Source of the DNA: Candidatus Bathyarchaeota archaeon
Lineage (GTDB): Archaea; Thermoproteota; Bathyarchaeia; TCS64
DNA length: 64,000 nt
NCBI GenBank assembly: GCA_963769425.1
Contig: CAVYLP010000003.1
Location: 29,852-93,851 of the forward strand
Direction of reading: 5' to 3'
Part shown: positions 1-64,000 of the stretch, one piece after another
Position numbering within the stretch: the first letter of the stretch is position 1
Layout of the letters: the number at the start of each line of letters is the position of its first letter
Notes under the pieces: model-generated
What the model was told of the DNA's origin: nothing
The model's database searches: none
Seen by the model: the letters and a program-made list of their open reading frames with translations, nothing else
Translations under genes and position numbers: made by a program

Positions 1-7
1 TGAAGCA

Positions 8-1732
8 TTGATGTTATATATGGATTTAAAAAAACATTTATTATTAGATATTATAAATAAAAAACAAAAATGGATATTAGCCATATTCATAACGTTATTA
101 ATCATTTCAATAAGTTTGTTATTTATTTTAACTTATACATCAAAACCGTTTACTTTAACTGAAAATAGTACCCTCTTTAGTGTTCTTCCGCCTTTATATT
201 GGGTTTTAACTTTATTAAATTTTATATTCATTTTTACCATTAGTAGATTTATTAAAAATAAAAAATTGCTATTCTCATTACTAATTTTGGATTCCTGCAC
301 TTCACTGTTTCTTAATTATATATTTTTTATACCTGTAGGACAATCAGATATAAATTCAGTAACAAAATATCTTACGGTATTAAATTCATCTAATAACATT
401 GGCATAACCCAAATTAATATTGATAGCTATTTTCAATGGCCGATATATTTTATATTTGCGAAAATCATAATGCTTGTGTTCAACACAGATATATCAACAA
501 CAATTAAAATTGGGTACAGTCTATTCAATATTTTATTTACATTTTTTATAACATTTTTCCTTATTAAACTTAATATTAGTATTAAAAATATATTTTACAT
601 TCTACCAATATATAACATATTAAGTTATCATTTTATAGTTTTACAATTTGCTCAACAAACATTAGCTCTTTTATATACCATATTGATATTTATTTTGTTC
701 ATTAGCATTGAAAAAATAAATGTAAAGTCATTATTATATATAATTTATATAGCATTAATTTTCACACATCCATTTTTTTTCATATTTTTCATAACATCCA
801 TTTTAATAGAGATTACATTATTTAAAAATAAAAAGAAGATTATAAATATTAATTTATTTCTCTCATTACTAGCCATATATTTAATAAGCTATAAAATATT
901 CTTTTCGAGCATAAATTCTCAATTCATAGATCTAATAAGCAATGTTGGATTATTTAAAAGCGAGACATGGACAACTATATTCAGCTTTTTAGGACTAAAA
1001 ATTAACAATCAGACTTCTGCAACATATCCGTTTTATAATTTAGTAAATATCCAATACCTATCACTTTTAGCTAATATATCAAGATTAATTTTACTATCAT
1101 TCATAGGAATCCTCATGATCGATGGTCTTATAATGCTTAAAGAAAAACAATTATTCAAAACCATTAAACAGTTAGACATCTCAATCATGATTTCTACACT
1201 AATTTTTTGGATAATTGGATTATTTTCTTCATTTTTAGGTCAACGCTCACTTCAGGTGTTTTTCATACCAGTCGCAAAGAGCTACAACTATATAATTAAA
1301 AAATCGACCATCATGAAATCAATAATTCTATTACTAATAATTATATCCCCTATTGTTTTCTCATTAACTTCTTGGGGAGACACCTTTTTGACTGGAAGTT
1401 ATTCAGTCAAAGATTTTGAGATGGAGAAATCGGGTCAAATTATTGACAAATTTGCTCTGAGTGATCAAAAAGTTTTAGCTGCAAACAATGGATTTCCAAC
1501 CGGGTATCCCTCAGGTCTTAAAATCTATTATGTTCAACCAGGGTACTTTGAGTACATCAATATAACAAATAAAACATCTAACATGGACTTAATTTTATAT
1601 ACGCCAAAAATGAACATGTTAATACAATACTACGGAATTCAACAAATTAAAAAACAAAATTTATTGAATAATAACGTATTATATAATAATAAGAACACTA
1701 TATGCATAAATCCTTTACATGTCATCAAATAA
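8..1732 (+). CDS. Large polytopic membrane protein (574 aa) in the AT-rich island. It may be a glycan polymerase or an oligosaccharyl/glycosyl-transferase-type membrane protein.
   Basis: Long ORF with more than 10 predicted hydrophobic segments. It heads a cluster of glycosyltransferase and sugar-modifying genes. No family motif was recognised. Confidence 0.45.
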   Translation: MMLYMDLKKHLLLDIINKKQKWILAIFITLLIISISLLFILTYTSKPFTLTENSTLFSVLPPLYWVLTLLNFIFIFTISRFIKNKKLLFSLLILDSCTSLFLNYIFFIPVGQSDINSVTKYLTVLNSSNNIGITQINIDSYFQWPIYFIFAKIIMLVFNTDISTTIKIGYSLFNILFTFFITFFLIKLNISIKNIFYILPIYNILSYHFIVLQFAQQTLALLYTILIFILFISIEKINVKSLLYIIYIALIFTHPFFFIFFITSILIEITLFKNKKKIININLFLSLLAIYLISYKIFFSSINSQFIDLISNVGLFKSETWTTIFSFLGLKINNQTSATYPFYNLVNIQYLSLLANISRLILLSFIGILMIDGLIMLKEKQLFKTIKQLDISIMISTLIFWIIGLFSSFLGQRSLQVFFIPVAKSYNYIIKKSTIMKSIILLLIIISPIVFSLTSWGDTFLTGSYSVKDFEMEKSGQIIDKFALSDQKVLAANNGFPTGYPSGLKIYYVQPGYFEYINITNKTSNMDLILYTPKMNMLIQYYGIQQIKKQNLLNNNVLYNNKNTICINPLHVIK

Positions 1733-1885
1733 GCATATAAAAATTTTTTAAATATTCTAATTTTAAATTTTAAAAACAGTTATAAAAAATATAACATCAT
1801 AAATAAAAATAAAAATATGCTTTTAAGTAGAATAATAAGAAAGTTTAAGACCCAATTCCCTAAGTAATGACTAAATGAATATATA

Positions 1886-3118
1886 ATGAAACAAATACGA
1901 ATGGCGCTAATATTAGGAAATTTTTATACCAAATCTTTTCCGAGCTGGCCACAGGTTACTGGGGTATATGGTTTAAATTTACCAAACAAAGGACACCTCG
2001 TCGACATGTTCATGCCTTATCATGCAAATGCATTTCAAAAAACACAATCTATAGCTTTGTATAAAAGCAGAATTTATTTAATTCCTTGGATGAAAACCAA
2101 TTCATACCTATTTTCTATGGTTACATTCATGATATACCAAATGAGACTTTTCTTTAGTTTATTAAAATTAAATAAGGAAAATCATTATAACATATTTCAG
2201 GTTAGAGACGAAATATTCTCAGGAATAACCGTATTATTATATAACATCTTATTAAAGAAAAAATATACATTCAACTACTCATTTCCATTTTTTGAGGGAT
2301 TAAATGAAGCATATAGGAATGGTGAAAAAGTAAATAAAATTCAGTTATTATTTTTCTATATTCAAGATATTATTTTAAAAAATTTACTATTCAAAAAAAG
2401 TACCTATATTTTTCCAATAAGTGGTGAAATGCTATCAGAACTGGTCAAAATCGGTATTCCACGAGATAAAATGTATCCGCTTACAGAAGGAATAGAACCA
2501 ACCACATTTAAAATCAATTCGAATTATAACGAACTGAAAAAAATTCTCAACATTAATGATAACGAATTTATCATTTCGTACGTCGGATCACTATCATCTT
2601 CAAGAGGCATTGAAATAATAATAGACGCCTTTGAGATGGTTTTAAAAGATAACCCCCAAACAAAATTATTATTAATTGGGTCAGGAAATGATTTCAATTA
2701 CTTAAAAAATAAGGTTGACCGTAAAAATCTTAATAATTCAATAATTTTTACCGGCCAAGTAAGTCATGATGAGGTTCCAAATTATATTTCCATATCTAAC
2801 GTTTGTTTGTCTATAATTAAACCTTTAAAGAGCTTTTTTGTTAGTTCTCCATGTAAACTTTTTGAGTATATGATACTAGGGAAACCGATAATTGCTAATA
2901 AAGAAATTCCTGAACATGAAAGAGTAATATCAGAATCAAATTGTGGCCTATTAACAGAATATAATACAAATGATATAAAAAATGCGATAAATTATTCCAT
3001 TAAAAACTATGATAATTTTAAATTACTAGGAGAAAATGGGAAAAAATGGGTTATTGAAAAAAGAACATTTTCTAAGATCTCAGAACAATTAGAAGAGATT
3101 TATTTATCGCTTTTATGA
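1886..3118 (+). CDS. Glycosyltransferase, GT1/GT4-type (410 aa)
   Basis: C-terminal motif EYMILGKPIIANKEIPEHERVISESNCGLL is typical of group-1 glycosyltransferases (E-x7-E nucleotide-sugar binding region). It sits in the glycan cluster. Confidence 0.7.
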   Translation: MKQIRMALILGNFYTKSFPSWPQVTGVYGLNLPNKGHLVDMFMPYHANAFQKTQSIALYKSRIYLIPWMKTNSYLFSMVTFMIYQMRLFFSLLKLNKENHYNIFQVRDEIFSGITVLLYNILLKKKYTFNYSFPFFEGLNEAYRNGEKVNKIQLLFFYIQDIILKNLLFKKSTYIFPISGEMLSELVKIGIPRDKMYPLTEGIEPTTFKINSNYNELKKILNINDNEFIISYVGSLSSSRGIEIIIDAFEMVLKDNPQTKLLLIGSGNDFNYLKNKVDRKNLNNSIIFTGQVSHDEVPNYISISNVCLSIIKPLKSFFVSSPCKLFEYMILGKPIIANKEIPEHERVISESNCGLLTEYNTNDIKNAINYSIKNYDNFKLLGENGKKWVIEKRTFSKISEQLEEIYLSLL

Positions 3119-3167
3119 TAACGATTGATTAAGAATTTCAATTCCGGCACATAAAGTACAATAGTGT

Positions 3168-4253
3168 TCAACTACTAATGGTTTTGAATTTGTTCTGTAA
3201 CGCTGGATCTTCCTTTATTTGAACCAAGCTTTCCGGATAATAGCTAATAAACCATACCAAGAAAGATGTCACATCAATTTTATCATTCAATAAATGATTT
3301 CTCTTGACACGCCAATCTTGTTTGACACCATTCTCAGATATCAACATTGTAGCGTATTTCAAAGCCTCAGAAGGATTCGAAAAACTATGCAAAAGATCAT
3401 ACTTTTTCTCAAGTTCCAACAGATTACCCATTGTATTCGATAGCGATGAAACGTATACCGAAGGAGTGCCCAATAAGGCGGCTTCAGTCGCCATCGAAGC
3501 CCCCTCCCCCACATAAAGCGATGCATAATACAGTAAATCATGGATATACACTGGATGAATTGTTAATTTGAATTTTTCAATATCGTTTGGCAATTGCCCT
3601 TCGGCACTCACAAAAACTTTTCCATACTTCGATAATTCTTCAATAAATGCCATTTTATCAAGAATTCCTGTTTGACGAACATCATGTGTGGCGGTCCAAG
3701 CACTGAATCGGATAATTGTGAACTTATCCTCAATCTTAAGGCTAAGCATATCAAGAACAGCTGGATTTGGTGAAAACCATCTTGGGTGAAGATAAACTAT
3801 TTTTTGATCCCCTTGATACCTGATTTGTTTTGAACCTAAATTTAGCTTATAGTTATCAGGGGTAAAAATGACGCTCGTGAAGGGTGCGTACAATCTATAC
3901 TGTTCTCTCGAGTGCTCCGTATCTTCAAAAGTAATCGATGGTTTTTTTAATAGCCAGGCTACATGTGCTGCACGAACCTATCCAAGACCGATGAAAATAT
4001 CTGGCTTAAAATCCAATGCGGCTTTATACAGTTTTAAATCCATCAAAGGCATGTTCAATAATTTCTTAGTAATAGAATCGCCGTAATTACCAAAGTTGAT
4101 ATAATTAACACCATAGCAATCCAATAACTCAAAAACAATAGGTCTACCTGACGCTATAACTAATACTTTATTACCTAATCGCTCCATTTCACGGATAAAA
4201 TATTTGAAAAAGTGAACATGAGCAGGATGATTAATATCCGTAATGATATTCAA
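3168..4253 (-). pseudogene. DUF354-like protein (a predicted glycosyltransferase/epimerase-like family) interrupted by an in-frame TAG
   Basis: ORFs 3978..4253 and 3168..3893 are in the same frame on the minus strand. Translation reads ...IFIGLG * VRAAHVAWLLKKPSITFEDTEHSREQYRL-YAPF... through a TAG at 3978-3980. The C-terminal ORF starts at TTG. Confidence 0.55.
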
Positions 4254-4299
4254 TACACTCTAATATTATAGAATTGTTTTCTAAATATCAATTGAATGG

Positions 4300-5295
4300 T
4301 TATATTTGAGCCTCGATTCCCTTATACTTCAATTGCAAAATATTTTTAAAACAATCGAAAATTGGTTTTCTAATAAATTTATAATATTTTCCATAATTTA
4401 CCAAATTTCCACCAAATCTTCTCTTAAACTCACGGGGCCCGTAAGGCCTTTGAGGATTTCCCGCCCCTCCAAAGTCAAAAAATTTATATCCATTTTTACT
4501 GCCAATTTCTAAACCTAACCATACCATTAATTCATTTGAATATTCAGAAACGTCATTATACAAAGATCCAGCATACCAATCATACATTACATCCTTATAG
4601 GTCAGAAATATTCTTGTAACTATAGGCTCATCATTTTTATATCCAATTTTTCCTATTATTTGTCCCTTAAGATACTTAAAAGCATTGATAAAAACTATCT
4701 TGTTTGGATTAGGCATATTTACTCTTTTATAAGTATTACAAATAAGACGATACGATTCATCGATATTTTTTTGAGTTTTAATATCGGAAATCACGATATT
4801 TTTACTTAATGCTTTTTTAATATTTTTTCTTCTATTTTTAGGAATTGAATCCCATGTTATTTTTGAATCTAGATTTAGTGGTATTTCATAATTCAAGTGA
4901 TCCTCATAATAATAACTTATTTTTGAAAGAGCATTTTTAATGCTGCTTGTATCCCACATATTTTTAATATCTATCATAGAAGAAGGTATAATTTTTGGAT
5001 TTAATTCATCGATGTAGGATAATAGCATCGACGCATACATCGATTCATCGATAATTGGTCCCCCCTGAAAAGATAATCTTGAAAATAAATTATAATAATT
5101 TGTTAAATTCCCAACCATTAACCCCTTTATATTGTTATTATTTAATATAGTCAAACCCACTGATTTATTATAATTATCAATATTATTTACTTTATAATAC
5201 TCAGGCGTTTGAAATATATTGCCAAATTTATTAGTTAAAACATACTCTTTCCATTGTTTTTCATTAACTTTATCTATATTCATAATTTGTAGCAT
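4300..5295 (-). CDS. FemAB-like acyltransferase (FemABX / DUF482-like GNAT-fold family)
   Basis: C-terminal FDFGGAGNPQRPYGPREFKRRFGG motif characteristic of the FemAB family. 331 aa. Confidence 0.6.
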   Translation of the reverse strand: MLQIMNIDKVNEKQWKEYVLTNKFGNIFQTPEYYKVNNIDNYNKSVGLTILNNNNIKGLMVGNLTNYYNLFSRLSFQGGPIIDESMYASMLLSYIDELNPKIIPSSMIDIKNMWDTSSIKNALSKISYYYEDHLNYEIPLNLDSKITWDSIPKNRRKNIKKALSKNIVISDIKTQKNIDESYRLICNTYKRVNMPNPNKIVFINAFKYLKGQIIGKIGYKNDEPIVTRIFLTYKDVMYDWYAGSLYNDVSEYSNELMVWLGLEIGSKNGYKFFDFGGAGNPQRPYGPREFKRRFGGNLVNYGKYYKFIRKPIFDCFKNILQLKYKGIEAQI

Positions 5296-5298
5296 AAG

Positions 5299-6063
5299 TT
5301 ACCCTCCTCTAAAAATACGTATAGCCAATTTACCCGAGTTAAACAAATTATCTAAACACCAACTTATTACAAATTCAGAATAATTCGTTGCCCATCTTTC
5401 AGGGTGAATATTTAAATATAATTTAGAAAAGGACTTTGTGGAAATTACTTTTATTAAATCATTTGTATTTCTTATTTTAATCGAATTTATATCAGTTTTA
5501 ATGTAGTCCCTTAAATTGTTTTTATTATCCCAGCTACGTCCAGCATCCGTATAATAATCTATATCAGAAATAGATAGACTACCATCGCCAAGCAAATTAA
5601 AATCTTCAAACTTTACATTTTCCCAAATAGAGCTGCTCACATATCTCGACAAGGGCCGCCCATGCATGCTAATCGTATTAACATAGCATATTTTTCTAAA
5701 TTCTTCGAGCTCTTTCTTAAAAACATTAATGGCTTCAAATTGGTCACCATTTGTCTTGCAGAGCGTCTCATAATGATAGCCAATCTCATGCCCCATAACC
5801 GAAATTGATCGAATAATATCCTTATCAAAAACTCCAGAAGAATATCTAAAATAATATGTCGCTGAAATTCCTAAATTGTATTCCAGTTCAGCCATTTTTA
5901 AGGCATTCTTGGGCTTTCGGTCAACATCATGTCTTAAAATTATAAATCCATCCACCGGATGAGATTTTAAATATTCTTCTACGGTAATGAATCTATATCT
6001 AGAAATAATATTACACAGTTCTTTATACTTAGCTAATGTAAAATCAAGAGTCATATAGCTCAC
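5299..6063 (-). CDS. Polysaccharide deacetylase-like protein (carbohydrate esterase 4 superfamily-like)
   Basis: RHDVDRKP motif and His-rich metal-site residues (HEIGYHYE). It is separated by only 3 nt from the upstream FemAB-like gene. Confidence 0.5.
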   Translation of the reverse strand: MSYMTLDFTLAKYKELCNIISRYRFITVEEYLKSHPVDGFIILRHDVDRKPKNALKMAELEYNLGISATYYFRYSSGVFDKDIIRSISVMGHEIGYHYETLCKTNGDQFEAINVFKKELEEFRKICYVNTISMHGRPLSRYVSSSIWENVKFEDFNLLGDGSLSISDIDYYTDAGRSWDNKNNLRDYIKTDINSIKIRNTNDLIKVISTKSFSKLYLNIHPERWATNYSEFVISWCLDNLFNSGKLAIRIFRGG

Positions 6064-6204
6064 ATCGTAATGAATTAACGATCATAATTCTATTATTAAA
6101 TAGTATGCAATTTATTAAGAGTACGTTTCGCCGTTATTACAATGATTGCCAACCTAAATAAGAAAACAGTATTACTTTGAAGAACTCGTGCTAACTAATG
6201 AGTA

Positions 6205-7203
6205 TTAAAAAAATCGCCTTTTAAGGAGCCTCAAATACACTGACTCTGCGAATTTACCCCGTATATTCTGTTTCCTAACGGTATAAAAAGCGGTAAGTTT
6301 CGGTCCAAATTTTGATTTATATGTGGCAATTCCTTCTTTGTTAGCGCCTACAAAATCTATTTTTAGGATGCCTTCCTGCTTACATTTTTTTATGTTTTCC
6401 CAAGTGAGCAACTCATTTACAGGTATTTTTCCTTCAGGTCTTACGCTTCCAAGCCAATCCATGTAAGTATCATTGTGCCATAGAACAACTTCAGATCCGA
6501 CTATATCCTCGCCATTTTTTACTAAGTGGATGCATATATTATCTGGAAATAGTGCCCTAAGTTCGTTTAAATAATCTTTACTATATAATGGAATTGTTAA
6601 TCCTTGTTCAATATATCTCTTTGAAATCATACCAAATACAAGATCACTTTTATCAGTTTCAACTATTTTTATATTCAATTCTTCCGCTTTTCTTATTTTA
6701 GAACGTTTCTTAATATTAATACCCTTCCAAATTGTATCTATATCGGAAGATAAGTCTAGGATATATGTATAGTTAACATTCACATCATATCCACCCCAAA
6801 TTAACTGTCTAGTATCAATAATATCAGGCATGAACGAAATAAATATGTAATCGGGGTTTAATTGTTCTAATGTTTTAGAGAAATCATCATAAATAATCTT
6901 GAGATATTCTTCCTGTTTCTCTTGGTTAAAATCATAAAATGTGTCTTTAAGGGCATATCCAAGATAGGGTATACTAGCTCTCGGCGGTGGTGAGAATAAC
7001 ATCTTAACGGAATATTGTTGTTTATAGAAAACAGGGAATAAGCAAAACAGTTCATCGGTCTTAAAAAAACCGTAGGTTAACAAATCGAATCCAGAGTATT
7101 TAGCCGTTGTTTTAAGAAAATCCCAACGATGAAATATTGTTGAGTGACTGCAATCCTTAATGAATTTATCCCAGACCTGCGGGTCATCAATTATTTTTAT
7201 CAA
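6205..7203 (-). CDS. FemAB-like acyltransferase, paralog of 4300..5295
   Basis: C-terminal ...GILKIDFVGANKEGIATYKSKFGPKL resembles the FemAB signature. Size is similar (332 aa). Confidence 0.55.
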   Translation of the reverse strand: MIKIIDDPQVWDKFIKDCSHSTIFHRWDFLKTTAKYSGFDLLTYGFFKTDELFCLFPVFYKQQYSVKMLFSPPPRASIPYLGYALKDTFYDFNQEKQEEYLKIIYDDFSKTLEQLNPDYIFISFMPDIIDTRQLIWGGYDVNVNYTYILDLSSDIDTIWKGINIKKRSKIRKAEELNIKIVETDKSDLVFGMISKRYIEQGLTIPLYSKDYLNELRALFPDNICIHLVKNGEDIVGSEVVLWHNDTYMDWLGSVRPEGKIPVNELLTWENIKKCKQEGILKIDFVGANKEGIATYKSKFGPKLTAFYTVRKQNIRGKFAESVYLRLLKRRFF

Positions 7204-7291
7204 AAGGCCAGTCCTCGGACTCTATCTAACAGCTCAAAGATAAATTGATTATTATTAACCATATATATTATTCTTAACTTAATTATGTACA

Positions 7292-8332
7292 ATGAATTAC
7301 GACATATTGAAATCAAGTGATAAAATTTGGGACATCTACACGGTAAAAAATGATTATCAAATTAATGAAACTAATAATAATTTAAAACGCAACTCTGAAA
7401 TAATAAAAAATCCTCTGGCCTCAGAATATCTATTTAAAAATGAAAAGGTGCCCGAATATCCAAATGGGGAGGGATTTGCTTTATGTCTTACACACGACGT
7501 CGATGAAATTTACTTTCCATGGAGCCATTTACTACAAGCCATAATTTATTACGCCAAAAAAATGAATACGCATGGAATAATAAATTCCTTCCATTGGAAA
7601 TTTCGTAAAAAAGAGAGTCCATATCTAGATTTTAAAAAGATACTCGATCTTGAGAAAACATACAATGTTAGATCCACATTCTTTTTCCTAGCAACTGAAA
7701 AAGATCCCATCAGATTTCGATATGTCATTGAAGACGCAACGGAAATCATCAAAGATATTCAATCAGAAGGATTCGAAATAGGACTTCACGGTGGATACTA
7801 TGCTTACAATAATCTTGAGGACATCATTCAACAAAAAATTAGACTCGAAAGAGTTTCTAACAGCCAAGTAATTGGTTACAGGAATCATTATCTAAATTTT
7901 AACGTCCCTCAGACATGGTATTATCTGACAAAAGCGGGATTTACATATGATTCAACCATCGGATACAACACAAATAACGGATTCAGAAATGGCATGTGCC
8001 ACCCATACAAACCATATGATCGGAATATTAATAATTATATAAATATTATTGAAATTCCCCCAATTATCATGGACTCTGCATTTCCAAAAGGCACACTAGT
8101 AACTAATTGGTGGGAATTAAAGAAGATGTTAAAAGTTGTCGAGAAAAATCACGGGGTTCTCACCGTTAATTTCCACAACGAAGTGTTTCACGCCCCCTAC
8201 AAAGCAGACTTCATGAAGCTGTACGTGCATCTCCTGGAGGAAGGGAGAAGAAGAAAGGCTTGGATGACAAATGCCTCCGAGATACATGACTGGTGGAGAA
8301 AAAAATATATCGAGGAAGATATTATCACATAA
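7292..8332 (+). CDS. Polysaccharide deacetylase-like protein, paralog of 5299..6063
   Basis: LTHDVDE motif near the N-terminus and GLHGGYY His motif. 346 aa. Confidence 0.5.
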   Translation: MNYDILKSSDKIWDIYTVKNDYQINETNNNLKRNSEIIKNPLASEYLFKNEKVPEYPNGEGFALCLTHDVDEIYFPWSHLLQAIIYYAKKMNTHGIINSFHWKFRKKESPYLDFKKILDLEKTYNVRSTFFFLATEKDPIRFRYVIEDATEIIKDIQSEGFEIGLHGGYYAYNNLEDIIQQKIRLERVSNSQVIGYRNHYLNFNVPQTWYYLTKAGFTYDSTIGYNTNNGFRNGMCHPYKPYDRNINNYINIIEIPPIIMDSAFPKGTLVTNWWELKKMLKVVEKNHGVLTVNFHNEVFHAPYKADFMKLYVHLLEEGRRRKAWMTNASEIHDWWRKKYIEEDIIT

Positions 8333-8572
8333 ACTACCACATATATATCAGCGTCGCGCGCATAATAATCTAACTACTTCCTGATTAATAAATAATATAC
8401 AGTATAACTTAGTTTTAAACGGTGTATAAAAAGAATTCAGCTCATATAATAGTGGTACGAGCTAATTTTCAACTTGTCCAAGAATCGGAGAGGGTGATTC
8501 AGTGAGCATCAGCAAAACCTTCTTTACTTCGGTTCGGATGAGTATACATAGTAGTTGAGTTCTTGAGTTAGA

Positions 8573-9662
8573 TTAATAGTAGTCCCCGTAGGAAAAGTGT
8601 ATTTTGCTAGGTTGGGAGTTCTCAAGGAGTTTGAACTCCTTCTTTGCCAGGTCGGTATGGCAATACATCATAAGTGGCAGATTGCTTCTGACATCAATAA
8701 AGCCCAATTTAGATGCAATTTTCTGGTAGTTATGACCTGCCACAACTCTATAATTTATAGCATTTACACTCAAGCCATCGAAGTAGTCACACGCGTCCAC
8801 AAACAGGCTTGAAGCCACATCCAATCTCCCAGGTAAAGCAAGGAGGTCCATTATGTAACCCTCCGATAACGCACCATCTCCCTTAACCTGAAGCACACAG
8901 TACCCCAGAATCTCTTCCCCCTCAGTGACCTGCTTGACAAGGATACGGTGCCATCGCGGATCTAAATATCTCCAATTCAGGTAATCTTTGTTCCTCTCAA
9001 CCACGAAATTTAGACCCGCCTTGACTCTGTCGTAGAAGACATTGATACGTTCATCGAAGAAAGATTTCTCGGCGATGACAAAGTCACCTCGATAGCTAGG
9101 TTTGGGAATCAATCTACCTTCAATCGATTTCATTCCTTTGAAAGTGCTGAAAGCAAAGCACTTCATAGTAGCATTTTCTATAGACACTGACCTGAAGTAT
9201 TTGCGAACGTTCTTCACTCTGAGCATGTGGCATATTGCATGTGGGAAGACCCTTCGACCCTTCTTGAAGTGGTGCTTCACTATAATGGGACTTAGAGGAA
9301 TTTCATAACTTACCTCATAGCCCTTACGGGTCAGCTCCAGCATGTTGGAGTCGAATACCCTAGAATATACCCCCAAACCTTTGAACTCCCTATGGGTAGC
9401 CGCGTCGTCTCCGTACCTCCCCATGAAGGTGCGGCTACCGATCTTTATTGTTAGAAGAATTGCATGATCAGCAGCCAACTACTTTTCCATCATTCACAGC
9501 AACAGTTATTATCGAGCCCTCGGGACAATCGATATACTTCCACCGCCAAAAATCAAGTGGAGCCTTTATTCTGGCCCAATCTGGAAATGACTGTATCAAT
9601 AATTCCACTATTCCCTCCTCATCGCCAGATTCATAAGGACGGACATTAAAATCAAGACTCAT
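8573..9662 (-). pseudogene. GNAT-family N-acetyltransferase (tandem-GNAT, about 360 aa), frameshifted
   Basis: ORF 9468..9662 gives the N-terminus (...ITVAVNDGKVVGC). ORF 8573..9478 gives the remainder (YGDDAATHREFKGLGVY acetyl-CoA motif). They are collinear with the intact paralog 11354..12442, but a 1-nt frame change falls near 9470-9480. Confidence 0.55.
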
Positions 9663-9972
9663 GTAGTTCGATTGGGTAGAAACCTATATAAAAAAATAAG
9701 TATGTTTGTACGCTCTATCGTAGCGTTCGAGAATATCCTATACTTGGCAGTGATGTCATTTACGACCGAAAACAAAGCCCTTTTAACGAGGTGGTTGGTT
9801 TAGAAATAAAGTTCAAGTAATTAGAGGTAAGATAAAGTGCATGTCGGGGACTATAAGGCGTGCACACATCACCCTAAAGAGCATCCATTTCATCTGACTG
9901 GAGACTCGGACAAACGATAAATATACAATTACAAAAAAGTATTGTCCCTGACGAGCACTTAGGAGGGAATAT

Positions 9973-11030
9973 ATGTCAAACGAGCTTCAAACAAGATTTT
10001 ATAAAAATGGCGATGAACTGGAAATCGTAAAATTACTAAGGCGTATTTTCGATGACTGGGCTGCTCCGCATAAAACCAATTGACTTCTGGAAATGGAAAT
10101 ATCAATCTACGCCCCTAGGGTCATCTATTGCGCTTGTAACAATCGACGATAAATTGGCAGGAATCTGGCCATAGGTTAAATTATCGAATTAAGATCGGAG
10201 AAAGGGTTCTAAGAAGTCATTACGGAGATGATTTCGCGACACATCCAGATTTCAGGGGCAGAGGTGTATATAATAAAGTACTTAATGTATTAGAAGATGA
10301 ACGTCATAATAGTGGGGTAAATTTTCTCTACACGATAACCACAAATCCAATCGTAATGAAAGATAATATCAAGATGGGCAGATTTGACTTACCCCAGCCA
10401 CTTCTACACATGATCCTTGTAAAGCAGGCTAGATCCGGAACGCAAGCAGGTCTTTACTTGTATGGCGGGTTAAAACGACTGACAAAAAGTCCTTCCCATG
10501 CCGCCTCCTCGAAACCCCATGGGGACTATTTAATCGAGACAATAAGGGAATTTAACGGTGCATCTGATACATTCTATGAACGAATAAAAGACTCATACAA
10601 CTTCATCGTCGAGAGAAACAAGGAATTCATGAACTGGCGGTACTGCGACATCAGAGGAGGCAGATTTTTAATTAAACAAGCAAAACGAGGCGATGACGTT
10701 TTAGGTTATATCATTCTTGAGGTTAAGACTAAAGGAGAAAACTCGGAAGGATACATCATTGATATGCTAGCTGAGGACGATGAGGTTGCTACTTCCCTTT
10801 TAAAAGATGGCATTAACTCTTTAGCAGTTCTAGGAGTTGGTACATTTAACTACAGGGTTGTAAAGAACCATCCCTATCAAAAAATTTCAGAAAAACTTGG
10901 CTTCGTGGCACCACCTAATGTAATTGATATGCATGTCTACTGTCAATTTGATAACGCTGAAGAAGCAAAGGAGACTCTTTTAGCGACTGAACCAGGAAGT
11001 ATACACTTCAATTATGGCGATTATTTCTAG
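9973..11030 (+). pseudogene. GNAT-family N-acetyltransferase paralog. The N-terminal half is broken by several frameshifts or stops. The C-terminal 224 aa form an intact ORF (10356..11030).
   Basis: Fragments MSNELQTRFYKNGDELEIVKLLRRIFDDW... and ...DFWKWKYQSTPLGSSIALVTIDDKLAGIW lie in different frames. The C-terminal part aligns with 11354..12442 (ERNKEFMNWRY, GYIIDMLA). Confidence 0.5.
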
Positions 11031-11353
11031 AAACCGGTATATATTTAATATTCATTGTTCAAAGAATCGTGTGTATGGAACGATATACATATTTTAGTAC
11101 TAGACAAGTTCCTTAACTGAATGCTACGTGCGCAAGAGAGGATATTTCAAAACGATTAGGCTAAAAGTATGTTGTAGGGAATGGGTTTTTTAGTATCGGA
11201 TTCCGTCCCCTCCAGGGTTTACGAATCTGGCTCTTAAAATACTTCTTAAATTTAAACATTATAGATCTAGATGATCATGTATAATTACATATATAAAGGG
11301 AAGCGAATCATTAGTAAAAAACAATATAACTTCCCAACATATTAAACATCATA

Positions 11354-12442
11354 TTGGACGACGATACAGTCATTAGAGTCTACAATCCAAGCGATGAGAA
11401 TGGCATTGTTGAACTCCTACAGATGTCATTCCCATTCTGGAAAAAGATTAAATCCCCTCTCAACTATTGGAGATGGAAATACCTTGAAAACCCGAAGGCC
11501 CCAATCATATTCATCGCCGAAACAGACGGCAAAATCGTAGGAGTCGATCATTTCACTAGGCTCAAGGCAAAAATAGGAGAATCAACCCAGGAAATATACT
11601 ACGGTGACGACGCTGCGACCCACCCTGATTATAGAGGTCGTGGAATCTATAACAAGATCAATAGGTTGCTTGAAGAAGAAAGAAAACGAAATGAGATTAA
11701 GATAGCTTTCTCGTTCACAACAAGCCAAACAGTTGTCAATAGGGGACTCGAAAAGGGCCGCCTTCCTTTTCCGCACCAACTAATTAACATGCTTAATGTG
11801 AATGACATAGACCTCTACCTTAAAACATCAAAGGTAAAAAACTTAACACTATATAGTCTTGGTTTCAAAATCCTTAAGACGGGTAACACGATTGTTAACC
11901 AATTTAAAGAAAAACAAAGAAACACAAATTTCGAGATAATTCAGGTCTCAAAATTTAAAGAGAATATGTGGGAGTTCTGGAAAACAATAGAACAAGAATA
12001 CTCTCTCATCTTCGAAAGAAGCAATGAGTACCTGAATTGGAGATACTCTGACCCCACTGCCGATGAAATAAAAATCCGAGAAGCCGTGATTAAGGACGAG
12101 GTAATCGGATATGTTGTGACCGAACTGAGGAATTATGCCGACAACATCCAAAAAGGCTACATTTTGGATCTTCTAGCGCTCCCCGAAAGACTCGACGCCG
12201 CTGGAAGCCTTTTAGAAAATGCTCTCAGTTACTTTAATAGTCTGGGAATAAATGGTGTCGAATATCAGGTTATTAGGGGACACCCATACCAGAGTCTAGC
12301 GAGCAAATATAACCTCGTAGACACGTCGCTGATATCTAAAAGATACTTTTCATGGCAATACAAGGGTGCTGAGAAAGAGTACGAGACAATCAAAGCAGCA
12401 CCGTCTAATAAAATTCACTTCACACTAAGCGACTATCTCTAA
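11354..12442 (+). CDS. GNAT-family N-acetyltransferase (362 aa), intact member of the three-gene paralog set
   Basis: YGDDAATHPDYRGRGIYNKI (R-G-x-G motif A). The second half repeats the GNAT-like fold (ERSNEYLNWRY...GYILDLLA). Confidence 0.6.
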   Translation: MDDDTVIRVYNPSDENGIVELLQMSFPFWKKIKSPLNYWRWKYLENPKAPIIFIAETDGKIVGVDHFTRLKAKIGESTQEIYYGDDAATHPDYRGRGIYNKINRLLEEERKRNEIKIAFSFTTSQTVVNRGLEKGRLPFPHQLINMLNVNDIDLYLKTSKVKNLTLYSLGFKILKTGNTIVNQFKEKQRNTNFEIIQVSKFKENMWEFWKTIEQEYSLIFERSNEYLNWRYSDPTADEIKIREAVIKDEVIGYVVTELRNYADNIQKGYILDLLALPERLDAAGSLLENALSYFNSLGINGVEYQVIRGHPYQSLASKYNLVDTSLISKRYFSWQYKGAEKEYETIKAAPSNKIHFTLSDYL

Positions 12443-12862
12443 CCACTGACGTACAAAGCCAACCACATCAATCTTTCAATGGAATTTGACTTTCACTAAA
12501 TCGGGGTATAAAATGTGACTCGTGAGAGTCGCCGGCAGTATGAAAGGGAATCTGGCTTGTTCAGATAAACTGCATGACAATGATCTCTTTACCGCAAGAT
12601 TTTTTTGTCAACATTATGGATAACGGTTTGAGAAGTGCTCACCAAACACCTCTGATACCCTTAGCCAAGTAATGCGCGTTCTACTGTCCAGTTAAACTAA
12701 CCGGAAAATAATACTTCGACAAATCGGTTAAATAGTTATGTGAATACTCATGGCTGCTCAAGTAAACCATGCTAAATTGGTTTCAAAAGTTAAAAAAAAA
12801 GCGTAAATTCCCCTGTTAATGACTTGTTAAACACTATAAATATTTCAATGCCTAATGAACTA

Positions 12863-13687
12863 TTAATAATCAACGATTTTTGCCTTTTTTAAGTCCAGAT
12901 TATTTGTACTAGTAATCACTACATTCGAATGAAAAAACTTATAAAAATACTTCATTTTAATTCTCCAGAAATAGTCACGAAGCAACAATCTAGACACATT
13001 AACAATATATCTTGTATAACGAATCTTCGATTTCTCATTGCCATAACGTGCAGGTATGTGGACGTCCATCACTCGGAAGCCAACCACATTTAGTTTCGCA
13101 AGAAGATCATTACAGTAGCCATAGGAGGGATAGACACCATTAAGATCAATTCCATGTAGAGCTTTCGAACTGATAGCTGTGTACCCATTCTGAGGATCAC
13201 CAATATTCCAATATCCTGATGAAAATTTGGTTAGCAACGTCAATAAAAAGTTCCCAAGTCTACGAAAGTTACTCATACCCTTCATATCTTTGATTGATAA
13301 AAGTCTATTTCCCTTGGTGTAGTCGGCCTTATCATCAATTATTGGGTCAACAAGTGAAGGTATATAACTTGGATCCATTTGGTTATCTCCGGCCATTACA
13401 ACTACTATGTCAATATTATCGTCGATGCTTTTTTTATACCCTGTAATTATCCCGGCACCTACTCCCTTGTTTACTTCATGCTTAATTGGGTGAATTCGGA
13501 AATCAGAAAGTGCTAGTTCTGCTGCTATTTCGTATGTTCGATCAGGGGAATCATCGTCAATTACGTAAATCTGATCAATGTAATCCGGAATTGTTTGTAT
13601 GGTTTGTCCAATAAGAAGCTCTTCTTTGTATGCGGGTACGACTACAGAGAGTTTCTTATTTTTATACATTATCGGGACCCTATTCAT
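12863..13687 (-). CDS. Glycosyltransferase family 2 (dolichyl-phosphate sugar synthase-like)
   Basis: N-terminal LSVVVPAYKEE...YVIDDDSPDRT (DxD) and GAGIITGY are typical of GT2. Confidence 0.75.
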   Translation of the reverse strand: MNRVPIMYKNKKLSVVVPAYKEELLIGQTIQTIPDYIDQIYVIDDDSPDRTYEIAAELALSDFRIHPIKHEVNKGVGAGIITGYKKSIDDNIDIVVVMAGDNQMDPSYIPSLVDPIIDDKADYTKGNRLLSIKDMKGMSNFRRLGNFLLTLLTKFSSGYWNIGDPQNGYTAISSKALHGIDLNGVYPSYGYCNDLLAKLNVVGFRVMDVHIPARYGNEKSKIRYTRYIVNVSRLLLRDYFWRIKMKYFYKFFHSNVVITSTNNLDLKKAKIVDY

Positions 13688-13992
13688 TTTAATATGCTAT
13701 TATGAGTAAATCTTCTATCTGATCGATGGATTATCATCGCACGCATATCAGTTCCGTTACAGAATATCCTTGACTTATTAATATCGTCTCCGATATTCTA
13801 GTTCTAATCTATCGTTAGGTAGTAAATTAAAATAATCTTAATAATTATTAGGTGCAGAATAAAAAACTATTAGACCCTGATAAAAGTGTTACAATCTTTG
13901 TCAAGTTAAATAAAGCATTGAATAAAACCAGTCGAAATAGAACAGCGCGCATTAAAGATAAGACGTATTGACCATATTGCCCATTTTACTAT

Positions 13993-14936
13993 TTAGCCCA
14001 CCAGGACTCTCTGCCTTGTCTTCGAAGATCTCAGAGCCTCCTCACAGAGGGTAAGTGCACGAAGACCGTCTTCCCCGGTTATCTCAGGAGATAAACCGTT
14101 GGCGACGTGGTCTATGAATGAGCGAAGTTCCTCCTGAAGAGGTTCTTTATATGGTAAAAAGGGCTGTACAATCATTTCGTTATTTTCGATGGTGATCTGC
14201 TGGGTAGTGTACTCGACGTTGATTATTCCTTCTGTTCCGGTTACTGTGAGTGTCCTGATTCTTCTTGGGGTAAGCCAGTTTGTTTCGATAAATGCACTCC
14301 GGTCTCTATCATAGAAAAGATTGATGTTAGCATAATCTTCATACTTATGCCTGATACACCCTGCTACGGCTGAAACATACTGTGGCTCCCCTATGAGAAT
14401 GTGATTAATAATATCAATATCGTGGATGGCAAGGTCTTTCACAACACCAACGTCACCAATCCGATCTGGACTTCGACTTACTCTACGGGAGTGAGCAAGT
14501 ATTACATCTCCAATTTCGCCATTGGAACTTCTCTATACACCTCTTGGACTGCGGGATTGAATCGTTCTACGAAGCCAACCGTTAGAAAGACCCCAGCTTT
14601 GTGGGCCTTATCGATCAGGTTTTTCGCCTCTTCAATTGTATTCGTCATCGGTTTCTCGACAAGAACATGCTTACCATTTTCAATGGCTTGTAGGGCGAGA
14701 TCGTGGTGTGTTATAGTTGGTGTACAAATATCGACGACTTGTATGTTAGGGTCGTGGAATATTATTTTTGGATCGGTGTAGTATGGTACATGGTAAAGTT
14801 CACCGATCTCTCTAGCGGTAGGTTCATGAGCATCCGATATTGCCACAAGTTTGGCTCCGGGTAGGCTCCTGTAAACGCGAGCGTGGTTTCGACCCCAGCT
14901 CCCACATCCTATTACTGCGGCATTAATCGTCGACAT
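13993..14936 (-). pseudogene. Gfo/Idh/MocA-family NAD(P)-dependent sugar oxidoreductase, split by a frameshift
   Basis: ORF 14502..14936 carries the Rossmann N-terminus (AAVIGCGSWGRNHARVY...EKP). ORF 13993..14442 carries the C-terminal domain. They are in different frames and joined near 14445-14505. Confidence 0.6.
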
Positions 14937-15210
14937 AGTAGAGATGTTGTTAGTTGAAGGATTAATGGGTTATTAAAATAAGGATACACTCTTGCCAATG
15001 ATCAAGAGTCCAGAAGGAAAAAAGAAGCAATTCGCGGCAATTAATTAACCTATTTTGCTTCGTCAAAAAATGTTTATAAACTTCAGGAAGAAAGTTGAAA
15101 TTTTTATATAAACTGAGATTGTGAGCCTTAGGATCATCTACATATTGTGAGCTCCAGCACGTAGCACAGTGTAAATTAATTTAATAATTAGTCCCCGGTT
15201 TAAATTCATT

Positions 15211-15453
15211 TTAGCTGACTATACCGAGAACCTTAATTAAAGCAAAATAGCTAAGTGTCATAAGAAAGGCTACCCCAACTAAATCTACGTCTCGTCTCTT
15301 TTGTCTGAAAATTAGAGTTGTTCCAAAATAACAAATACTCAGAATTGTGAGATAGATGTCCAAAGTAATCTTTGGGATTAGGAATTGTGCAGTTAAGAGT
15401 GATACAAAGAAAACGATACTGAGTGTTGAAATATAGAGTTTTTGTTTATTCAT
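15211..15453 (-). CDS. Small membrane protein (80 aa, three hydrophobic segments)
   Basis: ORF only. Confidence 0.3.
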   Translation of the reverse strand: MNKQKLYISTLSIVFFVSLLTAQFLIPKITLDIYLTILSICYFGTTLIFRQKRRDVDLVGVAFLMTLSYFALIKVLGIVS

Positions 15454-15464
15454 CTTTTATCACC

Positions 15465-16740
15465 CTAAATATCGCCGTAATTATTTTTCCAGTTGTATTC
15501 TCTTCCTTTAGAATAATTGGGGCGTGGTAGATTATTTGCGAGTACGCTACCAACTATGCTTGTTTGGAGTGTTCCTAGGACGGCTATGTAGCGTGGAAAG
15601 TCGAAGTTGAGCGTGCTTACTTTCATTTGAATGAGGACGTCTTCACCCTGTTTGATCTCCTTAACCGACTGGATAAGGCCTAAACCCTCTACGAGAGTGT
15701 TTCTGAGTGCTTCCTCAATTGAAACATCATTATTTAGTGATTCGATTAAATCGCCACCAATCGGCATACGGATCATTAGCCCTAGCTTCCTATCGATATC
15801 TATAACGAGCCTCGGTGGGGCATCTACCAGTTTTTTAAATAGATTAAAATCAGTAGGCTCTCCGAGAGGTATATATGCATACGTTCTTCCCTCCTTACTA
15901 GGGAGATAGATCGCCTTCTCTTTAGCTTCGAATTGCTCGAGAATGGCTTCCACATTATATAATGACTCTTTTAACATCGCGAGCAGATTTTTATGGGGTG
16001 TGGGATCGTTTGGGAGCAGCATAGTGGTGGCGCCTAAAACGAATATGGCGATCCCTATCGCTGTAAAGAGACTGCTGTTGAATCTGAAAAATGCAATCAC
16101 TGACAGCCCGGCACCGATGGATGTGAGGATGAACCCAAGAAGGATGTAGGGGGAGATCTTAATCTTTCGCGTTGCCTTCACCTTGGATGGGCTCGTTTTC
16201 GATTCATTACGGTACCAAACGCGTACACCCCAGATTAGTAATACAAATACGCCCAAGGATGCGAGAAAAAGTGATACTCCTCTAGCGTTTATGTCTCGTA
16301 AAAAGTAGGAGAAGGGATGAGAAAAATCAGCTGAGACAACCCCATACCAGAGATACTTCGTTGCATTACTAAACGAATTATCAAAGTTGAGTCTATAGTA
16401 TCCATTTTCGTTGGCTGTCCACGTTACTTGTTCAGGGTTGATGATTCTCTTTTCGACTATAGACGTATTCGAGGGACTCTTTATGCTGAAATCGAGGTTG
16501 TTATTTCCGCCAGATATGTGGATCTCGACAGACTACTTTTGTTCCTTGGGGAAGCCAAGTCAAGAGATAATTCTGGGAGGAGGGATTAATAGTCGAATTT
16601 GCTTCCGTTGGATAAATGTGGTAAGATTCTGATACTATTAACGGTCCTACTATCATCAGACCAATACCTAGTAGTATCAGAAAAAAACCTGGAACTAAAA
16701 AAATCGTGTTGTTTCCCTTTAAAAAAGAACTCATGTCCAC
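15465..16740 (-). CDS. Membrane-anchored protein of unknown function. It is probably one gene whose annotated ORFs (15465..16256 and 16501..16740) are joined by an open frame and a frameshift.
   Basis: The 15465 frame stays open upstream to 16532 with no start codon. ORF 16501..16740 supplies an N-terminal TM segment in another frame. The 16256 start is TTG. Confidence 0.35.
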
Positions 16741-17033
16741 TAGTTACTTCGACCAGTTTAATAATAGTTTATGCCTTCTTGTTTCTGTTTGTTTTTTATG
16801 TAGAAAAGGTAGTGAAGAGGAAAGTAACAATGAGAACGAAAGTGCTATTGGGTTTCGGCGCACGCAATTCATAAATGGCTCAAATTAATTGGAAATTCAT
16901 AACAGTTTCTACAATCATTATCACTTATTAAAAAGAGTGTTTCGGGAATAAATTCTTATAAATGAGGATGAAAATCGCACCCTTTTCAAGGATGTATATT
17001 AATAGCTAAAAAAATAACTTTTATTGTTACAAA

Positions 17034-17311
17034 ATGGCATTCGATCCACTTGAATTGGTTATTATCGTCGTAGCAGTTGCACTTCTTTTCTAGGGCCCAA
17101 GCAGATCCCCGAACTAGCGAGAGCACTCGGAAGAGCAAGAGGTGAGTACAGTAAAGCCAGCAAGGAAATAGATAACGAGGAGAAGCCTAAATCACGAAAG
17201 GAGACCCCCGAAGACCCGTTAACAACTGTGGCCCTAAGCCTAGGAATAAGCGTGGAAGGAAAGTCAAAGGACCAGATTGCTAAGGAGATAATTGATAAAA
17301 AATCTTTCTAA
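17034..17311 (+). pseudogene. Second TatA-like gene (tatA paralog) disrupted by a 1-nt frame change at a G-run
   Basis: Frame 0 gives MAFDPLELVIIVVAVALLF then TAG (17091-17093). The +2 frame from 17093 gives GPKQIPELARALGRARGEYSKASKEIDNEE...KKSF*. Joined, they match TatA (…LIWGPNKIPELARALGRAKNEYSKA). The break falls where TatA1 has Trp (TGG). Confidence 0.6.
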
Positions 17312-17379
17312 GAAAAGATGAGTTTTAGGATTCCTCGTCTAAGCGGACTCATTAGTCATGATATTTCACATAGTCAAGA

Positions 17380-18288
17380 CTATATTCTTGACTTCCCGCA
17401 CTTCCGGCAGAATGCCTCATTCCCCTTAAACTTAGTCCCACAATAATTGCACTTGGATTCGACTGCTTTAGGGAATTCAATGAGGTTTGGAGTCACCCTG
17501 TTCTTCTCATACCTCTTAGCAACTATAATCGCGCCCTCGATCATTATAATCACTGGTATGAATAGAGCAAGATCCGCGAGCGGGCCTCCATCTGGACTTA
17601 TCAGCGCTGTGATGGCGTAGATTATAATGTAGAAGATCTTCCTGTTCTGTGTGATGATGGAGGTACCAACTACGCCAAATTTTACCAGAAGCACAAAAAA
17701 GACCGGAAATGTAAATCCAAATCCAGTGAATAGTACCGTAGTGAAGATCATCGAGTAGAAATCAAGAGCCGTGATGATTGGCTGCGCGCCCACGAACTGT
17801 GCGAAAATAATCACCGTCAACGACATAAATGGAGCTAAAAATAGGTAACCGAAGGCTGCCCCGGCTGCGAAGAAGAGTGTAAATCCTAACACAAAGGGGT
17901 AAACTGCCTTCCTTTCGTTCTCTAGCAGGGCTGGATTAATGAATTGAAATATCTCGTATCCAATGATCGGGGAACTGACAACAAACCCGAGTAGGATAGA
18001 GGCGAAGACATAAACCTCGAGAGGATCACCAATCTGCAGACTGATAATCTGTAGCTCAGTTGGAGCAACATAGTTCTTGACGACCTCCAGCATGACCGAG
18101 ATCATTGGTCTGTAAAATCCTGTAAGAAAACTTGAAGGATTAATTAAATCAAGGGGATTCGCGGGGAAAAGCATGAAAAAGATAGTGCTTACGAGAAGTG
18201 CAATAATAATAACCTTAGATCTGTCGGCCAACTCCTGAACATGCTCAAGAAAATTAGCCACTATACCAGGTTCTTCAGTCGCCGCCAC
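17380..18288 (-). CDS. tatC: Sec-independent protein translocase TatC with a C-terminal zinc-ribbon extension
   Basis: Six hydrophobic segments. N-terminal HVQELADRSK and SPDGGPLADLALFIPV match TatC motifs. C-terminal CNYCGTKFKGNEAFCRKCG. It lies 46 nt downstream of tatA. Confidence 0.85.
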   Translation of the reverse strand: MAATEEPGIVANFLEHVQELADRSKVIIIALLVSTIFFMLFPANPLDLINPSSFLTGFYRPMISVMLEVVKNYVAPTELQIISLQIGDPLEVYVFASILLGFVVSSPIIGYEIFQFINPALLENERKAVYPFVLGFTLFFAAGAAFGYLFLAPFMSLTVIIFAQFVGAQPIITALDFYSMIFTTVLFTGFGFTFPVFFVLLVKFGVVGTSIITQNRKIFYIIIYAITALISPDGGPLADLALFIPVIIMIEGAIIVAKRYEKNRVTPNLIEFPKAVESKCNYCGTKFKGNEAFCRKCGKSRI

Positions 18289-18334
18289 ATAGCATCCCTA
18301 CAGGACTGGTGAGTAATTAAAAAAAGGAAAGACC

Positions 18335-18631
18335 TTAGAGGTTGGTCTTCTTCGCAACAATCGCGTCGGCGATCTCATCCCGCGTCTTCCCGACTGTTTC
18401 GATGCCGAGTTGCTGCGCCACCTCAATGATTTTATCGGGTGCCGGAGCACTCTTAGGAGCCTCCTTCATGGCCTCCTGCGTGAAGACCTCTACCTCACTC
18501 GCGGCCTTAGAATATTCATTCTTCGCGCGTCCGAGCGCCCTGGCTAATTCAGGGATCTTGTTAGGTCCCCAGATCAGGAATATCATGATGGCTCCGACAA
18601 TTACAACCAGTTCAAGTGGATCTAACGCCAT
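18335..18631 (-). CDS. tatA: Twin-arginine translocase subunit TatA (98 aa)
   Basis: MALDPLELVVIVGAIMIFLIWGPNKIPELARALGRAKNEYSKA. N-terminal TM segment plus amphipathic helix. Confidence 0.85.
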   Translation of the reverse strand: MALDPLELVVIVGAIMIFLIWGPNKIPELARALGRAKNEYSKAASEVEVFTQEAMKEAPKSAPAPDKIIEVAQQLGIETVGKTRDEIADAIVAKKTNL

Positions 18632-18670
18632 TTTCCATCGATTCAGCGAAGGGAAGCTTTCTTAATATAC

Positions 18671-18708
18671 CTAATCGATTAGCTATTTTTAATTTAAAAT
18701 AGCTAATC
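18671..18708. promoter_or_regulatory. Nested perfect palindromes in the divergent tatA / PvcA-like intergenic region. This is a candidate operator.
   Basis: The 12-bp palindrome ctaatcgattag (18671-18682) overlaps 13-bp inverted arms gattagctatttt (18677-18689) and aaaatagctaatc (18696-18708). The site lies about 45-60 bp upstream of the tatA start. Confidence 0.45.
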
Positions 18709-18917
18709 AATTCATCAAGATACAGTTTTTCATCTTATCTATTTATAAAAAAAAATTCTAATGGAGAAACCACTGCTCGACAGCGAGGCGGGTGGTGTAG
18801 GAATGGAAATTGAACCAATTGTAATAGCCATATAACGGCTGTCCTTTTCACACATCTCTATTCGACTAATTAACTGATGCCCCCAAAACCTCGCATGCAG
18901 TTGAGAGCACGCACATA

Positions 18918-19951
18918 TTGGTTAGAAAATACGTAACTCCTATAATGGTAAAAATCACATCTGTGTCTGATAACACATTGGAAAAAGTAGGCGAACCTTC
19001 ATTAAAGCAATACTTGAACCAAATCATTGACTACGTAAAGACAAAAGAACAACCCAACAAACAAATTACCTCAAATAAACTCGTAGAAACACTCTTCGAC
19101 ACACTACTCTCACACGACTTCTGCTACCTAACGAGAACCCAAGTCGTACCCTACACATCGCAGATAATCGACGCATTCCAATCCGCAACACAGAAAAACA
19201 AACCACTACCCATGTACCTTGACCTCGGGCCCGGATACCACGCAGCCCTTGAAAAAAGCGACCCAAGACGCCTCTCCTTCGAGGTAGACCTAGGAGAACT
19301 CCTAGTTCTATATCAGATGAGAAAATTCATCAATAGAGTAAATAAAATCTATCCACCCGGGGCTGAGTTCAACATTATAATTGACAACGTGTGCGCTGTC
19401 TACGTAAACGACATCAACACTAAGGAAACGGAGCACTACTGCAGCCGATTCAGGGAACTAATAAGAGAGATGAATATGGAGGACCATGTAAAACTCCTCG
19501 TCGAATCGGAGCACTTCAACGTATCAGACTATGATGTTAAACCAATCCCCGAAGATGAAATAAAATCCTACGAACTCACAAAAGATGAACATGAAAACGT
19601 CGAACGATTCATTGGGCGCGCCTGCTCCAAAGAAGAGGCAATTAGGAGAATACTAACATACAAACAGATAGGAGACAGAACAGATGAGTTATTCTACAGC
19701 TTTTTCCAACACGGAGTACACATGACACAGAGAGCCTCAAAGCACAACGATAAGCTTCAGACCATTCCCAGGAGGCGACTCTAGGATACAGAGCCGGAAA
19801 AGTCGTCCTCGGCATCAACAACAGAAACAAAGTGTATCCCTTCCTGTTAACCAGCACCAACTACGAAAAATTCGTATATGAGAGCTTCACCTTCCCGGAG
19901 ATTCAACCGAAGGCAATTCGAGAAATAACGTTCGCTCACCCATCATAAATA
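18918..19951 (+). pseudogene. Hypothetical protein with tentative similarity to the DIT1/PvcA (isonitrile synthase) family. The C-terminus continues in another frame.
   Basis: The main ORF ends at TAG 19782-19784. The adjacent frame continues as GYRAGKVVLGINNRNKVYPFLLTSTNYEKFVYESFTFPEIQPKAIREITFAHPS. The segment IYPPGAEFNIIIDNVCAVYVNDI recalls the PvcA/IsnA core from memory only. Confidence 0.35.
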
Positions 19952-20169
19952 TCCAATTAACAAGCGTTCAATCCTACTAAAGGATCGAAGGTCAGCCAAA
20001 CGTAATTAATTCAATGGATTAGGCTTCATTCCAGCATTTCGAAAACAGGAACTAGCCGTCAAAGCAACCATAAAAACATCATACCTGCCACCTTGACGCT
20101 GCTAAAAAAGTCCAGACCCTCATGATTCACACCAATAATGAAGATTTCAGTTAATTATTAAAAATATAA

Positions 20170-20279
20170 TTGGTGCCGGGAATGGGAATTGAACCCATGG
20201 TCTCTATCCGGCTAAGGCACTGGTGCCTATAACCTCTGGATCATGAGTCCAGCGCATTAGCCAAGCTATGCTACCCCGG
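20170..20279 (-). tRNA. tRNA-Met/Ile2 (anticodon CAT) with an approximately 31-nt intron at a non-canonical position (variable-loop / T-arm junction). CCA is genome-encoded.
   Basis: Minus-strand read GCCGGGG-TA-GCAT-AGCTTGGCTA-ATGC-G-CTGGA-CTCATGA-TCCAG-[AGGTT...GAGACC insert]-ATGGG-TTCAATT-CCCAT-TCCCGGC-A-CCA. The acceptor, D, anticodon and T stems all pair. The extra 31 nt contains a GGCAC-CA-GTGCC hairpin. Confidence 0.6.
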
Positions 20280-20319
20280 CCCTTCTGACCCATACACACT
20301 GCACAAATTTAAATCCTGA

Positions 20320-21516
20320 TCATCGCTCAACGAGCCTAGGTTCACTAAGGGCGATAGGTCTTCCCTTCTCAAAATACACCCTTGGTAACAGTGGATGCAA
20401 CCCAACCATGAGGGAATACGTCATAATTCCGGCTAGTTCAGCCACGTTATGCGCGTTATTCACACCACCACGCCCTATGGCTTCTACTACCCCACCCACG
20501 TCGACGTCTGTCCCATCAAGATCGACTAGGAAGTGATTGACAGATACCGTCCCTAGTACATGTTTGATCCTCCCATCCACCATGACTAGGCCTTTCTTCG
20601 TCAAGCCCCTCGGGTAGCCGTCGGAGTACCCGATATGAACTGTCCCCACCTTCATCCTCTTAGAAGCCGTGAATCTCCTAGAATAGGTGAGGGACTCTCC
20701 AGACTCAACCCACTTGACCTGTTCGACTCGAGCTTTGAGGGAAATTGCCAACTTTAGGTCCAAACCGCTCTCCCGATCCTCAGGGTCGGGATAGAACCCG
20801 TAGAGCATTAAGCCCGGCCGAACAGCGTCCAAAAACGTGAAGGGTCTGTGGAAGACCGCGTTTCCACTTGCCATGCTGCGGACCCCATACCTAATCCCCA
20901 ATCGATCCAACTCTGCGCTGACATCCTTCATTCTATCAACCTGAATCCGATCAAGTTCCGCATCCTCCGACATGGTCGAGAAAATACCGGTTATCTCAAG
21001 GTGCGTAAGAGACGAAATATACTGAACGAGATCAACGGCTTCGCTCCACCTTACACCAACTCTACCGAGTCCTGTGTCGATCTTAACCCGAGTCTCAGCC
21101 TTCTTCCCGACTTTTTGGGCTGCGGATTCTAGTCTCTCCGCCGTTTTCTTCTGGTAAATCGTCTGCGTGATTTCTTTTGTGACAACCAATTCATAATGCT
21201 CATCTGAGAAGAGGGGATCCATGCTGATCACACCACAATCAAGGTGAGAGTCCCTGATCTGCTCGGCCTCCCAAAGCTTTGCTACGAGGTACTGCTTGAT
21301 GCCCATCCTCATCATATGCGCAACTACTGGTACCAACCCATGGCCGTAGGCATTCGTTTTAACACAGGGGATCACTTCGACTTGGACCTTTTTCTTAACT
21401 TCTTCAAGGTTGTATGTGATAGCGTCGAGGTCGATCTCGAGCCAAGAGGGAAAGCCCTGGATACGTTTCTCTATCTCTTCAGAGGAAAGCTGCCTAGCGA
21501 AATAGGCTTCAGCCAA
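20320..21516 (-). CDS. alr: Alanine racemase (PLP-dependent)
   Basis: VKTNAYGHG pyridoxal-phosphate attachment motif near the N-terminus. Length and C-terminal beta-domain are consistent. Confidence 0.8.
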   Translation of the reverse strand: MAEAYFARQLSSEEIEKRIQGFPSWLEIDLDAITYNLEEVKKKVQVEVIPCVKTNAYGHGLVPVVAHMMRMGIKQYLVAKLWEAEQIRDSHLDCGVISMDPLFSDEHYELVVTKEITQTIYQKKTAERLESAAQKVGKKAETRVKIDTGLGRVGVRWSEAVDLVQYISSLTHLEITGIFSTMSEDAELDRIQVDRMKDVSAELDRLGIRYGVRSMASGNAVFHRPFTFLDAVRPGLMLYGFYPDPEDRESGLDLKLAISLKARVEQVKWVESGESLTYSRRFTASKRMKVGTVHIGYSDGYPRGLTKKGLVMVDGRIKHVLGTVSVNHFLVDLDGTDVDVGGVVEAIGRGGVNNAHNVAELAGIMTYSLMVGLHPLLPRVYFEKGRPIALSEPRLVER

Positions 21517-21825
21517 GTGACATCGACGGATTAACTGGCTCTAATCCTATTAAATAGGTTTGGCGAATTAACACAATTTACCCAGAAAAGCCATGACAAC
21601 ATGGACTTGCAAATCCCTGACCAGAACCAAACACTCACTATGACCTTCACAACGCTAGGGGGCTATCACTTATTGTAGCGTTCACACAAGGCCCTTGTAG
21701 ATAGGATATAAGGGTCATGGCAAGGCGTAGAAATAAGCTAGAATTGACTTAGATTTAAGAAATTTCTCCTAACTATAAATACGATTCTTCCTTTTATAAA
21801 AACGGAGAACCGTGAGGTAGTAAAA

Positions 21826-22218
21826 ATGTCCGCTCCGATCCCTCCGTCAGCTATAGACTGGGGTAAGGTCTTCGAGATATTTCTCGTACTTGGAGCGATC
21901 GCCTTGACGGTGGTCATGGGATCAATGCTCTACATGCTTGTAAAATACAGATTTAGGGGAGGGGAGTGGACAGAGAGACCGATTGACCCATCTCACGAAA
22001 ACACTACCCGTTGGAGGGAAGCGATAATCTTCGCCTCAATATCATTCCTTGTACTCTTTGGATTAGCCATAGTCTCATACAGGGCAGTAGTATACATCCA
22101 GAATCCGCCGATCGCCACTAATTCCTACGAGATAAAGGTCACGGCGTTTCAATGGGACTTCAGGTTTACCTATCCTAACGGATACTCAACGGTTGGGGTA
22201 TGCAATGTCCCAGCTAAT
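21826..22218 (+). pseudogene. Haem-copper oxidase subunit II (CoxII-like) N-terminal fragment, truncated by IS insertion
   Basis: Two TM helices, KYR, HENT and YEIKVTAFQWDFRFTYPNG (the conserved QWxWxFxYP region of CoxII). The annotated ORF 21826..22302 reads on into the IS terminal repeat that begins at 22219. No CuA-site region follows. Confidence 0.6.
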
Positions 22219-23492
22219 GCGCGCTGCCTTGTCCCGAAATTAACGGCCAAACACCAATCCCTCGAGCAAGGAGACATAAAATCAACTCACAAAAACCACT
22301 AAGCCACATCAACCCCTCCGAAGCCCACAAAACACCCACAACAGACTACACCCCCAGAACCCCAAACCCACTACCCACTAGCCACCCCCACCAGAAACCC
22401 CTCAGACGAGACCCTCACACGTTGAAGAACGTAGGCGAAACAGCCTTCTCAGGCCGACCCAGACACTCAGCCGCCTCACGAACCAGCACGACACAGAGCA
22501 GGCTCAGCAACGCATACACCGAAACGCATCCCAGCCTCCTCACATTGTTCACGGTCAAACCGTACTGGGTCTTCAGCCAGCTGAACACCGACTCCACCAG
22601 CGGACGCTTATGGTACTCGGCCACGAGCCCAGGTGGACCGTGAGTCCTGAACCTACGATCAACCCTCAGAATCCCCTCACCTCTCTGGTTAGCAGTATAC
22701 GGAATCACCGAATCAGAGACGAGACCCCTCACCGCCGAGCTACTGTACTGGCTGTCCGCCACCAGGCTCCTCACCAACCCGCCGGCCCTAACCAGCACCG
22801 CCCTGGCCTTCTCAACCAAGCCTGGAGCGTGCTTCTTCTCGTTGTCGTTAGCGGGAGCCAGCAGAGTGGCTAAGGGAAGCATCGTTTTGTGGTCCACCGC
22901 GACGTGGAGTTTGTAGCCGAGGTCGTAGCCCCTGCCGTTCCTGCCCACTAGGGCGTCTGGGTCAGAGTACGCGACCCTGCTGTTATCCGGGTGCCTGATG
23001 CTCCGTGCCTTGATGAAGCTCGCATCCAGGAGCACATCGACCTCAGGGGCTCTGAATCTGAGGAGTTTGACCACCTTCTCCTCGAGGATGAGCTGGAGGA
23101 CGTCGGATCCGACCCGCTTCGTGAATCTGCTGATGACGGATCTGGGGTAGCCTCTCTGTTTCCCGTATATGAGGCAGAGCCGTCTGAGTCGCCGGTCGAC
23201 GTCGAGGATCCGGGTGAGCTCGCGGAGGCTTCGGATGCCTTTCAGCCTCATTATGAGGAGGGCTCTTAGGATTCCGAGTGGGTTTCTGGGTGGTCTGCCG
23301 GCTCCGGTTGTGTGGTAGCAGCCGATGAGTTGTTTTTGGGCAATGCTTAAGTCGACGTTTCTGAAGAGTGTTTCAAGGGTCTCGTGTTCGTCCTGTCCTA
23401 ACGGACTCGACCTCCTCTGGTTCCCGCCATGGGTGACGAGACCCTAACTTTCAAGATAAACTTGTCTCGAATTTAGGGACAAGGCAGCGCGC
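22219..23492 (-). mobile_element. IS4/IS5-family insertion sequence (about 1.27 kb) with 22-bp imperfect terminal inverted repeats
   Basis: Left end gcgcgctgccttgtcccgaaat (22219-22240). The reverse complement of the right end atttagggacaaggcagcgcgc (23471-23492) is gcgcgctgccttgtccctaaat, matching 20 of 22 positions. The DDE transposase ORF lies inside. A CA-rich 3' segment (22300-22400) resembles copy 2 at 46000-46100. Confidence 0.7.
22415..23251 (-). CDS. DDE transposase, IS4/IS5 family (278 aa from ATG; the frame stays open about 190 nt further upstream without a start codon)
   Basis: Segments DASFIKA, HVAVD, VADSQYSS and ESVFSWLK (DDE, with the E in the xxxFxWxK-like region). Confidence 0.7.
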   Translation of the reverse strand: MRLKGIRSLRELTRILDVDRRLRRLCLIYGKQRGYPRSVISRFTKRVGSDVLQLILEEKVVKLLRFRAPEVDVLLDASFIKARSIRHPDNSRVAYSDPDALVGRNGRGYDLGYKLHVAVDHKTMLPLATLLAPANDNEKKHAPGLVEKARAVLVRAGGLVRSLVADSQYSSSAVRGLVSDSVIPYTANQRGEGILRVDRRFRTHGPPGLVAEYHKRPLVESVFSWLKTQYGLTVNNVRRLGCVSVYALLSLLCVVLVREAAECLGRPEKAVSPTFFNV

Positions 23493-23997
23493 GATAAGAC
23501 TATGGCCCCAAACCCAAATTAGATCTTGATTTCTGCTAGATTTTTATTCTTTGAAAGAAAAAACTAAATATTTCTTAAAGTATGTGAAAGATGTGTATAG
23601 ATATGCGCGCGCAGTTAAATTTAATATTTATAAACTCTGGTGCAAAATCGATCTATTGCACCAATAAGTGGCGAAAAATAAATGACGAAAGAGACGTTCG
23701 AAATAGGTGAGACCGAAAAACACCTTATAATAGTTGACGCGAGCATATTTTGGAAACATATAACCATCGAAATAGATGGGAAAACAATGGTTAATGAGTA
23801 CAGTTATTCACCGATGCCGAAGAAATTCCAGTTCGACGTGGGAACTTCCGAAAAGCATCAGTGGAAATCAGCGCCGGGGGCTTCTCACCCATCAAAGTCG
23901 TTGTAGATGGCAAAGAGGCTCAAAAAACCTGAACATGCACCGCAGTAATTCGTTAGACATGATCAACATAGAAAGCTAGCGAGAAAACTCGGAAATC

Positions 23998-25260
23998 TTA
24001 CTGGGCCCGCGTCTCCATAACAGGCGGGACGCGATACTCGCCGTTCAGGATGGCCGGGCCGGGCTGGTAGACGCGCAGCCAGAGTATGAATTTGCCTGCA
24101 GGCGCGGGCAACCAGTTGGATTCATGGCCTGCCGGAGCGGCGTTCTGAATATAAATGTCGACGGAGCCGTCGGCGTTTGGCACGAGTCCCGACCGGTCGC
24201 TCACGCTGTACCGGTTGATTGGATTCGGCACAAAGCGATTGTGGTCATCACCCATAGTCAGCGACCAGAATGCATTGTTCGGCGGGAGTTGTCCTGCCGG
24301 GAAGTGCATGATGTAGTCGTGCTCTCCGGAGAGCGGATGACCCGCGCCATCTGCGTCCGTCGTCCAGTACATCGCCTCCTCCGGTACGTTTACCGGGCCA
24401 GGAAATATCTGGGCGCATGCGGCTCTGAACAGAAAGCCGATTGCCAGGCTCGCCGCATCCGAAAATGGTGGTCCAGCCGTTGACCTTCGTGACATAGATC
24501 CTCGCAATAATCGGGAGCGTGACAAACGCCAGCCCGAAGCCGAGGAGGATGCCTTGTATCACGTCATTACGCACAGTTCTTGAATTGGGATTTAAGATGA
24601 ACGAATTGATGATGAAAAAGACGAATACCACGCCGATGAGTACCGTCAGAATAGCGTATGTTCTGCTGCTCATATTGATCCCTCCTGGTTTAGCGGTGTG
24701 AGCCGTATCTGCTTTGCAAGATGATGGGCGGTCGGCAGGTCGCTGTCGCTCTCCACGAGCACTCGGCCGATGACGAGCACCGAGTTGTTCGGCGAGGATA
24801 TCTGTTTCATGCCGCTCGGCACCTGTCCTTTCCAGTTCGGCCCCGTGATGAGGTAGTCGCCGGCTTCGGTTCCCGTGGTACGTTTGCCGACGTAGGCGAA
24901 AACTGTGTTGTTCGACGGGTCGGTGAACTGCACGCTGTAGTAGCGGCCGTTCATGTCCGGGACGTGCAGGACTTGCGGCCCTTTTCTGAGGTCAAGCCAG
25001 CCGACCGTAGAGCGTGTCGCGGTTCACGCCGTAGTCACCAGGTTTGAGGCCGAGGCGGGCGGGTGGAGGGGGTCTGCAAAGAGTGTTTGGGGCTCCGTAT
25101 AGAGCGTATTGACCGGGATGGGGCCTTCGCCGAACCCTTTAACGAGGATCGCTCTCTTGTACACGTACAGAATTATGCGTGGCCAATTGTAGATGAAAAG
25201 GAACCATGTCACGACCATGATCGAACCGAAAATTAATAGATCTTCGAGTTCCCACATCAT
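23998..25260 (-). pseudogene. DUF1254/DUF1214-family protein gene broken into at least 4 ORF fragments
   Basis: Fragments 25024..25260, 24670..24954 (DUF1254-like: YSVQFTDPSNNTVFAYVG...LITGPNWKG), 24248..24673 and 23998..24525 (DUF1214-like: NNAFWSLTMGD...YRVPP) lie in different frames of one strand. Confidence 0.5.
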
Positions 25261-25813
25261 GGATTCATCTTACATGATTGTTTATACAGTTTGCCATGAT
25301 CTCATCTTTGATGAGGAGGTTGTATTGAAAAATGCCAACAAACTTTCAACGAAAATTATTGCGCGGTTGTGGGTAAATGTTGGTTGTCTTTATGAGTAAA
25401 ATCGCGTCTCGCGCACGCCCCGCTACCATTAGCTAACCCCTCAATCTCAGAGAGAGTACTCAAAGCGTTACGGAGTATCAGGATCCTTAACAAGAACTCT
25501 CAGTTGACATATGCCAAGCATCTCAGAAGGCTGGCTAAAGGAGTAAACCTTGATTCTTCCGAGAGGTTTGCACTAATCTTTCATCTGAGCAAACATGGGC
25601 TAAGACCCGATGAAATCAGTAAGATAAAACTCAGTTTTTAATGGGGATAGAGGTGAGCTTTCGGTTAGAACATCAAAGCTTGGTCTTGAATGGACGCTGA
25701 GATTGAAAAGAGAATCTAGCGATTTATTTAGAGATCAACTTGCCTTGATCCAGATGCATTTCTTCTTTGAATTAGTTATTGGGTTAGAGGTTTTTGCGAC
25801 AGCGTGGCACTGT

Positions 25814-27331
25814 TTAATTTCCGATTATTCCATCAATCGCTTCCTCGAGATCGCCCGCGGCCTTCTCTAGTTTTCTCCTCTTCTCCATGATGTATACTGA
25901 GTCTTCCTCGATCTTTCTCTGGCTGAGGCCAATCTCTTCTAGGACTCTCACTGGGGCAGGACCACCGATGAGTGTTCGTCGATACACCATCTTCCGTGGA
26001 TCCATAGCCTCCTGAATGATTTGGGTCGATAGCCCCAGATTCCTTCCATAGTCGGGATACATCGTTGCAGCTTCGTCAAGATTCTCCTCCGTGACCTGGC
26101 TGGGTTTCACTCCACGTTCGACACCTACCCTGACAAGTGTCGCGACTATCTGATGGGCGGTCCTCCACGATAATCCCTTCTCGCGCACAACGGCTGCGGC
26201 GAGGTCAGACGCCCCCGCCCAGTGGGCACCAGCTAACTCTTCAGCGCGGGAGGAATCTATCTTCAGGGTGCTTAAAATTCCAGGGATCATTCTCAGCCCA
26301 TTGTTGATGTCGGTCCAGGATCTGTGCATCCCATCGACGGAGTCTGCTCCCAGCATCCTTGACTTGACGTTGACTGTCAGGTCAGCTAAGAATCTGAGGG
26401 CCGTGGGATTTCTCTTCTGCGGCATTATGCTGCTTGTTCCGCAGTACCTGTCGGCTGGGTCGACAAGTCCGAACTCGTTCGAGCTAAAGATGAGCATGTC
26501 GTAGAACAGACCGCTGATAACGTGGCTCAGAGTGAGGAGGACGGCGAAGCTGTCCAGTGTGTACCACTCGTGTTTCTCGGCGTCGTAGCAGTTCCTGTAC
26601 AGCGCGTCGAAGCCTAGGAGGTCCATGGTGCGATGTCGGTCGAATCCAGGGATGTCGGTTCCCGTGCCAATCGCCGAGCCCGCGGGGCTGATCTGGGACA
26701 GATCGTAGGCGGCCTCAAGTTTTCTCTGCTCCCTTTCGAGCTGATTGAGGAAGGCCATCGCGTAGAACCCGAGCGTCATAGGCTGAGCATGCTGGAGGAT
26801 GTAGCTTGAGCCATAGACTGTCAGCCCTGGAGAGTACATCGGCCAGATGGTTTCCACGTGTTTCTCCGCAAAGTCAGCTAAGGCCATCCTAACGGTGGTG
26901 AGCAACTCCATGGCTTCGAGGATGTATTCGCGCTGTGTGATGTGTTGGCTCACCGTGGCGAGGTCTCCAGTACTTCTCCCGATGTGGATTCGACCTCCGA
27001 CCTCCCAGCCAAGCTTCTCAATCAGGTAGGATTCACCCGAGTGGTCAACTCCGCCAACTCTGACGCGTTCCGCCAAAACACCCTCCGCCTCCATCTCCCT
27101 GAAGGCTCTGAGGATCGCCGCTCCGTCGCCCTTCGGAATTATGCCCTGTTCGGTGAGCATAACGGTGTGGGCCTTGTCGAACATGTGGTAGGCGAGGTAG
27201 GGTGGGGTCTTCTCCCACCCCTTTTCCGCTCTCTGGAACTCAGGCGCCATCGGCTCTGTGAGGCGGCCGACTCCGGGCCTCATCGCGAACCATAGGTGAC
27301 CTCTGTACCTGTACTCCTCTTTCTTCTCCAA
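25814..27331 (-). CDS. argH: Argininosuccinate lyase
   Basis: Fumarate-lyase signature GTSSIMPQKRNP. Overall layout matches ArgH. Confidence 0.85.
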   Translation of the reverse strand: MEKKEEYRYRGHLWFAMRPGVGRLTEPMAPEFQRAEKGWEKTPPYLAYHMFDKAHTVMLTEQGIIPKGDGAAILRAFREMEAEGVLAERVRVGGVDHSGESYLIEKLGWEVGGRIHIGRSTGDLATVSQHITQREYILEAMELLTTVRMALADFAEKHVETIWPMYSPGLTVYGSSYILQHAQPMTLGFYAMAFLNQLEREQRKLEAAYDLSQISPAGSAIGTGTDIPGFDRHRTMDLLGFDALYRNCYDAEKHEWYTLDSFAVLLTLSHVISGLFYDMLIFSSNEFGLVDPADRYCGTSSIMPQKRNPTALRFLADLTVNVKSRMLGADSVDGMHRSWTDINNGLRMIPGILSTLKIDSSRAEELAGAHWAGASDLAAAVVREKGLSWRTAHQIVATLVRVGVERGVKPSQVTEENLDEAATMYPDYGRNLGLSTQIIQEAMDPRKMVYRRTLIGGPAPVRVLEEIGLSQRKIEEDSVYIMEKRRKLEKAAGDLEEAIDGIIGN

Positions 27332-27455
27332 GTTTATCGATGATAGAGCTACTGTGCGCCTACATAGTACCTATCATTGGCCGAGGAGATCGACAGTTGT
27401 GCATGGAGAGTTATGTAAGAAATGATGCGAGTGCGCAACTCATGTGACTAAAGAT

Positions 27456-29219
27456 TTAGTCCAGGTTCAGCTGGGCGAGCCAAGTTGCCTCACCCAGAGC
27501 GTCTGAAACCCGGTTAGCCTCACGGACAAGCTTCGTCTTCAAGGCTTTGAAGCTGCTAGTATCGGGGTTTAACTTCACAAGTTCGGAGAGCGGATGCAGC
27601 ACAGGTATTGGCTTGATGTATTCGGCGCCATAATGGTCCTGCCCGTATGGTCCGCTGAGGGTGTAGTTGATTGGGTTGATGACTCTGCAGATCTTCAACA
27701 TCGTAGCGTTTGTTGATTTTGCTCTCGTCTCATCATCCTCGTGAGAATTTTCGGAGGCCCTGTTTAGTTCCTCTGTTCTTAAGTCGAACGTGACTGCAGC
27801 CTCCTTGAAGCCCTTGGCTTTCTCACTTAGCCCTGAGAGGTCTAGTGCGTCGCCTGAGATCTTCTCGAGCTCATCGAGGGCTGTGAGTGTCCAGTCCGCA
27901 ACTGGGGTAAATCTGTATGGCAGTAATGGCAGAGTGCAGAGCCTCAGAATGACAAGGAGGTGAGCCTTGTTAGCCATGTAGAGGGTCTCAGGGTCGCATT
28001 TCTCGATGGTGTCGTATTCGCTGTGGTACCACCAACCACCAGGTTTCTGCTCCTCTCCGTTAGGTGTCACAGTCAAGACCCTTGTGGATGGCACCCCGAC
28101 CCCGAGGTAGGACTGGTCACCGGCTTTCCACGGTGTGTAGCCAGCGATTCTCCTGTAATCAGCTCCCTCGTATTCGGCTAGATCCTTGATCGTCTGGTCC
28201 ATGAAGTCGTGGCAAACGGGGTCCGAGTCGACGGTGTATACCGTTGTCCCAATCATGCACGGCGTATCGTCGTTTAGGTATGCGACACAGTGTTGCTTCA
28301 CTCTATCCCAGTTGTTGTCCAGGTAGTATGTTGATCCAGTCATGATGCCGGTCTCGTGCCCCTGGAAGAAGAGGAACTCCGCTCCTCTTCTCATCGGTTT
28401 AAGACTTGATAGAACCCTCGCGACTTCGAGAGTGCACGCGACCCCGACGGCGTTGCAGCTACCAGCCGCGGCCCAGGCATCCATGTGGCTGCCGAGTAGG
28501 ACATAGTCCTCCTCCTCCCCCTGAATAGATGCCGTGGGCTGTCTTGTTCTAGCCCAGCCCCTTTCATTGCGGCCACGCATAAAGACCCTCACGGGCCCGC
28601 TCTGAAGGAGCTGCTTGAGCTCGTTTCCATCCTCATAGTTGATGAGAAAGGCTGGGATTCTCCCGATCTCGTCGATGTTCTCCGGGGTAGGGTTACCCCA
28701 CACGGACTTGACTGTGCCCCTGTTTAAGACCCTGCGGGGGGCATGGTAACTGATGACGATCAGACCTGCAGCACCCTTCAACACGCCCGCTACGTAGTTC
28801 TTCCAGGGCCTAGCTGGTCCGAGTTCGAACTCTGCCAGAACAATCTTGTCCTTGACGTTCTTATCTTTGTAGTCTTCGAGGCCGCCTCCGGCGACGTAGA
28901 CTAATTCTCCCTCGACCCCTTCTGAACCGGTGGAAGCCATCTGTGCGAGAGGCATCGCATCTATGGACCTCTTTTTTGGCGCCGTGACTCGGAGTTCGGC
29001 TTCAGTAAGCTTGGGGAAGTCGAGCCAGCTCTGATACTCAACTGCTTTCGCCTGAACATGGTACCCTTTCAGGACGTTCAGTACGTATTCGACGGCTCTC
29101 TCGTTTTCCGGAGTTCCCGAAAGCTTCTGTCCTGATTCCGCGAACCATTTGGTGTGTTCCCAGCTCTTCTCCCTTGAGACTCGGTTAAGTGCCTCCTTTT
29201 CATAGTCCGTTAGAACCAT
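27456..29219 (-). CDS. M28-family metallopeptidase-like protein with a PA/TfR-like apical region (587 aa)
   Basis: LLGSHMDAW, DDTPCM and EFLFFQGHETG segments are compatible with an M28 dinuclear zinc site. No signal peptide was recognised. The call is tentative. Confidence 0.4.
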   Translation of the reverse strand: MVLTDYEKEALNRVSREKSWEHTKWFAESGQKLSGTPENERAVEYVLNVLKGYHVQAKAVEYQSWLDFPKLTEAELRVTAPKKRSIDAMPLAQMASTGSEGVEGELVYVAGGGLEDYKDKNVKDKIVLAEFELGPARPWKNYVAGVLKGAAGLIVISYHAPRRVLNRGTVKSVWGNPTPENIDEIGRIPAFLINYEDGNELKQLLQSGPVRVFMRGRNERGWARTRQPTASIQGEEEDYVLLGSHMDAWAAAGSCNAVGVACTLEVARVLSSLKPMRRGAEFLFFQGHETGIMTGSTYYLDNNWDRVKQHCVAYLNDDTPCMIGTTVYTVDSDPVCHDFMDQTIKDLAEYEGADYRRIAGYTPWKAGDQSYLGVGVPSTRVLTVTPNGEEQKPGGWWYHSEYDTIEKCDPETLYMANKAHLLVILRLCTLPLLPYRFTPVADWTLTALDELEKISGDALDLSGLSEKAKGFKEAAVTFDLRTEELNRASENSHEDDETRAKSTNATMLKICRVINPINYTLSGPYGQDHYGAEYIKPIPVLHPLSELVKLNPDTSSFKALKTKLVREANRVSDALGEATWLAQLNLD

Positions 29220-29529
29220 ATGTGGAGATTCGTAGTCTGCGGATATTTCAGTTGCGCGCGAATGACTCTCTTATTTTTAATAAAAGTGTCAAGTCAGACT
29301 CGCAAGTGAAAACGTTAGTATGGGGCTTCCCCCCGCTACTTTTAATAAATTTATGAATATTATCCAGTTCAACTACACATTCAGAACTCGAATATGCAGA
29401 AGAGGAGAAAAATCTCGCATCCTGTCGCGCACGCGTAAGGATTATGGGGTTGCGTATATTATGTGCTGGTCATCCTCGCACGCTTGCCGTCTCATACACT
29501 TTTTAAAATTCAATTCTCAATACAGAATC

Positions 29530-29844
29530 ATGAATGCCGAAGCATTTGACGATGAGGGATTTCTAATCAACGCCAATCTATGGACCAAAGAACTATCAAA
29601 GAGTATGGCTAAGACCCAATTCGACATAACCCTCACCGACCAACAGACAAAGATCATCCTTTACATCAGAGACTACTACAAAAAATGGGAGACACTACCA
29701 ATGCTTAAAACAATCAGAGACGAATTCGACCTAACCACATCAGAGATAGATGAACAATTCAAGAGAGGCAGCAGCACAGCGAGGGGAGTAATATGCAAAC
29801 TCGCCGGGTTACCAAAGATGCTATGCATAGCCTCAGGATGCTGA
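29530..29844 (+). CDS. TusE/DsrC-family sulfur-relay protein (about 105 aa from the internal Met; annotated ORF 29320..29844)
   Basis: C-terminal ...KLAGLPKMLCIASGC is close to the DsrC/TusE tail (…AGLPKPTGC…) with a penultimate-arm Cys. The internal LTDQQTKIILYIRDYYKKWETLP is DsrC-like. Confidence 0.55.
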   Translation: MNAEAFDDEGFLINANLWTKELSKSMAKTQFDITLTDQQTKIILYIRDYYKKWETLPMLKTIRDEFDLTTSEIDEQFKRGSSTARGVICKLAGLPKMLCIASGC

Positions 29845-29851
29845 GCGAACA

Positions 29852-30205
29852 ATGAGCGAAGAGCTATTGCTGGTATACGGCTGGGGACCGGAGGAGGATG
29901 GAAAACTCTCATCCCTCCTCTACATAGCAGAGACGGGGATATCGATGGGCATGAATACCTCGATCTTTCTCTTCACAGAAGCGGCGATCCTCGCCAAACA
30001 GGGTAACATCCAGAAGGTAAGCGTGGAAATGGACTCCAGGTTCAGACGAATCACAAACGACCCCAGGCTCAGGGTATATGTGTGCGAAGAGGCGGCAAGG
30101 AAGCGTGGGTTAACACGTGATAACATCGAGGAAAAAATCAGCCTTATTGGGTACGCCACCTTCCTTGACATAGCTACAAAAACTAAGACTGTGATAACAA
30201 TTTAG
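29852..30205 (+). CDS. DsrE/DsrF/TusD-like protein (117 aa)
   Basis: Conserved YVCEEAARKRGL Cys motif. Size matches. It starts 8 nt after the TusE-like gene. Confidence 0.55.
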   Translation: MSEELLLVYGWGPEEDGKLSSLLYIAETGISMGMNTSIFLFTEAAILAKQGNIQKVSVEMDSRFRRITNDPRLRVYVCEEAARKRGLTRDNIEEKISLIGYATFLDIATKTKTVITI

Positions 30206-30219
30206 GGGATAGATAAACG

Positions 30220-30612
30220 ATGATTGTGAAAAAGGTGAAGGAAGTCAAGGACTTCGACGTCAAGGAGGCGTATGGGCAGGATGCTGAGGGAGTATCGATC
30301 AGGTGGATCTCTGAGAAACGCACGGGCGGGGATGAGTATCTGCACAACTTCGCACTCAGATACTTCACCTTCAAGCCTAATGCCTACATGAATCCTCATA
30401 AGCATCCGTGGGAGCAGGAGATCGCCGTCACGAAGGGAAGGATTCAGGTTTTAGGAGCTGCCAATGTTCAGATTCTGAATGAGGGAGATGTAGGATATTT
30501 CCCGGCGAATGAGGTGCATGGTTTCAAGAATCTCTCTAATGGAGATAGCGAGTTCTATTGTGTGATTGGGTGTGTTGGGAAGGGTGAAAACTGTCTGGGC
30601 ATACAGGGCTAA
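30220..30612 (+). CDS. Cupin-domain protein (130 aa)
   Basis: PHKHPWEQEIAVTKG and EVHGFKN form the two cupin His/Glu motifs. Confidence 0.6.
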   Translation: MIVKKVKEVKDFDVKEAYGQDAEGVSIRWISEKRTGGDEYLHNFALRYFTFKPNAYMNPHKHPWEQEIAVTKGRIQVLGAANVQILNEGDVGYFPANEVHGFKNLSNGDSEFYCVIGCVGKGENCLGIQG

Positions 30613-30779
30613 AAAACATTATAGTTGGCTAATTAATTGAATCTCTTCATTCATTACCTACTTATTTGACTTGATTATGTTCTTGATGCCGAAGTATTGT
30701 AAATGAAAAAAAGATAGCGATTCTTAACCTAGCATCTTAACTAAAAGGATTTAATAGAGAAGGGTTAAAATCGGGCTCC

Positions 30780-31817
30780 GTGTTGAAGCCGTTGGTATCC
30801 ACCATGAAGGGGAAGGCGCTCGCACTCATCTCCGGGGGGCTCGACAGCACCCTCGCTGTGAAGATGGTGAAGGAGATGGGGCTCGAGGTCGAGGCTGTTC
30901 ACTTCACCACCCCATTCTGCCAGTGCGACAAGTGCAGCGTCGACACCACCGCGGAGCAGCTAGACCTCAAGGTCCACAACGTCTTCCTCGGGGAGGAGTT
31001 CCTCTCGATCGTCGTCGACCCGCCCCACGGCAGGGGCAGCCACATGAATGTCTGCATCGACTGCCGCATACTCATGCTCAGGAAGGCGAAGACCCTCGCC
31101 GAGCAGATAGGCGCGGGCTTCTTCGTCACCGGCGAGGTTCTCGGGCAGCGCCCCATGAGCCAGCATGGGTCGGCCATGCGCCTCATAGAGCGAGAGGCGG
31201 GCGTCGAGGACCTGGTACTCAGGCCACTCTCGGGCAAGCTCATGAAGGAGACGCGCATGGAGGACGAGGGAATCGTCGACCGCGACGACCTACTGGAGAT
31301 CAGTGGCAGGAGGAGGCTTCCGCAGTTCGAGCTCGCGGAGAAGCTGGGCGTCTACGACTACCCGTGCCCATCTGGCGGCTGCCTCCTAACCGACCCCGAG
31401 TTCGCCTCAAGGCTTCGGGACTACATCGACAACGAGGGCACGCCAACGATCGAGTCGATACTGCTCCTCAAGGTCGGCAGACACTTCAGGGCGAGGGAGA
31501 CACGCATCGTCGTCGGCAGGAACGAACTCGAGAACAATATTCTCGAGGGCTTCGCACAGAGAGGCGGAACGCGCCTCGAGGTCGAGGGGATAAACGGCCC
31601 CGTCACCCTTGTCATGGGATACGACGAATCCGCCATCAACGCCGCAGCCAAGCTCACCGCAAGATACTCGGATGCACCCAGAGACACACAAGTATGGGTA
31701 AAGGTCACGTCAAGCGCCTCCAAGAGCAGGCAACAAGTGGAGACCGTGGACGACTATACGCTTGAGTCTCTCAGGATCAAAGGCGCGAAGATCCGGTCCA
31801 AGAATACAGGCGTCTAA
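30780..31817 (+). CDS. PP-loop ATP pyrophosphatase of the ThiI/tRNA-sulfurtransferase type (no THUMP domain). Its likely start is M at 30807.
   Basis: LISGGLDSTLA (SGGxDS PP-loop). VCIDCRILMLRKAKTLAEQIGAGFFVTGEVLGQRPMSQ matches the ThiI catalytic-Cys / GExxGQxxSQ region. Confidence 0.6.
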   Translation: MLKPLVSTMKGKALALISGGLDSTLAVKMVKEMGLEVEAVHFTTPFCQCDKCSVDTTAEQLDLKVHNVFLGEEFLSIVVDPPHGRGSHMNVCIDCRILMLRKAKTLAEQIGAGFFVTGEVLGQRPMSQHGSAMRLIEREAGVEDLVLRPLSGKLMKETRMEDEGIVDRDDLLEISGRRRLPQFELAEKLGVYDYPCPSGGCLLTDPEFASRLRDYIDNEGTPTIESILLLKVGRHFRARETRIVVGRNELENNILEGFAQRGGTRLEVEGINGPVTLVMGYDESAINAAAKLTARYSDAPRDTQVWVKVTSSASKSRQQVETVDDYTLESLRIKGAKIRSKNTGV

Positions 31818-31931
31818 CCCCCTTACTGATCCCTTCATATGCCCGCGCAAGCTGATAATCACAGGGAAGCTAAAAGATTACGAGTACAACGAAACTAAAC
31901 CTATATATAATTTTTAAACAAATAGCAATGT

Positions 31932-32129
31932 ATGGCCTTCAAACGAATTTATCAGGACATCCCGGGAGTCAGCTGTCCATTATGCGGCGCATCCGTATTG
32001 AAAGATGCTAGAAATACAAAAAAGATCACCTATTTCTGCAGTGGAAAAACAACCCACGACCTAACAAATAACAAGACCATAAAGGCCTTTTTAATTGGAG
32101 AAGCCCTAACCCGACCTACAACACACTAG
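31932..32129 (+). CDS. Small Cys-containing hypothetical protein (65 aa)
   Basis: ORF with CPLCG...FCSGK (possible zinc ribbon). Confidence 0.3.
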   Translation: MAFKRIYQDIPGVSCPLCGASVLKDARNTKKITYFCSGKTTHDLTNNKTIKAFLIGEALTRPTTH

Positions 32130-32498
32130 ACTACGCCTACGCACATAGAAGCTAAGATAAAATCATTATTTCAAGAACATTATAGACTACTTAAATGCTT
32201 ATCTCATTTTTCGAACTTGCCTTTAGCTCAAAAAAACAATCAAACATACCGCCAGAAAATTAACCCAAAAGAACAATTACAAAACAACCAAAACCCATCA
32301 AAAAAAAAACGACCATGACATAAAACACAAAAAAACCCTAAAAACACATACAAACACACTTTAACAACCACTTTTTAACAAAAACAAGTGAATTGTGATG
32401 AAAGAGATCTCTTTCCCCGCTACCACGTACTACCCCCTCAACGTTCGCGTGTATAATAAGATAAATAAGGGTTATTTGCATTCTTTTTTTGACCTTGT

Positions 32499-32615
32499 AT
32501 GCCATGTAAGTGCAAAGAGTGTGGCGAAGTTTTTCCGAGTGCCAAGCAGAGAGATGCTCATATAGCCAAAGCACACCCAGAGAAGAAGACGCCAACAACT
32601 GCCAAGTCTTCATAG
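32499..32615 (+). CDS. Tiny C2H2-type zinc-finger protein (38 aa). It falls below the 60-aa cutoff of the ORF track.
   Basis: MPCKCKECGEVFPSAKQRDAHIAKAHPEKKTPTTAKSS has the C-x2-C-x12-H-x4-H spacing. A TATA-like ttatttg sits about 27 bp upstream (32472-32478). Confidence 0.45.
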   Translation: MPCKCKECGEVFPSAKQRDAHIAKAHPEKKTPTTAKSS

Positions 32616-32932
32616 AGCGATGGGACCTATACCCTATTTCGCTCGCGCGTATCATACTCAGATTTTTTCAGATTTCTAAGCTTTGAGAGTTCAAACGACA
32701 GCCTTGTACTACCCCCGCAACTTTTCAATTAAACTAAATATTATTTGGTTTAAAATACTTTTTCGCAAACGATGAAGGGCTTATGGCAAGAAGACCATAA
32801 TGCTCTCGTGATATTAATTGAAAAATTTATGTCGATTTAGAAATAAAATAATTATTTATTTATATTGATGATATTTTTTGAATATCAAATCGAGCAGAAT
32901 TTTTATATCTAAAATAAGAAGATGAATAATGT

Positions 32933-33841
32933 ATGATCAAAAGTAATAGAAGTAGATTGATACAAACCCAGGTTATGGCACAAATAGCGCCTCCAATTCT
33001 TGAGTCACAAGCTGGTTTCAATGGGGGCTATCTAACAACGTGGGATGGGAGGGCAAAGCACGGTGCTGGCCCTGGAGGTATCAAATATAACGTAAGATTG
33101 GGATCACCATGTTTGGGTTGGCCAGAGACGGAGTATCTTGAACCTGGGGTATCATTAAAAGAGGTTGAGGCAAAGGCTGCACCATATCAGAATCCCTCCA
33201 GCTTTTCGACTACTATGCATACGGTATGCTGTCTAGGCAATGAAGCTAGACTTGTATCCGGGGACGCAAAGAGTAGAAAAGGTGTAATTATAGGTAAGAG
33301 CGATAGACACGTCCTCGCTGAATTCTCTGATAAGATACTTGAGGACCTCACGATTGGTGACCATGTTCGTATCATAGCTGAAGGTGTGGGACTCGAAGTT
33401 GAGGGCTTTGAAGGCAGCGTCTTTAACATGTCAGGAGAATTTCTCGACTCATTAAATCTAAGTTTGAATGGGGGAAAACTTGTATTCCCTGTCGCCAAAA
33501 TCATTCCGGCTTATGCTATGGGAAGTGGGGTCGGTGGATCAGAGGCCCAGAGGGGTAACTTTAGTATTCAGAGTAATCCGCCGGAGCTTGTTGAGGAACT
33601 AGGAATTGCGGATTTGAAGATGGGTGATTTCGTTGCTCTCAAGGACATTCTGATGCATTATGGGAAGGCTTACCATAGAGGTGCGATTACGGTAGGTGTA
33701 GTGATGACTGGAGCGAGTGATAACGCTGGGCATGGTCCTGGTGTACTGGCGCTTGCTTCATCAAAACCTGGTATGATCCTCCCCGACGTAGATAGATCAG
33801 CAAACCTAAGGCGCTACATCGATGTGACCTACTATGATTGA
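32933..33841 (+). CDS. Uncharacterised protein, paralog A (302 aa)
   Basis: Full-length similarity to 33834..34703. Shared motifs are DGxxxxGxGPGG/NG, GxPCxGW, CxGNEA, SGDAK, GDxVxxK, MGSG and GHGPGV. Confidence 0.6.
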   Translation: MIKSNRSRLIQTQVMAQIAPPILESQAGFNGGYLTTWDGRAKHGAGPGGIKYNVRLGSPCLGWPETEYLEPGVSLKEVEAKAAPYQNPSSFSTTMHTVCCLGNEARLVSGDAKSRKGVIIGKSDRHVLAEFSDKILEDLTIGDHVRIIAEGVGLEVEGFEGSVFNMSGEFLDSLNLSLNGGKLVFPVAKIIPAYAMGSGVGGSEAQRGNFSIQSNPPELVEELGIADLKMGDFVALKDILMHYGKAYHRGAITVGVVMTGASDNAGHGPGVLALASSKPGMILPDVDRSANLRRYIDVTYYD

Positions 33842-34703
33842 GACCAATAAGGATCGACTCGTAAAGGTTGCCGTAATGGGCGAGGTTAATATGCCTTGGG
33901 CTAATGAGACCTACTCCACGGCGTTCGATGGTTCACCAAGAATTGGGAATGGACTTAGGCTTGGTATGAATGGAGTAAAATGTAACATCAAGATAGGTGA
34001 CCCATGCGCTGGCTGGGTTGAGGGTGAGCACGTAGAGCCTGGAGTGAGCGTCGCGAACCCAGATAATTTGCAGAACAACGCTCTCGCAGTACTCGCGTGT
34101 GTTGGCAACGAAGCCACGGTAAAATCCGGGGATGCCAAGGGAGCTAATGGAGTAATAACCGGTAAACACGGTCCATTTCATGTCCACTTCCGCGCAAAAG
34201 ATAAAGCGAACATCTCGATCGGCGATAAGGTCCAGTTCAAGGCTTGGGGGGTTGGATTAAAGATCAAAGGTTATGAAGATGTGAATATACATAAGTGCGG
34301 ACCAGAACTTCTCGAAAAAATGGGGATAGAGATCAAAAATGGTCGACTGCTTGTGCCAGTCGTCGCTGAGTTCCCTGCCGAGATCATGGGATCAGGCTAT
34401 GGTATGTCCCCACACTCAATCGACTACGACATCCAGAGCACGTGCCCAGATGTTGCTGTTGAGCTGGGTGTAGATAGGCTGCGCCTCGGCGACTTCGTTG
34501 TTTTAAGGGACCAGTTAAACGATTATGGTAGGGGATATTACAAGGGTGCAGTTAGTATAGGAGTCGTAATCCACGGCTGGAGTAATCACCCGGGACATGG
34601 ACCAGGCGTAACTACGTTAATCAGCGCGAGACCTGGCAGGGTAATGACCACAATCAATCCTGAAGCCAACATCGTTAATGCCCTAAATCTTAGTTTGGAT
34701 TAA
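33834..34703 (+). CDS. Uncharacterised protein, paralog B (289 aa). Its start overlaps the end of paralog A by 8 nt.
   Basis: See paralog A. Tight overlap indicates co-translation. Confidence 0.6.
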   Translation: MIETNKDRLVKVAVMGEVNMPWANETYSTAFDGSPRIGNGLRLGMNGVKCNIKIGDPCAGWVEGEHVEPGVSVANPDNLQNNALAVLACVGNEATVKSGDAKGANGVITGKHGPFHVHFRAKDKANISIGDKVQFKAWGVGLKIKGYEDVNIHKCGPELLEKMGIEIKNGRLLVPVVAEFPAEIMGSGYGMSPHSIDYDIQSTCPDVAVELGVDRLRLGDFVVLRDQLNDYGRGYYKGAVSIGVVIHGWSNHPGHGPGVTTLISARPGRVMTTINPEANIVNALNLSLD

Positions 34704-35121
34704 TCCCGGAATTCGTCGTCTTTGAATCATTTTTAGGACCAGAATATATGCGGATCCCAATCGCACCGCCAAATATAAATGCGATTAGTATGAGGAAATC
34801 ATTTACATTAATAGAAATACCACTAATGAATAGAAAAAGAGAGTAAAATAAATAGGCAATAAAACCCAATAGAACACCGACAGAGACATTAGTGTCTGGA
34901 TAACGTCTCTTGAATAAATTTGATACTGCAACTCCGCTTAATAATGAAGAGGAAAATATCACACCAAAATAAAGGTAGGGGTCAGCAGTAATGAACGTAA
35001 CTAAAATGAGGGCCATAATATAAGCAGGCGTTGCTTCTAATACTCCCCCTGATACATAAATTTGTAATGGAGTTTTAGTAGTTTTTTCTAAATTTTCCAC
35101 GTTAATACGATGAATCAACAC
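34690..35121 (-). CDS. Small polytopic membrane protein (143 aa)
   Basis: ORF with four hydrophobic segments. AT-rich. Confidence 0.35.
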   Translation of the reverse strand: MLIHRINVENLEKTTKTPLQIYVSGGVLEATPAYIMALILVTFITADPYLYFGVIFSSSLLSGVAVSNLFKRRYPDTNVSVGVLLGFIAYLFYSLFLFISGISINVNDFLILIAFIFGGAIGIRIYSGPKNDSKTTNSGINPN

Positions 35122-35225
35122 AATAAATATCTTTTGAGACGAGCACGGCTCATATGGTGAATTTTCCAGAATCCATCACGATGAAGGGCTTTTGGTCTTG
35201 CTTCGTCACGGTGATTGTAGGATGC

Positions 35226-36119
35226 TCAACTAGTAGAATCCATATGGGTCTTTGATGGGTAAAAGCTCCCTCCAAAAGCCACATGTATGGTACCTATCAC
35301 CTTCTCTGCCTCGAGGAACTCATCGACGAGTCTTGCTTTCGGGTTTATTCCAAAGGAGAATTCTCCCAAGTATCTCGACCCAGGGTCTCTTCGAAGTTCC
35401 TCCTCTATTCGACTCTTGATTTTCTTGTCGCTACATTTGACTAAGCCTGCTTTGCCATTTTTGGAACTGATCTCGACTGGAGTTTCGCGGTAGAGTCTGT
35501 CGAATCCGCCTGATGTGCAGACAAGTTTTCCATCAAATGAGTCACCCACGGGAGGCATGCACATAACTTCACCACATGGTAGGTTGCCACCGTATTCTAC
35601 TATGAATTCATGGTCTATTCTGAATGTGAAGTCGGCGCCTAACTGGCTCTGTACTCTAACCTTCTTTGTATCCTTCAGTTTCTCTCTGAGCTTCTCGCCG
35701 AAGGCAAACATCGACTCGTATTCAGCATCTGTAAGGGAAGCAGCGCCCTCTGTGAACATGTCTATCGTTAGACCTGGGCAGTGACAGATTCTTGCTGATT
35801 TATGCCGTTCGAGTTTGTTGAACTGGATCCTGTAGGCTGTCTCTTCACCAGAGTTTCTGAAGAGGTTAATATACAGGTCTGGTTTATTTGCAGCAATTAG
35901 CTCCTTCGTGTGATCATCAAGTTTGGTTCGTATGTTGCTGCTTGTATCCATCATACATAACTTCGTCCAGAGACCGAGTTCGAGTGTAGCCCTCGAAAAT
36001 AAGTCTCCAAGTGGCTTCAACTCTGAGTCGCAAAATATGAGGGCTGATTCACCCACAGTAGCGTCTCGTGTGTTAAAAAGTGCAGTCTTAACTGCTGAAA
36101 GGGCATCCAATCGAGTCAC
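35226..36119 (-). CDS. M29-like (aminopeptidase T/AmpS-type) metallopeptidase-like protein. It is the last gene of the membrane-module operon.
   Basis: Overall resemblance to thermophilic aminopeptidase family M29 (tentative). The start overlaps the upstream gene by 4 nt. Confidence 0.4.
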   Translation of the reverse strand: MTRLDALSAVKTALFNTRDATVGESALIFCDSELKPLGDLFSRATLELGLWTKLCMMDTSSNIRTKLDDHTKELIAANKPDLYINLFRNSGEETAYRIQFNKLERHKSARICHCPGLTIDMFTEGAASLTDAEYESMFAFGEKLREKLKDTKKVRVQSQLGADFTFRIDHEFIVEYGGNLPCGEVMCMPPVGDSFDGKLVCTSGGFDRLYRETPVEISSKNGKAGLVKCSDKKIKSRIEEELRRDPGSRYLGEFSFGINPKARLVDEFLEAEKVIGTIHVAFGGSFYPSKTHMDSTS

Positions 36120-36817
36120 ATCTCGTATCCCATCGATTTTCTCAACAGATTCCTCGTTTTCAGTACATAGACGGTTGCTACGATGACGACTATCATTCCG
36201 ATTGTGAGGTACATGTTATCGGAATTCAGAAGCATTACCATCCTTCCATTCACTAGAGCAGTTCTGCTCATGAAGGTGTTAGCGAAGTAGGCACCGAAGG
36301 CGATGTATATCAGGTAGTATCCGATGCGGGACGTCGTTCCCAAGGCTCCTGTGTGTGGCCTCGAGAAGTAGAAGTACAGCAGAGAGGTTATCACAGTGAC
36401 AACCACCAGGATGTTCTCAAGAGATTGCGTCAGGTTTCCGGTGATGAATAGAGGCACTATTGTCGCTTGGATCTGGCTTGTGAGACTGACTTCTATCACT
36501 GCCCTCAATGTGATGCCCATACCGACGCCTATGGAGAGCGCGATTGGGTATCTTGCTACCCATCGATATTTCTCTGTGTACCTGAGATACGTTGCTAAGC
36601 CAAGGAGAATGGGGATTATGACTAGATAGTTTCCGCTCTGTAGTGGAGTTATACCGTAGTCCATGATGAAGCCTATCGCAGCCACGAGGGCGAAGGCTTG
36701 GGCTGTAGCAACGAATGTGTGTTCAGCGAAGACTGTGAAGGGATTATCTTTGAACAACATACTGAAAATGCATAGGGTGAAGAAGACTACAAGTAGACTA
36801 TCTAAACCAATGACCAT
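36116..36817 (-). CDS. Polytopic membrane protein (233 aa)
   Basis: About 6 hydrophobic segments. Translationally coupled with its neighbours. Confidence 0.5.
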   Translation of the reverse strand: MVIGLDSLLVVFFTLCIFSMLFKDNPFTVFAEHTFVATAQAFALVAAIGFIMDYGITPLQSGNYLVIIPILLGLATYLRYTEKYRWVARYPIALSIGVGMGITLRAVIEVSLTSQIQATIVPLFITGNLTQSLENILVVVTVITSLLYFYFSRPHTGALGTTSRIGYYLIYIAFGAYFANTFMSRTALVNGRMVMLLNSDNMYLTIGMIVVIVATVYVLKTRNLLRKSMGYEM

Positions 36818-37632
36818 TACTTCTTACCTCCTATCCCCACGAAGTACACTATATTGCCAATAACCACGGCTGCTATCAGCCATAGGTGGGCGATTGAGAG
36901 AACGTCGGTGCTCTCTACTCCTAGACCGGGGGTTTTTGTCAGTATCTCGAATTCGCCTGCTCCTCTGACGCTGGAGAGCAACCCAGAGATCTGGCCTGCT
37001 TGGAAATATGGAAGCATAGTAGGCAGCATAACACCTGTTTCGCCGGCTATGACTTTGTTATTAAATTTCTGTTGGAACTGCATGAGGAAACTAGTGGCGC
37101 TAGCTGAGCCTGAATCGAATGTTATTATCAGTGTTATGTCAGCACCGGTTTTTACGTTATCGAGGAAAGTTCCGGAGATCGAGTTACCGTAGTAATCATT
37201 GTGCACAACACCGTGGAAGTTAGTTGCTAATGCGGCTAACCCAGTGTCCCAACCCGCGACGTACCCTATATTGACATAGTCTTGACCGTATTTTTTCCCT
37301 TCCAAGTTAACGTTTTTCAGAGTATAGTCGATCCACTGAGAACCCATAGTCCATGCGCTAAAGTAGATCACCTTGAGGGGTCTGGTCATTAGAAACTGTG
37401 TGGTGTCGAGGACTTGTGGGCCCAGTTCGCCCCAGGATGCTGCGTCGCCACCGTAGTGGACCAGCACGATGCTGCCTGATGGTAAGTTTACAACGGTGTT
37501 ATAGTAGTCCTGAGTATACTGGCTTACCGTTATCGGTAATCCTAGTGGGTGAAGTATAGGGATAGCTATGGCTATGAACATGATTATGTACACTATTCGC
37601 TTCTGGTTTTGGTAGCCATTTAACCAACTCAT
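36817..37632 (-). CDS. Bitopic membrane protein with a large extracytoplasmic domain (271 aa)
   Basis: N-terminal TM segment, central soluble domain (LVHYGGDAASWGELGPQV...) and a C-terminal TM ending in GIGGKK. Confidence 0.5.
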   Translation of the reverse strand: MSWLNGYQNQKRIVYIIMFIAIAIPILHPLGLPITVSQYTQDYYNTVVNLPSGSIVLVHYGGDAASWGELGPQVLDTTQFLMTRPLKVIYFSAWTMGSQWIDYTLKNVNLEGKKYGQDYVNIGYVAGWDTGLAALATNFHGVVHNDYYGNSISGTFLDNVKTGADITLIITFDSGSASATSFLMQFQQKFNNKVIAGETGVMLPTMLPYFQAGQISGLLSSVRGAGEFEILTKTPGLGVESTDVLSIAHLWLIAAVVIGNIVYFVGIGGKK

Positions 37633-37637
37633 TCAAA

Positions 37638-38276
37638 TCACTTCTCCGAAGTTCCGGCCAGGAAACCATACTCCTTGCCGGTCATGACCCTTAGAGCGAG
37701 GGCAACTGCAGCCAATGTGATACTTATGCCAATGCCTCTGCTCACGCCCATTGTTGGATAATTTAATATGAATGTGCCAATTGGGTCGAATCCTCCCCAT
37801 ATGATTGCACCGATAGGTGCGTTTTTCAAGAGAACTATAAATGCGGATATGAGGAGCAGTGATGACTCGATGCTCTTGAATCTGAATGATTTGTAGGCTG
37901 CGGACGCCATGTAGAAGAGGGCTATTGAGTAGAATGTGGCGCTAAGTGGGGAGTACACGTTATTGTATATGTAGCTTGAGATATCACCCGAGTTCCCCTG
38001 AATTACGCCTATGATCGAAGTTATAGAGGTCAATAGAATAAACCAGGCGGCATAGTACCATCCAGGTCTTCTTTTAGCAATTTTTTTCCCGTAATTCTGA
38101 AACATGTTGATGAAACCGAGTCCGATTGCGAAAGCTGCTATAACTGTTCCCCAGTTGGTTAGTTGATCGGTGGTTGCCCTAAGGATGGGTATATCGAGGT
38201 TCCAATCTAAGAGGAAAACGATGATTGCTATCGCTGTGATTGCTATCGATATCTCCTTACGTTTATACCATGACAT
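37638..38276 (-). CDS. Polytopic membrane protein (212 aa)
   Basis: About 6 hydrophobic segments. Confidence 0.5.
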   Translation of the reverse strand: MSWYKRKEISIAITAIAIIVFLLDWNLDIPILRATTDQLTNWGTVIAAFAIGLGFINMFQNYGKKIAKRRPGWYYAAWFILLTSITSIIGVIQGNSGDISSYIYNNVYSPLSATFYSIALFYMASAAYKSFRFKSIESSLLLISAFIVLLKNAPIGAIIWGGFDPIGTFILNYPTMGVSRGIGISITLAAVALALRVMTGKEYGFLAGTSEK

Positions 38277-38287
38277 TTCAATGCCTC

Positions 38288-39076
38288 CTAAACGCTAAGA
38301 AGTATGGATACGATGTTGTATCCGAATATTGCAACCACAGCACCGACGACGATTAAACCGACAACAAAGATTTTGCCCCAGTCTTGGCCACGAAGGCTTC
38401 CTATCTCCACGGGATCCTTTGAGAGATAAGCTCCAGCTGCATAAAGCTCCTCACCGATAAGTACATAATCAGCTATACAAGCCAGCACTGCCGTCTGCTG
38501 ATAGTTTTGGCCGCTGCCAGCGATGACGATAGCCCCAACCGACTCCGCTTCCTCACTCAAAGCCAGTTGTTCGGGGCCATACAGTCCAGTGAAGGCGGCT
38601 GCGGCAATGTTTTTTTCGTGGATCAGCCCTATTTGGCCGGTAGCCCACGCAAACTGGTCTTCTGAGAGGAATATCACATTCTCTGGTTTAAAGTCCTCAA
38701 TTCTTCCCTCGTCATCGTAGGCGTTCCTAACAGTTTCGACAGCCTGAGGGTAGATGATAGATGTCCCTATGTCTCCACCAGCGGGGACGTATAATGTTGT
38801 ATGTGTGCGCGCTGCAATTTTGGCAATATAACCCGTTATGCTCAAGGCCGCTAGCGTGTTTGGGCCAAAACTATCTAAACCATAGCCACTCATAACAGGG
38901 CGGTTCATCTCCGAAGACCTTTCAACAGCCTCCTCGATAGCATCTAGTGCGGCAACTTTTCTGATATATGGTAACTCCTTGGCTTTTCCAGCCTGCGTCA
39001 TCAGATAATAAATCACTAAAAAAAGTCCGATGAGCACGGCAAATGGAAAAGCCTTGCCAGGGAATAACAGTAACAA
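38288..39076 (-). CDS. Bitopic membrane protein with a soluble central domain (262 aa). It is the first gene of the module.
   Basis: N- and C-terminal TM segments. It is preceded by a 245-bp, roughly 25% GC intergenic region (39077-39320). Confidence 0.5.
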   Translation of the reverse strand: MLLLFPGKAFPFAVLIGLFLVIYYLMTQAGKAKELPYIRKVAALDAIEEAVERSSEMNRPVMSGYGLDSFGPNTLAALSITGYIAKIAARTHTTLYVPAGGDIGTSIIYPQAVETVRNAYDDEGRIEDFKPENVIFLSEDQFAWATGQIGLIHEKNIAAAAFTGLYGPEQLALSEEAESVGAIVIAGSGQNYQQTAVLACIADYVLIGEELYAAGAYLSKDPVEIGSLRGQDWGKIFVVGLIVVGAVVAIFGYNIVSILLSV

Positions 39077-39320
39077 TTTAAGTCAGATTAATCGATATTT
39101 GTGATACATATTAATAACTTTCCATTAAAACTTATTTCATTTGAGGAAAAATTTAGTATTTTTTAGTCAATTAAGTAATATTCACGACTGATTAACTGGA
39201 TGAAATACTATTTTTATCAATTATGTCATATTTTAAAACACTAATACTTACTTATTATTTAACTTAATAACCATCAATTTTCTAACTTACTGCCGGGAAG
39301 AGAATGATATGAATAAGTTA

Positions 39321-40475
39321 TCACTCATCTAGTACCTCAATGTTCGCTCTCGGCAGAGTCACCCGCTTCCCGTTATTTAGTTCAACCTCGACTACCCTCA
39401 CGTCTGCTTCTGTCTCAACCTTGTGAAGATTGATTGGCAGACTAATGACAGTGCCATTCTCCCCGAAATAGGGGGTCTGAATCACTCTTACAGGGGTTCC
39501 AACCCTCATAGTCGATGGAGCTTCTTCTTTCTCGTCTGTGGGGGGTGTTTCCTTGTTCGGAATGATGATCTCTGGACGTTGAACACCGGCCCTGATCTGG
39601 GTGGCGCCATTGATGTGGGCTAGATATCCGTTGAACTCGTTGAAGAGGTCAAAGGTTCTCTTCGACATCGCCATCTTGCCGAAGCCCTCGGTGATGATCA
39701 GGGTTAACCCAATTTCTTCTTCCCCGGTTATCGCCACTCCGATAGCGTGGCCTATAAAGCTCGTCAAATCTTCCTCTTTAATGCCTCCCGAGATTATGCC
39801 TGATACGCCGAGTTCAACAGCTTTTTTTAACGTCTCGAAGGTGACGATTCCCCCCGACACAAGTATGTTACCTTTATGTTCGGACTGAATCGCATCGGCT
39901 GAAAGTTGATCCTCTGGGGAACTTACCATCACAGCAATATTGCCGTGTGCCTCTCCGCCTACACCGAATATTCCCTGGATGAAAGCAGCCTCCGTCTCTA
40001 TTACGGCGCCAACATCTTCGATGATCTCACTGACCCTTCCAGGAACATATGCGTTCACACTGATGGGCTCCGGGTGAGTCCTGACAATGATCCTACCCGT
40101 CAAAGCTGAAACATTATCAACTACGCCATCTATTGGAGACCTAACGAATTTTTTTATGAGTCCAAACATCGTTATGCACTGCGCGATAACCTCGTTCTCT
40201 TTGACAGGGTCACCAACCTTCTTCACTAAGTAACTCTCGAGCTCCTCAGAATCAACGTTCAGAATACCCGCTGCTTTAAGGATGTAGGGTCTTCCCGGCA
40301 TTTTTACCTCGGCCACAACGGTGTCGTAGTCGACGACGTCCCCCAGTTTGACAACGACGTTGCCGTGCATTGGCAACTTCCTGATCTTCTTTACATCCAC
40401 TCTTCTCTTGACTTTCAGGCCGGGTGAGTAAGCTTGTGCCTCGGAGGCAACCGCGTCGGTTTCGATAATTGTCAT
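39321..40475 (-). CDS. Uncharacterised protein (about 384 aa from MTIIETD...) partnered with a MutL-family ATPase
   Basis: Its start lies 4 nt downstream of the upstream stop. N-terminal beta-clip/SAF-like segment (VKLGDVVDYDTVVAEVKMPG), Gly-rich central region (GIVTFETLKKAVELGVSGIISGGIKEE) and a C-terminal KOW-like region (RVGTPVRV). No family was recognised. Confidence 0.45.
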   Translation of the reverse strand: MTIIETDAVASEAQAYSPGLKVKRRVDVKKIRKLPMHGNVVVKLGDVVDYDTVVAEVKMPGRPYILKAAGILNVDSEELESYLVKKVGDPVKENEVIAQCITMFGLIKKFVRSPIDGVVDNVSALTGRIIVRTHPEPISVNAYVPGRVSEIIEDVGAVIETEAAFIQGIFGVGGEAHGNIAVMVSSPEDQLSADAIQSEHKGNILVSGGIVTFETLKKAVELGVSGIISGGIKEEDLTSFIGHAIGVAITGEEEIGLTLIITEGFGKMAMSKRTFDLFNEFNGYLAHINGATQIRAGVQRPEIIIPNKETPPTDEKEEAPSTMRVGTPVRVIQTPYFGENGTVISLPINLHKVETEADVRVVEVELNNGKRVTLPRANIEVLDE

Positions 40476-40479
40476 CAGT

Positions 40480-42291
40480 TTACACCTCCTTGTTCGGGTA
40501 AAGCCCCAGCGATTCATTCCAGGTTTTTATCTTTCGTTTACAGAGCTCTGGGCTTTCTGGGAATCTTATTGGTCTCCCCCTCGCGTCGATGTAGACCCCG
40601 ACGACGCCGCCTTGTATGGTTGTTTTCAGGGTTTTCCCGGGCCCAGCCCCAACATCGAAACCCCGCGAAGGTGTGATCACCGCCTTCGCCTCATGCCCCT
40701 CGGGGAGGGAAACCTTCACTATCTCACCGAACTTTAGCTCTTTATCCACTTTAGAGCCATCGGGTATCTCAAAGTTGACCCTTAGTGCCTCCGCTCCGAA
40801 CTCAGCTGTGCCGACTGGAGCGATGACAGTTCCAACCCTCACAAGGCAATCTTTGTCGAATATCTGCCATGCCGCATCCGGGTGGATTGTAGAGAGAACG
40901 CCGAGGTGAGGCATCATGAAGACGCTGTCTTGGAAGATCCTTGTAACGCCCTCTGGTTGAAACGCGTCGGTCATTATGAGCATCGACTGCTCGCGTCTTG
41001 GGGCATGTGAAAGGAGGCCTCCGGTACCAGCTATAATTCTTATCTTCATCATGTCTATGTATGACTCTGCAAGCTCCTGGTTGAGGATCTGGTCGAGGTC
41101 CCTCTTCTCACCGACGCCCTTGAGGCGTGTTGCTATGCTTTTATGGTGGACTAGTCCTAGCCTAAGGGCCTCCCTAGCGACAGCGTGTTCCAAGATCAAG
41201 TTATCTAGTGTATGAGGTATGATTGTGGGCCGGATCATCTTATTCATGAGCCTGTTCTTAACCTCAGATTCGTCGAGGTCGAATGGGAGCCACCTCACAA
41301 TATTCTCGACACCTGTCTCGAGGAGCACGTTACATATGCTGTAGCTCATCCCGAGGTTGGCGCTGACGCTCCTCACGAACCTCCCATCAAAGATCGAGTA
41401 GATATTTGTGGTGGCTCCACCTAGCCCCACACCTAAAACGTTCTCCTTGAATGTGTTGGCGATGAGCTGCATCGCCATCCCCTCGCCGCCGGGGGTGGGC
41501 ATTATGTCGATGTTTGTCCACTTCATCAGATCGGGATACCCTGGGGCGTGGGACATTACATGCTTCATGAATATCTCGTGTATGGCTCGTCTTGCGGGCT
41601 CTGTGTTCTCCACATCCAGTTTCGGTCGCAAATTCGGGACGCTTGTGAAGTCGAAGTCCTTGCACAAGATCTCCTTAACCTCCTCGGTGGCATCTTTGTT
41701 ACCCGCGTAGAGGAGGGGGAGGCTATAATCTACCCCGAGCCTCGGTTTAGGCTCCGCCGCCTTAATCAGCTCCGCGGTTTCGAGAACGACCTTTATCGCG
41801 CCGCCATCCGTTCCTCCTGCTAATAGGATCATGTCTGGCCTGAGGCTTCGAATCCTCTGTATTTTGACGTAGTCTGGCCGCAGGTCGTTAGTGGCGATCA
41901 CATCCATGACCATCGCTCCGGCGCCGAGTGCAGCCCTGTTCGCGCTCTCAGCGGTGATCCCTTTCATCGCGCCGGCGACCATCATCTGCAATCCACCACC
42001 AGCGCTACTCGTTGTGCAATAGATGTCCACGCCCGAGTCGTTGATGCACGGCATCGAGATCCCGTGTCCATCTGGGGAGAGTATCTTATGGTTGGTCAAT
42101 TCTTCGATCTCCTTGATGGCGTTCTTAACACCCTGGGTTACGTTCTCGAAGGGTGCTTCCACGGTTGTAGGTGCCTCACCGGCTACGACGAATCTCCACC
42201 CGTCCGCCCTGTTGGCAAAGAAGCGGGCCTTAGTGGTTGTGCTACCGACGTCGGTTGCCAGAATGTACCGAGCCTCCTCGAGTGGCTTCAT
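40480..42291 (-). CDS. MutL/GlmL-family ASKHA-fold ATPase (glutamate-mutase accessory protein-like) with an extra C-terminal domain of about 140 aa
   Basis: N-terminal LATDVGSTTTKARFF (phosphate-1), LLAGGTDGG and GVGLGGATTNIYS (phosphate-2/adenosine motifs) as in glutamate mutase component L. 603 aa, against about 460 for GlmL. Confidence 0.6.
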   Translation of the reverse strand: MKPLEEARYILATDVGSTTTKARFFANRADGWRFVVAGEAPTTVEAPFENVTQGVKNAIKEIEELTNHKILSPDGHGISMPCINDSGVDIYCTTSSAGGGLQMMVAGAMKGITAESANRAALGAGAMVMDVIATNDLRPDYVKIQRIRSLRPDMILLAGGTDGGAIKVVLETAELIKAAEPKPRLGVDYSLPLLYAGNKDATEEVKEILCKDFDFTSVPNLRPKLDVENTEPARRAIHEIFMKHVMSHAPGYPDLMKWTNIDIMPTPGGEGMAMQLIANTFKENVLGVGLGGATTNIYSIFDGRFVRSVSANLGMSYSICNVLLETGVENIVRWLPFDLDESEVKNRLMNKMIRPTIIPHTLDNLILEHAVAREALRLGLVHHKSIATRLKGVGEKRDLDQILNQELAESYIDMMKIRIIAGTGGLLSHAPRREQSMLIMTDAFQPEGVTRIFQDSVFMMPHLGVLSTIHPDAAWQIFDKDCLVRVGTVIAPVGTAEFGAEALRVNFEIPDGSKVDKELKFGEIVKVSLPEGHEAKAVITPSRGFDVGAGPGKTLKTTIQGGVVGVYIDARGRPIRFPESPELCKRKIKTWNESLGLYPNKEV

Positions 42292-42550
42292 GTCGTTCCC
42301 CTACCTTTCTTTAGATGAACTTAAAAAAACTCCTTTCTGTTTTACTCACTTTAGACAAAAACAGTAGCGATGATTAAGAAACGTGGTCATCTTGTTTCAT
42401 TTTCGACACAAATTAATGAATTTCCACAATGAGAGACACTGAATTTCTAATACAAACACATTTTTACTATCTATCGAAGTCGCCGACTAGGATAGGTCGT
42501 AAATTATTTCTCCTCAACTCCCAGATGGACTAACCAGGAGTGTCGATGAA

Positions 42551-44359
42551 TTGGATGAGTTCTCGATTCTGATAACGGATACCGCCGTTGTCGATGGATC
42601 AGGTAAGCCTCCATACAGGGCTAGCATAGGTATAAGGGGAGACAAGGTCGAGCAGGTCGGTATGGTGAAAGGAGACGCCGTGACCGAGATCGACGGAAAG
42701 AAGCTCACAGCCATTCCGGGTTTTATAGACTCACACAGTCACGGGGATTTCAACATCCTCTTCTTCCCCCGTTGCGAAAGTTATCTCTACCAGGGCGTCA
42801 CCACGATGGTGACTGGACAATGCGGCATGTCCCCCGCCCCGATAGGCGATAAGATCACCCTACCAGGGATCGCAGAGTATTACCAGTTCGAGCTCGAACC
42901 CTACAAGTACGAGCCCACTCACACCGTCTACCCACGTGAGACAGTCAACAGACTAATGAGGGAGAAATTTGGGTGGACGATAGACTGGCACTCAATGGCT
43001 GACTGGTTCAAAGTAGTAGAAGAGAAGAAGACGTCGATCAACCTCGCAACCATGGTCGGTCACGTTACGGTAAGGAGGACCGTGATGGAGGATGATTTTG
43101 AGAGGCCGGCTAAAAAGGAGGAGAGGGATATGATGGCGTCACTGATCCGAAGGTCCCTAGATGAAGGGTGCATCGGTTTATCCATGGGTCTCGACTACGA
43201 CCCGGACACCTTTGCCGACAGGGAAGAGCTTGTTGATGCGTGTAAAGTAGCCGCAGAGTACGGAGCCATCTTCGTCCCCCACTCCCGGAGGACGGGGAGG
43301 CGCAAAGGCGTAACCGCGGGTCAGAGGCCACACGACAAGATCGATGCCATAAACGAGGTCATTGACCTCTGCCGCGCATCCAAGGTGCGCATGAATATCG
43401 CCCACCTCTTCACAGGCTGGTACATTAACCCGGACACCAGTTCGACGCTGGAGGAGGCGAATAGGAGAGCTACCCTCAAGGTCATAGACGACGCGATCAA
43501 GGAGGGACTCGATATCAGCTTCGATGCGCTCCCAAGTTGCATGACCTCAGTCTATGGAGGCGCCGCCTTCCTCTGCGGCAGCTTTGAACCATGGGTCAGG
43601 GAGAAGGGAAGCCGAGCCGAGTTCGCGAAGTGGCTCAATGTAGAAGAGTACAGGCAGGAGATAAAGGACGCCGTAAAGGCGGGTAAGTGGTACACGAGAG
43701 AGGGACCCAATATAAATCCCCACTGGGCTGAAGGCATGACGATACTGAGACATAGGGACCCAAACACAATAAACAAAACGATCGCAAAGATAGCGGAAGA
43801 GAGGAGCAAAGACCCCTACGACGTCTGGTTCGACCTGATAAGGGAGGATCCAGATGCCCTATGTGGACATCCATTCACGTATCCCGGAGGACCGCCAGAC
43901 CTTAACGCCGAATACCATAAAGTATTCTGGCAGCACCCAGCCGTGCCCTAGGGATCGTTCATGCAGACGTATACGATTACCAGTATGAACCCCCGGTCCC
44001 CACCTACATGCTGCCCATGGTCATGTTTTACTCAGCATTCCCCCATCATTCCTAGAGAAATTCGTGATTCGCGAGAAGATACTCACGATAGAACAGGCAG
44101 ATACAAAACCTCGACGCAGCCCGCGAAACGCTACGGTCTAAAGGGAAGAGGCGAGATAAAATCCAGATCCTTCGCCGATGTCGTTCTTCTAGAAATGGAC
44201 AAGCTGAAGGTAAACGGAACACCCTTGGAGCCGAAGAAAAAACCATCAGGCATACCTTATGTCATCGTCAATGGCTCGGTGGTGATTGAAAATGGTGAAC
44301 ACACTGGTGCAAAGCCAGGCCAAGTGATCAGGAAGGCCTATAGCCTCCCATCTTCTTAA
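42551..44359 (+). pseudogene. D-aminoacylase (N-acyl-D-amino-acid deacylase, amidohydrolase superfamily) with an in-frame TAG and a garbled segment before the C-terminal domain
   Basis: N-terminal PGFIDSHSHGDF metal-binding motif. C-terminal ...GLKGRGEIKSRSFADVVLL...GIPYVIVNG lies in the same frame after TAG 43949-43951. The segment 43952-44130 fits the family only if further indels are assumed. Confidence 0.6.
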
Positions 44360-44510
44360 ACCCCCCTGAGCGAGAAATCAAGCTGAGACCACGCTATCAG
44401 GCGGTGCTTCACTGAACCTCGAGAGCACCTCATACGTCTTAAGAGCGTCCCTCTCAAAGACCAGTATAATCATCTCCGCATCACAACTCATGAAGTCGGT
44501 TATGTTAATC

Positions 44511-45067
44511 TCATTCATGTAGACCTCTGTAGTAATCGCGGAGATGACACCCCGGGGTATTCGCAGCCTCCTCTGAGAGGGGAATCAGGATACCCGCAAG
44601 CCCTCGGTTCGTCTGCAGGATTCTCTGGCTCGGTAAAACATCTAGGACTTTATTGACGTTCTTCTCATCCATCGCAACCCTGATGTTTTCGAAACCCTTC
44701 ACGAAGCGAAAGGTGTCCCCAGTATTGTAATCCGTTTCCAGGGAGATCTTTTTAGGAGAGTGACAATGTCGGGATCATTATCAAGAGTCATCCCTAATAT
44801 CTTGTTCTTCAAGGTGAGCTTAGAGATTAGTCTCCCAATATTGCTGTAGTTCTCCATCATCTCAAGAATGGGGTAGCGTCGGATCGCACTGACCACAGCC
44901 TCAAGCGAGGTCTTCTCCCCAACCGTACCCTGAATAACTCTGGCGAGCGCCCTGATGTTGATGAGGTTTCTCGCAAGCCCCTTCTTTATGACCGCATCCT
45001 GCTCGATGGTCTCCTTCACCACGTCACTTAAAGAACGCGTCGAATTCGACATAAATGTAGCGTACAC
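44511..45067 (-). pseudogene. Frameshifted paralog of 45214..45876 (divergently oriented)
   Basis: 44699..45067 aligns with residues 1-120 (SLSDVVKETIEQDAVIKKGLARNLINIRALARVIQ...LEAVVSAIRRYP). 44511..44702 aligns with residues about 130-190 (QTNRGLAGILIP) in another frame. Confidence 0.45.
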
Positions 45068-45213
45068 GACACATGGTTTAACATTTGCCGGATATTAGAC
45101 ACGTTTCTACACGAATATCTTCGACCCCAGAGAACATTGCGACTAGATTTAAGCTATCTTCCACTGCCGACATTCAAATATATGCACATATTAATTGAAC
45201 CACTGACACGATC

Positions 45214-45876
45214 ATGGATGAGTCGCAGCAATCACTCAGCGATAACTTGAGAGAGATCATCGAAAAAGACCCTGTGATAAAACAAGCTCTTACAAGAGGA
45301 TTCGTTAACATTAGGGCGCTTGCCAGAATGATTCAACCTCAGATGAGTGATAAACCCACGCTCGAGGCCATCGTTAGCGCTATAAGGAGATATCCAGTCA
45401 ACGAGAGTTACTCAAAATATAGCGAAATCGGGAAGCTCATCGGAAAGCTCACGATGAAAAATAAGATAGCAGCTTTGACGATAGAAAACGAACTAAACGT
45501 GAACCTGGCTCTCGACAAACTCTTGGCTGATACCTGGGTCAAAGGAGGAGACACTCTACACATCGTCAAGGGCATCAATTCTTTGAGGGTACTAGTTGAC
45601 ACTAAGAACCTGGACAAGCTTATTGCGGTTATTCCCAAGAAATATATTCGCAAAACCAACAGGGGGCTCGCCGAGATAGTGATTGGTATGAGCAACCTCC
45701 AGAGAAAGGCTCCAGAGATCGGCGTCATTGCCACTTTAACATCCGAGGTCGCTTTGAACGGTATAAGTCTCACCGACTTCATGAGCTGCGACGCAGAGAT
45801 GATTGTCATAGTGCGTGAGAAAGATGCGTTGAGGTGTTACAAAACACTGGAGAAGTTAAGCCAAGAGGGTAGCTAA
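45214..45876 (+). CDS. Hypothetical protein with an N-terminal HTH-like segment (220 aa). It may be an ACT-like regulator.
   Basis: ORF only. LREIIEKDPVIKQALTRGFVNIRALARMI looks helix-turn-helix-like. Confidence 0.45.
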   Translation: MDESQQSLSDNLREIIEKDPVIKQALTRGFVNIRALARMIQPQMSDKPTLEAIVSAIRRYPVNESYSKYSEIGKLIGKLTMKNKIAALTIENELNVNLALDKLLADTWVKGGDTLHIVKGINSLRVLVDTKNLDKLIAVIPKKYIRKTNRGLAEIVIGMSNLQRKAPEIGVIATLTSEVALNGISLTDFMSCDAEMIVIVREKDALRCYKTLEKLSQEGS

Positions 45877-45916
45877 TTTTTCCAGTTTGTAAGTCGATTG
45901 CGTGCGTAGATACGAA

Positions 45917-46748
45917 GCGCTAGCCTGTTTAGAAAACCATCTTCAAAGACCTTAACCCCGCTAACCTCGACCTAACCGAGACAGACTCCAATACCCCATC
46001 CAAAAATCAAACTCCAAGTCATCTCAGTAGACCCGAAGCCCACCCGCCAAAACGATGGAAAAACCTCAGAAAGCCCCCTCAGCAACGACGCACTCACTTA
46101 ACAAAGCCCTTTATACACATGACCAGATCAGGAGACCCCAACCTCACCGAAGCCAACGCAACGGCAAGCATAGAGATCAGACTCAGCAAGACATGGATCA
46201 CCACACAAGTCCACCCCCTCACTTGGAGACCATCAAGCATCAATTACTCCTTCGCCCTCCCGAAGAGCCTCTCTATGCTCCACCTCTTCCTGAACAGCTT
46301 CACGATCCGCCTAGCACCCCTAGCCATGAAGTCCCTGCCCGCCCTGAAGGCATCCCTCAGCCTCGAGTTCCTCCTCACTGGGATAATGGGCTCGGCACCA
46401 AGCCACTCAGCCGCGTCCCTCGCGTTCTGAGACCCATATTGGCTGTCGGCGAGCACCGACTTAAATCGGACGCCAAGGCGATGAACCGCCTCCAGAAGCG
46501 GCTCGAAGTGAAGCTTGGAGGCTGAGTTGTCTGTCGCTGGGGATTCGGAGGAGGTGTTTGGCTAGTTGGGCTTTCAGCATGGCGAGTGGTTTGATTTGGG
46601 TTCTTCCTGGTCCTGTGTGGTGGTAGTGGTTTGTTAGATTTGTGTGTATCTGGTCTAGGTTGAGTGAGTCAAGCACGCGCTTAACATTCAACCTACCTCA
46701 ATGGAGATTTGGGTTGGTCTCTATATTAATTTCTAAACAGGCTAGCGC
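45917..46748 (-). mobile_element. Degenerate copy (832 bp) of the same IS family as 22219-23492, with perfect 19-bp terminal inverted repeats
   Basis: IRs are gcgctagcctgtttagaaa (45917-45935) and tttctaaacaggctagcgc (46730-46748). Inside lie transposase fragments in two frames (46461..46691 N-terminal LKAQLAKHLLRIPSDR; 46244..46456 C-terminal ADSQYGS...RWSIERLFGRAKE). Confidence 0.65.
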
Positions 46749-46781
46749 GCAAATTACGAGCACAAAGCGCACGTGTTATTG

Positions 46782-49017
<2,236 letters not shown>

Positions 49018-49037
49018 TTATTACTTAATAATCGGTA

Positions 49038-49472
49038 ATGAATAGCACTCTCACTGATGTCGAGATCATATCTGCACTCCGCTCGAAGGGTTTCAAGGCT
49101 ACTTCACAGAGGATAGCCATCTGCCGCAGCATATTACATAGTGCGGATCATCCTACTCCCCAGAGAATTTACGAGGAAGTGAAGAAGTTTCACCCAACAG
49201 TTAGCTTGGCAACAGTGTATAAGACCCTGGGCGTGTTGGAGGAGCTTAACCTGCTCCAGAATCTGCCTTTGAAGCACGGGGAAACGAGGCTCGACCCTAA
49301 CATGGAACCTCATCTCAACATGGTTTGCAGTAGATGCGGGGTTGTAAGAGATGTAACAGATGAATACTTGAAGGAGATGATTAAGAAGGCGGCTGAGAAG
49401 GTTAGATTCAGCATCTCGGGGCAATGCTTCCTCCTCTATGGAGTGTGTGAGAGTTGCGGGAAAAAGCGCTAG
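49038..49472 (+). CDS. Fur-family metalloregulator (a PerR-like candidate given its divergent katG)
   Basis: RIAICRSILHSADHPTPQRIYEEV...TVYKTLGVLEE DNA-binding domain. C-terminal CxxC pairs (CSRCG...CESCG). Confidence 0.75.
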   Translation: MNSTLTDVEIISALRSKGFKATSQRIAICRSILHSADHPTPQRIYEEVKKFHPTVSLATVYKTLGVLEELNLLQNLPLKHGETRLDPNMEPHLNMVCSRCGVVRDVTDEYLKEMIKKAAEKVRFSISGQCFLLYGVCESCGKKR

Positions 49473-49796
49473 AAGTTCACCGCGTTCATTGGTTTTTTGT
49501 GAGGAGTCTGCAGGTTAAGATCTATCAGAGCACACTAGACGATGAGTTGTTCATAATCACTCCTAGTTCATTTACACAGAAGCAATAGCAAAAAACGTTC
49601 AACGAGATTTATGCTTTCTGTAAACGTGGCATCTTTTTGTTATTTCATTGGATAACGGTATGTAAGTGCTAAAGAAACGGAAGTAATATTATAACATAGT
49701 TACTCTTACAGGGAGAGAATAACTAACCTATATATTTTAAGTTAAATAGAATAAATTTATTAACTATGTCTATATCAATCATGCGAGTGAATAGAC

Positions 49797-50048
49797 ATGG
49801 CTGATGTTTCATTCAAGTTAGTTGATGTTGAGAAGAAACCCAGTAGAAGGTACAGGAAAGGAAGCAAGTACGATCCGATAATCGACCAGTTCTGCAATAG
49901 CAAGTCCAAATTGGTGAAGGTTGAATTAAAGGGGAAGGACGCAAACTACATTCGTACTCAGCTGAAGAAGAGGATCGATGCTAGGGATATGGGTAGTCAA
50001 ATTGAAGTATCGGTCGTCAACAACATCGCCTATATTGAGAAGAAGTAA
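49797..50048 (+). CDS. Small basic hypothetical protein (83 aa) in an AT-rich patch
   Basis: ORF only. Confidence 0.3.
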   Translation: MADVSFKLVDVEKKPSRRYRKGSKYDPIIDQFCNSKSKLVKVELKGKDANYIRTQLKKRIDARDMGSQIEVSVVNNIAYIEKK

Positions 50049-50114
50049 AAAGGGTACTAACCTCAAGGGATTTTGATTTATCAAATCCCTCTTTAAATTC
50101 GCTTTTAGCATATC

Positions 50115-50546
50115 TTATTTTAAGGATATTTCCCACCGATATCGAATAAGTCCACGATTCAAGACTTCAAGCAATGCGTTCGCCTTCTTTCGGAGTTCAT
50201 CGGCGTTGCTACCAACTGCCTCTAGGATCGACTCCTCTTTGATCGAGGCCGCCTCCTCGAGTGTCTTCCCCTTTAGCAGGTCGCACAGCGCCTCCACCGC
50301 GACGTTGACCGTTGGGTCGCATAGGCACAGGTACTTGATTGTTTCAATGGAGCCGTTGCGGATGTTGATGAATATCTTCAGGTAATCTGCGGGGCGCCCG
50401 CAGATCCGCCTGTTGCCCTCGGCGACGGGGTCTAGGAGTATGGTGGGGTTTTCGATGGTGCCGGCGTTCTCGAAACCCGTCCTGAGCAGCTTGCGGTAGT
50501 ACTTGATGACTGCCTGGTCCATCTTTTCCCTCTTATCGACTCTCAT
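50115..50546 (-). CDS. NifU/IscU-like Fe-S cluster scaffold-type protein
   Basis: GNRRICGRPADY and CLCDPT Cys-containing segments. It overlaps the cysteine desulfurase stop by 4 nt. Confidence 0.5.
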   Translation of the reverse strand: MRVDKREKMDQAVIKYYRKLLRTGFENAGTIENPTILLDPVAEGNRRICGRPADYLKIFINIRNGSIETIKYLCLCDPTVNVAVEALCDLLKGKTLEEAASIKEESILEAVGSNADELRKKANALLEVLNRGLIRYRWEISLK

Positions 50547-51898
50547 ACGTAGCTGCGTTCTTCAAATATATCGTCGAGCGTCTCGATGAACGTCTCGCAC
50601 TCCTCCATCGTGTTGTAGAAGTAAAGGGAGACGCGGTACAGCATCCTATGCTCCGAGGGAAGCCGCGGCTCCGCCCAGCCCTCTCCGTACTCCCTGTTCA
50701 GGTAGGAGTGGACGCAGAAGGCGCCGGACCGGATCATTATGTTGCTCCTCTCGCTGAGCTCCTCGGCTATCCCAACGGCGTTGGGCCGCTTGATCTCGAA
50801 GGTCAGTATGCCTCCTCTCTGGGCGGGGTCCTCCGGCCCGAGTATCTTCAGCCACTCCGCCTCGTTGTACTTGTGGAGGAGTTCCTCCGTCAGGAAGCGG
50901 TTAAGATCCGTTTCGTGGGAGCTTATACGCTCCATCCCTATCTTCTTCAGGTACTTGACTGCTGGACCCGCCCCGATCTGCCCCGGATAGTTCTGGACCC
51001 CCGCCTCGAAGCTCTCCGGGGGATCAAGCAGGCGGTAGGAATCGTAGGTCGTGTCACCTACCGTGCCTCCGCCGATGAGAGCTGGTTCGACTAGACAGCG
51101 ATCCGACTCATCCACGCCTATCCTCCGCTCTATGAACTCCTTCTTGCCGTAGAGGATGCCGACCCCCTTCGGCCCACACATCTTGTGTATCGAGAATGCC
51201 AGGAAGTCCACATCCAGATCCTGCACGTCGACGGCCCGATGCGGGACCGCCTGAGCTCCATCGAGCAGGACCTCGGCGCCGTGATCGTGCGCTATCTTGA
51301 CCATGGCTTTGGCAGGGATGGTGTAGCCCGTAAGGTTCGAAGTGTAGCCCATGCTGACTAGCCTGACCCTGTTACCCTCCAGCTTGTGCTCAAGCTCCTC
51401 GAGATCGAAGATGCCGCCTGGGCCCTGATCTACATGGTCGACCTTGATCAGTCCTTTATCCTGTAGCCTAAGCCAGGGGAGCAGGTTCGAGTTGTGCTCC
51501 TTGTCCCCCAGCAGAACGATGTCTCCAGGCCGGAATCTGAATCCGAGCGCCACGATGTTGATGGCGTGGGTCGTGTTCGAGGTGAAGATTATCTCTTTTT
51601 CGGATCTCGCGTTTATGAAGTTCTTGATGAGATGACGGGAACCCTCGGTCCCTTTATCGGCGTCTCCCTCGATTCGGCTGGAGACCTCCTCTGCGAACCA
51701 GTGCTGGCTCCTCCCCTCGCCGCACGCCGGGTACTCCTTGTAGTACTCGTTAATGGCCTCGATCACCTGCCTCGGCACAAGCGTCGTGCAGGCGTTGTCT
51801 AGGTAGACCGGCGGCTTCCCGTTGCGACGGCGGCTCAGCGCCGGGAAGTCCCGCCTTATGGCCTCCAGGTTCTCCTTGTTCATCTCTTCGTCATCCAT
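50543..51898 (-). CDS. Cysteine desulfurase (class V aminotransferase, SufS/NifS-like)
   Basis: PLP fold segments. FSIHKMCGPKGVGILYG has the Lys of the SxHK motif. The C-terminal RSGAFCVHS-like region is present. Confidence 0.8.
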   Translation of the reverse strand: MDDEEMNKENLEAIRRDFPALSRRRNGKPPVYLDNACTTLVPRQVIEAINEYYKEYPACGEGRSQHWFAEEVSSRIEGDADKGTEGSRHLIKNFINARSEKEIIFTSNTTHAINIVALGFRFRPGDIVLLGDKEHNSNLLPWLRLQDKGLIKVDHVDQGPGGIFDLEELEHKLEGNRVRLVSMGYTSNLTGYTIPAKAMVKIAHDHGAEVLLDGAQAVPHRAVDVQDLDVDFLAFSIHKMCGPKGVGILYGKKEFIERRIGVDESDRCLVEPALIGGGTVGDTTYDSYRLLDPPESFEAGVQNYPGQIGAGPAVKYLKKIGMERISSHETDLNRFLTEELLHKYNEAEWLKILGPEDPAQRGGILTFEIKRPNAVGIAEELSERSNIMIRSGAFCVHSYLNREYGEGWAEPRLPSEHRMLYRVSLYFYNTMEECETFIETLDDIFEERSYV

Positions 51899-51962
51899 CT
51901 CCGGCTATTAGGTAAAAAGACTGGTTCTGTATCGGCTTAGGGCGGCCACATTTTTTGGTGCT

Positions 51963-54635
51963 CTACTTTTTCTTCTCGGCGAGCGCCTTCTTGACCCTCG
52001 CGGGGGTCGCGGGGAGGTCGTATATCCTCGCGTCGCAGGCGTTGTAGATGGCGTTCGTCACTGCGGGTGCCGTCGAGGTCATCGTCATTTCGCCGATCCC
52101 CGTCGTCTTGAGCGGCCCTATCGAGCGGGGCGTCTCCCTGACGAGGTTGACCATCTCGAAGCTGTCCCGGATCATGGGGAACTTGAAAGTGACGTAGTCG
52201 ACGCTCTTGCCGTGGACGTACTCCTCCCTCAGAGCGTAGCCGACGCCCTGATCCATACCTCCCTCTAGCTGCCCTTCGAAGGCCAGGGGGTTGATGACGG
52301 GGCCGGCGTCTATCGCTGACGTGATCCTCAGGACGCGTGTCTCTCCGGTCTCGGTGTTGACCTCGACCTCGCAGAGCTGTATGTTGTGGCACTCCGTCGC
52401 GTAGTTAGGCCCCTGTCCCGTCTTGGGGTCGAACTTGTCAGGCCCCTCGGCCGCGAAGTTGCCCTCGTAGCGCGTCGGCTTGCCCGCCTTCTTCATGCCT
52501 GCGTAGGTCTTCGTCTTCGCCTCGGCCATAGCCTTCTTGAGCTTGTCGCAGGCGTCTGCGAGGGCGTTCCCGGCGAGGAACGTCATGCGGCTGCCCCATG
52601 AGCCGCCTGCGCTCACAGTCTTATCCGTGTCACGTGTGTAGAGGCGCACCTTCTCCAGGGGTAAGCCTAGCCTTTCGGCCGCGATCTGAGTGAGCATGGC
52701 GTCGTTCCCCTCCCCCGGGTCCGCGACGGCAGCGTAGATCGTTACGCCGTCATCGGAGTCAAGCTCGATATAGAGCTTAGCCGCGTCCCCGAAGTCTCCT
52801 ATGCCGAACGAATCAGCTGCAAGGCCGACGCCGCGCCTCAGCTTGCCACCCTTCGCGTTGAACGCCTCCGCCTCCTTAACAGCCTTCTCGTAGGCGGGCT
52901 TCACGGCGTCGCATAGCTCGGGGAATGGCCAGTCGACCGCCACTGGGCCGGTGGACTTCGACTGCCCCGGCTTCAGCGAGTTCATTCTACGAATCTCAAG
53001 TGGGTCTATGCCGAGTTTCTCAGCGATCATGTCAACGGCGGACTCGATTGCGAACATCGTTTCCGGCGGACCCGCTCCTCGGGCTGCACCACCTCCGGCG
53101 TTGTTGGTGTAAACGAGTCTACCGAAAGCCTCGATGTTGGGTATGTGGTAGGACCCCTGTAGCATCATCAGCGAGCGATCTAGGCTCGAGCCGGGTCCGC
53201 CCAACATGTAGGCGCCCTTGTTAATCGTGAAGTCGTAGTAGAGCGCCGTGAAGTGACCACCCTTGTCCGCCGCCATCTTCAGCTTCGCCGAATATGGGTG
53301 CCTCTTCGATGTAGTCTGCATCGACTCCGTCATACTCGGCTGATACTTGATTGGGCGCTTGAAGTGGAGCGCAGCGGCAGCAGTGACAGCCTCCGTCGTG
53401 ACCCTCGCCTTGATGCCGAACTGACCGCCTACGAAGGGCTCCTTATAGCGGACGTTGTCCCAGCCGACCGCCTCCTTGATCTCGGCAGTATGGTTGTGGA
53501 TAGCGATGCTGCGCCCGATCACGACGAGCTGGTCGCCATCGAGGTAGGCGACGCAGTTTTCGGGTTCAAGCGGTGCCTGGTGGTTCATCTGCGTCTCGAA
53601 GTCGTGTTCGACGACGACCGCAGCCTTGGCGAACGCCTCATTCGCGTCTCCCTTTATGAGGGGCTGCGAGTAGCAGAGGTTCGGCGAGTGGCTGTGTAGC
53701 TGGTAGGCTCCGGGTGCGAGCGCCTCCTGAGGAGTCATCATGACGGGGAGAGGCTCGTACTCGACCTTGACAGCGGCCGCCGCGGCCCTTGCCTGCTCGC
53801 GGGTCTCCGCTGCGACGCCGATGATCGGGTCACCAAGACACCTCACCACGTCCTCGCATAGCACAGGCCTATCTGGCCAGTACTCCCTGATCCTGTTCGT
53901 TCCCTTGATGTCGTCGGCCGTCATGACGCCGAACACTCCCGGCATCTTCAGCGCCGCCTTCGTGTCGACGGACTTGATCTTAGCGTGGTACTGGATGCTG
54001 TGCACCAGCGCTAGGTGGAGTGGTTTGTCGAGCTTTATGTCGGCGGAGAACTCGGCGAGGCCACAGGCCTTCAGCATCGATGTGGGCCGGGGATGGAATG
54101 TGCCCATCATCCCTCCCTTGAGACCGCGTCGGACCTCCGCGGGGGTCGTCTCCTTTCGGATGAACTGGCCCGAGAGCTTCACGGCCTCAATGATCTTCTT
54201 GTACCCTGTGCACCGACACATGTTGCCCGCCAGCGCCCTCTTTATCGCCGGGAGGTCCGGGTTGGGGTTCTGATCGAGAAGGACCTTCGTCGCTATTATC
54301 ATGCCCGGCGTACAGAAGCCGCACTGTATCGCGTCGGTCAAGACGAACGCCTCCTGGATCAGGTGAGGCTTCTCAGGCGTGCCCAGACCCTCAATCGTGG
54401 TCACGGACGCGTCGTCAAGGTCGGCAACCTTCTGCAGGCAGGAACGCACCGCCTTGCCGTTCACTATCACGGTGCACGCTCCACACTGACCCTTCCGATC
54501 ACATGACTGCTTCGTGCCAGTCAGACCGAGGTCCTCGCGTAGCAGGTCGATTAGGGCCCTGTTGGGCTCCACCGTGAACTCACGCTTGACTCCGTTGATA
54601 TTTATAGAAACTTCCTTCGTCGTAGTCGGCGACAT
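51963..54635 (-). CDS. Molybdopterin-dependent aldehyde oxidoreductase (xanthine-oxidase family, Mop type). It has N-terminal 2x[2Fe-2S] domains fused to the Mo-cofactor domain and no FAD domain.
   Basis: N-terminal CDRKGQCGACTV...C and GFCTPGM...CRCTGY ferredoxin motifs, then a large MoCo-binding domain. 890 aa. Confidence 0.8.
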   Translation of the reverse strand: MSPTTTKEVSININGVKREFTVEPNRALIDLLREDLGLTGTKQSCDRKGQCGACTVIVNGKAVRSCLQKVADLDDASVTTIEGLGTPEKPHLIQEAFVLTDAIQCGFCTPGMIIATKVLLDQNPNPDLPAIKRALAGNMCRCTGYKKIIEAVKLSGQFIRKETTPAEVRRGLKGGMMGTFHPRPTSMLKACGLAEFSADIKLDKPLHLALVHSIQYHAKIKSVDTKAALKMPGVFGVMTADDIKGTNRIREYWPDRPVLCEDVVRCLGDPIIGVAAETREQARAAAAAVKVEYEPLPVMMTPQEALAPGAYQLHSHSPNLCYSQPLIKGDANEAFAKAAVVVEHDFETQMNHQAPLEPENCVAYLDGDQLVVIGRSIAIHNHTAEIKEAVGWDNVRYKEPFVGGQFGIKARVTTEAVTAAAALHFKRPIKYQPSMTESMQTTSKRHPYSAKLKMAADKGGHFTALYYDFTINKGAYMLGGPGSSLDRSLMMLQGSYHIPNIEAFGRLVYTNNAGGGAARGAGPPETMFAIESAVDMIAEKLGIDPLEIRRMNSLKPGQSKSTGPVAVDWPFPELCDAVKPAYEKAVKEAEAFNAKGGKLRRGVGLAADSFGIGDFGDAAKLYIELDSDDGVTIYAAVADPGEGNDAMLTQIAAERLGLPLEKVRLYTRDTDKTVSAGGSWGSRMTFLAGNALADACDKLKKAMAEAKTKTYAGMKKAGKPTRYEGNFAAEGPDKFDPKTGQGPNYATECHNIQLCEVEVNTETGETRVLRITSAIDAGPVINPLAFEGQLEGGMDQGVGYALREEYVHGKSVDYVTFKFPMIRDSFEMVNLVRETPRSIGPLKTTGIGEMTMTSTAPAVTNAIYNACDARIYDLPATPARVKKALAEKKK

Positions 54636-54873
54636 GCAATCAACTCTGCATTACTATTACGAAATGTTTGTATGAACATTTCGGTCGAGTGTACGCGCTT
54701 GCCTCCTATAGTTGCCCTGCGTTGTTGCGTCCTAACGGTGAAGCGGGTGGAGCAGCTAGGTTAGAGTACATTAAGATTAAAATGGGCTAGACCAGTGGAA
54801 GCTTTTTTTTCAGTCTAATCCTCCTTAACAAAATGATTTTACTAATATGTGATGCCTCTATAAACGCTAGCAA

Positions 54874-56373
54874 ATGATTCTAGAGTCGATATGTATACTC
54901 GTTCATTTTATAAGACGCTGTAATCTTCCTAATTGCGTGAGAAGTTTGAAAATTGTGTCAGTCTCAATCGCATCCATTGCGATTCTATTCACGATAGTCC
55001 TAGCATTTTCAGCGACTAATGTAGTCCACGCCATCGGGGTAAACGCCACTATAAATGGTGGACCCACCCCCATGGGAATAGTATATGACTCCGGCAAGAA
55101 CCTAATCATCACAGCCAACTACAAACTCGATCCAACCAACCCAAACTCCGCAAACAGAATCTCATTGATAAACGACACCACTAACAGACTCATCGGGTCG
55201 ATCGCCATACCCTTTATACAAACAACAGGTGCTAGAGGAGCCTTCCCAGTCGACCTAGCCTATGCACCGGACCAAAACTTGACATTCGTATCCTGCGGAG
55301 CCGGCACGGTAGCAGTGGTGGCGGATAAGGATGGCCACATAGTCGCAAACGTTGCAGTGGGGATTTCTCCAACTGGCATAGCCTACGACTCCGGCAAGAA
55401 AGAGGTCTATGTAGTCAACACATATGACGGAACCGTCTCGGTCATTGACGTCAACTATAAGGTGATCGCAACCATACCCGTGGGAAAAAGCCCCACCCGC
55501 GTAGCCTATGACTCAGGTTTAGGCGAGGTATTCGTGACCAACGAGGAATCTAGCACGGTCTCTGTCATTTCGGATAGCAAACATGAGGTTGTTGCAACCA
55601 TAACCGTTGACGCCGGCGCCACAAACTTCGGCCCCACAGGCGTCGCCTACGACTCCGGCCAACACAAGGTCTACGTCGCCAACCCCCACTATAACACTGT
55701 CTCCGTCATATCCGACGACGCGGATAACAAGGTCAAGACCACGATCAACAACATATCTGGCGCGAGTGCTGTGGCTTACGATTCTGGCAAGGGCCAGATA
55801 TGGGTGCTCACACAGGGTGGCGTCACCGTAATATCAGACAGCAATGATCAGGTAATTGCCAGTGTGGGTATCGCATCTGGGCTTTATGGTATAGCCTATG
55901 ACTCAGGTAAGGGCGAGATATTCGTCACCAGCACTAATGATGGCACGGTCTACATGATTTCAGATTCATTCAGTACCCCAACGCCGACGCAGACAACAGG
56001 CACCCTAATAGTCAATGTAAAGGACTCCAACGGAGGTGTCCTCTCGGGAGTAACTGTATCGTCGACGAGCCAGCCCTCAGGTCAAAGTGGGTTGAGTGGG
56101 ACAACCGGCTCTGATGGGTCGGTGACTATTAGCAATGTGGCTACAGGGGCATACACGTTACAGGCATCGAAAAGTGGATACGTGACTGGGACTGGTTCAG
56201 GAAGTGTTGCGGCTGGCTCATCTGCAACCGTTAGCATTACCCTTCAGACTCAACAATCGGGCGGAGGAGGTGGAGGGGGCGGGGGTGTGCCAGGTTTCCC
56301 GGTTGAAGCTACTGTACTGGGTATAATTCTCGTTGTGGTTGTGTTGTCCGCCCGAAAACGCTTATCCGTTTAA
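54874..56373 (+). CDS. Surface protein with YVTN-type beta-propeller repeats and a PGF-CTERM archaeosortase sorting signal
   Basis: About 7 repeats of ...YDSGK..V(Y/F)V.N...TVSVI... A Thr/Ser/Gly-rich linker follows, then GGGGGGGGVPGFPVEATVLGIILVVVVLSARKR at the C-terminus. Confidence 0.65.
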   Translation: MILESICILVHFIRRCNLPNCVRSLKIVSVSIASIAILFTIVLAFSATNVVHAIGVNATINGGPTPMGIVYDSGKNLIITANYKLDPTNPNSANRISLINDTTNRLIGSIAIPFIQTTGARGAFPVDLAYAPDQNLTFVSCGAGTVAVVADKDGHIVANVAVGISPTGIAYDSGKKEVYVVNTYDGTVSVIDVNYKVIATIPVGKSPTRVAYDSGLGEVFVTNEESSTVSVISDSKHEVVATITVDAGATNFGPTGVAYDSGQHKVYVANPHYNTVSVISDDADNKVKTTINNISGASAVAYDSGKGQIWVLTQGGVTVISDSNDQVIASVGIASGLYGIAYDSGKGEIFVTSTNDGTVYMISDSFSTPTPTQTTGTLIVNVKDSNGGVLSGVTVSSTSQPSGQSGLSGTTGSDGSVTISNVATGAYTLQASKSGYVTGTGSGSVAAGSSATVSITLQTQQSGGGGGGGGGVPGFPVEATVLGIILVVVVLSARKRLSV

Positions 56374-56902
56374 TTTCCTCGATTTTTCTATAACTCTTCG
56401 GCATGACTCATTTTTTACTCCACTTGCACACACAAATAAAGTCGAAGATGATACAACGAGGATGATATTTATCGATGTGAGGTGTAACACCAATAAAATG
56501 ACGTCTGAGATGAGACAGAGGCAGATTTCCAAATTATATATCTAAGAGGTGTGACACTAATCTCATCAATTCATCGAATCTCATGCCACTTATACTCTAG
56601 CGCATTTGTTACAAGCGATGAGAGACTGAGGAAAATAGAGGATCCCGCGATCATCATAATGAAGGACTATATCTAAACAATTTTTTAAATAGAAATGAAT
56701 ATGTAAAAGCTTCGTACTAAATCAAAATGTATTTATCGAATTGTAAATGGGTTAACAACCACCATTATAACACGCAACAACCACCGTATACAGTGAAGAA
56801 TCCTGTAACGGCCACCACTTACATGCGCAACTGCTACTATTACAAAGCGCAACAGCCACCGTATACAAGGGACAGCTCCGCAACAGCCGCCACTTATAAG
56901 GA

Positions 56903-56989
56903 AGACAGAAATAGACAGAAATAGACAGAATAAGACAGGAATAGACGGAAATAGACAAAAATATACTAAAAAAGACAGAAAAAGACAGG
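56903..56989. repeat. Imperfect tandem array (about 9 copies) of a 10-bp unit AGACAGAAAT
   Basis: gaagacagaaatagacagaaatagacagaataagacaggaatagacggaaatagacaaaaatatactaaaaaagacagaaaaagacagg. Confidence 0.8.
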
Positions 56990-57135
56990 CGTCTAAGCGT
57001 TTTTATTGACCTGAATCGGTAAAGGGGCTTGGAAACGGCTCAGATGGGTAAAGTGTTTGTGAGGAAAAACGGTATAAGTTGCAGTCGTTGCGGTATAAGT
57101 AGCCACTGTTGCGCGGAGGATGTGGATGGACTCAG

Positions 57136-57381
57136 ATGGGTTTTTCGGTGCGGATCGGAGAGGCACATAGATTAATGATCCCGATTGAATGCAGGCGAAA
57201 ACTTGACCTGAAGCCGGGGCAGATCTACGATATAACGATTGTAAGCTCGGACAGGATGGTCAAAGAAAATTTCCTTGCGAAGCTTCACTCATCTGGACAC
57301 GTCGTCATCCCGAAGCTCATCTACGAGACAAGAAAGTTCGCCAAAGGTCAGCTTCTAACCGTCTACGTCAGTACAGATTAA
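57136..57381 (+). CDS. AbrB/MazE/SpoVT-type swapped-hairpin DNA-binding protein (annotated ORF 57109..57381)
   Basis: MGFSVRIGEAHRLMIPIECRRKLDLKPGQIYDITIV has the KLDLKPGQ hairpin motif. Confidence 0.5.
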   Translation: MGFSVRIGEAHRLMIPIECRRKLDLKPGQIYDITIVSSDRMVKENFLAKLHSSGHVVIPKLIYETRKFAKGQLLTVYVSTD

Positions 57382-57402
57382 ACGAGGTGGAGGATTGCCT
57401 AG

Positions 57403-57663
57403 CTAGACCTTCCCTTTAGCCTGATCCATCGCGGCCTGGATCCCCCTACTGATCTTTCTCGGCAAAGTAGTTCTTCTCACCCACCGGCCATCCGCACTAA
57501 GCTTTTTGATTACCTCACTCAGGAGGGCTACATCAGCTCTGAGCCTGTTAACGTCACGCCTAGCCAAGACAAAGAGCATCCTCGTAGCGTCGTCCTCGAC
57601 CCCGTCCTTTAGCCAAGCATTAAGGCGCCTTCTATCAGCCTCGGTGAATATGTAACTTCTCAT
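57403..57663 (-). CDS. Small hypothetical protein (86 aa). The rest of annotated ORF 57403..57906 is a shadow of the deacetylase gene.
   Basis: Internal Met MRSYIFTEADRRRLNAWLKDG... The coding-like part ends before the overlap with 57717..58559. Confidence 0.3.
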   Translation of the reverse strand: MRSYIFTEADRRRLNAWLKDGVEDDATRMLFVLARRDVNRLRADVALLSEVIKKLSADGRWVRRTTLPRKISRGIQAAMDQAKGKV

Positions 57664-57716
57664 AAAGCTAAAAATATAACAGCGTACTAATAAAAATTCA
57701 GGATTCAGAATACTAT

Positions 57717-58559
57717 TTAATCCTTCCAGCACCGAGCCACGTCTTCGCCTCTGCAGAACCAGACCCCCTTCTGCCTCATCATGTGCTGGATGAGCCTCTC
57801 CACCATCATGATCCTGTGCGCCCTGCCGCTGATGTAGGGGTGCAGCGTTAGGACGTAGACGCCGTTCTCGACGTTGTCGTACATGTAGTCGAACTCCTGG
57901 CTCCACACCTCGAAGACGTCGCTCGGGGAGTGTAGTCCCGGGTTTAGGGGAGCCCTGCGGAACTCGAAGTGGGGGTAGTCGTCCATGTACCAGGAGATGG
58001 GGAGCTCTATGATCTTCGACTCCCTGCCGAAGACCCAGGGCTCGGAGGGGGAGCCGTGGTCACCCACCCTGCACTTGTAGGGGTTGAAATCGTCACCCAT
58101 CTGGGTGCTGTCGTAGAGGAAGCCGTGGTCCTCCATCAGCTTTATCGTGCTGTTACTGTTCGCGAAGCCGCCCGAGCGGTTACCCACGGGGTACTTGCCG
58201 GTGACCCTCTTTATCACCTCGTTCGCCTTCTCCATCAGCTCCAACTCCTTCTCGGGGCTGAGCTGAGGCGCGTCCTCGTGGCACCACATGTGGTGGGCGA
58301 TCTCGTGCCCCTTATCGAATATCTTCTTCGTGAGCTCCGGGTAGACCTCGATGGTCCACGCCGGAACGAAGAAAGTGGTCTTGAAGTTGTACTTGTCGCA
58401 GAGGTCGAGCACCCTCGGGACGCCTACACGGGCACCGAACTCGCCCTGGCTGATCAACGTGGGCGTCGTCTCGCCGCGGAGGACAAAAGCAGACATCGCG
58501 TCGAAGTCCCAACTGAGGACGACGGCGCATTTCTTACCCTTCGGTAGAACAATCGGCAT
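57717..58559 (-). CDS. Divergent polysaccharide deacetylase (PuuE/allantoinase-like CE4 family)
   Basis: N-terminal KKCAVVLSWDFDAMS and His-rich HHMWCHE segments. Confidence 0.6.
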   Translation of the reverse strand: MPIVLPKGKKCAVVLSWDFDAMSAFVLRGETTPTLISQGEFGARVGVPRVLDLCDKYNFKTTFFVPAWTIEVYPELTKKIFDKGHEIAHHMWCHEDAPQLSPEKELELMEKANEVIKRVTGKYPVGNRSGGFANSNSTIKLMEDHGFLYDSTQMGDDFNPYKCRVGDHGSPSEPWVFGRESKIIELPISWYMDDYPHFEFRRAPLNPGLHSPSDVFEVWSQEFDYMYDNVENGVYVLTLHPYISGRAHRIMMVERLIQHMMRQKGVWFCRGEDVARCWKD

Positions 58560-58607
58560 ATCGGTTCGAGGAATAGGGTACTCAAAATGCGCTTTTAAGA
58601 CCGCGCA

Positions 58608-58994
58608 TCACGCCGACTCAAGCTTGTTGGAGGGGACCCAGCCGTAGCGCCACTTGGCGTCGAGGCACTCCGCCCACCCGAGCGTCTCCCCGAGTAGCTG
58701 GACAACGTCACCTACCTCCACGGTCAGCTCGATTGAGTTATAGGGCTGGTTGAAGACGCCCTTGGCCCCATCTATCCTCAGGTGGGTCGAGGGGACCCAC
58801 ATCTCAACACTCTTCGAATCTTTGCACCAGAACCAGCCAGGCATCTCCGGGTCCTCCTTACCGACGGAGACAATGTCCCCCTCGGACGCGACCATCGCGT
58901 AGGTGAAGGACGCCTTGTGCTCCCTCGCGACGCGGTACAATGGCCTCTTCATGGTTTCGGGTCCGCGTCGGCGGATAAACCGTTTACTCTTCAT
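58608..58994 (-). CDS. Hypothetical protein, possibly an SH3-like fold (128 aa)
   Basis: ORF with codon usage matching its neighbours. Confidence 0.35.
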   Translation of the reverse strand: MKSKRFIRRRGPETMKRPLYRVAREHKASFTYAMVASEGDIVSVGKEDPEMPGWFWCKDSKSVEMWVPSTHLRIDGAKGVFNQPYNSIELTVEVGDVVQLLGETLGWAECLDAKWRYGWVPSNKLESA

Positions 58995-59012
58995 CCAGGG
59001 GTGAGGCGAGCA

Positions 59013-60212
59013 CTACTTCTTCAATGTCTCCTTGACAACGACGATAGCAAGGAAACAGCCAAGCAGTGCGAGCCCAGCGTTGAGGAGGAAGAGTGAGCCG
59101 ACTCCGAGGAGGGCTGAGACGATCCCCGCAACAGCAGGTCCAGCGAAGGTGCCGAGGTCTCTCAGTAGACGGTAGAAGCCGAAAGCCTTCCCACGGTTCT
59201 CGGGGGTAGAGACGTCGGCGACGAGGGCGCTCGCGACGGGGTGGAAGAAGCCGGTGCCGAATCCGAGGGTGATGCTGGAGGCCACCAGTGCTACCGGGGA
59301 AGCCGAGGCGAAGAGGCCGATGAAGCTCAGCGAGGTGAAACCCATCCCCACTGCTATCGGTAGCCTCCTGCCGACGCGGTCAGATACTGGGCCCGCGAGG
59401 AAGGAGCCGAGAGAAGTCGCCCCCGCGAAGGCGACGAATAGGAGGGCCAGCTCCTCGATGCTGAGCAGGCTCGTCTGGGTCGTGTATAGGGGGATTATAG
59501 AACTGAAGACGTTCTGAGAGTACATGAAGAGGAAGGCGGTATACATCGCGACAAGGTACTCGGGACCGATAATGTCCCTGAGCCCGCCGACGTCGAGCAC
59601 CGGCCCCCTCGCCCCCGTGGGGGCGGAGGTCTCCCTGACGAGCACAATACTGAGGACGAAGGCCACCGCGGAGAAGGCAGAGGCAACGCCGAAGACGGCG
59701 GCGACGCCGATCACACTGACCAGTACACTGGACGCCGCTGAGCCTATCATTATAGCGAAGCCGTTGCCCCCCTCATAGAGCCCCATCGCGAGGGCCCTCC
59801 TCTCCGGGCCAGCCGCCTCCACCATCGCCGTCATCATGGCGAGGAAAAACATCGCCTGCCCCGCCCCGTAGAGAACGAAGCCGACGACCAGCATGGCAAC
59901 GGAGGAGGATAGGTAGACTACCGCGAGGCTCACGGCAATCGTCGCCGCCCCAACCGTGGCTAGCCTCTTCCGCCCGTGGACATCAGAGAGGAAGCCACTC
60001 ACCGGGCCCAGCCCCGCCTTAACGAGGCCGATAGTCGAGATAAGAACACCCACAAGCAGGTACGATGTCCCCACGAAGCCGCTCGTCTGGAGGGCGAGGA
60101 GGGGCTGGATCATGCCGTAGCCGATGAAGCTTGCGAAGAGTGCCGTCATGTAACCGGCGACCCTAAAGAAGAAGCCGAGGCCACCCTCTCTCGCGGTCAA
60201 GGTCTCAACCAA
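59013..60212 (-). CDS. MFS transporter (12 TM)
   Basis: Twelve hydrophobic segments and a loop 2-3 motif (DRVGRRL). Confidence 0.75.
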   Translation of the reverse strand: MVETLTAREGGLGFFFRVAGYMTALFASFIGYGMIQPLLALQTSGFVGTSYLLVGVLISTIGLVKAGLGPVSGFLSDVHGRKRLATVGAATIAVSLAVVYLSSSVAMLVVGFVLYGAGQAMFFLAMMTAMVEAAGPERRALAMGLYEGGNGFAIMIGSAASSVLVSVIGVAAVFGVASAFSAVAFVLSIVLVRETSAPTGARGPVLDVGGLRDIIGPEYLVAMYTAFLFMYSQNVFSSIIPLYTTQTSLLSIEELALLFVAFAGATSLGSFLAGPVSDRVGRRLPIAVGMGFTSLSFIGLFASASPVALVASSITLGFGTGFFHPVASALVADVSTPENRGKAFGFYRLLRDLGTFAGPAVAGIVSALLGVGSLFLLNAGLALLGCFLAIVVVKETLKK

Positions 60213-60236
60213 CTCCCCCCACAGCCGTGAAAAGGC

Positions 60237-60764
60237 TTGCGCCGACGCCTGCCACCTGAAACGATAAAAACACCATGGGCCAGAGTCACTCAGGTGTCAG
60301 ACTTGGTAAAGGCTCTCGTCCTGTATCACAGTCAGGAGTTCGGTAACACGGGTAAGATGGCGGAGGCGGTGGCGGAGGGGCTGCGCTCCGCGGGGTGTGA
60401 GGTCACCACTTTCAACACTAACGCGGGGAGGTTCGACGCCTCCACCTTCCCCCAGTACGCCTGCGCCGCCTTCGGCTCACCCGACTACTACAGCTACGTC
60501 GCGGGGGGCCTCAAGACCTTCATGGACGACCACTACATTTTGCATACTCGCAAGGGCGTCACCGGGATGAAGGGCAAGCCATACTCCCTCTTCTACAGCC
60601 ACGGGGGAGGCGGCAGGGTCAGGGAAGCTATGGTGAACCTCTTCAAACACGTCGGGACACTCGTCGGGGAACCCCTCGGCTGCCCCGGCGCACCCTCGAA
60701 GGACATTCTGAGTAAGTGCCGCGACCTCGGAAGGGAACTCGCCAAGAAAGCGACGACCTCATAA
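60237..60764 (+). CDS. Flavodoxin-like fold protein (WrbA/NAD(P)H:quinone oxidoreductase-like). The true start is probably internal (TTG/GTG near 60303).
   Basis: VKALVLYHSQEFGNTGKMAEAVAEGL flavodoxin-like N-terminus. Confidence 0.5.
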   Translation: MRRRLPPETIKTPWARVTQVSDLVKALVLYHSQEFGNTGKMAEAVAEGLRSAGCEVTTFNTNAGRFDASTFPQYACAAFGSPDYYSYVAGGLKTFMDDHYILHTRKGVTGMKGKPYSLFYSHGGGGRVREAMVNLFKHVGTLVGEPLGCPGAPSKDILSKCRDLGRELAKKATTS

Positions 60765-60804
60765 CGATCGGTAAGAAAAGGGCTTCATCAGGAAAGCGAT
60801 CAGT

Positions 60805-61644
60805 CTACCACTTCAGCTTTTGGAGGAAGGCCCTGACTTCCCTCTCGAAGTCTGCTGGCTTATCCTGGGGCACCATGTGACTCGCCCCCTTAACCGCCAC
60901 GACCTCGAGGCCCGGGATCAGCTTCACCATCCGCTCCCTCTTCTCCGGGGTCACCAGCGGGCTCTCGGAGCCGAGTATCAGCTTAGCTGATACCCTGATC
61001 CTCTCGACGTATGGCCAGAGGTCGGTGAAGTAACTTGTCATTGTCGGGCTGCCCGTGGGCTTCGGCTTGAGACTCCCGTTGGGTTGCTTCACAAAGCCGT
61101 GTTTGAGCCGGTTCTCGACGTACTCTGGGGAGAACCCGGGGTATCTCTGCTTCAGGTACGCCTTCGCCTCGGCCTCGTTCTTCATCGACTCAGGCGCCTG
61201 CTGACTCCAGGGTCTGGACACCGGGTCCGGCGGTGCTATGTCGACCAGTATCAGCCCCTTCACCTCGTCGGGGTGCTCCGCGGCGAGTATCATGCTCATC
61301 CTCCCACCGATGCTGTGGCCTATGAGGACGCAGGGGGAGTAGCCGAGCTTCAGGTAGCACTCTCTCATGAGTTCCGCGTGCTCGGGGAGGGTCACTGTCT
61401 TCGTCGGGACGGTGGTGTCCCCGTGTGCGAGGATGGTGAGGGCTAGTATCTGATACCTGTCCTCAAGCGACTCACACATAGCTTCCATACTGTAGGCGTC
61501 CATCCCCATGCTGTGAAGGATGACGATCTTCCTACCCCTCTTCCCCCAGGTGGCGTAATGAATCTTGTAGCCGCCGACCTCGATGAAACCCTCGGATGCC
61601 GTCAAAGCGTGTCGAGGAGTGTTGGGGGGCTTCGCCGGTTTCAA
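60805..61644 (-). CDS. Alpha/beta-hydrolase fold protein
   Basis: GHSIGG nucleophile elbow. HGDTT oxyanion-region context. Confidence 0.7.
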   Translation of the reverse strand: MKPAKPPNTPRHALTASEGFIEVGGYKIHYATWGKRGRKIVILHSMGMDAYSMEAMCESLEDRYQILALTILAHGDTTVPTKTVTLPEHAELMRECYLKLGYSPCVLIGHSIGGRMSMILAAEHPDEVKGLILVDIAPPDPVSRPWSQQAPESMKNEAEAKAYLKQRYPGFSPEYVENRLKHGFVKQPNGSLKPKPTGSPTMTSYFTDLWPYVERIRVSAKLILGSESPLVTPEKRERMVKLIPGLEVVAVKGASHMVPQDKPADFEREVRAFLQKLKW

Positions 61645-61652
61645 TTTTTGGA

Positions 61653-61889
61653 TCAGTACCGGTCGCGTGGGCTCTGTGTGAGCTTCATCACGGCGAGGCT
61701 GTGGCTGCAGACCCCCTTCTCCTGGTACCCGGGGCAGCTGCAGTAGACCCTGCCATCCCTGACGACGAGGGTATATGTGCCGTGATCACCAATCACATTG
61801 TAGTGCCCAGTGTCGAGCCTCTCGATCCTCCCCGCCTTCAGGAGCCGGTCGGCCTTGTCAAGCATCTTGTAGAGTGGCATGGCGAGCAC
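61653..61889 (-). CDS. SWIM zinc-finger protein (78 aa)
   Basis: YCSCPGYQEKGVCSHSLAV has the CxCx(n)CxH SWIM pattern. Confidence 0.5.
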   Translation of the reverse strand: MLAMPLYKMLDKADRLLKAGRIERLDTGHYNVIGDHGTYTLVVRDGRVYCSCPGYQEKGVCSHSLAVMKLTQSPRDRY

Positions 61890-61971
61890 TGAAAACAGGA
61901 GGCGACGGCTTCAAGATAAGCTATTCCATGAGGGCGCCGGGATACGGTGAAATATTCTGAGCGGGGATATC

Positions 61972-62817
61972 GTGTTGATTCGTATGGGCAGACTTGAGGG
62001 TAAGGTCGCGGTGGTCACAGGCGCCACCGGGGGCATAGGCGAGGCGAGCGTCAGACTCTTCGCATCGGAGGGGGCCAGGATCATAGCGGCCGACGTCGAG
62101 GACGAGAGGGGACACCGCCTAGAGAGTGGATTGAAGGGCAAGGTGGTCTACCGCCACACCGATGTCTCGAAGGAGGAGGATGTCAGGGACGCGGTGAAGG
62201 ACGCCGTGGACAACTGGGGGCGCCTAGATGTCATGTTCAACAACGCGGGTATCGTCGGCGCCGTCGGCTCAATAGAGGAGGTGAAGCTAGAGGACTTCGA
62301 TAGGACCCTCAGGGTCAACCTCAGGGGGGCCTTTCTCGGGGTAAAGCACGCCGCCCCCGTGATGAGGAAGCAGGGCTCGGGGAGCATAATAAACACGGCG
62401 AGCACCGCCGCCGTCCTCGCGGGCTTCGGCAACCACATCTACAGCGCCTCGAAGGCGGGGATAGTCCAGCTAACCCGAAGCGTCGCCATGGAGCTTGGGG
62501 AGGCGGGTATCAGGGTGAACTGTGTCAGCCCCGGCTACATACCGACGCCGATGATAGGAATAGCTAGGAGCCTGACCAGGGACCAGGCGGAGGAGAAGAT
62601 GCACATCATCGAGGACGCCTTCAGGGACGCCCAGCCGCTCCGTGGCCCAATAATGCCCGAGGAGGTCGCAAAGGCAGCACTCTTCCTAGCTAGCGATGAT
62701 TCCAAATTCATCACGGGACAGAACCTATTCGTCGACGGCGGAGTCACCGGCGGAAAGATGTGGAGGGACTACCAGAAGGGGACGAACAGTCTCAGGGAGG
62801 CCCTCGAGAAGGGATGA
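61972..62817 (+). CDS. Short-chain dehydrogenase/reductase (SDR)
   Basis: TGATGGIG cofactor motif. YSASKAG catalytic Tyr-x3-Lys. Confidence 0.8.
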   Translation: MLIRMGRLEGKVAVVTGATGGIGEASVRLFASEGARIIAADVEDERGHRLESGLKGKVVYRHTDVSKEEDVRDAVKDAVDNWGRLDVMFNNAGIVGAVGSIEEVKLEDFDRTLRVNLRGAFLGVKHAAPVMRKQGSGSIINTASTAAVLAGFGNHIYSASKAGIVQLTRSVAMELGEAGIRVNCVSPGYIPTPMIGIARSLTRDQAEEKMHIIEDAFRDAQPLRGPIMPEEVAKAALFLASDDSKFITGQNLFVDGGVTGGKMWRDYQKGTNSLREALEKG

Positions 62818-63377
62818 GCGCTAAGGTAACGGTCCTAGGCGTTGCAGGTAGCCCACGCAGAGGAGGAAATACTGAGACACTTCTGGACGAGGTCCTAAGA
62901 GGTGCCAAGGATGCGGGTGCGGAGACTGAGAAGGTGGTCCTCGCACAATCCAACGTTGGCCCCTGTAGAGCATGCAACGCGTGCTCACGGACAGGAATCT
63001 GCATACAAGACGACGACATGGCAGCAATCATCGAGAAGATGAAGGCGTCCAGGGTCTGGGTCCTCGCCACCCCGGTCTACTGGTGGGGCCCAACCGCACA
63101 GATGAAGGCGTTCATAGACAGGTGGTACGCCGTCCCCAGAAAGGAATTCAGGGGCAAGCGCATCATACTCGCCGCCTCCTCGAACGGAGGTGAAACCTAC
63201 CAGAAGCTAATGATAGAGATGTTCAGTGAGATCATCGACTACCTCGGCATGGAGAAGTACCGTGTCCTCCAAGCGGCGGGCACCGACGCGAAGACATCGG
63301 CCAGAAACAACTCCGCCCTCATGGAGGCGGCCCACGCCGCGGGGTTCGACGCTGTCAAGACGCTGAGTGATCCTTGA
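62814..63377 (+). CDS. NADPH-dependent FMN reductase / iron-sulfur flavoprotein-like protein. Its start overlaps the SDR stop (ATGA).
   Basis: MSAKVTVLGVAGSPRRGGNTE flavodoxin-like P-loop. CRACNACSRTGIC cluster motif. Annotated ORF 62760..63377. Confidence 0.6.
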   Translation: MSAKVTVLGVAGSPRRGGNTETLLDEVLRGAKDAGAETEKVVLAQSNVGPCRACNACSRTGICIQDDDMAAIIEKMKASRVWVLATPVYWWGPTAQMKAFIDRWYAVPRKEFRGKRIILAASSNGGETYQKLMIEMFSEIIDYLGMEKYRVLQAAGTDAKTSARNNSALMEAAHAAGFDAVKTLSDP

Positions 63378-63853
63378 AGCCGTCGATCGTTACCATCTCT
63401 TCCCTGACCTTCCACCCGCAGTCACGGCAGGTGTTATCGTACCACGATAGGGGGTAACCGCATCTTTGGCAGTTCCACCGCTCCGCCTGCTCCCTCAGCC
63501 AGCCTTCCGAGCCGCCGGATTCGATCACCTTCAGGGACCCCATGAGCGTCCTCGCCCCTGTAGGCGGAGAAGTCGACGATGTACTTGTAGTCGGGGCACT
63601 CTTCGAACTCATCGCATTGGGCACAGTTCTCTATGCCTCTCTTCTTCTGGCAGGCCTTGATGCCACACTTCTGGCAGTTTATCCACTGCTCCTCGTATGG
63701 TGAGGAGCAGCCGTTGCACTTTATCTCGTCCTCGGGGACGTTGAATCGCCTCGCCATCTCCTTGAGGAGTTCCCCGCCGTCCCTCTCCGCTCTGTAGATG
63801 AAGCATGCGCCGCAGTATATTCCGCATTTGCTGATGAGTCTCTCGTCGACCAC
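63355..63853 (-). pseudogene. Cys-rich DUF3795-like protein, apparently frameshifted
   Basis: 63434..63853 gives the N-terminal CGIYCGAC...CNGC...CQKC...CAQC. 63355..63624 gives the C-terminal ...WNCQRCG...CRDCG in another frame. Confidence 0.35.
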
Positions 63854-64000
63854 GATTCAGAGTTACTAAACAAACCGTTTAAACCCACCCTCTCCGAGGG
63901 AACGATTAATCTCGGCGGTCGAGCTAGACAACTTAGTGATGACTGCTTTGATGGAGAAGATGCAGTGGGACATCGCGCAGCTGGTCGAGAACACGGACCC

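Follow-up and report, generated by a model that had tools for sequence, protein, structure and literature searches.

GlmL and Or-4, the latter a GlmL-related protein of the D-ornithine aminomutase cluster, are seen as reactivating chaperones (PMC4682846). They are the nearest sequence relatives of an ATPase encoded at 40480..42291 on the minus strand of the window, by which we refer to the whole 64-kb stretch of bathyarchaeal DNA that was analysed. This protein of 603 amino acids, a long-form member of the MutL/GlmL superfamily of ASKHA (actin-fold) ATPases, matches PF13941 (MutL) with E=3.8e-117 over residues 10-482 and covers positions 1-450 of the 450 profile positions. The ASKHA fold with its two RNase-H-like lobes is confirmed, and both the superfamily and the fold named in the first-pass annotation are supported. 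Its core (40846..42264, minus strand; residues 10-482) harbours the flavodoxin-like insert of the family. With GlmL it has in common the PF13941 match from end to end, an inserted alpha/beta domain within the ASKHA core and, in the E. coli protein, the motifs DxGSTxTK, SSAxGGL, GGTDGG, GGATTD and GSGG. Among 33 relatives of the ATPase the stretches D14-V-G-S-T-T-T-K21, G289-L-G-G-A-T-T-N296 and T423-G-G-L-L-S-H-A-P431 are invariant, while G422 is conserved to at least 90%. Judged from sequence, these three stretches should correspond to the phosphate-1, phosphate-2 and adenosine motifs of ASKHA proteins.

An assignment as GlmL orthologue was considered and rejected, as the ATPase shows 28% identity to authentic E. 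coli GlmL and remains under all three curated NCBIfam cut-offs (475 bits for the equivalog model NF040745, 204 bits for the subfamily model TIGR01319 and 600 bits for NF040744). It scores 211.2 bits with NF040745 and 158.8 bits with TIGR01319, both under the cut-off, whereas GlmL of E. coli O157 (ECs_0763, 462 amino acids), used as positive control, attains 510.7 and 898.5 bits. A bacterial member of the long-form clade (L017) likewise fails with 233 and 174 bits. The match to the Or-4 model NF040744 extends across the whole ASKHA core, but its 208.6 bits are far under the 600-bit cut-off and no aminomutase genes (oraS/oraE) are present near the ATPase gene. Nor is the latter flanked by glmS and glmE, in contrast to the E. 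coli gene order glmS-glmL-glmE. While GlmL lacks the partner protein described below, the ATPase is coupled to it and is linked to membrane genes.

A further difference resides in the C-terminus. GlmL comprises about 460 amino acids without any further domain, whereas the ATPase adds a beta domain followed by a terminal helix (40483..40845, minus strand; residues 483-603), which we delimit as an extension because the family models stop at about residue 480-482. The first-pass annotation had put the excess length over GlmL at about 140 residues. The comparison of 603 with 462 amino acids yields 141, about 120 of which form this discrete domain. AlphaFold2 predicts it with a pLDDT of about 85-96 over most of its length, with strands within residues 483-570 followed by a helix (581-595). 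The extension is conserved in bacterial as well as archaeal relatives, D569, R571, G572, R573, P574, W591 and Y598 being invariant. The terminal helix is only moderately amphipathic and probably packs against the beta domain, and neither the ATPase nor its partner contains a transmembrane segment, which speaks against the membrane reading given below. The long-form clade extends, at 50-68% identity, from Bathyarchaeia to at least six bacterial phyla.

Immediately downstream on the same strand lies the gene of the partner (39321..40475), a protein of 384 amino acids. The gene junction, read from the sequence (40473..40491, minus strand), consists of a GGAGG Shine-Dalgarno motif, the TAA stop codon of the ATPase gene (40482-40480), the 4-nt spacer "actg" (40479-40476) and the ATG at 40475, which is the true start of the partner. 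The GGAGG motif is located 9 nt upstream of this start within the end of the ATPase gene. Thus, the coupling, the 4-nt spacing and the partner length of the first-pass annotation are all recovered. Of 20 informative genome loci, which cover Bathyarchaeia/Thermoproteota, Krumholzibacteria, Chloroflexota, Latescibacterota, Sumerlaeota and Fermentibacteria, 18 have the ATPase and partner genes side by side in the same orientation, and the gap between them measures -38 to +31 nt in 25 of the 31 unfused loci containing both. In two loci (L014, L020) no ATPase gene adjoins that of the partner. In-frame fusions of both proteins occur in two unrelated clusters, namely P0256 (995 amino acids, eight full-length members from independent assemblies) and P0353 (1003 amino acids, Ca. 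Ozemobacteraceae). With more than 7,900 database relatives for each protein, the pair is real far beyond chance. On account of their adjacency, the tight junctions and the two fusions, ATPase and partner behave as one functional unit.

That the partner is uncharacterised holds true, as it matches no Pfam or NCBIfam family and all of its 7,974 relatives are annotated as hypothetical; the best hits listed mostly show 52-60% identity. The family comprises 3,477 clusters at 50% identity. Its AlphaFold2 model has a mean pLDDT of 83.6. Instead of the SAF/beta-clip-like segments initially suggested, for which we find no support, it contains a barrel-sandwich hybrid ("hybrid motif") region of the RnfC_N / NqrA_N / biotinyl type in its N-terminal part (residues ~20-182; 39930..40418, minus strand) and a swivelling beta/beta/alpha domain with most of the invariant residues in the middle (residues ~183-306; 39558..39929, minus strand). 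The KOW-like segment, by contrast, finds its counterpart in a KOW/SH3-like beta barrel at the C-terminus (residues ~321-384; 39324..39515, minus strand). With NqrA and RnfC, peripheral subunits of the Na+-NQR and Rnf membrane complexes, the partner shares the N-terminal barrel-sandwich hybrid as sole domain. Unlike in these complexes, flavin or Fe-S domains are absent here, no SLBB, Complex1_51K, Fe-S or Rnf-Nqr match is obtained for the partner or the membrane genes, and the membrane proteins bear no similarity to Rnf/Nqr subunits. The same fold is found in biotinyl/lipoyl carriers, to which relatives of the partner give a Pfam match. From a manual alignment to E. coli BCCP, we take M103-F104-G105-L106, with G105 invariant, to be the predicted hairpin tip; the conserved K108 then presumably sits off this tip, leaving no modifiable lysine there (MKM/DKA). 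The swivelling domain resembles the RraA family and the phosphohistidine domain of PEP-utilising enzymes such as Enzyme I, but the partner has no invariant histidine. The catalytic histidine of the GGxTSH motif of the PEP-utilising mobile domain is missing from it; judging by eye, G290-A-T-Q-I-R-A-G297 may stand where this motif would be.

Downstream of the partner, again on the minus strand, follow four membrane genes, which we refer to as the cassette. The first (38288..39076) encodes a DUF6754 protein (PF20539, E=9.7e-59), in which hydropathy reveals an N-terminal transmembrane helix, a domain of about 200 amino acids and a C-terminal transmembrane helix. This domain is probably cytoplasmic. 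Bacterial homologues possess, according to sequences read by eye, an N-terminal extension resembling a signal peptide plus an FN3-like domain, in which case the N-terminus would lie on the outer side of the membrane and the core domain on the inner. The second gene, mem212 (37638..38276), encodes a polytopic protein of 212 amino acids with at least four hydrophobic segments. The product of the third, mem271 (36817..37632; 271 amino acids), likewise comprises a transmembrane helix, a domain of about 200 amino acids and another transmembrane helix, and from hydropathy and the positive-inside rule its domain probably faces the outside. The fourth, mem233 (36116..36817), encodes a polytopic protein of 233 amino acids with at least five hydrophobic segments. 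According to the predicted topology, the cassette thus has a large domain on each side, a cytoplasmic one that could serve for docking and an external one. The cassette invariably begins with DUF6754, the positions of mem271 and mem233 are fixed, and so is that of mem212 in those scanned loci which capture it. Neither Pfam nor PDB relatives were found for mem212, mem271 or mem233, and no cassette protein resembles a known transporter, channel or enzyme. For this reason, we base the notion of transport solely on architecture and gene multiplication. The latter is seen in tandem triplets of the cassette, which in one locus (L082) follow a partner gene and also occur in L083, L090 and L105; this is the pattern expected of specificity modules with one common energiser.

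The location of the pair directly upstream of a membrane module (36116-39076) had been recognised before, and a check of neighbourhood conservation had been proposed. The adjacency as such stands. Considering these genes as mere neighbours does not, as they are the sole recurrent associates of the pair across bacteria and archaea, and this makes them its most likely "client". A cassette lies no more than 10 kb from the pair in 15 of 26 pair-seeded loci (the window, L004-6, L009, L011, L014-19, L021, L025 and L108); in the remaining 11 (L007, L008, L010, L012, L013, L020, L022, L023 and L111-113) none is present within the DNA at hand. Conversely, the pair accompanies the cassette in only 4 of 16 cassette-seeded loci having at least 5 kb on both sides. 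Cassettes are also found alone, and linkage is not obligatory. Where it occurs, both co-directional and convergent arrangements are observed, in bacteria and in archaea. By our own estimate, chance adjacency of pair and cassette would amount to about 1%. No other gene family was found to recur with either module across phyla. Most other genomes with the system contain, in addition, a small accessory protein of about 100-150 amino acids, whose gene immediately precedes that of the ATPase in more than 12 loci and is an immediate neighbour of the cassette in more than 19. In this way it bridges the two modules. In L017, L019, L027, L065, L076, L093, L097 and L108 all genes form one co-directional array in the order small protein, ATPase, partner, DUF6754, mem212, mem271, mem233.

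We give about half of our confidence to the reading that the pair, with the partner as obligate component, acts from the cytoplasm as the ATP-consuming unit of a membrane machine which has so far not been described and may be a transporter, with DUF6754, mem212, mem271 and mem233 as its membrane part. The earlier wording of a new actin-fold system with an unknown client sets the right level of claim, and we keep to it. Nucleotide-dependent closure is typical of the ASKHA fold. The ASKHA domain is predicted to bind and hydrolyse ATP, and its closure would be relayed by the C-terminal beta domain and then by the partner onto the cytoplasmic domain of DUF6754, where it might drive work in the membrane complex, most likely the translocation of a substrate; the outward domain of mem271 would be the side exposed to the exterior. 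Several paralogous cassettes may share a single ATPase pair, and the pair would not be a reactivase of the B12 enzyme glutamate mutase. Folds and family assignments, the linkage of the genes and the pairing and fusion of ATPase and partner are demonstrated, whereas the physical contact of pair and cassette, the kind of work done, its direction and the substrate are inferred. As a working analogy only, ABC/ECF importers also combine a cytoplasmic ATPase module with two polytopic proteins and an outward-facing domain, and there, too, tandem multiplication affects the membrane modules but leaves a single ATPase unit. None of their components, however, is homologous to the present system, and among its seven proteins there is neither a P-loop (ABC_tran) ATPase nor a member of the known permease families.

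A disrupted gene of the Amidohydro_3 family, recognised by Pfam and NCBIfam matches as D-aminoacylase-like and containing an in-frame TAG at 43949-43951, is located divergently upstream of the pair (42551..44359, plus strand). The D-aminoacylase reported next to the pair is thus present, and we regard it as context only. The family is also found beside the system in L005, L009, L016, L023 and L025, and this association recurs only within Bathyarchaeia-type loci. Since peptidase, D-aminoacylase-like and alanine racemase genes neighbour the system, which we take as a hint, its role in sediment archaea might be to take up peptides from detritus or D-amino-acid compounds.

Among the competing explanations a soluble ATP-dependent enzyme fares best, even though we consider it unlikely. 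Here, an ASKHA kinase or "hydantoinase-A-like" activating subunit would act with the partner as second catalytic or substrate-binding subunit, and the cassette would merely import the small-molecule substrate, the two modules being linked metabolically rather than physically. Indeed, the best Foldseek matches of the ATPase (E=6e-8 to 2e-5) are soluble hydantoinase-A-type ATP-binding subunits of acetone/acetophenone carboxylase, N-methylhydantoinase and caprolactamase, which are likewise multidomain ASKHA proteins of similar length working with a second subunit. The TM-scores, however, are 0.23-0.34, the partner is of wholly different architecture, and the window contains no Hydantoinase_B domain, that is no HyuB-type subunit, nor any other recognisable catalytic partner. 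An invariant His or Cys for phosphotransfer is missing, no metabolic enzyme recurs beside the pair across phyla, and the small accessory protein is common to pair and cassette. Cassette triplets behind a single partner gene suit a common energiser better than a single pathway.

Less probable still, and in our opinion rather improbable, is an Hsp70-like or reactivase-like chaperone which is not a motor but assembles, repairs, regulates or cofactor-loads the cassette proteins. The order of ASKHA ATPase, beta domain and helix mimics that of nucleotide-binding domain, beta subdomain and lid in Hsp70, and in Foldseek the entire chain aligns with full-length Hsp70, DnaK and BiP (E ~2e-7 to 1e-5, 630-720 columns). 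The nearest relatives GlmL and Or-4 are themselves regarded as chaperones, as mentioned above, and one pair for many cassettes would also fit. Yet, TM-scores against Hsp70 reach only 0.16-0.26, the sequences of Hsp70 and the ATPase show no similarity, neither a J-domain protein nor an analogue of a nucleotide-exchange factor is found here, and it would be unusual for an assembly factor to be tied so strictly to a dedicated partner, both in the operon and by fusion. Hsp70, DnaK and BiP also act as translocation motors at membranes.

We deem it very improbable that the pair is an orphan B12-enzyme reactivase for a mutase or corrinoid client from another part of the genome, with the membrane genes as neighbours by coincidence. 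The PF13941 superfamily and the motifs SSAxGGL, GGTDGG and GGATTD, in common with E. coli GlmL, would be in line with it, as would a corrinoid protein with a URO-D methyltransferase 2 kb from the pair in L113 and MetH near the cassette, in a syntenic-looking arrangement, in three cassette-seeded loci. These are the sole B12-related genes seen near either module, and none is a mutase. Against it stand the low identity to GlmL and the scores under all curated cut-offs given above. As the first-pass annotation had stated, the 64 kb encode no B12-dependent mutase, since no B12-binding, mutase or radical-SAM domain is present in the approximately 50 open reading frames of the window of at least about 117 amino acids. 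No B12 mutase occurs near the system in about 35 related loci, and no B12-binding, mutase or aminomutase family recurs among the 147 neighbour proteins taken from 19 loci, where membrane proteins recur instead, or appears in the per-gene tables of L023, L025, L108, L111 and L112. A search of 30 loci revealed no cobalamin riboswitch. The pair, in short, shows no link to vitamin-B12 mutases. Equally improbable is an actin-like filament former which, as a membrane-tethered scaffold like FtsA, PilM or MreB, organises the cassette without powering it: FtsA and PilM are actin-fold proteins docking on bitopic membrane proteins (FtsN, PilN), but the likeness of the ATPase to these and to MreB or ParM is one of fold only, as FtsA and PilM show no sequence similarity to it and have other inserted domains, and PilN/O or Fts genes are absent here.

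Owing to this ATPase, thousands of public genes are labelled "glutamate mutase L" or "methylaspartate mutase". The label is wrong, and it misguides predictions of glutamate fermentation and of B12 metabolism, both for Bathyarchaeia and for many uncultured bacterial phyla. What these genes mark is a widespread seven-component system, conserved at 50-68% identity across bacteria and archaea. Five of its components are without a Pfam family, for none of the seven is a relative of known structure detectable by sequence, and to our knowledge no component has been studied so far. Natural fusions, compact one-operon bacterial versions and tandem cassette paralogues provide handles for experiments. 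Tentatively, and with much less confidence than we place in an ATP-driven membrane machine as such, we envisage a primary active membrane transporter or translocase of a new class, which would be energised by an Hsp70-like ASKHA protein with a dedicated transducer protein rather than by a P-loop, P-type or rotary ATPase, whose interchangeable four-protein cassettes would set the substrate, and which would have been exchanged horizontally between Bathyarchaeia and numerous anaerobic phyla of bacteria. If it is true that the pair powers the cassette, the two would form the first membrane machine of this kind to draw its energy from an actin-fold protein.

The ATPase is encoded by an ORF of 603 aa (40480-42291, minus strand) which is followed on the same strand by the ORF of the 384-aa partner (39321-40475). 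The junction reads ...AAGGAGGTG TAA ACTG ATG..., placing the partner ATG at 40475, 4 nt past the stop, with the Shine-Dalgarno sequence of the partner embedded in the 3' end of the ATPase gene. A 244-bp AT-rich spacer separates the partner from a downstream cassette of four membrane genes, likewise on the minus strand, which encode a DUF6754 protein (38288-39076), the polytopic mem212 (212 aa; 37638-38276), mem271 with a TM helix at each end (271 aa; 36817-37632) and the polytopic mem233 (233 aa; 36116-36817). Upstream of the ATPase, a D-aminoacylase-type Amidohydro_3 gene runs divergently from it (42551-44359, plus strand). A Pfam scan of about 50 window ORFs of at least about 117 aa reveals no B12-binding, mutase, aminomutase or radical-SAM domain. 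All sequence-level details of the first-pass annotation, namely the gene pair and its coupling, the membrane module, the D-aminoacylase and the missing B12 enzyme, are hence borne out.

Several features of the surroundings deserve mention. An in-frame TAG (43949-43951) interrupts the Amidohydro_3 gene, whose relatives are intact genes of 532-590 aa. Since this stop and about 50 oddly composed codons precede the return of the conserved C-terminus, the sequence suggests that the gene is frameshifted, be it as a pseudogene or through an assembly error. On the far side of the cassette, a weakly matching Peptidase_M29-like gene (35226-36119, minus strand; 29.5 bits) overlaps the mem233 gene by 4 nt and is succeeded by the gene of a 143-aa membrane protein (34690-35121, minus strand). 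As neither is seen beside the cassette in any other locus, the two look like an operon addition specific to the window. They separate the cassette from tandem DUF4438 paralogues about 1.4 kb beyond it (32933-33841 and 33834-34703, plus strand); in a Chloroflexota locus (L013, 3649-4530) a DUF4438 gene abuts the partner gene. A sulfur-relay-type set of DsrC-like, DsrE-like, cupin and ThiI/NFACT-R genes (29320-31817, plus strand) has no evident tie to the pair. A tRNA gene of 107 nt, presumably containing an intron (20174-20280, minus strand; 55.5 bits with Rfam, missed by ARAGORN), adjoins an alanine racemase gene (20320-21516), and a DDE transposase is located at 22415-23251. Together with the nearest relatives, this tRNA gene points to a Bathyarchaeia-type archaeon as host. 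The G+C content is 0.245 where the window begins on the left and climbs to about 0.6 on the right. The first 13 kb form a low-GC island with glycosyltransferase, FemAB-like and GNAT genes. Segments gained by horizontal transfer, or a chimeric assembly, may underlie this pattern.

Residues 10-482 of the ATPase match PF13941 (MutL) with E=3.8e-117. On the curated NCBI models, however, it stays below every cut-off, with 211 bits where GlmL requires 475, 209 where Or-4 requires 600 and 159 where the TIGR01319 subfamily model requires 204. The positive control, GlmL of E. coli O157:H7 from its genuine glmS-glmL-glmE cluster, scores 511 and 899 bits on the GlmL and TIGR01319 models, respectively. 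This protein comprises 462 aa and shares 28% identity with the ATPase across residues 10-474 of the latter, whereas the ATPase comprises 603 aa and is encoded without mutase genes in the window. Aligned close relatives, mostly from Bathyarchaeia, are 66-82% identical to the ATPase, and proteins from Krumholzibacteria, Chloroflexota, Latescibacterota, Sumerlaeota and Fermentibacteria reach 50-66% identity along the entire sequence, C-terminal extension included. Judged by sequence, the ATPase is thus not GlmL and belongs to a separate "long-form" subfamily within the PF13941 superfamily. Its nucleotide-site motifs are invariant across 33 relatives. The extension (residues 483-603) lies outside every family model and is predicted to form a beta domain and a terminal helix, with pLDDT values of about 85-96 over most of the stretch. 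No solved structure related to the ATPase is detectable by sequence search.

The partner has no match in Pfam or NCBIfam. In its predicted model the N-terminal region resembles a barrel-sandwich hybrid (NqrA 7.8, RnfC 7.5, biotinyl domains 7.6), the middle a swivelling beta/beta/alpha domain (RraA 8.5; PEP-utiliser mobile domains, Enzyme I and the pyruvate-kinase C-domain 7.0-7.6) and the C-terminus a KOW/SH3-like barrel (Spt5, NusG and eL27; 7.2-7.7). For the end domains, relatives provide sequence backing by RnfC_N and Biotin_lipoyl matches above the cut-offs and by a weak KOW match. The KOW-like segment read from the sequence in the first-pass annotation therefore persists, while the SAF/beta-clip segment proposed alongside it is unsupported, its place being taken by the hybrid motif and the swivelling domain. 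A recognisable mutase subunit, which would have spoken against that annotation, the partner is not, as it lacks any B12-binding or mutase similarity. It contains no invariant histidine or cysteine, and the tip of the hybrid-motif hairpin carries no lysine, which makes a phosphohistidine relay or a biotin/lipoyl swinging arm unlikely as its role. Variants of about 450 aa, comprising the cluster P0278 and about ten other matches of about 435-475 aa, match the partner profile in two stretches and possess extra N-terminal sequence; this includes a third hybrid-motif repeat in P0278, where alone it was read. The plasmid collection holds no relative of the partner.

ATPase and partner are one unit. 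Scanning one genome per species yielded 22 loci with the partner, 20 of them on contigs long enough to look for the ATPase, and in 18 of these 20 the long-form ATPase is encoded immediately upstream. Of 31 unfused two-gene loci, 25 have an intergenic gap between -38 and +31 nt, +1 nt being the commonest value. When 1.84 billion representative proteins were searched with a profile, 3,477 partner clusters emerged, two of which consist of in-frame ATPase-partner fusions of about 1,000 aa with the partner portion at the C-terminus: P0256 (995 aa), with eight full-length copies from independent assemblies, and P0353 (1003 aa) from Ca. Ozemobacteraceae. In the locus L108, YegS-like lipid-kinase and CTP_transf_1 (CdsA-type) genes are found upstream of the P0256 fusion gene (10001-12988). 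A groundwater Chloroflexi MAG (L022) encodes a much more divergent ATPase and partner, which share 28% and 31% identity with their window counterparts and whose genes lie 4 nt apart; because even this divergent pair is still adjacent, the pairing appears to predate the well-conserved clade.

Among 80 metagenome loci found with the DUF6754 profile, the cassette order DUF6754-mem212-mem271-mem233 is kept in all, wherever the contig captures the genes. Several bacterial DUF6754 proteins bear an N-terminal extension which, read by eye, resembles a signal peptide followed by an FN3-like domain, and this would place the conserved core domain of about 200 aa in the cytoplasm. Since positive charges flank both TM helices of mem271, its domain of about 200 aa is predicted to lie outside. 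Profile searches with the four proteins against solved structures gave nothing below E=0.1, and mem212, mem271 and mem233 hit no Pfam family at E up to 10. The bitopic DUF6754 protein matches mem271 weakly (E=0.009, probability 4%), from which we claim no relatedness. In contrast to NqrD and NqrE of Nqr, which are paralogous polytopic proteins, mem212 and mem233 are not paralogues (hhalign probability 0.2%).

Of 26 loci found through the pair, 15 have the cassette on the DNA available for them, in bacteria as well as archaea and in both co-directional and convergent layouts. Neighbourhood conservation, which the first-pass annotation had suggested examining, is accordingly seen both within the pair and towards the cassette. 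Several bacteria display a full co-directional array of a small protein, ATPase, partner, DUF6754, mem212, mem271 and mem233; in the fusion-bearing lineage the array is the same with the fusion replacing ATPase and partner, as in L108, where it is flanked by the small-protein gene on one side and the cassette on the other. The small protein (about 100-150 aa; conserved core LESxKPLSFxGxQ) has its gene immediately 5' of the ATPase gene in some loci and right next to the cassette in others, and thus ties the two together; tblastn and a profile HMM detect none in the window. Starting from the cassette, by contrast, only 4 of the 16 loci that extend 5 kb or more in each direction have the pair next to it, and linkage at the neighbourhood level is therefore not obligatory. 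Such an asymmetry would result from one ATPase unit serving several cassettes. Tandem triplets of complete cassettes occur in four loci (L082, L083, L090 and L105), in L082 directly behind the partner gene at the contig edge. No other family recurs with either module across phyla. Amidohydro_3 is the sole recurrent metabolic neighbour, confined to Bathyarchaeia-type loci, while apparently lineage-specific syntenic blocks account for all repeat occurrences of ADH, GcvP, a Wza-like exporter, MetH and an ABC ATPase. The Wza-like polysaccharide-export protein (Poly_export and SLBB), which groups together across the cassette-only loci L036, L041, L048 and L055, and MetH and MTHFR in L035, L036 and L055 are probably cases of such synteny; the position of the former was checked in L048 alone, where its gene immediately precedes the cassette.

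On the best-supported reading, the pair supplies the ATP-driven cytoplasmic part of a membrane system not yet described and likely docks at the cytoplasmic domain of DUF6754. Given the external domain, the two polytopic subunits and the tandem cassettes behind a single ATPase unit, transport would be its most plausible work. Foldseek ranks ATP-binding subunits of hydantoinase-type enzymes and full-length Hsp70s highest for the ATPase, with low TM-scores (0.16-0.34). Foremost among the alternatives, the pair might be a soluble enzyme, hydantoinase-like or kinase-like, acting on a substrate that the cassette imports; next, it might serve the complex as a chaperone resembling Hsp70 or a reactivase. 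Third comes an orphan B12 reactivase, which has family ancestry as its sole positive support. The only B12-related neighbours seen are MetH, in three syntenic-looking loci, and, 2 kb from the pair on a Bathyarchaeia-type contig (L113, 13954-15764), a corrinoid protein (B12-binding_2 and B12-binding) with a URO-D methyltransferase, which is no mutase and the only such neighbour seen for the pair itself. Nor does any cobalamin riboswitch occur in 30 loci; in these, no riboswitch adjoins the system as a clue to a ligand, the only one found being an FMN riboswitch 6.5 kb away (L047). An actin-like scaffold ranks last. The C-terminal helix of the ATPase, considered as a candidate amphipathic membrane-targeting helix, has a hydrophobic moment of 0.4-0.6, similar to that of the FtsA helix, but is confidently packed in the model.

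The full-text literature yielded nothing on DUF6754, DUF4438, PF13941 or TIGR01319 and nothing linking Bathyarchaeia with glutamate mutase; the papers found on GlmL deal with the canonical mutase chaperone only. While the ATPase domain falls within a known superfamily, no described kind of machine matches the full system, whose function we infer.

Follow-up and report, generated by a model that had tools for sequence, protein, structure and literature searches.

One of the closest described systems is that of MraZ, which recognizes three to four GTG(G/T) boxes separated by 6-nt spacers (that is, with a 10-bp period) at its own promoter and regulates itself, one 'cradle' barrel occupying each major groove and binding being cooperative (PMC12957436). 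The locus analyzed here lies in a 64,000-nt stretch of a contig from a Bathyarchaeon (this whole stretch is referred to below as the window), and it resembles the MraZ system in having a single-chain AbrB/SpoVT-type barrel as well as short direct boxes with a 10-bp period located 5' of the gene for that barrel. Several differences should be noted. MraZ has ~150 aa and extra helices that lead to octamer-dodecamer rings, whereas the window protein has 81 aa, lacks those helices and gave no MraZ Pfam match at E ≤ 0.01. The box is WGAY and not GTGG, and there are four to nine boxes instead of the three to four of MraZ. The array is located ~75 nt 5' of the putative TATA box and not, like the boxes of MraZ, at the promoter or transcription start, and the setting of MraZ is a bacterial dcw operon, in contrast with the archaeal BRE/TATA-like promoter of this locus, where binding is presumed. 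Another relative is PhS018 of Pyrococcus horikoshii (2GLW), which, like the window protein, is an archaeal single-chain barrel of ~80–90 aa built from duplicated β-β-α-β units, and which has been predicted to bind DNA like AbrB family II (PMC4333400). AbrB, Abh, SpoVT, MazE and VapB share, in their N-terminal domains, the looped-hinge-helix swapped-hairpin DNA-binding fold and many of them autoregulate; unlike the window protein, they need two chains to make one barrel and have oligomerization or toxin-binding domains at the C-terminus. Arrays of 7–11-bp repeats, direct or inverted, also stand 5' of the binder's own gene in ParR-parC (R1) and in the omega repressor heptads (pSM19035), where cooperative binding by ribbon-helix-helix plasmid proteins with a partner NTPase wraps or bends the DNA. 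However, no ParA/ParM-like gene could be identified among the ~50 ORFs of the window.

The gene in question (57136–57381, plus strand) encodes an 81-aa PhS018-type protein with two AbrB-like halves in one chain. The AbrB-type label given to it in the earlier note was supported by one profile and not by another: TIGR01439 (AbrB family domain) was passed marginally (28.5 bits against a cutoff of 28.3), whereas Pfam PF04014 (AbrB/MazE) stayed below its cutoff (19 against 24.7 bits). With TIGR01439, 32.8 bits were obtained for P0001 and 35.9 bits, with two matched stretches, for P0009, which is the ortholog in L018. A profile search of PDB gave 2GLW as the best match (E = 0.0044, residues 6–78, 24% identity), and further AbrB-superfamily entries, comprising AbrB, Abh, SpoVT, MazE and VapB domains, followed at E values of 0.06–0.5. 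The AF2 single-sequence model (pLDDT 72.1, pTM 0.61) contained the order strand-strand-helix-strand twice and two short helices only. When it was compared with known structures by Foldseek, 2GLW was again the top match and the sole one at E ≤ 0.001 (E = 1e-4, TM 0.75/0.70), the next being double-psi barrels. An internal duplication was visible both in BLASTP between family members, which gave secondary half-versus-half alignments, and in the motif G-x-x-x-IP...(K/R)...G, which is present in both halves of the protein. The window protein is, according to this model of moderate confidence, a single-chain swapped-hairpin barrel of the AbrB/SpoVT/MazE superfamily. Its family comprised 11 matches among 1.84 billion (1.84e9) representatives and 12 matches in a collection of 5.8e9 searched with a profile, while no match was obtained when genome contigs, or metagenomes in a first scan, were searched with the protein, and no family relative was present in viral contigs (IMG/VR). 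The 14-nt motif gave 120 matches in viral contigs, which were chance matches, none of them having an array upstream.

One feature 5' of the gene is a 10-bp tandem array (56903–56990, plus strand) of nine AGAC boxes, one of which reads ATAC, with A-rich 6-nt spacers. It was reported by TRF at 56903–56988 (period 10, 8.6 copies, 80% matches) and its score of 102 made it the top tandem repeat in the window, in agreement with the array of about nine units previously described at 56903–56989. The 4-nt box contained 5 mismatches in 116 positions and the spacer 52 in 174 (Fisher 2e-8). Thus, the box is conserved and the spacer variable, which is the pattern expected of contacted boxes and not of a decaying microsatellite, and it should be added that a 4-nt box offers little specificity. 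In a self-written dinucleotide wedge model, the array had a predicted bend of ~111–121 degrees (99.8–99.9th percentile of the window). By the same model, no other 80-bp segment was as strongly curved as the array in any of the eight relative loci tested, and in the window the array ranked second. The array occurs only once in the 64 kb, and the remaining top-curvature sites fall in unrelated AT-rich or coding sequence; a general promoter feature was therefore considered and rejected.

Five lineages of the family (A–E) were recovered, with 41–56% protein identity to the window protein, and a period-10, A-rich WGAY array was found immediately 5' of the gene in all of them. The number of copies counted by TRF was 7.2 in L026, 6.1 in L018, 3.2 in L021 and 2.9 in L020, and in L022 the array was seen by eye, with six of nine positions in phase. 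The upstream neighbor varied by lineage (an NHL gene or PIN relic, a 111-aa ORF, a deacetylase, a minus-strand ORF or orf86), and in L018 the gene was inverted relative to the deacetylase cluster, with the array still 5' of the gene. Contigs with these loci come from peat and permafrost samples, among them ENA ERZ25039502 and JGI 3300044798, 3300044799 and 3300037878.

Between the array and the gene, several elements could be distinguished. First, an oligo-T run (T5; 57000–57004, plus strand) lies directly 3' of the array, and a run of T4–T5 aligns there in each of the five lineages. The run may act as a termination signal of the archaeal type or may simply belong to the A/T-rich bend. Second, local alignment across lineages revealed a conserved unique motif, AAAGGGGCTTGGAAACGGCTCAGATGG with the core GAAACGGCTCnGATGG (57021–57047, plus strand). 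When 56990–57070 was aligned locally with the equivalent segments of lineages B, C and D, z values of 13.7, 7.3 and 6.1 were obtained and none of 1000 dinucleotide shuffles reached the score, while no significant similarity to the lineage E segment could be observed in the same analysis. The order GAAACGGCTCnGATGG then BRE/TATA-like element was common to three of the four other lineages. Neutral DNA would be expected not to align at this level of protein divergence. Third, a BRE-like GAAAAAC followed by the TATA-like GGTATAAGT (57064–57079, plus strand), which we take to be the putative core promoter of the gene from the archaeal BRE/TATA consensus, aligned in all five lineages as GAAAAAC, GAAAGAC or GAAAAAT and then a T/A-rich octamer. 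The array ends ~110–135 nt 5' of the start codon and ~75 nt upstream of this putative TATA box. Finally, a Shine-Dalgarno-like GGAGG (57115–57119, plus strand) precedes by 6 nt an ATG at 57126, which is the start codon of the relatives and is out of frame in the window, where one extra base is present; the in-frame start of the relatives reads ATGGACTCAGATGG(G/T)TTTTCGG. An upstream ATG within the conserved GATGG motif was also considered and rejected, because there is no ATG at this position in lineages B and E.

The non-coding spacer as a whole measures 762 nt (56374–57135) and not the 430 bp proposed earlier, and its left part (56435–56752) is the relic of a PIN-domain gene. The 3' end of this VapC-like gene (56551–56676, plus strand) was identified by its match to the PIN gene of L014 and L015, its last 26 codons being 96% identical to the C-terminus of the 108-aa gene (Pfam PF01850) that occupies the same position there. 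A complete PIN gene is present in L014/L015 alone, whereas L001/L002, L018, L020, L022 and L026 have none, and the segment 56435–56752 is missing from L001/L002. The relic is a neighbor outside the control region and a marker of the variable left flank. A type II toxin-antitoxin pair (VapBC/MazEF) with the PIN gene was rejected, as the relic lies ~460 nt upstream and the gene is absent from most relatives. No co-transcribed toxin was found beside the AbrB-type gene, the PIN relic being the sole toxin-like gene.

A second group of repeats consists of GCAAC units. Six direct units of ~21 nt (u1–u6; 56752–56900, plus strand) were identified by self-comparison, motif counts and haplotype alignment. 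They start at 56752, 56774, 56805, 56827, 56849 and 56880 (spacings of 22, 31, 22, 22 and 31 nt), have the consensus GCAAC-A-RCC-RCC-(N1-3)-TAYA and build a 75-nt super-repeat in two copies (68 nt aligned, 72% identity). The spaced repeats that had been described at 56757–56900 are therefore present, but there are six of them and not four or five. Three direct units match GCAACARCCRCC exactly, and the 64-kb window contains zero further exact matches; for the degenerate core G[CT]AAC.[AG]C.[AG]C, 6 of the 10 matches in the window fall within 376 bp, where 0.02 would be expected (Poisson 2e-13). Two inverted units on the minus strand (u8, 57071–57091; u7, 57092–57112), also recovered by self-comparison and motif counts, each repeat the upstream unit over its full length in inverted orientation (I1 and I2, 81–85% over 20–21 nt), and their span takes in both the TATA-like element and the position where transcription is expected to start. 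The two repeats reported near the gene correspond to GGTATAAGT, which occurs at 57071–57079 and 57092–57100 within a 21-nt direct repeat (D3). The inverted pair reported at 56846 and 57108 was likewise recovered as GCGCAACAG (56847–56855) and CTGTTGCGC (57106–57114), which are 100% complementary (I4). All repeat elements of the earlier note were in fact found, either in place or shifted by at most 1–3 nt, and far above chance.

The number of GCAAC units (6+2) was identical in every lineage-A haplotype. In lineage B (L026), related GCAACAGCCACAG units are present, three of which form perfect GCAAC-N7-GTTGC palindromes of 17 bp in a stretch of 130 bp, and one inverted unit (CTATAAGCTGCGGCTGTTGCGC) lies immediately 5' of the ATG. 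In lineages A and B, inverted units overlap the BRE/TATA-like element. The units were restricted to these two lineages; because they are absent from the other three of the five (C, D and E), they are not essential to the regulation of the family. A coding reading, suggested by a heptad (GCA ACA GCC ACC GTA TAC AAG, ATATVYK) that one frame yields in each GCAAC unit and by many seemingly synonymous differences, was rejected because successive units change frame (spacings 1 mod 3), L002 has an extra base, and changes at codon positions 1, 2 and 3 numbered 8, 15 and 17, respectively (8 units in 4 haplotypes; P = 0.14). A genome-wide regulon was rejected as well, as the two motifs do not recur in the rest of the window or across the ~150 kb of related loci compared.

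As judged from its sequence, the repeat region is most likely a multi-site operator for an AbrB-type protein and not a replication origin. This reading is favored because the array and the segment following it travel with the gene family despite differing neighbors and inverted orientation. An operator with the AbrB-like product as its cognate binder was already among the suggestions of the earlier note; the co-occurrence of array and gene in five lineages argues for it, and the binding itself is presumed. The segment 56750–57135 is probably the upstream control region of the gene. On the model of MraZ, likewise a single-chain barrel of AbrB type, we see about an even chance that the gene's own AbrB-type product binds the array and controls its own promoter in an MraZ-like manner. 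From 5' to 3', its anciently conserved elements are an array of four to nine WGAY boxes, oligo-T, GAAACGGCTCnGATGG and the BRE/TATA-like promoter. The WGAY boxes (AGAC in the window), together with their A-rich spacers, are predicted to make 60–90 bp intrinsically curved. The gene product would bind one barrel per box and one box per helical turn on a single face of this pre-bent DNA, and the bound protein would control its own promoter, most simply by repression. The GCAAC units may represent a second set of sites, which would have been added in two lineages and would descend from GCAAC-N7-GTTGC palindromes. The six units 5' of the array stand on roughly the same helical face. The two inverted units lie over the TATA box and the point where transcription is expected to begin and would, if occupied, block initiation, and the bend between both sets of sites could bring them together. 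Between strains, the number of boxes drifts in whole 10-bp units. A more specific version, in which PhS018-type barrels polymerize one per turn on a pre-bent WGAY array of at most nine boxes and the box number, drifting by slippage, sets the strength of feedback, is offered as a tentative proposal that we consider possible and somewhat doubtful.

Other explanations were weighed against the autoregulatory operator. Best placed among them, though clearly unlikely in our view, is a control region whose array would be generic curved DNA upstream of the gene, or would be bound not by the AbrB-like protein but by some other one, such as the product of orf86, an Lrp-type factor, a histone or Alba. 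In line with this, curvature is more clearly conserved than any long sequence motif, but the conservation of the AGAC/WGAY box relative to the spacer and the uniqueness of the array in the 64-kb window speak against it. The first candidate for another binder, orf86 (57403–57663, minus strand), is a small all-helical protein and a conserved neighbor of the gene, with homologs in lineages A, B and E that adjoin the PhS018-like gene, convergently in A and B and directly upstream on the same strand in E; either orf86 or an unlinked factor could thus be the binder. However, the array still accompanies the PhS018-like gene in L018 and L020, which lack orf86, and orf86 could not be recognized as a DNA binder: it had no Pfam or NCBIfam match, its helical model reached a pLDDT of 69.5, and no fold match fell below E = 1. 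Palindromes of the GCAAC-N7-GTTGC type are classic targets of symmetric dimers from many families. Divergence at close range is also near-neutral, since among close haplotypes the repeat region showed 79–87% identity against 79–91% at third codon positions of the adjacent genes. Because haplotype divergence matches that of third codon positions, constraint is visible only at the level of the box and over longer distances.

It is improbable that the repeats are a non-functional minisatellite or debris at a variable or mobile edge, produced by slippage and duplication beside a decaying PIN gene and kept by inertia. The position of the locus is compatible with such an origin, as it lies exactly at a synteny break with other Bathyarchaeia species: homology with L005, L007, L008, L012 and L013 ends at 57717, and at this site the AbrB-like gene and the repeats are missing there while the flanking genes are kept. 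The left flank, which includes the PIN relic, takes three different contexts among the compared loci, the copy number of the array varies, and haplotype divergence is about equal to that of synonymous sites. On the other hand, the number of GCAAC units is constant in lineage A, and the array, GAAACGGCTCnGATGG and the BRE/TATA-like element persist at 41–56% protein identity with different flanks. Neutral DNA would not survive such divergence between lineages, and this explanation is therefore largely refuted.

We regard it as quite unlikely that the repeats act as RNA, whether as an sRNA, a long structured leader or a repeat RNA of the type III toxin-antitoxin kind ending at the oligo-T run. 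A T4–T5 run does stand 3' of the array in all lineages, promoter-like AT-rich DNA is present 5' of the units (56680–56692), and the order of repeats, T-run and small gene loosely recalls toxI-toxN. But the units measure 10 nt or 21–31 nt, the 10-nt units being far below the ~34–36-nt repeats of known type III antitoxins, and the protein is an AbrB-type barrel and not an endoribonuclease. A structured RNA was rejected on several grounds: zero Rfam matches were obtained even at E ≤ 10, neither strand folded with an energy different from that of its shuffled counterparts (z of +0.11 and −0.18), and the fold of the alignment consisted of one 4-bp hairpin with no compensatory change, that is, no covariation.

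Quite improbable, too, is that the array serves chiefly for phase or rheostat variation, the gain and loss of 10-bp units tuning expression of the gene between cells. The phase-variable reading of the earlier note finds agreement in the number of boxes, which is 7, 8 or 9 among close haplotypes, and in the comparison of L014 with L015, two contigs with 99.4% identity along 3.2 kb and a one-unit difference that falls on a perfect AGACGAAAAT duplication. It fits less well with the nature of the array. The units are degenerate (80% matches), so that slippage should be slow; copy changes amount to whole helical turns and thus preserve the helix face; and the array is located 5' of the putative promoter, neither between promoter elements nor inside an ORF. 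Moreover, the differences are between assemblies of different samples and not within one population.

The iteron-origin reading of the earlier note, widened here to archaeal origins of the ORB type, plasmid origins of the iteron type and the partition centromere of an integrated element, is highly improbable: opposite-orientation repeats flank a curved stretch of ~70% A+T much as in archaeal oriC, and the locus borders a variable region, but the GCAAC units presumably differ from the ORB consensus; no orc1/cdc6, Rep, integrase or partition gene lies nearby; the ~50 ORFs of the window contain no Orc1/Cdc6, MCM, Rep, ParA, integrase or AAA initiator domain (nor was a Cdc6/Orc/AAA initiator domain found among the L001 genes); the module is not conserved between species, being missing, unlike a chromosomal origin, from sister species in which the genes on either side are retained, and absent from most family members; GCAAC 'iterons' are lacking in three of the five lineages; no relative was found in viral contigs; and cumulative GC skew, named in the earlier note as a check for an origin and generally weak in archaea, has no turning point at 56–57 kb over the 64 kb covered.

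Apart from the arrangement discussed above, the region is ordinary regulatory DNA and does not represent a new class of element. Bathyarchaeia are abundant, uncultured archaea of sediment and peat whose gene regulation is almost unknown. PhS018-type barrels have been viewed as connecting AbrB-type to double-psi barrels in evolution and, to our knowledge, have no assigned function. The locus pairs such a protein with a conserved candidate target, which consists of phased WGAY boxes, GAAACGGCTCnGATGG and, in two lineages, GCAAC palindromes. If the more specific proposal of polymerizing barrels is true, this would be the first cognate DNA target for a fold considered an 'evolutionary intermediate', as well as an archaeal counterpart of MraZ-type regulation that is linked to a conserved deacetylase-SH3-MFS cluster in Bathyarchaeia. 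It would also bear on the question of whether the MraZ way of binding arrays of direct repeats is ancient and general among single-chain AbrB barrels.

The DNA 5' of the AbrB-like gene (57136-57381, +) contained every kind of repeat described in the earlier note, as found by TRF, a repeat finder and hand parsing. The 10-bp array (56903-56988; period 10, 8.6 copies, score 102) was the sole outstanding tandem repeat called by TRF in the 64-kb window. The direct GCAAC units, ~21-nt repeats previously counted as four or five, proved real but numbered six on hand parsing with a regular expression, starting at 56752, 56774, 56805, 56827, 56849 and 56880 (+), with phases of 0-2.5 bp that put them on nearly the same face of the helix, and two inverted units occupy 57071-57112 (-). 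The repeat finder also reported a 75-nt super-repeat (56754-56821 versus 56829-56896, 72% identity) and a direct repeat of 21 nt (57070-57111). The upstream units match these two 21-mers in inverted orientation (20-21 nt, 81-85%), including the exact pair GCGCAACAG/CTGTTGCGC. All three window copies of the exact core GCAACARCCRCC lie within the repeat region, as do 6 of the 10 matches to the degenerate core (in 376 bp; 0.02 expected). A heptad 'coding' pattern in the units failed on count and was rejected. The spacer, formerly given as 430 bp, is 762 nt according to the ORF list.

The small gene encodes an 81-aa protein that matched NCBIfam TIGR01439 (AbrB family domain) just above cutoff, with both halves matched in one relative; in Pfam, the MazE_antitoxin match was sub-threshold only. 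A PDB sequence profile search ranked 2GLW (PhS018 of Pyrococcus horikoshii) first, with residues 6-78 aligned, followed by classical AbrB, SpoVT and Abh N-domains. The single-sequence AlphaFold model (pLDDT 72) contained a duplicated strand-strand-helix-strand, and its sole significant Foldseek match was again 2GLW (TM 0.75). Thus, the protein is a single-chain AbrB-type barrel. DNA binding has been predicted for PhS018, as in AbrB-family proteins (PMC4333400). The family has very few members: phmmer, run over all 1.84 billion representatives, gave 11 matches, with a handful of proteins of ~80-96 aa as clear full-length homologs. Relatives start at ATG 57126, 6 nt past GGAGG and in frame with ATGGACTCAGATGG(G/T)TTTTCGG; one extra base in the window (GGG+TTTTT, 57126-57146) breaks the frame from this ATG, so that ATG 57136 or TTG 57109 would serve as start. 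Either the start has truly moved or the homopolymer was misread in sequencing. Convergent to the gene is orf86 (57403-57663, -), whose all-helical 86-aa product had no family or fold match; in three lineages it accompanies the PhS018-like gene as a conserved partner, in differing orientations, and in one related locus (L006) it stands alone beside the deacetylase gene.

The left-hand neighbor of the AbrB-like gene encodes an NHL/CarboxypepD_reg surface protein (54874-56373); past orf86 come deacetylase, SH3 and MFS genes. The polysaccharide deacetylase (57720-58559, -) was 78-96% identical to genes of nine Bathyarchaeota/Bathyarchaeia MAGs. A 107-nt tRNA (20174-20280, -; Rfam, 55.5 bits), missed by ARAGORN, presumably carries an archaeal intron, which fits an archaeal source. 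Synteny shared with other Bathyarchaeia species breaks off precisely at 57717, the stop codon of the deacetylase gene, past which two related loci run on into 25.8-29.3 kb (L005; 25807-29333) and 46.8-49.0 kb (L007; 46783-48963) of the window. The repeat region therefore lies at the edge of a rearranged, variable region, with ~10-28 kb to its left differing between species by rearrangement or variable content. Position 57717 also marks a sharp rise in nucleotide divergence among strains: the deacetylase differs by 1-2%, and orf86, the AbrB-like gene and the repeats by 5-20%. An IS element with a DDE transposase (PF01609; 22415-23251, -) lies inside the region rearranged relative to other species. 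Positions 1-8000 (G+C 21-33% versus 55-63% at the opposite window end) encode a glycosyltransferase, DUF354, FemAB/GNAT-like proteins and a second polysaccharide deacetylase, and look like a low-GC surface-glycan island. An 890-aa xanthine-dehydrogenase-family gene (51963-54635) appears as three ORFs in L001 (13695-16369), likely due to frameshift errors of that assembly.

Exact-protein look-ups of neighboring genes yielded five further haplotypes of the locus (L001, L002/L004, L003 and L014/L015) in the window's own lineage, A. None of these has lost any of the 6+2 GCAAC units. The NHL gene is followed in L001 and L002 by 142 nt, unrelated to the 318-bp insert (56435-56752) that the window and L003 carry there. 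The insert is what remains of a PIN-domain gene (56512-56676); a weak orf86-like fragment (56441-56512, E 0.002) precedes it, so the two may once have formed an orf86-like/PIN gene pair that has since decayed. L014 and L015 have this PIN gene intact, with phage-like genes beyond. Box number was nine in the window, L003 and L014, eight in L002 and L015 and seven in L001; L014 and L015, 99.4% identical over 3.2 kb, differ by one unit. At this range, no evidence of overall purifying selection on the repeat region was observed, its identity (79-87%) being no better than that of third codon positions in the AbrB-like gene and orf86 (79-91%) and far below that of the deacetylase (98-99%). Within the array, the AGAC positions 1-4 were almost invariant and the six spacer positions free (mismatches 5/116 versus 52/174; Fisher 2e-8, approximate because units share ancestry). 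In L003 (859-6129), a 97% copy of 56432-57298 breaks off within the AbrB-like gene, where unrelated high-GC DNA with a MerR-DEAD helicase gene takes over; this is probably a chimeric assembly and less likely a real recombinant fusing the first 54 codons of the AbrB-like gene to foreign sequence.

We then compared four more distant lineages, B (L026), C (L018/L019), D (L020/L021) and E (L022-L025), with protein identities to the window of 56%, 45%, 41-43% and 47%, respectively. Nearly all these loci adjoin the deacetylase-SH3-MFS cluster in differing arrangements: the gene and the deacetylase point the same way in C and converge in the others, and in E orf86 is the immediate upstream neighbor, on the strand of the gene. 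Every lineage has a 10-bp-phased A-rich WGAY array immediately 5' of the gene (called by TRF in L018, L020, L021 and L026, and seen by eye in L022). Alignment placed an oligo-T run 3' of the array, then an AAAG-GRGCY...GAAACGGCTCnGATGG motif, then GAAAAAC with a T/A-rich octamer fitting the archaeal BRE/TATA consensus (putative promoter). The unique segment between array and putative promoter aligned with z = 13.7 (B), 7.3 (C) and 6.1 (D), with no significant alignment to E; neutral DNA would be unalignable at 41-56% protein identity. In a dinucleotide wedge model, no other 80-bp stretch was predicted to curve as strongly as the array in any of the eight relative loci tested. The array ranked second in the window, where the strongest predicted bend (~39166; ~39100-39230) is AT-rich intergenic DNA between two minus-strand genes. 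Neither this bend nor a second 10-bp A/C-rich array (32322-32358; AAAACACAAA x3.8) resembled the AGAC array, and other curved sites were unrelated to it. GCAAC units were confined to A and B; L026 has three perfect GCAAC-N7-GTTGC palindromes, and one inverted unit there abuts the start codon. Because the array stays 5' of one small gene despite inversion and neighbor changes, it should belong to the control region of that gene. The explanation that best fits the comparison takes the repeat region to be an operator and promoter region, belonging to an orphan regulator family (AbrB superfamily, PhS018-type) of Bathyarchaeia.

A different binder, or an upstream element that is curved in a generic way, is a rather unlikely explanation. 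A neutral minisatellite or mobile-element relic is improbable, as conservation between lineages contradicts it. An RNA role of the repeats seems very improbable: neither Rfam nor folding energies nor covariation supported it. The suggestion of a phase-variable region holds in part, in that box number varies from 7 to 9 among haplotypes, but phase variation as the array's primary function is very doubtful, its one basis being differences between assemblies. The iteron-containing origin proposed earlier, or a centromere, is extremely unlikely, given that the ~50 ORFs scanned across the window (metabolic/housekeeping, the glycan island, one IS) included no Orc1/Cdc6, MCM, Rep, ParA or integrase gene, and neither conservation across species nor a skew signal over the 64-kb window was found.

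For the operator and promoter reading, the earlier suggestion that the AbrB-like gene supplies the binder stands as far as the control region travels with the gene in five lineages, and binding itself is proposed by analogy. The closest understood system is MraZ, an autoregulator whose barrels each take up one major groove at three or four GTG(G/T) boxes, set at six-nt spacing before the mraZ gene (PMC12957436). MraZ too is a single-chain AbrB-type barrel, but its oligomerization helices are absent from the PhS018-like protein. By this analogy, the PhS018-like protein would occupy one WGAY box in each helical turn of a DNA that is already bent. The GCAAC sites of lineages A and B may form a second tier of candidate sites; the two inverted ones overlap the TATA-like element and expected start, so that a protein bound there would repress. 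The reading is weakened mainly by the near-neutral divergence seen at short range, by how far the array lies from the putative TATA box, by the lack of MraZ-like oligomerization helices and by the restriction of GCAAC units to some lineages. The region is real and well organized, a new case of a known type of system, and its main value is to provide a concrete, testable candidate DNA target for a fold without assigned function.
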